Shown here piece by piece: positions 1 to 32,184 of a stretch of 32,184 bases of DNA. The DNA is taken from assembly GCA_965371515.1 (NCBI GenBank), contig CBDUYR010000029.1, forward strand, positions 1 to 32,184, written 5' to 3'. Source of the DNA: an uncultured bacterium. Lineage in GTDB: Bacteria > Krumholzibacteriota > Krumholzibacteriia > Krumholzibacteriales > Krumholzibacteriaceae. The position numbers and the translations under genes were made by a program. The notes beneath the pieces were generated by a model. That model was not told the origin of the DNA, did not search any database, and saw nothing but the letters and a program-made list of their open reading frames with translations. The first letter of the stretch is position 1. Each line of letters starts with the position of its first letter.

Positions 1-102
1 GGCCGCAACGGCAGGGGCGACGTAGTGAGGAACGGAGTATACATCTGCAAGATAACGGCCGGCGGGAAATCCGCGATGTTCAAGATCGCGGTGGCCAAGT
101 AG
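1..102 (+). CDS. 3' end of a secreted protein with an FlgD-Ig / T9SS-type C-terminal domain (5'-truncated by window)
   Basis: Frame 1 reads GRNGRGDVVRNGVYICKITAGGKSAMFKIAVAK* (TAG 100-102). This matches the (WD)GR..G..V..GVY....K.AV pattern of FlgD-Ig sorting domains. Not in the ORF track. Confidence 0.8.
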   Translation, partial: GRNGRGDVVRNGVYICKITAGGKSAMFKIAVAK

Positions 103-112
103 GTGGAGACGG

Positions 113-2002
113 ATGAAGAGAGTACTTGAAATAACGCTGATCATCGCTCTCGGACTCTGTCCGCTCGGCGCTGCCGCGCAGGACGGAGGCGGGGGAACGA
201 GGTCGGTCTTCATTCTCGGCGCCGGGTCGCGGGCCATCTCAATGGGCGGGGCCTTCACCGCCGTGGCTGATGACGCTTCGGCCGTCTTCTACAATCCCGC
301 GGCGATGAAGATCAACGGGGCTCCCACGCTGATGGCGAACCACATCTCGCTCTTCTCCGGATTCACCGACGCGAGCTACGATTATCTCGGGCTCGTCTGG
401 CCGACTCTCGGGGCAGGATCGTTCGGAGCCGGGCTGCTCACGACGGGAACGGGCGGTATCAAGGGCTTCGACGAGTTCAGCAGACCGACCGGGGAGCTCT
501 CGTACAGAGAGAGCCTGGGAATCGTCTCGTATGCGTTCGACATGCCGTGGCGATTCGCCGGCACATGGTCAGTAGGGACATCGATAAAGATCCTCAACCA
601 GAGGATCGGGGATTACTCCGATACGGGCACGGGCCTCGACCTGGGGCTGCTGTACCGCATTAAATATATAGATGGGCTGACCTTCGGTATGAACCTTCAG
701 GATATAGTGGGGGCGAAGACGAAGCTGGTCTCGGCCAGCGATGAAGTATACAGAACGATGATGTTCGGCCTCGGGTACAGAAGGGCGCTCGGGGAGAGCT
801 CGAGACTGACCGTGTCGGTCCAGATGGACATGCCGGAGAAGGCAGACAACGACCTGAGGTTCGGCGCGGAATACACGATCCGCAACATGATCAGCATCAG
901 GATGGGATACGATTCCGAATCGTTCACGGCCGGCATTGGATTCGCATGGCACGGATACTCCTTCGACTACGGATATTTCAGCAGGGAAGAGGCTGGGAGC
1001 TCTCACCCGATCACGATAACCGCCAGGCTCGGGACACCGCTCGAGCAGCAAAGCGCAGAGAGGGAGGAGATTCGCAGGGCCGAGGATGAGAGAAGGCTCA
1101 CCGAACTCTTCGCCGTTCGAGTTGCTTCACACATCGACGCTGCCGACAGCCTGAGAGGAGCCGGTGAGCAGGAGAGCGCACTCGATGAGGTCAAGATAGC
1201 GCTCGAATACGATCCGGGCAACGAGCGGGCCGCGACGCTGCGTGACGAGATCGGTGTGGAGATTCTCGCCGTCCAGGCGGAGCGTACGAAGAACGCCGAG
1301 AAGTCACTTCTGATCAACCAGCATTTCAGACTCGGATTCGAGCACTATAACGCTAACGAGTATATTCTCGCCAGGACCGAAATGCGCAACGTCCTCGAGA
1401 TCGATTCGGAGAACGAGCAGGCGCATGACTACTTGCGCAGAACCGAGGAGAAACTGGACGATCAGCTCCAGTCACACCTCACAGAGGCGGAGGGACATGA
1501 AAGGGCCGGCAGGCTCCCCGAGGCGCTCGGTGAGTGGAACGTCGTCAGGATGATCGATCCCGATAACGCGGATGCTCCAGTGGCCATAGAGCGGATCAAG
1601 GACCGCATAAACAGCATGAGCAGGAGTTACAAGGATGCCAGCCGCAGGCTCGAGACGATCGACCTCTTCGAGAAGGCCGTGACGGCGTTCAGCGAGGGAA
1701 AGTACGAGGACGCGATTACGCTCGCTCGCCGGGTCCTCCAGCTCGATCCGGCCCACGAGCTTGCTAAGGACCTGATCAACAGGGCGGAGCGGAGGATGAA
1801 ACCTCTCAGCGACGACGAGAATGAACAGATAAAGAACCTCCATAAAGAAGGCATGAAATACTCCACACAGAAGGAATATGAGAAGGCGATAGATGCCTGG
1901 GAGAAGATCCTCGATATAGATCCGGATAACGAGGGCGTCAGAAAGAACATCGAGGAGGCGAAGCGGCGGCTCAGAAAACTCGAGTCGTCCGAAGGCGGAT
2001 AA
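113..2002 (+). CDS. PorV/PorQ (UPF0164)-family outer-membrane beta-barrel with C-terminal TPR array
   Basis: Signal peptide, then the motif GAGSRAISMGGAFTAVADDASAVFYNPA and alternating beta-strand pattern to ~aa 305. Repeated TPR ends follow (ALEYDPGN, VLEIDSEN, MIDPDN, LQLDPAH, LDIDPDN). GGAG RBS upstream. Confidence 0.85.
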   Translation: MKRVLEITLIIALGLCPLGAAAQDGGGGTRSVFILGAGSRAISMGGAFTAVADDASAVFYNPAAMKINGAPTLMANHISLFSGFTDASYDYLGLVWPTLGAGSFGAGLLTTGTGGIKGFDEFSRPTGELSYRESLGIVSYAFDMPWRFAGTWSVGTSIKILNQRIGDYSDTGTGLDLGLLYRIKYIDGLTFGMNLQDIVGAKTKLVSASDEVYRTMMFGLGYRRALGESSRLTVSVQMDMPEKADNDLRFGAEYTIRNMISIRMGYDSESFTAGIGFAWHGYSFDYGYFSREEAGSSHPITITARLGTPLEQQSAEREEIRRAEDERRLTELFAVRVASHIDAADSLRGAGEQESALDEVKIALEYDPGNERAATLRDEIGVEILAVQAERTKNAEKSLLINQHFRLGFEHYNANEYILARTEMRNVLEIDSENEQAHDYLRRTEEKLDDQLQSHLTEAEGHERAGRLPEALGEWNVVRMIDPDNADAPVAIERIKDRINSMSRSYKDASRRLETIDLFEKAVTAFSEGKYEDAITLARRVLQLDPAHELAKDLINRAERRMKPLSDDENEQIKNLHKEGMKYSTQKEYEKAIDAWEKILDIDPDNEGVRKNIEEAKRRLRKLESSEGG

Positions 2003-5000
2003 GTGAAGAAAGAACTCCTTAGGGACAGAGAGACATTTCACCTGGAAATCCCGGCCGACGAGAACAACCTCAGCGAGGTCAGGGATTTCATCGCAGAGGT
2101 GTGCGTAAAGGCCGGTTTCTCCAAGCGCGAGACGAATAACACGAAGCTCGCGATGGACGAGGCCTGTACCAACATCATCAAGCACGCCTACTACGACAAG
2201 GCCGGGACGATACGAATAGACGTTCAGGCGGAGCCAGGCAAGGTCGAGATCAATATCTTCGACAGGGGTAAACCCTTCGACTGGTCAGGTGTGAAGGACC
2301 CCGACCTGCAGAAATACGTCGAGATCGGTAAAAAGGGTGGCCTCGGGATCTTCTTGATGAACAGGTTGATGGACGATCTGGACTACCAGGCGTCCGAGAG
2401 CGGCAACCGGCTCTACATGCTTAAAATGGCCGGTACCGGGAGAGACAGGCCGCTGTTCTTCTCGATCAAACGGAAATGGACATCGACCCTCAGGTTCAAA
2501 TTCGCCTTCAGAGCGACCCTCGGGCTCCTCGGCCTGGTCTTTTTCCTCTGGGCAATCCAGTTCGTCAACCAGTCCAGGGATGTCGCCGAGAGGACCAGTG
2601 AGGCATGGGCGTCTATGGAGAGCTTCGCCAACGCGGTGGAGTCAAAGAGCGAACCGGCGATGATCAGGGATGACCTGTACGATCCCGAGTACCTGGAGCT
2701 CACCGATTTTGTGATGGAACGCGTTGTGAAGCACCCCGCGGTCATCTATGCGAGGATCGTCAACAACGACGGGACGATAGTTTCCTCGAACGACGTCGAG
2801 GAGTTCATGAATCGTTATCAGATACCCGTGAGTGCGGAAAAGCTCGATGACAAGGGGACGTGGATCACCGTGGAGGGGTCGAAAGGCGATAAAATAAGGG
2901 AGCTGCACATCCCGATACGTATCACGCGGGATAACGCCGAAAACGTGACTTCGCTCGGACGTATAGTCGTCGGTGTTTCAGAAAAAGTGATAATGAACAG
3001 TATCAACGATCCCAGGCAAAAGACCACCCTTATCATCGCGGCACTGTTTGTTGTAGGACTCTCCCTCATATATCTGCTTATCTCCGTCCTGGTGAAACCG
3101 ATCCAGGCCCTGACTGACGGAGTGAGGGCTATAGGCGAAGGTGATTTCAGCGACGAGTTGGAGATCGACGGTCCTGAAGAAATAGGCGAGATCGCCAGGG
3201 CGTTCAACGAGATAACGTCCAAGTTCCGTGAAGCCCAGAAGAGTGTAGTAGAACAGGAAAGAATGCAGAAGGAGATGCAGGTCGCCCAGGAGATCCAGCA
3301 CTCCCTGCTTCCCAGCAAGGTTCCCGCGGTCAGCGGGTATGACATTGCGAGTCTCTATCGCGCCGCGAAGGAAGTCGGCGGAGACTATTACGATTTTGTA
3401 AGCGTCGACGAGGATACTCTCGGCGTCGTCGTGGCCGATGTTTCCGGAAAGGGCGTCCCCGGATCTCTCGTCATGACGATGATCCGTACCGCCCTGCGGA
3501 TGGAGGCAAGGGGAAGCCACTCGGCCGCCGACGTGATGTCGCGGATGAACGATTTCGTCACAGAGGACATGAAGAAGGGGATGTTCGTCACGATCTTCTA
3601 TGTGATACTCGATTCAAAGAACAGGGTCATCAGCTACGCCAGTGCAGGCCACAATCCGATGGTTCTCTTCAGGGCCGAGACGGACGAGACGTTCTTCCTC
3701 AACCCGCGTGGATTCCCGGTGGGCATCAGCCTCCCCGACGATAGCCTCTTCAGGCGCTCGATCGATGTGGAAAAGATCAAGCTGAAGAAGGACGACATGC
3801 TCGTCATCTACACCGACGGCGTTACCGAGGCGATGAACAGTGAGCGCGAGCAGTACGGCGAGGACCGCCTCCTTGCCCTGATTAAGGAATTCGGCAGGAA
3901 GTCACCCGATGAGTTTGTTGATGCTCTCAACGAGGATATCAAGGTTTTCACCAGCGGGTTTCCGCAGAATGACGATATCACCGTCGTGGCGTTTAAAGAA
4001 AAGATGATGGCCGACGACGTGCTTTACGGCATCCGCAAGAAGCTGCTTGATCTCGTGGAGGTAGAGGGTTTCACGGTGGCCGAGGCGTGTTCGCGCATGA
4101 AGGTGTCGCCGTCGACCTATTACAGGTACAAGAAGCGTATGACCGAGATGGGAGAGCGCGGGCTGAAAAACAAGAACCTGCGAGAGGAGCACGAGATAAA
4201 GCGCGTCAACCTCGAGCAGAGAAAAGAGCTTCTCGAGATAATCAGGCGCGCCCCGAAGTTTGGTGCGAAGAGGATAGCGACCGCATTCAATGAAGGCAAG
4301 GCCGAGCGTGAAACACTGACTTCCTCGCTCATATACGACGAGCTGAAGAGGATGCGTCTCAATACGTACGAAAAGAGGCTCGAATATCTGAGACGGAACA
4401 GGTTTATCTCGGAGGAGCAGTTCCAGGCTATGCTTTCCGGCGAGGAGCCGGCCGCCGCCACGGCTGTCGAGTCCGGTGACCTGGACGAGGTGGCGGCAGA
4501 GGAACTGACCGCCGTGGATGAGGATGCCGGGGAGGCAGCACCCGACGATACGGACCTTACCGAGTATCAGCCCGTTACCGTCTCGAGGTATGAAGGCGGC
4601 GAGGAGGAGGACGATGTCGAGAGACTGCTCGCTTCCGTTCTCGGTACTGATGCGGGCGATGGTGGCCTCATAGAGGTCATGACGCAGGACGAGGAGAGAG
4701 GGATCATCGTAGTCAGAGTCACAGGCCACCTTGACTCGAGCTCGGCCGGAGAGCTCGAGGTCTTCCTCGAAAGCGTCTACGAATATGGATTCTCGAAGAT
4801 TGTCATCGACCTGGAAGGCGTGCCGTACATAAGCAGCGGCGGATGGGGCATATTCACCGGACGTGTGAAGATGCTCAGGGAAAAAGAGGGAGACGTAGTG
4901 CTTGCAGGCATGTCCCTCGAGGTATTCGATATATACGAGCTGCTCGGGTTCCAGGATATCATCATGCATTTCCGTAATATAGACGAAGCGGTCGACTTCA

Positions 5001-6316
5001 TCACTCTCCCGTTCGAAGTCAGGCAGGAAAGGCTCGCGCTCGTATCGGGCAGCGCATCGGAAGGGAAACGCCTCGAGCAGAGGATCAGCGCTGTCTCGAA
5101 AGAGGAAGCGGTGCTGGAGGAAAAAGAAGGAGCCGTTCCGTGGTCCTCGCTCACGATCGAGGCAGGCACCGTAGGCGAGTCGGGCGAGATCACTATCCTC
5201 AGCCTTGTCGGGGTCATAGATACGGTCAGCTGCATGAAGCTCCGCGAGGTGCTCGAGAACCTCGTCTCGAAAAGCGTGACGAAGTTCGTTGTAGACATGT
5301 CCATGGTCGAGTATGTCAGCAGCGCGGGATGGGGTGTCTTCGCGTCGAAGATCGACGAGGTCAGGCGCTCCGAGGGCGACATAAAGATCTTCGGGATGGA
5401 TCCCGAGGTCGACAGCATTTTCCACCTGCTCGGATTCGACGTGATCATGCGCTCGTTCAGCATCCTGTCCGAGGCGATAGGGGATTTCGAAAGCGCACCT
5501 GCGCTTGCCGGATCGACAGCGGTGATCCCATCGCTGGTGACGGTTTCCGATGAGGATCCTAATGCGGAAGTTCCGCTCGAGATGCCTCCGACGGAAAGCG
5601 GACCGACGGATGCCGACCTGATGAAACTGGAGTTCGAGGTGGCGGCCAGGCGCTCACCGGACGGGAGATCGATGGTGCTCGATATCTCCGGTGCTATAGA
5701 CGCGGCAACATCCGCCTTGTTCGAGGACAGGCTCGAACTGGCCATCGAGGACAGTCCGAGGTTTTTCGTGATCGATCTCTCCGGCGTCATCTACATAAGC
5801 AGCAGCGGTTGGGGCGTGATCGTCAAGTACATGCAGAAGATCGTTGCCTACGGCGGGAGGATGGCGCTGTCAGGGATGAACCAGCCGATATTCAAGATAT
5901 TCAGGGACCTGGGGTTCGAGCCGCTGATACCTCACTTCATGAGCAGCGGGGCGGCTCTGTCCGAACTCGCCGCACCGAGCGCAGAATCGCTGGTAGAGGA
6001 ACCGGTCCAGAAAAGAAAACAAGAACCAGTTGTAGAAGATGAGGTCAAGGAGGACCCTGAACCGGTTAACGCCTTCCGGTCAGATCCGCTGCCCGCGAAA
6101 CCCATAGAGCCGCAGATTGAGAAGGCCGGCGTCGAACCGATCGAGCCCGCGGCGAGGGAACACGTCGAGACCCTCGACGTCAAACTCGATCTTTCCGATA
6201 AGGTCGACGAAGCCGAGGGGAAGGATGGCAGGATCCGCAAGCTGGGATGGGGAGAATACGGCAAGAAACTGTTCGCGCGAAACAGAAAGAGGGATGGGAG
6301 GAAGAAGAAGGAATGA
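2003..6316 (+). CDS. Multidomain membrane partner-switching protein: RsbW-type HATPase - TM - periplasmic sensor - TM - HAMP - SpoIIE/PP2C - double HTH - 3x STAS
   Basis: Kinase boxes LAMDEACTNIIKHAY, DRGKPFD and GGLGIFLM. TM helices at ~2500-2570 and ~3025-3095. HAMP KPIQALTDGVRAIGEG..EIGEIARAFN. PP2C motifs GGDYYD, ADVSGKG, SAGHNP, YTDGVTE and DDIT. HTH at ~4030-4390. STAS loops at ~4826, ~5312 and ~5792. The GTG start abuts the upstream TAA. Confidence 0.92.
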   Translation: MKKELLRDRETFHLEIPADENNLSEVRDFIAEVCVKAGFSKRETNNTKLAMDEACTNIIKHAYYDKAGTIRIDVQAEPGKVEINIFDRGKPFDWSGVKDPDLQKYVEIGKKGGLGIFLMNRLMDDLDYQASESGNRLYMLKMAGTGRDRPLFFSIKRKWTSTLRFKFAFRATLGLLGLVFFLWAIQFVNQSRDVAERTSEAWASMESFANAVESKSEPAMIRDDLYDPEYLELTDFVMERVVKHPAVIYARIVNNDGTIVSSNDVEEFMNRYQIPVSAEKLDDKGTWITVEGSKGDKIRELHIPIRITRDNAENVTSLGRIVVGVSEKVIMNSINDPRQKTTLIIAALFVVGLSLIYLLISVLVKPIQALTDGVRAIGEGDFSDELEIDGPEEIGEIARAFNEITSKFREAQKSVVEQERMQKEMQVAQEIQHSLLPSKVPAVSGYDIASLYRAAKEVGGDYYDFVSVDEDTLGVVVADVSGKGVPGSLVMTMIRTALRMEARGSHSAADVMSRMNDFVTEDMKKGMFVTIFYVILDSKNRVISYASAGHNPMVLFRAETDETFFLNPRGFPVGISLPDDSLFRRSIDVEKIKLKKDDMLVIYTDGVTEAMNSEREQYGEDRLLALIKEFGRKSPDEFVDALNEDIKVFTSGFPQNDDITVVAFKEKMMADDVLYGIRKKLLDLVEVEGFTVAEACSRMKVSPSTYYRYKKRMTEMGERGLKNKNLREEHEIKRVNLEQRKELLEIIRRAPKFGAKRIATAFNEGKAERETLTSSLIYDELKRMRLNTYEKRLEYLRRNRFISEEQFQAMLSGEEPAAATAVESGDLDEVAAEELTAVDEDAGEAAPDDTDLTEYQPVTVSRYEGGEEEDDVERLLASVLGTDAGDGGLIEVMTQDEERGIIVVRVTGHLDSSSAGELEVFLESVYEYGFSKIVIDLEGVPYISSGGWGIFTGRVKMLREKEGDVVLAGMSLEVFDIYELLGFQDIIMHFRNIDEAVDFITLPFEVRQERLALVSGSASEGKRLEQRISAVSKEEAVLEEKEGAVPWSSLTIEAGTVGESGEITILSLVGVIDTVSCMKLREVLENLVSKSVTKFVVDMSMVEYVSSAGWGVFASKIDEVRRSEGDIKIFGMDPEVDSIFHLLGFDVIMRSFSILSEAIGDFESAPALAGSTAVIPSLVTVSDEDPNAEVPLEMPPTESGPTDADLMKLEFEVAARRSPDGRSMVLDISGAIDAATSALFEDRLELAIEDSPRFFVIDLSGVIYISSSGWGVIVKYMQKIVAYGGRMALSGMNQPIFKIFRDLGFEPLIPHFMSSGAALSELAAPSAESLVEEPVQKRKQEPVVEDEVKEDPEPVNAFRSDPLPAKPIEPQIEKAGVEPIEPAAREHVETLDVKLDLSDKVDEAEGKDGRIRKLGWGEYGKKLFARNRKRDGRKKKE

Positions 6317-7059
6317 AGAGTTTCGCGATAATGACGCTGAAGGGGGGCACGGGGAAGACGACGACGGCGGTCAGCCTGGCGCACGGCCTGACCCTGAGCG
6401 GGCGGAAAGTCCTTCTCGTGGACTGCGATCCGCAGCGAAATGTCGCCGTCACTTTCGGTGTCAAGGGAGAAAAGGGGCTCGACGGCCTTCTGATGACCGG
6501 CGACGTCGACATCATCCAGGTAAGGGAGAACTTATTCATCATAGATTCCGGCGGGCGGAGGCTTGTCGAAGTCGAGCTGCAGCTCGGGAGGCAGGAGAAA
6601 CGGGAAGGAAGACTCCGGGACGCCCTGAAGCATCTCAAAGGGTGCGATTATGTCATCTGCGACTGCCCCCCGTCGATGAACCTGATAAGCATCAACGCGC
6701 TTGCCTACTGCGACGAGGTGATAGTACCGGTCGGTATGGACTACCTCTCCGAGGTGGGGGTGCACCAGACGATGGAGATCATCGAGGAGATCGGGTGGAT
6801 CACGGAAAAGAGCTCGATCGAATACAGGATACTGCCGACTTTTTTCGATTCCCGTACCAGGATATCCAGGACAGTGCTGGATGCCCTCAGGGAGCATTTC
6901 GGAGAGAGGATGTTCGGCACGGTGATCAGGATAAATACGGCGATAAGGGAAGCTCCGGGCTCCAACAAGACGATATACGAGCACGCCCCCCTGTCGAGGG
7001 GAGCGTACGATTACTACAAGTTTACCGAAGAGGTGCTCGCTCTCGAGAAAGAGAGCTGA
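6313..7059 (+). CDS. Orphan ParA/Soj-family ATPase
   Basis: Deviant Walker A KGGTGKTT, plus DCDPQ, DCPPS and IRINTAIREAP. Start reassigned to ATG 6313, which overlaps the upstream stop (ATGA). No parB in the window. Confidence 0.92.
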   Translation: MKSFAIMTLKGGTGKTTTAVSLAHGLTLSGRKVLLVDCDPQRNVAVTFGVKGEKGLDGLLMTGDVDIIQVRENLFIIDSGGRRLVEVELQLGRQEKREGRLRDALKHLKGCDYVICDCPPSMNLISINALAYCDEVIVPVGMDYLSEVGVHQTMEIIEEIGWITEKSSIEYRILPTFFDSRTRISRTVLDALREHFGERMFGTVIRINTAIREAPGSNKTIYEHAPLSRGAYDYYKFTEEVLALEKES

Positions 7060-7105
7060 GGCATCCGCCGGCAGACCTGTTTTACTGTATTCCGTGGAGG
7101 AGATA

Positions 7106-7114
7106 TGGTATTAT
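7106..7114 (+). promoter_or_regulatory. Possible extended -10 promoter element
   Basis: TGGTATTAT (TGnTATTAT) lies upstream of the AAGGAG RBS and TTG start at 7139. Confidence 0.35.
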
Positions 7115-7138
7115 CCCTGCTTGCGGAAGGAGATCCTT

Positions 7139-8257
7139 TTGGACAGTTTCGAGTTGAGAGAAGAGATACGTCACGGCGGGGCGAGTTATTTCCTGCAGAC
7201 GAGCTACAACTCTGAGAACGAGCAGATACAGAGTTCGTTTTTCAGGGACGGGGCGGTCTTTGACACGATGGTCAGAAAGGCCGGCGGGGATACGGAACCC
7301 GAGGAGCTCAGGGAACTTACGAAGGAGATCCATCAGCAGAACAAGCAGAGCTTCCGGTTCATCCTTGACGCGAGGGATAACATCGGCAAGTCGGACGATC
7401 CCAATCCGCATCTCAGGCTGGCCGAGACCCTTCTGAGGAGGAACCTCTTCCACGAGGCGATTGCCGAGGCCGAGACAGCGGTGGAAAAGGGAGCGAACGA
7501 TTCGCGGGCCTGGATGGTGATCGGAGAGGCGCTTTACCGGATGGACGAGTTTGATATGGCGCTTGACGCTATCCGCAAGGGGCTCGAGCTCAGTCCCGAC
7601 TATCCTGACCTGCATAACCTGATAGGGAAGATATTCCTCAAGCAGAATATGTGCGGGATGGCTGTCGAGAGCTTCAAGAAGGCGATCGGCCTGAACATGT
7701 ATTACGGTGAGCCATATCTCAACCTGATCCGGACCTACCTGGCCAACACGATCGTCAAGCAGGACTACGAGCTTTCCAGGGACCTTGAGGAAAAATTCTC
7801 ATCGAACCTCGAGAAGGCCAGGCAGCTCAATCCCAACCTGAAGGATGGGATAATCGAAGACTTGAAGGCCCATTTCGAACGGGAGGAGTACGAGGAGACA
7901 CTGAAACTCCTCGACGGGATCGGATCGGCCAGTGGCCGCAGCCTCGTAGACGACATCATCCTCGAGCTCTACCTGATGCTCGTCCAAAGCGGAGACGAGA
8001 TCGAGGAGGAGGATATAGATAAATACCTCGAAAAGGTTGGTGAGATACTGGACAGAAATCCCACCTTTGCAGACGCATGGAACTCGCTTGGCATCCTTTA
8101 TACTGCAAAATGCAAGATATTCATGGACAAGGCGAGCGATGCATTCAAAAAGGCTCTTGAGATAAATCAGGATTACGAAAAAGCGAGAAAAAACCTTAGG
8201 CTTGCGGAGAACGACCGACAAGGAATTTTTATCCTTTTAAAGGCATTATTGGACTAA
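7139..8257 (+). CDS. Cytoplasmic TPR protein with small N-terminal alpha/beta domain
   Basis: TPR motifs GLELSPDYPDLHNLIG, RNPTFADAWNSLG and ALEINQDYEKA. Likely TTG start at 7139 after AAGGAG (the track start is 7094). No signal peptide. Confidence 0.8.
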   Translation: MDSFELREEIRHGGASYFLQTSYNSENEQIQSSFFRDGAVFDTMVRKAGGDTEPEELRELTKEIHQQNKQSFRFILDARDNIGKSDDPNPHLRLAETLLRRNLFHEAIAEAETAVEKGANDSRAWMVIGEALYRMDEFDMALDAIRKGLELSPDYPDLHNLIGKIFLKQNMCGMAVESFKKAIGLNMYYGEPYLNLIRTYLANTIVKQDYELSRDLEEKFSSNLEKARQLNPNLKDGIIEDLKAHFEREEYEETLKLLDGIGSASGRSLVDDIILELYLMLVQSGDEIEEEDIDKYLEKVGEILDRNPTFADAWNSLGILYTAKCKIFMDKASDAFKKALEINQDYEKARKNLRLAENDRQGIFILLKALLD

Positions 8258-8260
8258 AAG

Positions 8261-8290
8261 TTGCACTAATAGATCCGAGGAACCTATAAC
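8261..8290 (+). promoter_or_regulatory. Putative sigma70-type internal promoter for the STAS pair
   Basis: TTGCAC-N18-TATAAC in an AT-rich intergenic gap. Confidence 0.45.
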
Positions 8291-8304
8291 AGGACAGTCA
8301 ACGT

Positions 8305-8673
8305 ATGGACAAACTGCTTATTGATGAAGAAAAGGTCGAGGACGTCGTAGTCCTGAAGCTCCAGGGGCTGGTCGATTCCGGCACGTCCCAGCTGATTGAA
8401 GGGCGGCTCAACGATGTGATTTCTGGCGGTAACGTCAAGATCGTCGTGGACCTCGATCTCGTGGATTACATAAGTTCCGCCGGTTGGGGGATATTCGTCG
8501 GTGAGATCAAGGGCGTCAGACAGAGCAACGGTGATATCAAGCTCGCCTCGATGCGTCCCGATGTACGGGAGGTATTCGACCTGCTCGAGTTCGACACCCT
8601 GCTTACACCGTACGATTCCCGGGGGGATGCTCTGGCAGCGTTCGAAGTAAAAGAAAAAAGCGAATTTGCCTGA
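8305..8673 (+). CDS. STAS-domain anti-sigma factor antagonist (RsbV/SpoIIAA-like)
   Basis: Motifs LQGLVD, IVVDLDLVDYISSAGWGIF, GDIKLA and VREVFDLL. Confidence 0.92.
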   Translation: MDKLLIDEEKVEDVVVLKLQGLVDSGTSQLIEGRLNDVISGGNVKIVVDLDLVDYISSAGWGIFVGEIKGVRQSNGDIKLASMRPDVREVFDLLEFDTLLTPYDSRGDALAAFEVKEKSEFA

Positions 8674-8699
8674 GCCTGGATGCAAAGGGAGCAAAACAG

Positions 8700-9101
8700 A
8701 TGAACGACATCAATATTTCTTTTTCGAAACCTGACGAGAATCCCGATGTATCGGTCATATCGGTCAAGGGATATGTCGACACCACGACCTCGACCGAGCT
8801 CGAGGAGAGTCTCAAGCGCCTGTTGGGCAGGGGACAGTACGACATCGTTATCGATCTCGGCAACGTCAACTACATCAGCTCAGCCGGATGGGGTATATTC
8901 ATAAGCGAGATAAAGGAAATCCGGGAAAACGGCGGGGACCTTAAACTTGCCGCCATGATCGGTGATGTCTACGAGGTCTTCGAACTTCTCGAATTCCAGA
9001 CGATCCTCGAGAGTTTCGATACGGTCGAGGAGGCTGTTACCAGCTTCGGCGAGAGCTCACCCCGCGGGGACGGAAACGCGGAGAGCGAGATCAAAGCCTG
9101 A
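8700..9101 (+). CDS. STAS-domain anti-sigma factor antagonist (RsbV/SpoIIAA-like), paralog
   Basis: Motifs VKGYVD, IVIDLGNVNYISSAGWGIF, GDLKLA and VYEVFELL. GGGAG RBS. Confidence 0.92.
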   Translation: MNDINISFSKPDENPDVSVISVKGYVDTTTSTELEESLKRLLGRGQYDIVIDLGNVNYISSAGWGIFISEIKEIRENGGDLKLAAMIGDVYEVFELLEFQTILESFDTVEEAVTSFGESSPRGDGNAESEIKA

Positions 9102-9130
9102 TCTCGAGCTTTTCGACAGGAAAATGAAGG

Positions 9131-9160
9131 GCCTCCGCCAGACGGCGGAGGTTTTTTTTA
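9131..9160 (+). terminator. Rho-independent terminator closing the signalling cluster
   Basis: CCTCCGCC-AGAC-GGCGGAGG stem-loop followed by eight T. Confidence 0.9.
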
Positions 9161-9218
9161 TTATCCGGGAAAGGCCCTGCTCGGTTAAACTCACCCTGTT
9201 ACTGGCAATGGAGGTATT

Positions 9219-11372
9219 TTGGAGTCATCCAGCTGGACGATTGTCATCGATCCCGATCTCTGGAGGAGCGCAGCCGGCGTAATGCTCGTGCTGTATGCGG
9301 GCTGGGCGTACAGGCGGACCCTGCCGCCCCTGTCCCTGTCCAGACGGGCGACCCTTGCCGGCCTGAGGATCGCCGGTTTTCTTCTGCTTACAGTCTTCGC
9401 GCTGGATCCTTCGATCGTGGCAAGGAGCGAGTCGTCGAGATCGCCGGTTGTTCCCGTCCTCGTCGACGTCTCCGGAAGCATGAGCATCGAAGACAGTGGG
9501 ACGGGCCTGCGGATAGATGCTGCCGTCAGGGCGGCAGGCAGGATAGCCGGATACCTCGGCGAGGCGAGGGTCGACATCCTGCCCTTCGCCGCCGGGCTAT
9601 ACGCTGCGGCGGTATCTCCGGACAGCATCCCTCCGGCGGACGGAGAGGGGACTGATATCTACGGGGCGATCGCAGGGGCTGAGAGAAGATATGCTGGCGA
9701 TAACCTCGCCGCGGTCGTGCTCGTTTCCGACGGCCGCATCACGAGAGGGATGTCGGGAAGGTACGTTCCAGGCCGAGTGCCGGTTTTCGCTGTTGCGATC
9801 GGAGACACTGTCGAAGGGGCGGATCTGTCGGTCGACAGGGTGGAGTACGAGAGGACCGTTTATACGGGGACGAGGGAAGGTGTCAGGGCAGTCATCAGGT
9901 ACTCCTCAGTCGACGGGCGGGCGGCGGTCGTCGAGCTGACCGAGGGCGGAAAGATCCTCGACAGGTTCACTACAGGCCCCCTCAGAGGCAGCGGCCTCAT
10001 CGAGGCGGATCTGAGATACGTCCCTTCCGAAGAGGGCACGCGTTCCATGGAGGTCCGTGTGGCGCCCCTGGAAGGCGAGGTAACGGAAGGGAACAACAGG
10101 GAGATGTTCAGGATAAACGCCCTTAAGGACCGCGTCGAGATCCTGTTCTTCGACGGCAGCCCTGACTGGAACATGACATTCATGCGAAGGTTGTGCGAAG
10201 GTTCGAAAAGGCTGCACATGGACGCCGTGGTTCCCGCTCCGGGAGGGGGATACAAGATGCCCGGTGGTGGAAAGTGGGAGTTTCCCGGAGAGGTGGAAGG
10301 GCTCTCGAGGTATGACCTCGTTATAATGGGTGGAGGAGGGACGTTTCCGTCAGCAGGGGAAGCGGAGACGCTGGCCGAATACATCGCCGCTGGTGGAGCG
10401 GTTCTTTTTATCGCATCGGAGAAATCCCCCGTGCTTTCTATCGGAGCACTGACGTTGCTCCGGCGGGTGCTGCCGGTCACGGCCGCGGGTTCTCCGCGCA
10501 TCGTGACCGATGATTTCCTTGTGACTCCGGGTCCAGCCGGGGATGTGCCCTGGCTGCCGGACATGGGCGGCAGCGGAAGCGCGACGCTCCCTCCCCTGTC
10601 GGGAACTGTAGAGGGACTGTCCCCGACCGCGGGGGCACAGGTACCCCTGGTCCTGACGGGCAACGGGCCGGAGAGGCCGTTTCTCGTCGTCGAGCAGAAG
10701 GGGAAGGGGATATCAGCGGTCCTGCTGGGCTTTCCGGTATGGAGATGGAGGCTTGCCGGAGAAGAAGGGGCCGATGCGTACGATGGTCTTTTCGGAGGAC
10801 TGATACAGTACCTGGCCGAGGGACGAAAGGTGCCTGCTCTAGACGTCCAGACCGACAGGACGGCCTACAGAGCGGGCGAGACGCCGAGGGTCACAGTCTT
10901 TCCCTCCACCGGACGCGCCGGCGAGGGTATCCGCGGCGAGATAGTCGCGGCGGGAAGCGACGGTGTTCCCGTAGAGACTTTCATACCGGCGCCCGATCCT
11001 GAGAGACCCGGGATATTCGAAGCTGTTCTCGGGAACCTCCCCCCGGGAGACTATACGGTCACGGTGAAAGCGGGACCGGGTGACGGGGCCACAGCGGAGG
11101 GCAGTACGACGTTCACGGTCGAACATCTCTCCGTGGAGATGCTTCGCACATCGGGTGACGCCGGGTTGCTCGGAAAGATCGCCACGGCCTCGGGCGGTAA
11201 GGTTGTCCGGCCGGAGGATGCAGGGGAGCTCGCCGGCATGATCGACCTTGAATCTGATACCGTAGTATCGACGTCGGTACGGAAGATACGCGGCAAAGCC
11301 TGGTTCTTCGCTGTTATCGTTCTCGTATTCGCGGCGGAATGGCTGTTCCGCAAGCTCCTCGGCCTCGTGTAG
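9219..11372 (+). CDS. Membrane-anchored VWA + Ig-like + class I GATase-like domain protein
   Basis: Two N-terminal TM helices, MIDAS motif LVDVSGSM with GTD and VLVSDG, and C-terminal TM ending AAEWLFRK. TTG start after GGAGG. Confidence 0.8.
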   Translation: MESSSWTIVIDPDLWRSAAGVMLVLYAGWAYRRTLPPLSLSRRATLAGLRIAGFLLLTVFALDPSIVARSESSRSPVVPVLVDVSGSMSIEDSGTGLRIDAAVRAAGRIAGYLGEARVDILPFAAGLYAAAVSPDSIPPADGEGTDIYGAIAGAERRYAGDNLAAVVLVSDGRITRGMSGRYVPGRVPVFAVAIGDTVEGADLSVDRVEYERTVYTGTREGVRAVIRYSSVDGRAAVVELTEGGKILDRFTTGPLRGSGLIEADLRYVPSEEGTRSMEVRVAPLEGEVTEGNNREMFRINALKDRVEILFFDGSPDWNMTFMRRLCEGSKRLHMDAVVPAPGGGYKMPGGGKWEFPGEVEGLSRYDLVIMGGGGTFPSAGEAETLAEYIAAGGAVLFIASEKSPVLSIGALTLLRRVLPVTAAGSPRIVTDDFLVTPGPAGDVPWLPDMGGSGSATLPPLSGTVEGLSPTAGAQVPLVLTGNGPERPFLVVEQKGKGISAVLLGFPVWRWRLAGEEGADAYDGLFGGLIQYLAEGRKVPALDVQTDRTAYRAGETPRVTVFPSTGRAGEGIRGEIVAAGSDGVPVETFIPAPDPERPGIFEAVLGNLPPGDYTVTVKAGPGDGATAEGSTTFTVEHLSVEMLRTSGDAGLLGKIATASGGKVVRPEDAGELAGMIDLESDTVVSTSVRKIRGKAWFFAVIVLVFAAEWLFRKLLGLV

Positions 11373-12711
11373 GATCCCCTTCATATCGAGAAACGTTCCA
11401 TAAAGTCCAGATGAAAAGAACAAGGACCGGGATCGCCTTGCTCCCGAAATATGTTATCCTGACCAGAGCAGGCCATCGGTCAAGACTGGTCGCAGGATCT
11501 ATCCCCAGGGACGGCAGCAGCCCGAAGAGAGTAGGCATGCCGATCAATATTCCCATCATGTAGACGACCGGAGTTCCCCTGCACAGCACAATTGCCGTTA
11601 TTGCCGGCAACATCATCAGGTAATGATATTCCCATACAGTCTTGAATATCAGAAAAAAGACCGAGGTCCAGATCATCAGGTCAAAAGAATGCCTGTCGGG
11701 GAAATTGCGGAGCTTGAAAGAAGCACGCACTGCCATGATCAGAATCAGAATAGTACAGGCGGCCAGGATTATTCTTTCCGGGCTATTGAATGATCCGATA
11801 ACTCCCAGCGGTCTTTCTGTGGCAACAGGGAACACGGTCCTGTAAAGAACTTTGATAAAAGCCTGGAACCCGAAATCTCCTTTAAACACTGTAGTAAAGG
11901 GACTGAGATTCAACCTCACAAAATCACGAAAAGCATCAGGATGCAGGAAATAATATGGAGCGCTCAGGAGGGTCACTGTGAAGAAAGAGACAATGATACG
12001 CCTGTATAACCTGTCCCGGAAATATGGGACAACGAGCATTATCGTAAATGTTTTCAAGAGAATACTGGCGGACCAGACGGCTGAGGCGATGCCGGGAAAA
12101 GACATCCGGGATATCTTCGAAGATCCATTACCTGACTCGGGAACCGTTTGCCCCTCATCTGTTACACTGACATCACGCTTCCATAGCATCAAAATGAGGA
12201 TTGCCATAATTAACGAGAATTGCCCCATATATTGTTCGATATAGAGCGGGAAATAACCAAGCCACAAAGCTGCCGCAAATACCCTTCTATGTACGGGCCA
12301 TCTATCCCACTTTAAGATCCACAAGACCGTAATCAACAGAAGCAGTTCGTTGAAAACGACCCATAACCAGTAGGCGGGCCATGGTGCAATCAATCGTGAT
12401 ACTAGCGCGCTTAATACTGCAACTGGCGGCAAATACCTGTAATAGTAGAAATAAGGTACAACACGATGCTCGAGGTTCTCCGGCAGATCCTGACAATAGA
12501 TACTATGACCATTTACAAGATTCACTCCACCCTGGTAAATGCCGAAAAAATCCGCCGCTCGTCCCTTGCCCAGTCCAGCTTCAGGAAATATCGATTCGGG
12601 AGTATCCCTCAGAAAAGTGAATATAAAAACAATATGGATGACCAGTGCGGCGGCAAACATACTTCTGGCCAATAGCCTGGTATTTTCTATCGTAAGCCGA
12701 AAACCCATCAT
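11314..12711 (-). CDS. Polytopic membrane glycosyltransferase, GT87/DUF2029-like (GT-C fold)
   Basis: Motifs ADFFGIYQGG, YRYLPP, YMGQFS, SILLK and VWEYHY, with many TM segments. Visibly AT-rich relative to its flanks. Confidence 0.75.
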   Translation of the reverse strand: MMGFRLTIENTRLLARSMFAAALVIHIVFIFTFLRDTPESIFPEAGLGKGRAADFFGIYQGGVNLVNGHSIYCQDLPENLEHRVVPYFYYYRYLPPVAVLSALVSRLIAPWPAYWLWVVFNELLLLITVLWILKWDRWPVHRRVFAAALWLGYFPLYIEQYMGQFSLIMAILILMLWKRDVSVTDEGQTVPESGNGSSKISRMSFPGIASAVWSASILLKTFTIMLVVPYFRDRLYRRIIVSFFTVTLLSAPYYFLHPDAFRDFVRLNLSPFTTVFKGDFGFQAFIKVLYRTVFPVATERPLGVIGSFNSPERIILAACTILILIMAVRASFKLRNFPDRHSFDLMIWTSVFFLIFKTVWEYHYLMMLPAITAIVLCRGTPVVYMMGILIGMPTLFGLLPSLGIDPATSLDRWPALVRITYFGSKAIPVLVLFIWTLWNVSRYEGDPTRGRGACGTAIPPRIRER

Positions 12712-12792
12712 GCTCTCATTCAGAATAGAATATTGTTTTCGAGGAGAATGTATCAGAAATGGTTCGCGGGTTCAAGTTCCTGCAGTTAATGC

Positions 12793-12821
12793 TTGATATT
12801 CCGTGTGCCCGGGGGTAAACT
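12793..12821 (+). promoter_or_regulatory. Putative sigma70 promoter
   Basis: TTGATA-N17-TAAACT upstream of the GGAGG RBS of 12846. Confidence 0.55.
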
Positions 12822-12845
12822 TCTATCCGGAAGCTGGGGAGGTGG

Positions 12846-14525
12846 ATGATGAAGACGTGGTGCTTCCTTCTTCCGGCCGTTCCTTCGACAGTCCTGCTTT
12901 TATATCTTGCGAACGCCGCATCGGGCTTCGTCTCTTCGTCGGTCGTGGTAAACGAGGTCTATTACGACCATCCGGGCAGAGATGCGGGATTCGAATTCGT
13001 CGAGCTCTATTGCACAGGAGAGGTGCGTGTATCTCTGGAAGGATGGTCGATTGCGATGATCGACGGCAGAACGGGAGAGATGCGCGAACTCTGGCGGGCC
13101 GAACCGGGGACGATCATCGAGAGCGGCGGTCTCGCCCTGATCGGGGGCGACAGCTGTGCCGTATCGGCGGCCAATCTCCTGATCGGCTCTATCGAGAACG
13201 GGCCGGATGCGGTGGTCCTTTTATGCGGTGGCGAAGAGATCGACCTGGTCTGCTACGGAGGCGACGATCCGGGCTGCGTTCCAGGCAGATCCCTCTCCCG
13301 CCGGCCGGACGGAACGGATTCCGGCGACACCGGTACGGACTTCGTCTGTGCTTCACCGACTCCCGGTCTGAGAAACTTCCATGACTGCGATCTGGCAGTC
13401 TCGTTCGCGGGGCCTCTCCACGTTCATTGTACATACGAACAGGCCGATATCCCCATCCTGCTCGTGAATACGGGCCTGGAGGGATTCTCAGGGAGCGCCG
13501 TCCTGACCGTATCGAGCGAACAGACAGGGTTCCGGACGGTAGCCGGTAGCAGGCATCTGAGTCCAGCGCTGAAGGCGGGAGAGGAACTGGCGGTGCAGGT
13601 CAGTTGTCCGGGATTGCCTGCAGGGATCTCGAGTCTCGAGATACGACTGGAGGCGGACGGCGACACGAATCGATCGAACGACAGCGGATCAGTAATCGTG
13701 AGCTCCTCTCCGGGAGAGGTCGTTATCAGTGAGATCATGTACAGGCCGGTTGAGGGCGGCGAGTGGATCGAATTGTTCAACAGGTCTCCGGTAACGGTCG
13801 ATATGGCTGGCTGGTCTGTTACTGACCGGTCGGGCGCATCGGGATCGATCAGGGACGGTGTGGAGATCGAGGCCGGATGTTTCGTCGTCCTCGCGCAGGA
13901 TCCTGACGCGGTATCGGCGATCTTCCCCGCCTGCGCGGGGATTGTCTCGGCGCTGGAGAATGGCTGGCCCCGTCTCAATGACGGGGACGGGGACGGTATC
14001 GCCGAGGAGATATTCGTCCGGCTGAACGACGGGACCATTGCTGAGAGCGTCTCATATCGAGCCTTGATCGGCGAGGAGAAGGGACGCTCTATCGAGCGGT
14101 TGTCTCCGGAGTTGTGCAGCGCCGGCAGCGCAGGAATATGGCTCCGCTGCGGGGCTCCTGGCGGTGCTACTCCCGGAGAGAGGAACTACTGCCATACAAC
14201 CAGCATCCCGACGGCGGGTATGACCGTCTCACCCGATCCGTTCTATCCGGAGTTGAACGGCGTGGTGAAGTTCTCCGCGGCTTCCCGTAATGGTGAGATC
14301 TCGTATGGAGCACGCATCTTCGATATGGAAGGGAGGGAGATAGCACGGCTCGCGTCGGGCCCGATCGGAGCCCCGGCGATTTCCTTTGCCTGGGACGGTC
14401 GCGATTCGGGAGGAAGACCGGTAGTTACCGGTCTCTATATCTGCGTGGTGGAATTCAGCTGTGGTGGAGGTGGTGTATGCAGAAGGGAAAAACGTACAGT
14501 AACGGTATGGGCCGGACAGCGTTGA
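12846..14525 (+). CDS. Secreted protein with two lamin-tail domains, a CARDB-like Ig domain and an FlgD-Ig/T9SS-type C-terminal domain
   Basis: Lamin-tail motifs VVVNEVYYD..EFVELY..PTPG.RN and VVISEIMY..EWIELFN..ATPGERN. DTNRSND (CARDB-like). C-terminal VSPDPF..IFDMEGR..WDGRDSGGRPVVTGLYI. Confidence 0.85.
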   Translation: MMKTWCFLLPAVPSTVLLLYLANAASGFVSSSVVVNEVYYDHPGRDAGFEFVELYCTGEVRVSLEGWSIAMIDGRTGEMRELWRAEPGTIIESGGLALIGGDSCAVSAANLLIGSIENGPDAVVLLCGGEEIDLVCYGGDDPGCVPGRSLSRRPDGTDSGDTGTDFVCASPTPGLRNFHDCDLAVSFAGPLHVHCTYEQADIPILLVNTGLEGFSGSAVLTVSSEQTGFRTVAGSRHLSPALKAGEELAVQVSCPGLPAGISSLEIRLEADGDTNRSNDSGSVIVSSSPGEVVISEIMYRPVEGGEWIELFNRSPVTVDMAGWSVTDRSGASGSIRDGVEIEAGCFVVLAQDPDAVSAIFPACAGIVSALENGWPRLNDGDGDGIAEEIFVRLNDGTIAESVSYRALIGEEKGRSIERLSPELCSAGSAGIWLRCGAPGGATPGERNYCHTTSIPTAGMTVSPDPFYPELNGVVKFSAASRNGEISYGARIFDMEGREIARLASGPIGAPAISFAWDGRDSGGRPVVTGLYICVVEFSCGGGGVCRREKRTVTVWAGQR

Positions 14526-15253
14526 TCCTGGCGCTTGGTTGTGCGCTGGCTCAGGGACGGGCAAGGGCGGCGGATTCATGGGAAAGAGGGATGGGAGGTG
14601 TCATGCTTCCCCGAAGGGACCATCCCGTAGTGGACGATGGGACGGGAGGATATATGCTCGCGGTGGTCTCGGCGGCGAATCCGTTCTCCATTCCCGGACT
14701 CTACGAGTCGAAGGCATCCGTCCTGGTTGTCCGCAATCTCTGGTCGACCGGCCTTGATTGGGAACGCATCGGTATATCGGGATACTCCCGGGACCGACTC
14801 GAGGTGTCGGCCGGAGTTGCCCTTCCGGGAGGTTTTTTCCACCTCACGGTCATCACGCGGGCGGACAGCCGGAGAGTGACCGGTTACGGCAGGGATACGG
14901 TGTTCTCGACCGGGTATTCCGCGTCCCTCGAAGTATCATCTGTGGTGGTCGTCGAGATGGAGGCGGGTGCGAGGCTGGACGAGGGACCTTCCCACGTGAC
15001 CGTCCGCGTGGGGAACAGGGGATCTTGCCTGGTCCTGACGCTGGGCAGGGGCAGCCGCCTGGAAAATATCGCCAGGGCGGGAGGGCTCGTCAACATCGCA
15101 GGCTGGCTGTCGTTTCTCGCCGGATACGACCTCGAGTCCGGCGAAGTCTCGGGAGGACTCATGTTCCGGGGGCCCGCTCGAGCTGCTGTTTCTTGGAGCC
15201 TGCATCCCGTGCTTGGGGCCACATATTCCGTATCCATCGGAGCTGTCCGATGA
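14507..15253 (+). CDS. Exported hypothetical protein, probable small PorV-like beta-barrel
   Basis: Signal peptide from ATG 14507 (MGRTALILALG..), then NPFSIPGL and the C-terminal strand HPVLGATYSVSIG. Confidence 0.6.
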   Translation: MGRTALILALGCALAQGRARAADSWERGMGGVMLPRRDHPVVDDGTGGYMLAVVSAANPFSIPGLYESKASVLVVRNLWSTGLDWERIGISGYSRDRLEVSAGVALPGGFFHLTVITRADSRRVTGYGRDTVFSTGYSASLEVSSVVVVEMEAGARLDEGPSHVTVRVGNRGSCLVLTLGRGSRLENIARAGGLVNIAGWLSFLAGYDLESGEVSGGLMFRGPARAAVSWSLHPVLGATYSVSIGAVR

Positions 15254-16743
15254 GGAGGTCGGTGATAGCAGCGGCTATTCCTCTCGTTCTCTCGTGCGCC
15301 ACGGCTGGACGTCCAGGGAGTGCGGGTCGGGACCTGTCGGAGGGAGTCGATCCTTCCAGGGACCGGTATCTTGCCGAGACGTTTCTCGACATCCCGTCGT
15401 CCGGGCCTGCGCTCGAGGCCGGAGCCGGTTATGATGTGAATGCCCAGAAAAACAGGGAGACGAGAGATGCCTTCGTGCGCGTCCGGATTCGAGGTATCCG
15501 AGGGGCAGGGAGAGTGAGGGTCACGGGGGAGACATCACGCGAAGCGTTTCATATCGTTGCCGCGCCTATGCGCCGCATGCGGATCGACTTCGGGGATCTC
15601 GTCCCCGATCTGGGGATCGGCCTCATCTCGAGCTGCAGGAGATTCACCTATCCCTTCTCATCGAGACACCCGCTCTACCGGGCGAGGGGTATACGGGGAT
15701 GGACAGGTTTCTACGGCTCTTTTATTCGTGGAGCGGCAATCCGGGCCGCGGCCGGACCAGTGAGACTGATGCTGGTGTCCGGCAGGCCGGCGCGTCACGG
15801 TGCAGACGGAGTCGACTTCCTTGACAGCAGGGACGTATCGGGCCTCAGGCTCGATACAGGAGGGAGCAGGATCAGGGTGGGAGTTACGGTGATCGACGCC
15901 GGCTCGCGCACGGGAGACCGGATATCGGGCGTCGACCTCACGATCGCGTCACGAGGCCGGATTTGTATGCTCGAAGCCGCGGCCGACCCGTCAGGAAGTG
16001 TCTCCGCGGCATGGGGCCTGACGATCGACAGCAGGCGCATCGACTGCGGGATCATCATGTGGTCGGTTCCTGCCGGTACGGACGGCTTTCTTGCATCGTT
16101 CCCAGGGCTCTCTGCCGCATCTGGCCGGTTGCGCAGCGGAGCTTCGATCGCGTTGAGGGGGAAATTTCCCGGAAGGACACATGTGTCGGCATGGGGAGAG
16201 CTGAGGCGAAGCAGCGATGGAGAAGACAGGGCTCTCGACAGAGCCTTGCGCTTCGAGGCGGGGATCAGATGGAAAAGAGGGAAGGCGAGGTGCTCCTGGT
16301 CGTCGCGCACGCGGGAATCGGAAGCGCTCGTCCCTTTTCCACCGGGAGGGGATATCGATACGGACGCTTCTCAGGGACTCTCGCTGTCTGTCTCATACAG
16401 GCCCGCGTCCTCCCTGGCCCTCGTCATGGAGTTGAAGCGCCCGAGCGGCGATGCCGGGGAAGGGTTTCTGTACGCGTCGAGGGGTTCTATGGCATTCCGC
16501 AGGCTGCATACGAGACTTTCGGTATCGGTCGCCGGTTACCGTTCATATCGCGGAAATGCACGATTTTCTCTCTACGAGCCCTCAGGAGGCGGGAAATTCC
16601 CGTGGAAGATGCTCTATGGCAGCGGAAACCGCCTCACATTGGGCCTGGACGCCGGATTGGGAGGAATAAAGGCCTCGCTGTGGCTGCTCTGGAGGCAGGA
16701 GGGCTTTTCCGAGGCGGCAATGCGCCTGATCGTAGCTATTTGA
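15250..16743 (+). CDS. Probable outer-membrane beta-barrel resembling the barrel part of FCB 'ComEA/HhH-domain' proteins
   Basis: Start reassigned to ATG 15250 (ATGA overlap). Lipoprotein-like VLSC, then FGD....GIGL and RFSLYE...YGSGNR motifs and a terminal beta-strand. Confidence 0.55.
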   Translation: MRRSVIAAAIPLVLSCATAGRPGSAGRDLSEGVDPSRDRYLAETFLDIPSSGPALEAGAGYDVNAQKNRETRDAFVRVRIRGIRGAGRVRVTGETSREAFHIVAAPMRRMRIDFGDLVPDLGIGLISSCRRFTYPFSSRHPLYRARGIRGWTGFYGSFIRGAAIRAAAGPVRLMLVSGRPARHGADGVDFLDSRDVSGLRLDTGGSRIRVGVTVIDAGSRTGDRISGVDLTIASRGRICMLEAAADPSGSVSAAWGLTIDSRRIDCGIIMWSVPAGTDGFLASFPGLSAASGRLRSGASIALRGKFPGRTHVSAWGELRRSSDGEDRALDRALRFEAGIRWKRGKARCSWSSRTRESEALVPFPPGGDIDTDASQGLSLSVSYRPASSLALVMELKRPSGDAGEGFLYASRGSMAFRRLHTRLSVSVAGYRSYRGNARFSLYEPSGGGKFPWKMLYGSGNRLTLGLDAGLGGIKASLWLLWRQEGFSEAAMRLIVAI

Positions 16744-16759
16744 CGTATTTCGAACAATT

Positions 16760-16775
16760 TGGAACCATTTGTGCA
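16760..16775 (+). promoter_or_regulatory. Possible sigma54 (-24/-12) promoter
   Basis: TGGAACCATTTGTGCA has GG-N10-GC spacing and lies in the intergenic gap. Confidence 0.35.
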
Positions 16776-16791
16776 TCTATTCCCGATCGGT

Positions 16792-18324
16792 ATGGAAACA
16801 CTAAAGACTTTATCATACGATTATGAAGCAGCCGGACGAAAGATCGTCTCGATCCCGTCCGAACTGGTTTTCCACGACCATCTCGAGGAGCTCCAGAGGA
16901 TCCGCGACGTGGAGCGGCGGCGCAAGAAGCTTACCGCGATAGCCGAAATCGGAAACATCTACAGGGTTGCCTCCGGACTCTCGTCTCAGCTTGTCATATC
17001 GGATTTTCCGCATCTCGATCTCCTGACGATCGTCTCGATGGCTGCATCAGGCGATCCGGCAGGGATAAAGCTGCTCTATGCCTCGATGCTGGCCGTTCAG
17101 CCTGTTGCGGTGATGATCGGCAAGATGGCCGATTTCCGCAATATCAACCGGGTGATGGACAGGATCGAGAGGAAGAAGGAAGCACACGCCGGGTTGAGTG
17201 AGGCAGAGGGATGGTTCAGTAAAAAGGTCATGCTGCTTTCGCCAGCGAAGAAGTTACCCGATACTACCGAGTACGATGCCGAGAGACCGTGGCGTTCCTG
17301 GAGCGAGGGAGTCCGCAGGGCGCTGGCCGAAGCCGACGACAGGTGGGATGAAGCGGTGTGCGAAAGGGCGAAGGTCGAGATCGAAGCTCTCGACATGAAG
17401 ATAAGAAATATCGTTGCATCGCTCGATCCCGACAGACGGGTCGCCGTAGCGATCTACCTCGGGTCGCTAAGCGAGGAGAACAGCTTCAAGATGCAGGCGA
17501 TAAGCGAATCGATCGGCGAGAGCCGGTCAGATCCGCTGATCCTGCGGCGCGGTCTCGAGAATGTCTGGGAGAACGTGATCGCCTCATTGCAGGAGACCAG
17601 GGCCGGTTCCCTTCTCGTGGAGATGTTCGAGGCGCAGGCGAAGAAGACGCATACATGGCCGCAGCTCAAAGCTGGCGCTTCGCTGATCAGGTCGCTCAAC
17701 ATGCATCCCGAAATACGGAAGGTCAGCGGGGCTGTCGATCTGCCGAGCTGCCTCTACCAGTTCATCACATGCGCAGGTGATGGAATGTTCGAGGCGATGG
17801 TCCCGAAGGGGACCAGGTTAGACGCGCTTAAAGGCTCCTCGGGGTTCGAGCTGGAAGGTGAGGTCCTCAGAGTAGACCTTGCGAGGATCTCCAGGGGAAC
17901 ATTCGTCGACGAGGAAGGCCTCCCGATCAACGTTGACTGGACCCTCGCCACGCTCGACAAGGGACTGAGCTACAGGAGCCTCGTTCTCTGCTACATGGAC
18001 AACGACACCTTCCTCGTCGAGCTGCTCAACAATCCCAAAGTGAGCGCTAAGCCGGGCGTTGTGGAACTGATCTCGCTGAGATGCCGTTCACTCAGGGTCC
18101 TCTCGCTCGTCGCCTCTCGCAGGGAACTGTTCACCGGGTTCGCGAACAAGAACGTTCCGCTGAACATGCTGATGAATCCGTCGAAGGTCCCCCTGACATT
18201 GCTCAGGAAATTCGTCCATGTCAGGTATGTCGATAAGATGACTCTCAACAGGCTAACCGGCCGTGGTGGAAACATACGCCATGATGTGAGGCGGGAGATC
18301 CAGCGATACCTCGACTCGAAATGA
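16792..18324 (+). CDS. Hypothetical cytoplasmic, mostly helical protein
   Basis: Long ORF with host-like codon usage and probable ATG at 16792. The C-terminal LLNNP..LMNPSKVP pattern is helical-repeat-like. No family recognised with confidence. Confidence 0.75.
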   Translation: METLKTLSYDYEAAGRKIVSIPSELVFHDHLEELQRIRDVERRRKKLTAIAEIGNIYRVASGLSSQLVISDFPHLDLLTIVSMAASGDPAGIKLLYASMLAVQPVAVMIGKMADFRNINRVMDRIERKKEAHAGLSEAEGWFSKKVMLLSPAKKLPDTTEYDAERPWRSWSEGVRRALAEADDRWDEAVCERAKVEIEALDMKIRNIVASLDPDRRVAVAIYLGSLSEENSFKMQAISESIGESRSDPLILRRGLENVWENVIASLQETRAGSLLVEMFEAQAKKTHTWPQLKAGASLIRSLNMHPEIRKVSGAVDLPSCLYQFITCAGDGMFEAMVPKGTRLDALKGSSGFELEGEVLRVDLARISRGTFVDEEGLPINVDWTLATLDKGLSYRSLVLCYMDNDTFLVELLNNPKVSAKPGVVELISLRCRSLRVLSLVASRRELFTGFANKNVPLNMLMNPSKVPLTLLRKFVHVRYVDKMTLNRLTGRGGNIRHDVRREIQRYLDSK

Positions 18325-18425
18325 TCGTCCTCATAATATTCCCTTCATACAGCTTATTATTCAGAATGATTTCTCACTAGTATGTTCTAAAAGAGGGGAA
18401 TGTCGCTTTTATTGCCCTGCTGTTG

Positions 18426-18454
18426 TTGACAAACGGAACCACTGTGCCTAATAT
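18426..18454 (+). promoter_or_regulatory. Sigma70 promoter
   Basis: TTGACA-N17-TAATAT in an AT-rich intergenic region. Confidence 0.7.
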
Positions 18455-18520
18455 CCGTATATTAATGAGGGAATAACACTGTATTTGTGGAGATCGAACC
18501 AATTCCATACAGGAGGAGAG

Positions 18521-19672
18521 ATGCTAGCAAGCAGGATGAGCAGGTTGGGGACCGAGACGGCTTTCGAGGTCCTGGCCCGCGCCAAGGCGATGGAAGCCAA
18601 GGGCCGCGATATTGTCCATCTCGAGATCGGCGAACCCGATTTCGATACACCCGCCAACATTCGCGAAGCAGCGAAAAAGGCTATCGATGATGGATTCACA
18701 CACTATGGACCCTCGGCGGGAATGCCCAATACCCGCGAGGTCTTCGCCGAGTTCCTCACGAAGGACCGCGGCATCGAGGTCAAGCCCGAGAACATCGTCG
18801 TCACTCCCGGCGCCAAGCCGATCCTCTTCTTCTCGATCCTCGCACTGGTCGACAAGGGCGACGAAGTCATCTATCCCAATCCGGGATTCCCGATCTACGA
18901 ATCGGTCATCAACTTCGTCGGCGCGAAGCCGGTGCCGGTCCCGTTGAGGGAGGAGAAGGCGTTCTCCTTCGATCTCAATGAGATGCGCGAGCTGGTCAAC
19001 GACAAGACGAAGCTGATAATCATCAACTCCCCGCAGAACCCGACCGGCGGCGTCCTCACTCCGGAGGACATGAAGGGAATTGCCGAACTGGCCGAAAAGC
19101 ACGATGCGTGGATCCTCAGCGACGAGGTCTACAGCAAGATGGTCTACGAGGGAAAGCACGTCAGCATCTACGACTATCCCGAGGTTCAGGACAGGGTGAT
19201 TCTTCTCGAGGGTCACTCGAAGACGTATGCCATGACTGGCTGGAGGCTAGGCTATGCCGCAATGCCGGTCGAACTTGCGAACCAGATCTCGAAGCTTCAG
19301 ACGAACAGCAACTCGTGCACGGCGGCGTTCACCCAGGTCGCAGGCGTCGAGGCTCTCACCGGACCGCAGGATGAATCGCTCAAGATGATGGCCGAGTTCA
19401 AGGCGAGAAGAGACCTGATCGTCGACGGCCTGAACGAGATCCCCGGCTTCAAGTGTCTCAGACCCAAGGGGGCCTTCTACGTCTTCCCGAACATCACGGG
19501 AACGGGGAAAAAGTCGAAGGAGATCGAGGAGTTCCTGCTCGAGGAGGCCGGTGTTGCAGGCCTCAGCGGCACGAGCTTCGGTAAGTACGGGGAGGGGTAC
19601 CTGAGATTCTCATACGCAAACTCGCAGGAGAACCTCAGAAAGGCCCTCGAGATGATCAAAAAGGTCATCTGA
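18521..19672 (+). CDS. PLP-dependent class I/II aminotransferase (aspartate aminotransferase family)
   Basis: Motifs IGEPDF, NSPQNPTG, SDEVY, SKTYAMTGWRLG (PLP lysine), GAFY and LRFSYA. ATG 18521 follows AGGAGG. Confidence 0.95.
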   Translation: MLASRMSRLGTETAFEVLARAKAMEAKGRDIVHLEIGEPDFDTPANIREAAKKAIDDGFTHYGPSAGMPNTREVFAEFLTKDRGIEVKPENIVVTPGAKPILFFSILALVDKGDEVIYPNPGFPIYESVINFVGAKPVPVPLREEKAFSFDLNEMRELVNDKTKLIIINSPQNPTGGVLTPEDMKGIAELAEKHDAWILSDEVYSKMVYEGKHVSIYDYPEVQDRVILLEGHSKTYAMTGWRLGYAAMPVELANQISKLQTNSNSCTAAFTQVAGVEALTGPQDESLKMMAEFKARRDLIVDGLNEIPGFKCLRPKGAFYVFPNITGTGKKSKEIEEFLLEEAGVAGLSGTSFGKYGEGYLRFSYANSQENLRKALEMIKKVI

Positions 19673-19692
19673 CAATTTGATATATTGCGATC

Positions 19693-19725
19693 ACCCCTGG
19701 CGGAGACACTCCTCCGTCGGGGGGT
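19693..19725 (+). other. Intergenic GC-rich stem-loop
   Basis: ACCCCTGGCGGAG pairs with CTCCGTCGGGGGGT using G-U wobbles. There is no strong T tract. Confidence 0.5.
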
Positions 19726-19745
19726 ATCGTTTCTGGAGGTAATCC

Positions 19746-20699
19746 TTGGCTGGAGAAATCGATGTGGTGGCCCTCGGCGGAAACGCGATAATCCCGTCCG
19801 GCGGAAAGGGAACGATAGAGGAGCAGAGAGAAGTCACTACCGGCTCGATGGAGCAAGTGGCCGACCTTATCGAGTCGGGCAGAAGAGTGATAATCACTCA
19901 TGGAAACGGCCCGATCGTGGGGAACATCCTCGAGCGGAACGAAGCGGCCAAGGACAGGATACCGCCGATGCCGCTCGACATATGCGGAGCAGACTCCCAG
20001 GGCGGGATCGGATACATGATCCAGCAGATACTGGGAAATGTGCTGCGCCGCAGGGGGATCGACAACCCGGTTGTCTCGATAGTGTCCCAGGTCGTTGTCT
20101 CGGAGGATGATGACGCGTTCCAGGACCCGACCAAACCGATAGGCCCTTACTATACCCTCGACGAATCGAAGGAACTGGAAGGGTCGAAGGGCTGGATAAT
20201 GAAGGAAGACGAAGGTGGAAAGGGATACCGAAGAGTCGTTCCGAGCCCGACCCCGCGTGAGATAGTGGAAGCAAGCGTCATCTCGAATCTTCTATCGCAG
20301 GGAGTGGTGGTGATCGCCGTCGGTGGGGGCGGTATACCAGTGGTCCGCAGGGACGGGAAGCTCGAGGGCATCGATGCTGTCATCGACAAGGACAGGGCCG
20401 CGGCGACGCTTGCATCCGGTATCGGTGCGGAGAAGTTGATAATCCTCACGAATATCGAACAGGTATACGTCGATTTCGGAAAGCCGGAACAGAAGGGACT
20501 CGGGAAGATCGAGGTCTCCGAGATACGGAGACTTTACGAGGCCTACGAGTTCCCCGCCGGCAGCATGGGGCCGAAGATCAGGGCCGCAATAGATTTTGTC
20601 GAGGCCGGTGGGCAGGCGGCGATCATTACGCACGCCGCGACCCTCAGGCAAGCGGTCGAGGGTGAAGTCGGCACCCATATAGTCCCCGACGGCGCCTGA
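19746..20699 (+). CDS. arcC: Carbamate kinase
   Basis: Motifs VVALGGNA, THGNGP, SQGGIGY, PTKPIGP, RRVVPSP, GGGGIPV, AVIDKD and GSMGPK. TTG start after GGAGG. Confidence 0.96.
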   Translation: MAGEIDVVALGGNAIIPSGGKGTIEEQREVTTGSMEQVADLIESGRRVIITHGNGPIVGNILERNEAAKDRIPPMPLDICGADSQGGIGYMIQQILGNVLRRRGIDNPVVSIVSQVVVSEDDDAFQDPTKPIGPYYTLDESKELEGSKGWIMKEDEGGKGYRRVVPSPTPREIVEASVISNLLSQGVVVIAVGGGGIPVVRRDGKLEGIDAVIDKDRAAATLASGIGAEKLIILTNIEQVYVDFGKPEQKGLGKIEVSEIRRLYEAYEFPAGSMGPKIRAAIDFVEAGGQAAIITHAATLRQAVEGEVGTHIVPDGA

Positions 20700-20711
20700 T
20701 CCCGGCGTCAA

Positions 20712-21998
20712 ATGAACATGAATTCGATCGTACTTCCCTACGAAGACTCGGTGATCGAAGTCCCCTTCCCCATGGGACCTGCGCCGGAAATCGCCGGACG
20801 TACATTTCCTGATCCTCTTTCCAATACATCGCTGTCGGTCAAACAGGCACTCGAGAAGCCTGAAGGATGCAGGCCGCTTGCTGATCTCATCCCCTCTTCG
20901 GGGCGTGTCGCTGTCCTCGTATCAGACCTGACGAGAGGCAGAACGGCGGCGGCGATCCTCGTCCCTGCCCTCGAATATCTCGAGAGACACGGAGCGGGAT
21001 CTGAGAGGACCACCATCTACATCGCTGGCGGCATGCACCGGGGCCAGTCATCCGACGAGATAGAGATGCAGCTCGGGACAGCGGTCGCCGGCAGGTACGG
21101 CATCGTCCAGCACGACGCTCGCGATGCCTCCTCGCTCGTCGAGGCGGGTGTGACTTCGCGAGGCACGAGATGCCTGTTCAACAGGGACGTAGCGGAATCG
21201 GCGCTGGTCGTCGGCGTCGGCGCAGTGACGTTTCATTACTTTGCCGGGTTCGGGGGTGGGAGGAAGTTGATTCTGCCGGGTATCTCGGGTGAGAAAACGA
21301 TCCTGGCCAATCACAGGCGATCGCTGCGTGAAGATCCTGCCGAAGGGCTCTCCGACGGGTGCGAGCCCGGAGTCCTCGACGGCAATCCCGTTCACGAGGA
21401 TATGATCGAGGGAGCTTCGATGCTCCCCGCGCCGGTCTTCATGTTATATGCGGTCGCCGGAGTGGAAGGGGAGCCGGCTTTCGTCTGTGCCGGTGATATG
21501 GATGCGGCGCACCGCGTAGCGGCGGCGAAGCTCCGGGAGGAATACATCCTGCCCCTGGACAGCCGCCGGATGGTCGTGATCGCATCGGCCGGGGGCTATC
21601 CGAAAGACATCAATCTGCTCCAGGCCCACAAGGCGATCAGGCACGCATCGCTCGCCGTCCAGGACGGGGGTCTTCTGCTCATGGCGGCGGCCTGTCCCGA
21701 GGGCATCGGCTCTGACTCGCTCGAGGACGATTTTTCGGATGGCAGGGAGAATGTGCCCTCGAGGATCTCGAGACGCTATACGCTCAACTCTCAGGCTGCG
21801 ATGTCGATTCACGAAATAACGGGGAGGATAGAGGTCAGGGTCCTCTCCGAATTGCCAACTGAGACCCTCGGGAGGTTCGGATTCGGCTCCTGGAGAGTCG
21901 AGGAAACTGTTTCCCTGCTCGAAGGCCTGCCGTCAGGAGGGATACTCGCCATTCCTGATGCAGCTTCATTTCTTCCTGTAATCGAACAGGTTATGTAA
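20712..21998 (+). CDS. larA: Nickel-pincer-dependent lactate racemase family protein (2-hydroxyacid racemase/epimerase)
   Basis: Motifs SDLTR, GMHR, HYFAGFGGGRKLILPG, NPVHEDM, GGYPKDINL and ACPEG. Confidence 0.88.
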   Translation: MNMNSIVLPYEDSVIEVPFPMGPAPEIAGRTFPDPLSNTSLSVKQALEKPEGCRPLADLIPSSGRVAVLVSDLTRGRTAAAILVPALEYLERHGAGSERTTIYIAGGMHRGQSSDEIEMQLGTAVAGRYGIVQHDARDASSLVEAGVTSRGTRCLFNRDVAESALVVGVGAVTFHYFAGFGGGRKLILPGISGEKTILANHRRSLREDPAEGLSDGCEPGVLDGNPVHEDMIEGASMLPAPVFMLYAVAGVEGEPAFVCAGDMDAAHRVAAAKLREEYILPLDSRRMVVIASAGGYPKDINLLQAHKAIRHASLAVQDGGLLLMAAACPEGIGSDSLEDDFSDGRENVPSRISRRYTLNSQAAMSIHEITGRIEVRVLSELPTETLGRFGFGSWRVEETVSLLEGLPSGGILAIPDAASFLPVIEQVM

Positions 21999-22011
21999 CG
22001 GTGGAAATCTC

Positions 22012-22040
22012 TTCACATCGGCCGGCTCGGCGTGTAAAAT
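22012..22040 (+). promoter_or_regulatory. Putative sigma70 promoter
   Basis: TTCACA-N17-TAAAAT. Confidence 0.55.
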
Positions 22041-22085
22041 ACTACCACTATTGTAAGGTATTCTCATACGCTCAGGGAGGTTGAC

Positions 22086-23300
22086 ATGTCCGAGAAGAAA
22101 AGCAATCTGTCGCGAAGGGATTTCATAACGGCGACTGCCGCCGGTATTGTCGGCGCCGGGCTTGCCTCGATGCCGGGAAGGAAGGTGCTGGCCGGGGAGA
22201 AGGAGAAGGCGGATGGCAGGATTATCACGAGAAAACTCGGCAGGACCGGCCTCGAACTCCCGATCGTCAGCATGGGAGCCCTCAACATCGACAGCCCCGG
22301 TATCCTCCTGGCCGCCTACGACAAGGGCGTGCGGCACATCGACACGGCATCGGGTTACCATTCGGGCCGCAATGAGGAAATCGTCGGCGAGATAGTCAAG
22401 AAAGAGGGTATCAGAAAAGATCTTGTCATCGGCACGAAGATCTTCGTGCCGAACCAGAGAAAAGGTCTCGATCCCGAGAAGGTCCCGGCGAAGATGATGA
22501 AGTACACCGATGACAGCCTCGAACGTCTCCAGATGGATCACGTCGACATAATGTACATCCACGTGACCAAGAGCGCCGATGAGATCAACGATGAGGCGAT
22601 GATCGAAGGGATGAAGCAGATAAAGAAATCCGGCAAGGCGAGATTCATCGGCGTCTCGACTCACGAGAACATGACAGAGGTTCTAAACGCCGTAGCGGCG
22701 GGCGGGGTCTACGACGTGGTGCTGCATACGATCAACTTCACACTGGCCGATGACGCCGAATTCATGAAAGCGGTAAAGAACGCCCATGGGAAAGGCGTTG
22801 GCCTGATCGCTATGAAGACTCAGGCAGGTGGCAAGCTTATCAAGGACGACGAGGAGGCGCTGAAGACATATTCAGAGGGGACTATCGCCGCGGCAGCGCT
22901 GAAGTGGGTCCTCTCGAACGAGGAGATCACGACGGCGATCCCGAGCTACAAGACGTTCGAGATCATGGAGCAGGACATTGCTGTCGGGTACGATCTCACC
23001 CTCAGCGCGGATGAGAAAAAGTTCCTCTCGGAGAAACTCGAGACGCTGAAGACAGGCATGGGTTTCTGCCGCCAGTGCCACATCTGCAGCAGCACCTGTC
23101 CAGATGGAGCCGACATCGCTTCACTGATGAGGACGCATATGTACGCGGCAAGATATTCCGATTTCCACATGGCCCGAACGACGATCGACGAGATCGGGGG
23201 TATCTCTGGCTGTGTCGCGTGCGGAACGTGCAGTGCAAGATGCGCTCACGGCGTGGATATCGGGAGAAACATCGAAGACCTGAAACTGATCTACGCGTAG
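22086..23300 (+). CDS. Tat-signal aldo/keto reductase with C-terminal 2x[4Fe-4S] domain (paralog 1)
   Basis: Tat motif SRRDFI. AKR motifs RKLGRTG, DTASGY, GTK, MYIH, GVSTH and IAMK. Cys motifs CRQCHICSSTCP and CVACGTCSARC. Confidence 0.92.
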   Translation: MSEKKSNLSRRDFITATAAGIVGAGLASMPGRKVLAGEKEKADGRIITRKLGRTGLELPIVSMGALNIDSPGILLAAYDKGVRHIDTASGYHSGRNEEIVGEIVKKEGIRKDLVIGTKIFVPNQRKGLDPEKVPAKMMKYTDDSLERLQMDHVDIMYIHVTKSADEINDEAMIEGMKQIKKSGKARFIGVSTHENMTEVLNAVAAGGVYDVVLHTINFTLADDAEFMKAVKNAHGKGVGLIAMKTQAGGKLIKDDEEALKTYSEGTIAAAALKWVLSNEEITTAIPSYKTFEIMEQDIAVGYDLTLSADEKKFLSEKLETLKTGMGFCRQCHICSSTCPDGADIASLMRTHMYAARYSDFHMARTTIDEIGGISGCVACGTCSARCAHGVDIGRNIEDLKLIYA

Positions 23301-23324
23301 AGTCAGTCGAAAGGACAGAAGGAC

Positions 23325-23357
23325 AGCCGGCCCGCGCGAAATGCGGGCCGGCTTTTA
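23325..23357 (+). terminator. Intrinsic terminator between convergent genes
   Basis: AGCCGGCCCGC...GCGGGCCGGCT 11-bp stem followed by a short T run. Confidence 0.75.
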
Positions 23358-24131
23358 TATATTCATCCTGAGAGAGAGGCAGGAGAGCCCGCCGTCCATC
23401 TTTCGGAATTCCGACATGTCGAGCTCGACGATCTGGAGGCCCGTGCATGCGAGTAAGTCGCGCGTCCTCGGGAAGCCGGAGGGAAATAGTATCCGTCCAT
23501 TGACAGGGATGCAGTTTGCGCAGTATTCCTCGCCGTCGGCGACGGAGATGATATCCAGGCCGGCGAGGGATTCGATGCCGGCAGTCGAACCGTCGGCCAG
23601 GACGATGCCGTTGCCTAGATAGCTGACACCGGATTTGAGGTGGAGGCCGCCAGCGACCGGAACGGTCCCGCAGGAGAATCCGTCGCGTTCAAAAAATCCG
23701 CAGAGCTGCCTGGCGCCTTCGGCATCGGTCCTCTCCGAGAGGCCGATGAGGATACGGTCGTCGATCTCGAGTACGTCGCCTCCGTCGATTCTGCCTGGAG
23801 AGGCAATCCTGTCGATCTCGAGGTAACGGGACAGGACCGGCTCGATCAGTTCAGCCTCGAGGAGGCGTGACGGATGGCCCGGCCGGGTGATTACGGCACA
23901 GCCGCCGGCGATGACCGCCGTATCCTCGACGAACGTAGAGTCGGGGAATTCTTCAACGGCATCGAGAAGGATCACCTCGACTCCGCACGAGCGGAGTGCC
24001 TCGCAGTAGGCCTCGTGCTGAACGGAGACCAGCTCCGGTTCAGGGCTGCCGAGCCCGGCTGAAGTTATCCCGCCGCCGAACGACAGCGAGGGCCGTCTCG
24101 CGATCACCTTTGTAAATATCCCGCTTTTCAT
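23355..24131 (-). CDS. ddaH: N(G),N(G)-dimethylarginine dimethylaminohydrolase (amidinotransferase/pentein family)
   Basis: Motifs FPDSTFVED, PGHPSR, DGGD, LHLKS and DGGLSCLS (catalytic Cys). GGAGG RBS on the minus strand. Confidence 0.9.
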   Translation of the reverse strand: MKSGIFTKVIARRPSLSFGGGITSAGLGSPEPELVSVQHEAYCEALRSCGVEVILLDAVEEFPDSTFVEDTAVIAGGCAVITRPGHPSRLLEAELIEPVLSRYLEIDRIASPGRIDGGDVLEIDDRILIGLSERTDAEGARQLCGFFERDGFSCGTVPVAGGLHLKSGVSYLGNGIVLADGSTAGIESLAGLDIISVADGEEYCANCIPVNGRILFPSGFPRTRDLLACTGLQIVELDMSEFRKMDGGLSCLSLRMNI

Positions 24132-24231
24132 CAGTTACCTCCACCAGGATTTTGCATAAACATAAAGTCTGTTTTGATGTATACTCCACTGCAGGGTGGA
24201 TTCAATAAATCTTTCGGCAAGGGAGGCGATC

Positions 24232-25455
24232 ATGGATAAGAAAAAGAGCGGCCTTACAAGACGGGGATTTATCACCGCAGCCGCAAGTGGCCTTGTCGGA
24301 GCCGGAATTGCCGGCCTTGCCCATGCCGGTCCGGCTCAGGAGAAGAAGGAAGAGGAGGGTCAGAAGAAGGGGAGGATCATAACACGCAAGCTCGGAAAGA
24401 CGGGGATCGAGATCCCTATTGTGAGTATGGGCGTGATGAACGCGAACAATCCCGAAGTCGTAAGGGCATCGTACGAGATGGGCGTCAGGCATTTTGACAC
24501 GGCTGCCTACTATATGGGCGGCAAGAACGAGAGAATGGTCGGCGAGGTCATCAAGGAGATGGGTGTGAGGGACGAAGTTGTCATCGCCACGAAGATATAC
24601 ACGCCGAATATGCGCGCGGGAGACACAGCAGACGAGACGCGCAGAAAGATACGTATCCAGATCGACGAATGTCTTCAGAGGCTGCAGATGAATCATGTGG
24701 ACATCCTCTACGTGCATGTCGTCGACTCTGCCGAATTTACGAGGAACGAAGCGGTCCATGATGCGATGGAGGAGATCCGCGCGAGCGGGAGGGCGAGGTT
24801 TACCGGCGTCTCCACTCACAAAAATATGCCTGAAGTGATCGACGCGGTCACGGAGACGGGCTGGTACGACGTGGTCCTGACCGCGATCAACATGACGATG
24901 GCAGATTACAGAGAACTGAATACCTCGATCGAGAAAGCCGCCGCGAAGGGTGTCGGGATCATCGCGATGAAGACACAGGTCGGAGGCAGACGCTTCCAGC
25001 TGCCTGAAGGCATAGTCGATTATGACAGCACTACGATCAACCAGGCCGCGCTCAGGTGGGTGATGAGGAACGAGAACATCACCACGGCGATCCCCGGGTA
25101 CACGACGTTCGAGCACATGAGGGAAGATTTCGATATCGCGTACAACCTCGAGTTCAACGAGAAGGAGAAATGCCTTCTCGGCGATTGCAAACTCAAGGTC
25201 GGGATGGGTTACTGCAGGCAGTGCGATCTCTGCCTGGGCGAATGCCCGGCGGGCGTCGATGTTCCGACCCTGATGAGAACGCACATGTATGCGGCGCAGT
25301 ACGCCAACTTCCATCATGCCAGGGCGACCCTCGATGAGATAGAGGCGGGAAGGGGCCTCGAAGTATGTTCCGGATGCGGAAAATGCATCGTCAGCTGTCC
25401 CCATTCAGTGGACGTGGCAGCGAATATCGAGGAACTCAAGCTCATCTATGCGTGA
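24232..25455 (+). CDS. Tat-signal aldo/keto reductase with C-terminal 2x[4Fe-4S] domain (paralog 2)
   Basis: Tat motif TRRGFI, DTAAYY, ATK, LYVH, CRQCDLCLGECP and CSGCGKCIVSCP. ATG 24232 follows GGGAGG. Confidence 0.92.
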   Translation: MDKKKSGLTRRGFITAAASGLVGAGIAGLAHAGPAQEKKEEEGQKKGRIITRKLGKTGIEIPIVSMGVMNANNPEVVRASYEMGVRHFDTAAYYMGGKNERMVGEVIKEMGVRDEVVIATKIYTPNMRAGDTADETRRKIRIQIDECLQRLQMNHVDILYVHVVDSAEFTRNEAVHDAMEEIRASGRARFTGVSTHKNMPEVIDAVTETGWYDVVLTAINMTMADYRELNTSIEKAAAKGVGIIAMKTQVGGRRFQLPEGIVDYDSTTINQAALRWVMRNENITTAIPGYTTFEHMREDFDIAYNLEFNEKEKCLLGDCKLKVGMGYCRQCDLCLGECPAGVDVPTLMRTHMYAAQYANFHHARATLDEIEAGRGLEVCSGCGKCIVSCPHSVDVAANIEELKLIYA

Positions 25456-25556
25456 CGCCCCGGCGCTGTTATGATACTTTCTTTTTACCGGCACTCCTCG
25501 CCGTGCCGGACCCAATGAGCAACTGTATATCCGTATGAGCGAAGGAGAATGCAGGG

Positions 25557-26825
25557 ATGAAGATTCTTGTGGTCGGCGGAGGAGGCAGGGAACACACAAT
25601 AGCCTGGAAACTCTCCAGATCCCCCCATGTTGACGCCATATACGCCGCTCCCGGAAATGCCGGCATCGCCGGCATGGGCGAGTGCGTACCGATCGGCGCG
25701 GATGACAATAAGGCGCTGCTCGAATTCGCACGGGAGAAGAAAGTCGATCTCACGGTGGTCGGCCCCGAGGCTCCCCTTGTCTCGGGGATCGTCGACCTCT
25801 TCCGCGAGGAGGGTCTCCGGATCTTCGGGTTCGACAGTAAGGGAGCGCTCCTCGAGGGGAGCAAGGTCTGGGCGAAGCAGTTCATGGAAAAATACGATAT
25901 TCCGACGGGCGATTTCGCAGTTTTCGACAATCACTGCGCGGCGCAGACCGCCATCGACGCTGGTAAACCCCCGTTTGTGATAAAGGCGGACGGGCTCGCA
26001 GCGGGCAAGGGAGTGCTGATCTGCAGGACGATAGAGGAAGCCCGGGACGCGGTCGAGATGGTGATGAAGCAGAAGAAGTTCGGAACGGCCGGAGACAGGA
26101 TAGTCTTCGAGGAGTTCCTCGAGGGGCCGGAGCTCTCGGTCCTCGCAGTCTTCGACGGAAAGGACTACCGGTTGTTCGTCCCGTCTCAGGACCACAAGAG
26201 GGCTTTCGACGGCGACAAGGGCCCGAACACGGGCGGCATGGGCGCCTACGCGCCGGTGCCCGTCCTCGATCACGCACTCGAGGAGAAGATAAGGATAGAG
26301 ATCATCGAACGCACGCTGAGCGGCATCAAGTCCGAGAAAGTCGAGGGTGCCGGCGTCGTATATTTCGGTCTCATGCTCACGTCCGCCGGGCCGAAAGTGC
26401 TCGAGTACAACTGCCGTTTCGGAGATCCAGAGACACAGGTGATCCTCCCGCTTCTGAAGACCGACCTGTTCGAGGTCCTTTACGAGGCGACGGAGAATAA
26501 TCTCGAGAGCGTTGATTTCGAGAATAACGACGAGGCCTGTACATGCGTCGTGATCGCTTCGGGCGGATACCCCGGAAAGTACGAGAAGGGTTTTGAGATA
26601 TCGGGGATCGCCGAGGCAGAGGAGGCGGGGTGTGCCGTCTTCCACGCCGGTACAGCTATCGAGAAGGGCAGGACCGTAAATTCGGGCGGCCGCGTCCTCG
26701 GTGTCACCGCGATTGCGCCGACCTTGAGAGAGGCCACCGACAAGGCATATGCCGGGGTCGACAGAATATCGTTCGAGAACTGTTTCTCCAGGCGCGACAT
26801 CGCGTGGAGGGCCCTGGGAAAATAG
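25557..26825 (+). CDS. purD: Phosphoribosylamine--glycine ligase
   Basis: Motifs GGGGREH, APGNAG, VGPEAPL, LEGSK, KADGLAAGKGV, QDHKR, GPNTGGMGAY, RFGDPE and GGRVL. Confidence 0.98.
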   Translation: MKILVVGGGGREHTIAWKLSRSPHVDAIYAAPGNAGIAGMGECVPIGADDNKALLEFAREKKVDLTVVGPEAPLVSGIVDLFREEGLRIFGFDSKGALLEGSKVWAKQFMEKYDIPTGDFAVFDNHCAAQTAIDAGKPPFVIKADGLAAGKGVLICRTIEEARDAVEMVMKQKKFGTAGDRIVFEEFLEGPELSVLAVFDGKDYRLFVPSQDHKRAFDGDKGPNTGGMGAYAPVPVLDHALEEKIRIEIIERTLSGIKSEKVEGAGVVYFGLMLTSAGPKVLEYNCRFGDPETQVILPLLKTDLFEVLYEATENNLESVDFENNDEACTCVVIASGGYPGKYEKGFEISGIAEAEEAGCAVFHAGTAIEKGRTVNSGGRVLGVTAIAPTLREATDKAYAGVDRISFENCFSRRDIAWRALGK

Positions 26826-26850
26826 ACGGGGAAATCGAAAGGAGATAATA

Positions 26851-27318
26851 GTGGGCGGAGAACTTCAGGTCGCCGTTATCATGGGGAGCGAATCGGACAG
26901 GGAAACAATGGAGGTCTGTCTCGCACAGCTCGAGAAGCTCGGTGTGAGAAGCGAGCTCAGGGTATCCTCCGCTCACAGGATGCCTGAGGCGACGAAGGCA
27001 TACATAGAAGAGGCAATAGAGCGAGGGGCTAAGGTGTTCATAGCCGGCGCGGGCATGTCGGCGGCGCTGCCCGGTTTCGTGGCGTCGGTCACGACCAGAC
27101 CCGTTATCGGAGTACCCATCCCATCCGGCCTGCCCGACGGGATGGACGCACTTCTCTCGATGGTCCAGATGCCCCCCGGTATCCCCGTCGCGACCGTCGC
27201 GGTAGGTAAGGCCGGCGCGAAGAATGCCGCGGTGCTAGCCGCAGAGATACTCTCGCTCATCGACGACAGGTTTTCGAAAGAGCTGGACAAGATGCGAGAC
27301 CAATGGAAGAAGCAGTAA
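26851..27318 (+). CDS. purE: N5-carboxyaminoimidazole ribonucleotide mutase
   Basis: Motifs MGSESD, SAHR, IAGAG, PVIGVP and QMPPGIPVATV. GTG start at 26851 after AAGGAG. Confidence 0.97.
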   Translation: MGGELQVAVIMGSESDRETMEVCLAQLEKLGVRSELRVSSAHRMPEATKAYIEEAIERGAKVFIAGAGMSAALPGFVASVTTRPVIGVPIPSGLPDGMDALLSMVQMPPGIPVATVAVGKAGAKNAAVLAAEILSLIDDRFSKELDKMRDQWKKQ

Positions 27319-27923
27319 AAGGGTACCTCGAGGGCTGGAACATCGATGCGGTCGCAGCAAAGCTCAGGTCGGGCGGCGTTGCGGTGCTTCCCACCGATAC
27401 GATCTACGGATTACACTGCGTATATTCGAACCGGTCCTCCCTCGACAAGATAAGGCGGCTCAAGGGACGATCGGAGTCTACCGGCTTCATCCTGCTCGTA
27501 TCTTCGCTCGAAATGGCCGACAGGATTGTAAGGAAATGGCCCGCTGGCTCGAGGGATATCCTCGGATCTCTGTGGCCTGCCCCCGTCACGGCGATCCTTC
27601 CCGCGTCGAAGAAGATCCCGGCGGCGCTGAGGCCGAAAGGAGGGGTGGCAGTGAGGATTCCCGCGATGCCTTCCCTGCTTGCGTTGATAAAAAAGACGGG
27701 AGAACCGCTTGTCTCCACGAGCGCCAACAGATCGGGACAGATCCCGGTAAACAGGATAGGCGAGATCATGAGGACGTTCCCCGGGCTCGACGCCTATGTC
27801 TCGAGGAGAGGGCCCGGCAGCCATATCCCGTCGACCGTTATAGATATCACGGGTAAAGAACAGCGTATAGTCAGGCCGGGGAGATTCGCACGGCGGGCGG
27901 CCGCGGCCTTCGGAATAAAATGA
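27303..27923 (+). CDS. tsaC: L-threonylcarbamoyladenylate synthase (YrdC/Sua5 family)
   Basis: Motifs PTDTIYGL, KGR, VAVRIP, STSANRSG and PSTVID. Confidence 0.9.
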   Translation: MEEAVKGYLEGWNIDAVAAKLRSGGVAVLPTDTIYGLHCVYSNRSSLDKIRRLKGRSESTGFILLVSSLEMADRIVRKWPAGSRDILGSLWPAPVTAILPASKKIPAALRPKGGVAVRIPAMPSLLALIKKTGEPLVSTSANRSGQIPVNRIGEIMRTFPGLDAYVSRRGPGSHIPSTVIDITGKEQRIVRPGRFARRAAAAFGIK

Positions 27924-27939
27924 CAGTGAGGTCGATCTG

Positions 27940-28389
27940 ATGAAGACAACGATTGCCGCGATGGTGATTCTCGCAGCACTGATGATCGGTTGCGAGACCG
28001 ATCATGGGTCAGGGAACTCGTACGAAGCAGCAGTGAGTAAGGAGATCGGATCCGCCATGAGGCAGCAGGTCGACAGCTGGAACTCGGGCGAGCTGGCCGG
28101 GTTCATGAAGTATTACTGGCGATCCGGGAAGATGACCTTCCACGGCGGTAAGCGCAGGTTGCAGGGCTGGGAGACGCTGAACTCGATGTATATCGAGACA
28201 TACTCGGGAGAACAGAGGGGGATCCTCGAGTTCTCCGGCATTGAGATAAACGTGCTCTCGCCCGAATCGGCCTACGTTCTGGGCGACTGGAAGGTCGAGC
28301 TGCCCGACACGGTCAAGCAGGGCAAGTTCACGCTGATATGGAAAAAAGTGAACGAAGGGTGGAGAATAGTTCATGACCACTCGTCCTGA
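27940..28389 (+). CDS. NTF2-like (DUF4440/SnoaL-type) lipoprotein
   Basis: Lipobox MIGC, then WNSGELAGFM, GKFTLIW and WRIVHDHSS. Confidence 0.85.
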   Translation: MKTTIAAMVILAALMIGCETDHGSGNSYEAAVSKEIGSAMRQQVDSWNSGELAGFMKYYWRSGKMTFHGGKRRLQGWETLNSMYIETYSGEQRGILEFSGIEINVLSPESAYVLGDWKVELPDTVKQGKFTLIWKKVNEGWRIVHDHSS

Positions 28390-28415
28390 ATCCATTTTCA
28401 AAGAGGGATGACATC

Positions 28416-29516
28416 ATGAGAGGGACGATGAAAAGAGCACGGTTCCAGGCTTCCATACTTATCGCGATAGTGTTCCTGATTGCTTTACTGCCGGCGTGCG
28501 GCAGAGACAGGCCGAAGAACATCATTCTCCTGATAGGTGATGGGATGGGAGTAGCTCATCTCACGTTCGGCTACCTGGCAAAGGATGGATTGAACGCCGA
28601 GAGAATGCCTGTCGGCGGACTCATGATGACATTCCCGTTTGGCGGGATGGTCACCGATTCTGCGGCCTCGGCTACAGCCATGGCGACGGGGCACAAGACG
28701 AGAAACGGCGTGATCTCGATATCACCAGAGGGAGATACGCTCCGCACCGTGCTGGAGAATGCGGAGGCGAGGGGGATGTCCACAGGGCTTGTGGCGACGA
28801 GTTCTATCACGCACGCAACCCCCGCTGTTTTCGCCGCGCACGTACCGGATCGGAAAATGGAAGCCGAGATCGCCCGCCAGATGACCCGGAGCGGAGTGGA
28901 TGTACTGGTCGGCGGCGGCTGGTCATTCTTCGTCCCGCATGATGTCGAGGGCAGCAGGCGGACGGACGATCTCGATCTGATCGAAGTGCTGAAGAAGAGG
29001 ATGGCCGTAGTGAGATCGGTGGAAGAGTTCATGAATCTCGAAGGAGCGATGGCCGCGGCGGCGTTCCTGGCGCCCCGCGAGTGCCCTCCCGCGAAGGAGA
29101 GGGATTACTCTCTGGCGGATCTTACCACGAAGGCGATCGAGATACTTGCCGGCAGCAGCGAAGGATTTTTCCTCATGATAGAGGGATCGCAGATCGACTG
29201 GGCGGGCCATGATAATGACGAAGACGGTATATTCCACGAGATGAAGGATTTTGACGGCGCTGTAGGCGCCGCGCTCGATTTTGCCGAGAAGGACGGTGCG
29301 ACACTGGTCATCATGACTTCCGATCACGAGACGGGAGGATTCGCACTCCACGAGAGTCCCATGGACTCGAGCAGGGTGGAGACGGCCTTCACGTCCGACG
29401 ATCACACGGTGGAGATGGTGCCGATCTTCGCCTATGGCCCTGGTGCAGGGGCGTTCGGAGGAATACACGACAACGCATTCGTCGGCGCCACACTGATCGA
29501 ATACCTGAAGAAGTGA
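28416..29516 (+). CDS. phoA: Alkaline phosphatase (probable lipoprotein)
   Basis: LPAC lipobox, IGDGMG, VTDSAASATA (catalytic Ser), THATPA, IEGSQIDWAGH, SDHETGG and DHT. Confidence 0.93.
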   Translation: MRGTMKRARFQASILIAIVFLIALLPACGRDRPKNIILLIGDGMGVAHLTFGYLAKDGLNAERMPVGGLMMTFPFGGMVTDSAASATAMATGHKTRNGVISISPEGDTLRTVLENAEARGMSTGLVATSSITHATPAVFAAHVPDRKMEAEIARQMTRSGVDVLVGGGWSFFVPHDVEGSRRTDDLDLIEVLKKRMAVVRSVEEFMNLEGAMAAAAFLAPRECPPAKERDYSLADLTTKAIEILAGSSEGFFLMIEGSQIDWAGHDNDEDGIFHEMKDFDGAVGAALDFAEKDGATLVIMTSDHETGGFALHESPMDSSRVETAFTSDDHTVEMVPIFAYGPGAGAFGGIHDNAFVGATLIEYLKK

Positions 29517-29583
29517 AGGGGAGGATGTAAGGATAGTTGTTAAAGGCAGTTATCATCAACAGCAGGTTTTTTTTGGCCAATGA

Positions 29584-29643
29584 TGTATGAAATACTTGAC
29601 ATTATGAATGAATATATATACAATATGTATGAAAACAGTGACT
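29584..29643 (+). promoter_or_regulatory. Sigma70 promoter overlapped by three 18-bp operator-like repeats
   Basis: TTGACA (29596)-N17-TACAAT (29619). Repeats TGTATGAAATACTTGACA, TGAATGAATATATATACA and TGTATGAAAACAGTGACT start at 29584, 29605 and 29626. Confidence 0.8.
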
Positions 29644-29663
29644 TTCTTAAGGAGGAACAGACA

Positions 29664-30110
29664 ATGACACAATCGACCCAGAGAGCAAAGTGGAAGATAA
29701 TCATCTGGAGCGTTGTCCTCGTCGCGCTCCTGGTCCTTTTCTTCGGTGGAACGGGGCCGGAGGGTTTCGCGCATGACAAGAGAAGGATAGTGACCGTCGC
29801 AATACTGTTCGCGGCAGGGTTCGGAGCCTTCTACATCATGCTGGGCGTGACAAGAAGGAAGAAGGAAGGCGGCCTCAACAGGGACGAGCGTGACGAGATG
29901 TTCGAGAGCAAGGCCGCAGGGGTCACACTTGGGATCGTACTGACATACGTATATCTGCTCTGTCTCGCGCTGTGGGCATACTTTCAGGACGCCGGTAGCG
30001 TACCCGCCGGGTGGATGTGGTTCCTCGCCTATTCAACGATCTTCCTGGGAATGATAGTGCACGGGATCTTTACCCTCCTTCTCGCGGCGGGGAAGGTGGG
30101 AAATGGCTAA
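29664..30110 (+). CDS. 4-TM membrane protein, DUF2178-like
   Basis: DERD motif between TM pairs. ATG 29664 follows AAGGAGG. Overlaps the XRE gene. Confidence 0.8.
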
Positions 30111-30336
30111 GGCTGAGATAAGGAACAGCGTGAGGCGTCAGCGGTTCGAGCACGGCGAGATGACACAGCAGGAACTTGCCGACCAGGCCGGCTGTACGAG
30201 GCAGACAATCGTCGCCCTCGAGCAGGGAAAGTATGCCCCGTCGCTCGCTCTTGCCTTCAGGATCGCCAGGGTGTTCGGGACCACGATCGAGAAAGTCTTC
30301 GAATTCGGTGGAGATGATAAAATAAAGGCTGAATGA
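30103..30336 (+). CDS. XRE-family HTH transcriptional regulator
   Basis: [41 protein letters not shown]. Confidence 0.95.
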
Positions 30337-30394
30337 AGCGGCCGCATATAGTGTAATCGATATAACAGCGGTTCAACAGAGAGGGAGGATATCC

Positions 30395-31843
30395 TTGGTG
30401 AAACAAATCACATTGAAAATGGTCAGTCTGGCGGCGGCCGTGACGGCCGTATTGATAACTCTTGCATCAGGACCGTCGGCGGCCAGTGAGATAGTCGGCG
30501 ACTGGTCTGGAACGGTCAATTTCAGCGGGGTCGAGCTCCGAATCGTCTTTCATATAACAGCAGGCGAAGACGAGTCTCTCTCGGCGACGATGGACAGCCC
30601 CGATCAGGGCGCGGCAGGGATTCCCGTAAGCAATGTGACTTTCGACGGCGACAGCCTCGTTATCGAGATCGCAGTAGCCCAGGGTGGCTATTACGGGAAG
30701 TACGACCGGGACAGTCTATTCGTCGACGGAGAGTGGAGGCAGGCCGGATTCAAACTTCCCCTGAGGCTTGTCAGGGGAGGCGAGATCAAACCTCCTGCGA
30801 GACCCCAGGAACCGGAGCGTCCGCTGCCCTATCATGAAGAAGACGTCGAGTTCGATAACGGAGAGGCCGGGATCACGCTGGCAGGGACACTGACGATACC
30901 GAAAGGGGAGGGGCCGTTCCCCGCGGCGGTGCTGATTTCAGGATCGGGGCCGCAGGACAGGGACGAGATGGTGCTCGGCCACAAGCCCTTCCTTGTCCTT
31001 TCGGACCACCTCACGAGAAACGGGATCGCCGTATTGAGGTACGACGACAGGGGAATCGGTGAATCGGGAGGTGTCCACGGCACCGCGACGACGGCCGATT
31101 TTGCCACCGACGCACGCGCGGCATTCGAATACCTGAAGATGAGAAAAGAGATCGATGCCTCGTTGGCGGGCCTCATCGGTCACAGCGAAGGTGGAATAAT
31201 TGCGGCGATGAGCGCGGCCAGCTCGGATGATATTGCGTTTATCGTGATGCTCGCCGGGCCGGGGCTCAAGGGCTCCGAGATTTTGCTCGCGCAGAATATG
31301 GCGCTCCTCGAACTGCAGGGCGCTCCCGCCGATGTACTGAGTAAGAGAAAAGAGCAGCTCGAACAGGAATACAGGATCCTCGCCGGAAAAGGGAGCGACG
31401 AAGAAACGAGGGAGTCGATAATAAGTGTATCGACCCCTTTCCTCGAGAGATATTCGCCTGAGGAGAGGGAGCAGTATGGATTCAGCGAGGACGGCGTAAA
31501 GAAGAGGGCTGAGATACTGACGAGCCCCTGGTTCAGGTTCTTCATGGAGTACGATCCCACGACGGCGCTGCGAAAAGTAAAGTGCCCCGTACTTGCCATG
31601 AACGGAAGCCGAGATATCCAGGTCGACCCGGGAAGGAACCTGCCCGCTATCGAAAGCGCTCTGAATGAGGCGGGGAACGAAGATTTCAGGATCGTCGAGA
31701 TGCCCGGTCTCAATCACCTCTTCCAGACGGCAGAGACCGGGAGTCCTTCTGAATACGCGTTGATAGAGGAAACAATGTCGCCGGCCGCGCTCGAGATGGT
31801 CAGCGGCTGGATACTGTCGCAGAAGACAGGAGGGAAGAGATGA
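30395..31843 (+). CDS. Exported alpha/beta-fold serine hydrolase with N-terminal beta domain
   Basis: Signal peptide, DSPDQG, SGSGPQDRD, LRYDDRG, nucleophile GHSEGG, DIQV and LNHLFQ. Confidence 0.92.
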   Translation: MVKQITLKMVSLAAAVTAVLITLASGPSAASEIVGDWSGTVNFSGVELRIVFHITAGEDESLSATMDSPDQGAAGIPVSNVTFDGDSLVIEIAVAQGGYYGKYDRDSLFVDGEWRQAGFKLPLRLVRGGEIKPPARPQEPERPLPYHEEDVEFDNGEAGITLAGTLTIPKGEGPFPAAVLISGSGPQDRDEMVLGHKPFLVLSDHLTRNGIAVLRYDDRGIGESGGVHGTATTADFATDARAAFEYLKMRKEIDASLAGLIGHSEGGIIAAMSAASSDDIAFIVMLAGPGLKGSEILLAQNMALLELQGAPADVLSKRKEQLEQEYRILAGKGSDEETRESIISVSTPFLERYSPEEREQYGFSEDGVKKRAEILTSPWFRFFMEYDPTTALRKVKCPVLAMNGSRDIQVDPGRNLPAIESALNEAGNEDFRIVEMPGLNHLFQTAETGSPSEYALIEETMSPAALEMVSGWILSQKTGGKR

Positions 31844-32184
31844 ACGGAATGACCGAACGGAACGGCATCCCCGTCCCCGAGGCGACCGTCGGGGGGAGCT
31901 ACGGACACGGGCTCGCCACGCTGAAGAAGTACTTTCTCGAAGTGCTTCTTATCACCCTGGTAGTCATGGTCCTTTCCGCCCCATTTGGATGGGCAAAGTC
32001 GGTCCAGGACAAGGCGACAGACTGGAATTCCGGGGTCAGTGTCATCATCCAGATGTTCGCCCTGGGATACGGGCTGCTGATACTCGGTCCGGTGAGGTAT
32101 GGAGCGAACTACGCGATGTTGAAGGCGGTGCGCGGGGAGAAACCGGAATTCCTCGATATCTTTGTCTTTCAGAAGAACTATCTG
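31840..32184 (+). CDS. Integral membrane protein, DUF975-like (3'-truncated by window)
   Basis: ATGA overlap with the hydrolase stop. The frame stays open to the window end: MNGMTERN..LKKYFLEVLLITLVVMVL..GPVRYG..LKAVRGEKP. Not in the ORF track. Confidence 0.7.
   Translation, partial: MNGMTERNGIPVPEATVGGSYGHGLATLKKYFLEVLLITLVVMVLSAPFGWAKSVQDKATDWNSGVSVIIQMFALGYGLLILGPVRYGANYAMLKAVRGEKPEFLDIFVFQKNYL

Follow-up and report, generated by a model that had tools for sequence, protein, structure and literature searches.

The 32,184-nucleotide stretch analysed here (the window) encodes a PorV-family outer-membrane barrel with a TPR tail directly ahead of a membrane-bound kinase-phosphatase (the sensor). 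The best reading of this pairing, to which we give about an even chance, is a partner-switching regulator that would take a cargo-bearing barrel as its input. Seven plus-strand genes make up the locus: the 3' end of a cargo gene, then barrel, sensor, ParA, TPR protein and two STAS proteins (Table 1). The core, namely a CTD cargo, a PorV-family barrel with TPR tail, a membrane protein with RsbW-like, single-Cache, HAMP and PP2C domains, and STAS, was found in Krumholzibacteriota, Eisenbacteria, Zixibacteria, FCPU426/Goldbacteria-like genomes and one Calditrichota-like contig; a second, paralogous cassette is present in the host genome. No description of the cassette was found in the main texts of the open-access papers searched.

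Table 1. Positions of the cassette features in the window and the basis of each assignment
Feature	Position	Strand	Basis
Giant surface protein gene, 3' end (last 33 residues; FlgD-Ig-like CTD, barrel-associated subtype)	1..102	+	match to relatives' C-termini
PorV/FadL-family outer-membrane barrel with TPR tail	113..2002	+	NF033709, 6h3i profile match, hydropathy, domains
Terminal TPR of the barrel, aa 567-622	1811..1978	+	conservation; domain comparison
Inner-membrane regulator (sensor), 1437 aa	2003..6316	+	ORF, domain profiles, hydropathy
RsbW-like GHKL Ser kinase domain	2036..2425	+	PF13581; RsbW 6m36 E 9e-24; N-box and G-box present
TM1, periplasmic single-Cache (DcuS/WalK-like), TM2	2501..3097	+	hydropathy; DcuS 3by8 E 5.6e-10
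SpoIIE/RsbU-type PP2C phosphatase	3323..4000	+	PF07228; metal-binding Asp motifs
Two HTH-like domains, IS481/IS630 transposase N-terminal DNA-binding type	4016..4387	+	NF033577
Three fused STAS domains	4670..5968	+	domain profiles; phospho-acceptor Ser position kept in each
Aromatic-x-x-Tyr-x-basic-basic-Leu motif and basic tail, candidate ParA-binding peptide	6242..6313	+	co-occurrence with ParA
Orphan Soj-like ParA ATPase	6313..7059	+	domain profile, motifs
Extended -10-like element TGnTAnnnT, upstream of TPR gene	7106..7114	+	motif recognised by eye
Cytoplasmic TPR protein, 372 aa	7139..8257	+	no hydrophobic segment; probable start TTG 7139
Sigma54-type -24/-12 site, GG-N10-GC	8249..8265	+	overlaps TPR stop codon, precedes STAS pair
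STAS protein 1	8305..8673	+	domain profiles
STAS protein 2	8700..9101	+	domain profiles
Intrinsic terminator	9126..9162 (also given as 9126-9157)	+	z -4.8, 0/200 shuffles

The synteny on which the preliminary description had made its proposal depend was found across phyla and between paralogues. A barrel gene lies ahead of the sensor in 70/73 sensor-fetched loci, the three misses having no upstream DNA. Conversely, among barrel-fetched, de-duplicated loci, the gene after a tailed barrel is a sensor gene in 28/29 from Zixibacteria, 21/21 from Krumholzibacteria and 24/24 from the phylum of genome G042 (6 just outside the end cut-off), versus 0/23 for untailed barrels, several of which have their own cargo. 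Most of the loci counted are orthologues, were ranked by how closely they resemble the query, and cannot be taken as independent. In the host genome, tails occur on 2 of 11 barrels and Cache plus HAMP on 2 of 10 PP2C proteins, and these form two adjacent pairs. The pairing outlasts duplication and reshuffling of the kinase, which may be N-terminal, C-terminal, STAS-fused or a separate gene. At Goldbacteria-type loci, located between rnr and his genes, barrel and sensor are present but cargo and STAS are missing, and the barrels carry about half the tail. Downstream of the cassette, vWA and lamin-tail genes are syntenic in two phyla.

The early junctions are tight: cargo and barrel are 10 bp apart (102/113), the barrel TAA is followed at 0 bp by the sensor GTG (2002/2003), and sensor and ParA share an ATGA overlap (6313-6316). 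The preliminary description had these junctions, the seven co-directional genes and the terminator right, and each of its parts (PorV-type barrel with TPR tail, sensor kinase/phosphatase, ParA, TPR and two STAS proteins) was confirmed, but the tight spacing ends at the final three junctions, of 79, 47 and 26 bp. Because these hold promoter-like motifs, the locus is probably a nested unit rather than a single transcript. A sigma70 promoter scan gave none on the plus strand; inspection by eye picked out the extended -10-like element in the window and in about half of 24 relatives.

The sigma54-type site ahead of the STAS pair combines GG-N10-GC spacing with conservation of the DNA, in a genome that encodes RpoN and has 18 strong sigma54 activator matches, all of which is consistent with a sigma54 promoter. 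Its non-coding TTGC and a TTG Leu codon are kept in 26/26 relatives; elsewhere in cassette genes TTG codon use is 9.5%. The candidate rests on conservation and not on rarity, since the strict pattern gave 7 matches genome-wide versus 3-8 in shuffles. The notion that STAS genes of all phyla follow such a site was rejected, as it was seen only before Krumholzibacteria STAS1. Sigma54-type sites precede the cargo gene in 7/8 assessable Krumholzibacteria (the eighth has a one-base variant, by eye) and 7/8 Eisenbacteria, against a background of 24-33/1067 genes; the figures are 3/12 for Zixibacteria and 0/5 for the phylum of G042. In Vibrio fischeri, syp is sigma54-dependent.

Just 33 codons of the first gene lie inside the window, and the remainder was looked for in this assembly and not found. 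In relatives, the cargo is a 3,400-5,400 aa Big_1/Invasin_D3 Ig-repeat protein with a FlgD-Ig-like CTD. A dedicated CTD subtype ends the upstream gene in most lineages: in a tree whose rows do not include the window's 33-residue stub, barrel-adjacent CTDs split from 59/62 generic CTDs (SH-aLRT 93), so that the barrel and its adjacent cargo have the makings of a dedicated, type B-like pair. Of the canonical T9SS, the genome has the SprA translocon and PorU sortase (both over cut-off), PorV and many CTD cargos (74 FlgD_ig matches); GldM and GldN profiles matched 0/21 genomes, and control genomes gave no match either. The giant Ig-repeat protein would be exported via SprA, PorU and PorV and held at the surface by the PorV-family barrel, to which its special CTD subtype would bind. 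Such holding is proposed because the gene pairing and the CTD subtype are observed, and it is modelled on type B cargos held by PorP-like barrels. In the type B systems SprB-SprF and PG1035-PorP-PorE, a CTD cargo gene lies beside that of a 14-stranded FadL-family barrel, as described in part of PMC9143113; the cassette is similar in its CTD cargo, dedicated FadL-family barrel and periplasmic TPR module. Unlike those pairs, the cassette barrel scores as PorV_fam and the CTD is FlgD-Ig-like, and unlike in PorP-PorE the TPR module forms part of the barrel protein itself and lacks an OmpA cell-wall domain; the next gene encodes a membrane sensor.

The barrel protein has a signal peptide (about aa 3-23), a barrel domain (aa 26-305) and a 324-aa helical/TPR tail that is presumably periplasmic. 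It reached 111.4 bits for PorV_fam (NF033709, cut-off 90) and matched the solved PorV 6h3i by profile at E 3e-10; scores for T9SS PorV proper (NF033710, 20.7 versus cut-off 250) and PorQ (NF033711, 66.8 versus 220) fell short, and a stronger candidate for PorV is encoded after porU on contig C8. The terminal TPR is the best conserved part of the tail and is retained in short-tail forms too, making it a candidate contact tip, although many of the positions it conserves belong to the general TPR consensus.

The sensor comprises, in order, an RsbW-like kinase, TM, single Cache, TM, HAMP, PP2C, two HTH domains, an acidic linker, three STAS domains, another acidic linker and a basic C-terminal peptide; the preliminary description recognised a membrane kinase/phosphatase but overlooked the HTH domains and fused STAS. 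The GHKL Ser kinase, PP2C and STAS domains of partner switching are all there, with catalytic motifs and the phospho-Ser position. The PP2C metal-binding Asp motifs are invariant across 55 sequences, and the STAS motif is a YxSSxGWG variant whose phospho-acceptor Ser was aligned to RsbV/SpoIIAA by way of free STAS2. Domains and motifs are observed; from what is known of these families, the protein would both phosphorylate and dephosphorylate STAS. The 37 cassette-type PP2Cs group apart from 10 others, with support (93/86) below the starred threshold and long branches. The HTH region (aa 672-795) matched NF033577 at aa 678-791 (E 7.6e-15), but a transposase identity was rejected because the DDE core is absent and the match spans only positions 2-112 of the 284-position profile. 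Comparison of the region with solved structures gave nothing significant; its Atlas matches were below 0.9 and are leads only. The second HTH occurs on relatives' STAS proteins also. Docking of STAS onto the sensor by this domain was considered and dropped, since Zixibacteria sensors that lack HTH are still accompanied by a STAS protein whose C-terminal domain looks similar (by eye).

Hydropathy topologies assign barrel tail and Cache to one compartment. The periplasmic TPR arm would report barrel state (cargo loaded, pulled or shed) to the Cache domain, directly or through a short-range partner; HAMP would then tip the balance between the PP2C phosphatase and the RsbW-like kinase in this chain, and that balance would fix Ser phosphorylation of the STAS domains, both the three fused and the two free ones. 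Co-encoding of surface protein, armed barrel and kinase-phosphatase switch suggests a cell sensing its own surface protein. Evolutionary rates (94 branches of 52 loci, after 16 of 68 with short tails were left out) covaried between tail and Cache (rho 0.38) as between tail and kinase (rho 0.37), which cannot touch, so the signal is non-specific; tip-Cache covariation was not significant (rho 0.17). This non-specificity suits another explanation, possible but somewhat unlikely, in which a soluble cue in the periplasm drives the sensor, whose targets are the adhesin-barrel genes or biofilm functions, the linkage reflects co-expression only, and the TPR tail binds a cell wall protein, translocon or chaperone, as PorE does for PorP. 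The Cache fold is of the DcuS/WalK sensor type, SypE/SypA or SiaA-C would be comparable regulators, and PorE, which contains a TPR and has no known signalling role in the sections concerned of PMC9143113, binds a barrel that carries cargo. Moreover, the cassette of locus L085 continues into a GGDEF protein (after STAS) and polysaccharide export genes, and partners can be separate: tailed barrels without a sensor occur at L138 and L141 (two of three loci picked regardless of neighbours; the third, L137, has one), at L191 and among Treponema proteins, and a paralogous Cache-HAMP-PP2C protein in G010 (L167) has no barrel nearby. In genome G073 barrel and sensor are on separate contigs, which counts against the main reading, as do the Goldbacteria-type loci and the drift of the terminal TPR's first helix in the host genus. 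Co-expression leaves unexplained, however, why tailed barrels alone adjoin sensors and why barrel and sensor stay paired where cargo and STAS are gone.

That same absence of cargo from Goldbacteria-type loci would fit an alternative we consider improbable, in which a hydrophobic small molecule, captured or produced by the cargo, enters through the barrel and is passed on by the TPR cleft for Cache sensing. The barrel retains an NPA hatch motif (aa 61) and has OMPP1/FadL and UPF0164 matches, and Treponema FadL-like barrels with C-terminal TPR are proposed importers in the relevant part of PMC8407342. However, its best family is PorV_fam, a dedicated CTD subtype ends the upstream gene in most lineages, cargo bodies (about 600-5,400 aa across loci) vary widely, and the Cache, poorly conserved at 25% mean column identity, has no invariant pocket residue among its alignment columns. 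The Treponema pallidum UPF0164 proteins TP0548, TP0859 and TP0865 resemble the cassette barrel in joining a FadL-type barrel to a C-terminal periplasmic TPR bundle; the portion of PMC8407342 concerned argues for a periplasmic C-terminus and assigns the bundle no function. Theirs is a short three-helix bundle, and no cargo or sensor is described alongside in that portion. Treponema FadL-like proteins are also Atlas neighbours of the cassette barrel. An ancient gene block kept by vertical descent with no present coupling is very improbable, for although downstream synteny and a terminal TPR whose first helix is drifting in the host genus would be expected of one, flanking genes differ between phyla while the core is constant, paralogous cassettes elsewhere on the chromosome keep the pairing, and cassette genes abut or overlap.

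ParA, treated as core in the preliminary description, is an accessory of two lineages, being missing from Eisenbacteria, Goldbacteria/FCPU426 and many Zixibacteria loci. The cassette ParA is an orphan: its deviant Walker A motif is intact, one of two Soj DNA-binding Arg positions is kept, no parB adjoins it, and a chromosomal parA-parB pair lies on contig C10. Its presence tracks the sensor C-terminal peptide in 87/89 loci (44 with both, 43 with neither, 2 with ParA but no regex match). The earlier guess that ParA binds the sensor tail gains from this co-occurrence, on which we base the proposal that in two lineages ParA would bind the peptide and position the complex. Like McdA and ParC, it is a Soj-like ATPase without parB, encoded beside the protein that it would position, and a charged disordered peptide engages ParAs of that type (as given in part of bioRxiv 10.1101/2022.06.09.495121). 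Unlike there, the candidate peptide is C-terminal and on a membrane kinase-phosphatase. PpfA is a further orphan ParA system.

RsbU/V/W-like control of a SigB-type factor (the scheme is outlined in PMC8256260) found no support: no SigB/F/G-type sigma factor (TIGR02980) was over cut-off in this genome (one control genome passed), which sets the cassette apart from SigB/SigF-type systems. No sigma genes were seen within the cassettes examined, and a scan of 8 of the 18 sigma54 activators, all without a receiver, found neither STAS nor RsbW on any of them. The TPR protein is 29% identical to the L257 protein (E 8e-43), and its homologue adjoins STAS in other phyla, whose single STAS(-HTH) gene is best matched by STAS protein 2. 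Output would then be STAS/HTH/TPR-mediated control of attachment functions, and may include the cassette's own sigma54 promoters. We tentatively put forward, at rather less than even probability, a class of cell-surface signalling in which adhesin load, pull or loss, via the TPR arm of a T9SS-type barrel and Cache-HAMP, would set STAS phosphorylation, with output not by a sigma factor but by HTH domains of sensor and STAS that were domesticated from transposases, feedback on the cassette's sigma54 promoters, and ParA on the C-terminal peptide positioning the complex.

None of the closest parallels for the switch is known to have an outer-membrane partner. Like the cassette sensor, Vibrio fischeri SypE is a one-chain kinase and phosphatase acting on a STAS protein, SypA, which controls attachment and is not a classical anti-anti-sigma factor (PMC4517449, in the sections concerned). 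SypE is soluble and receiver-controlled; the cassette sensor has TM-Cache-TM-HAMP between kinase and phosphatase, and HTH and STAS fusions. Pseudomonas HsbR-HsbA and Shewanella CrsR-CrsA likewise fuse PP2C to a GHKL kinase, with outputs including RpoS and a diguanylate cyclase; as presented in part of PMC6482189, they have phosphorelay input and no membrane or outer-membrane component, unlike the cassette. Parallels to those outputs are two RpoS-like sigma factors in the genome and the GGDEF gene of L085. Catalytic families are shared with Bacillus RsbU/V/W, Mycobacterium Rv1364c, Pseudomonas SiaA and Chlamydia RsbU, with kinase-family structure matches to 6m36 and 3ke6 and a SiaA model match below cut-off. 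The architecture of Rv1364c is likewise similar, and SiaA and Chlamydia RsbU bear Cache domains; we know of none of the four paired with an outer-membrane barrel.

If the proposed coupling is true, T9SS-family barrels would gain a signalling role, and the TPR extensions on FadL/PorV-like barrels, so far without an explanation, would gain a candidate partner. Under the same condition, a giant surface protein may be the means by which uncultured sediment and groundwater phyla keep track of their attachment. The sensor C-terminal peptide is a candidate partner for an orphan ParA, and two paralogous cassettes in one genome offer built-in specificity controls.

The window opens contig C29 of the 3.08 Mb Krumholzibacteriota genome G000. 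The seven co-directional genes of the preliminary description were confirmed, on the + strand at 1-9101 with a terminator after the last; the tight junctions claimed for them hold for the first three (10, 0 and -4 bp) but not for the last three (79, 47 and 26 bp). In the inner-membrane sensor, an RsbW-like kinase, a transmembrane segment, a single Cache domain, a second transmembrane segment, HAMP, PP2C, two HTH-like domains, three STAS domains and a basic C-terminal peptide follow in order, and the kinase boxes, PP2C aspartates and STAS phospho-Ser are all found and conserved. The HTH region did not qualify as a transposase, its match to the IS481 transposase model being confined to the N-terminal 112 positions; PorV proper was likewise excluded for the tailed barrel by a membership test (equivalog score under cut-off).

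Cassette genes of the window and secretion genes elsewhere in G000
Feature	Location	Strand	Size	Remark
Cargo gene stub	window start	+	33 codons	first of seven genes
PorV-family barrel with TPR tail		+	629 aa	second gene
Sensor		+	1437 aa	third gene
ParA		+		fourth gene
Cytoplasmic TPR protein		+	372 aa	fifth gene
Two STAS proteins		+		sixth and seventh genes; then terminator
SprA	C1:35828-42367			over cut-off
porU-porV pair	C8:17660-22818			over cut-off

The arrangement is syntenic in other genomes: the barrel gene lies directly upstream of the sensor in 70 of 73 sensor-fetched loci, the other three being without upstream DNA. The sensor occurs in 33/33 same-order genomes (full length or, in broken assemblies, as pieces) and in 1/7 others of the class. 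Upstream of the barrel, relatives encode a giant Ig-repeat protein with a terminal FlgD-Ig-like CTD (C-terminal secretion domain). The order cargo, barrel with TPR, sensor, STAS recurs in Eisenbacteria, Zixibacteria (barrel in 75/101 genomes searched) and the FCPU426-type phylum of genome G042, and also on one contig where the sensor carries a fused TPR module; this contig shows 94% identity to a protein that clusters with a Calditrichota member. A homologue of the cytoplasmic TPR gene adjoins STAS in the G042 phylum and some Zixibacteria, but the Eisenbacteria loci have none there. In a Goldbacteria-type lineage the cassette consists of barrel and sensor only, between rnr and the his genes. 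The cassette is real and widely conserved. Relatives are known for each of the modules. Listings of open-access papers yielded no account of the combination, and the cassette is apparently undescribed so far.

Several loci have distinctive surroundings. At L085:13712-21909 the cassette runs on into genes for a GGDEF protein, for polysaccharide export (Wza/Wzz/tyrosine kinase), for the cytoplasmic TPR homologue and for a sugar transferase. At L097:1-3857, L098 and L100 the giant cargo gene is immediately preceded by conserved barrel-like genes and genes for glycogen-binding proteins of the CBM48/AMPK type. In Zixibacteria, STAS and its C-terminal HTH-like part are fused (L248, L249, L256) or split just after a poly-Lys (A-rich) tract (L251-L255); the candidate causes are sequencing error, phase variation and a programmed frameshift. 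Window 9219-18324 encodes a vWA-domain membrane protein, a lamin-tail/FlgD-Ig cargo and two unassigned ORFs; the vWA and lamin-tail genes lie in conserved order after the cassette in both Krumholzibacteria and Eisenbacteria. Between them is inserted a lower-GC 465-aa ORF (11314-12711, -), with no Pfam/NCBIfam match and present in none of 73 related loci.

Pairing of barrel and sensor tracks the tail, with exceptions. Among barrel-fetched, de-duplicated loci, the sensor comes next after the tailed barrel in 28/29 (Zixibacteria), 24/24 (G042 phylum) and 21/21 (Krumholzibacteria), and after untailed barrels in 0/23; hand-picked tailed barrels gave 5/7, four of those five having been chosen expecting adjacency. 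The exceptions are L138, L141 and L191 (tail without sensor) and L167 (sensor without barrel). G000 itself has a second, paralogous cassette (C12:18860-33019) with a 2704-aa CTD cargo, barrel with TPR, Cache-HAMP-PP2C protein, RsbW-STAS fusion and GAF histidine kinase, and similar ones occur in many relatives, including class-mates without the fused sensor. In this genome a terminal TPR is found on 2/11 barrels and Cache plus HAMP on 2/10 PP2C proteins, barrel and PP2C being adjacent. Most of the loci counted are orthologues that were ranked by their likeness to the query, and they therefore represent no more than a handful of independent lineages. Functional coupling of barrel and sensor is very probable; that the neighbourhood is merely inherited seems very improbable. 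The PP2Cs of cassette type group together (37 rows vs 10 others; support 93/86, below the starred level), which suggests a single origin followed by duplication and shuffling. Several members of the genus deviate from the family consensus in the first helix of their terminal TPR (window 1811-1860; L002-L006). The FCPU426/Goldbacteria-type genomes G042 and G043, of 2-3 Mb, each have about 30 matches to PorV-family barrels.

Barrel-adjacent CTDs split from 59/62 generic CTDs of G000 (SH-aLRT 93, few columns). The genome has SprA, PorU, 11 PorV-family and 74 FlgD-Ig matches; GldM and GldN gave no match, nor did control genomes in the same searches. With about 70 CTD proteins beside SprA/PorU/PorV, this T9SS-like system possibly works without the Bacteroidota motor. 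Another recurring cassette (L105, G000:C21:27840-38879; L225, L227, L228) may serve to energise secretion; it comprises genes for a CTD cargo, a PorV-family barrel without a tail, a large TPR protein, an ExbB/MotA-like product and a TonB C-terminal protein.

A GG-N10-GC (sigma54-type) motif at 8249-8265 overlaps the TPR gene stop codon; its non-coding TTGC and TTG Leu codon are kept in 26/26 relatives, vs 9.5% TTG use, and in four more loci. Canonical sigma54 sites precede the cargo gene in 7/8 assessable Krumholzibacteria (the eighth a variant by eye; four loci not assessable), 7/8 Eisenbacteria, 3/12 Zixibacteria, 1/10 paralogous cassettes and 0/5 G042-phylum loci, against a background of 24-33 of 1067 genes. 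G000 encodes RpoN, 18 strong sigma54 activator matches and two RpoS-like factors. A profile search found no SigB/F/G factor over cut-off there, and membership of a SigB-type system was rejected on that ground. Four of its sigma54 activators (L294-L296, L299) have long MalT-like TPR regions, reaching 1544 aa.

The cassette ParA is indeed an orphan, because a chromosomal parA-parB pair lies on C10. It follows the sensor in Krumholzibacteria and one Zixibacteria subgroup only; in Zixibacteria it accompanies 10/10 HTH-bearing vs 0/14 complete HTH-less loci. A short aromatic/basic motif at the sensor C-terminus is concordant with ParA in 87/89 loci with room: 44 have both, 43 neither (one row being a frameshifted gene with ParA further along) and two ParA without a motif match (one near-match, one frameshift). 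This concordance stems from two or three events. Known orphan ParA partners use charged N-terminal peptides (bioRxiv 10.1101/2022.06.09.495121), unlike the C-terminal candidate here, which would be a variant.

By analogy to PorP/SprF (PMC9143113), the cargo may be held at the surface by its own barrel. The tail would be periplasmic, as PMC8407342 argues for Treponema FadL-like proteins, and would signal to the Cache domain; from usual helix and TPR dimensions, spanning of the periplasm is plausible for the long tail form and doubtful for the short. HAMP would then shift PP2C phosphatase against kinase, as general family knowledge suggests, and the output would pass not through SigB but through partners of the STAS, HTH and TPR kinds; SypE-SypA (PMC4517449) and HsbR-HsbA (PMC6482189) have output without SigB and offer a model. 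We put arrival of sensor input through the barrel at an even chance. Tail-Cache rate covariation, run as a contact test, was non-specific. The sensor might instead be a regulator lying beside its target, a tentative reading, and a barrel serving ligand import is unlikely. On present evidence the cassette is a variant form of partner switching; if tail-sensor contact is true, it would be a new class of surface signalling.
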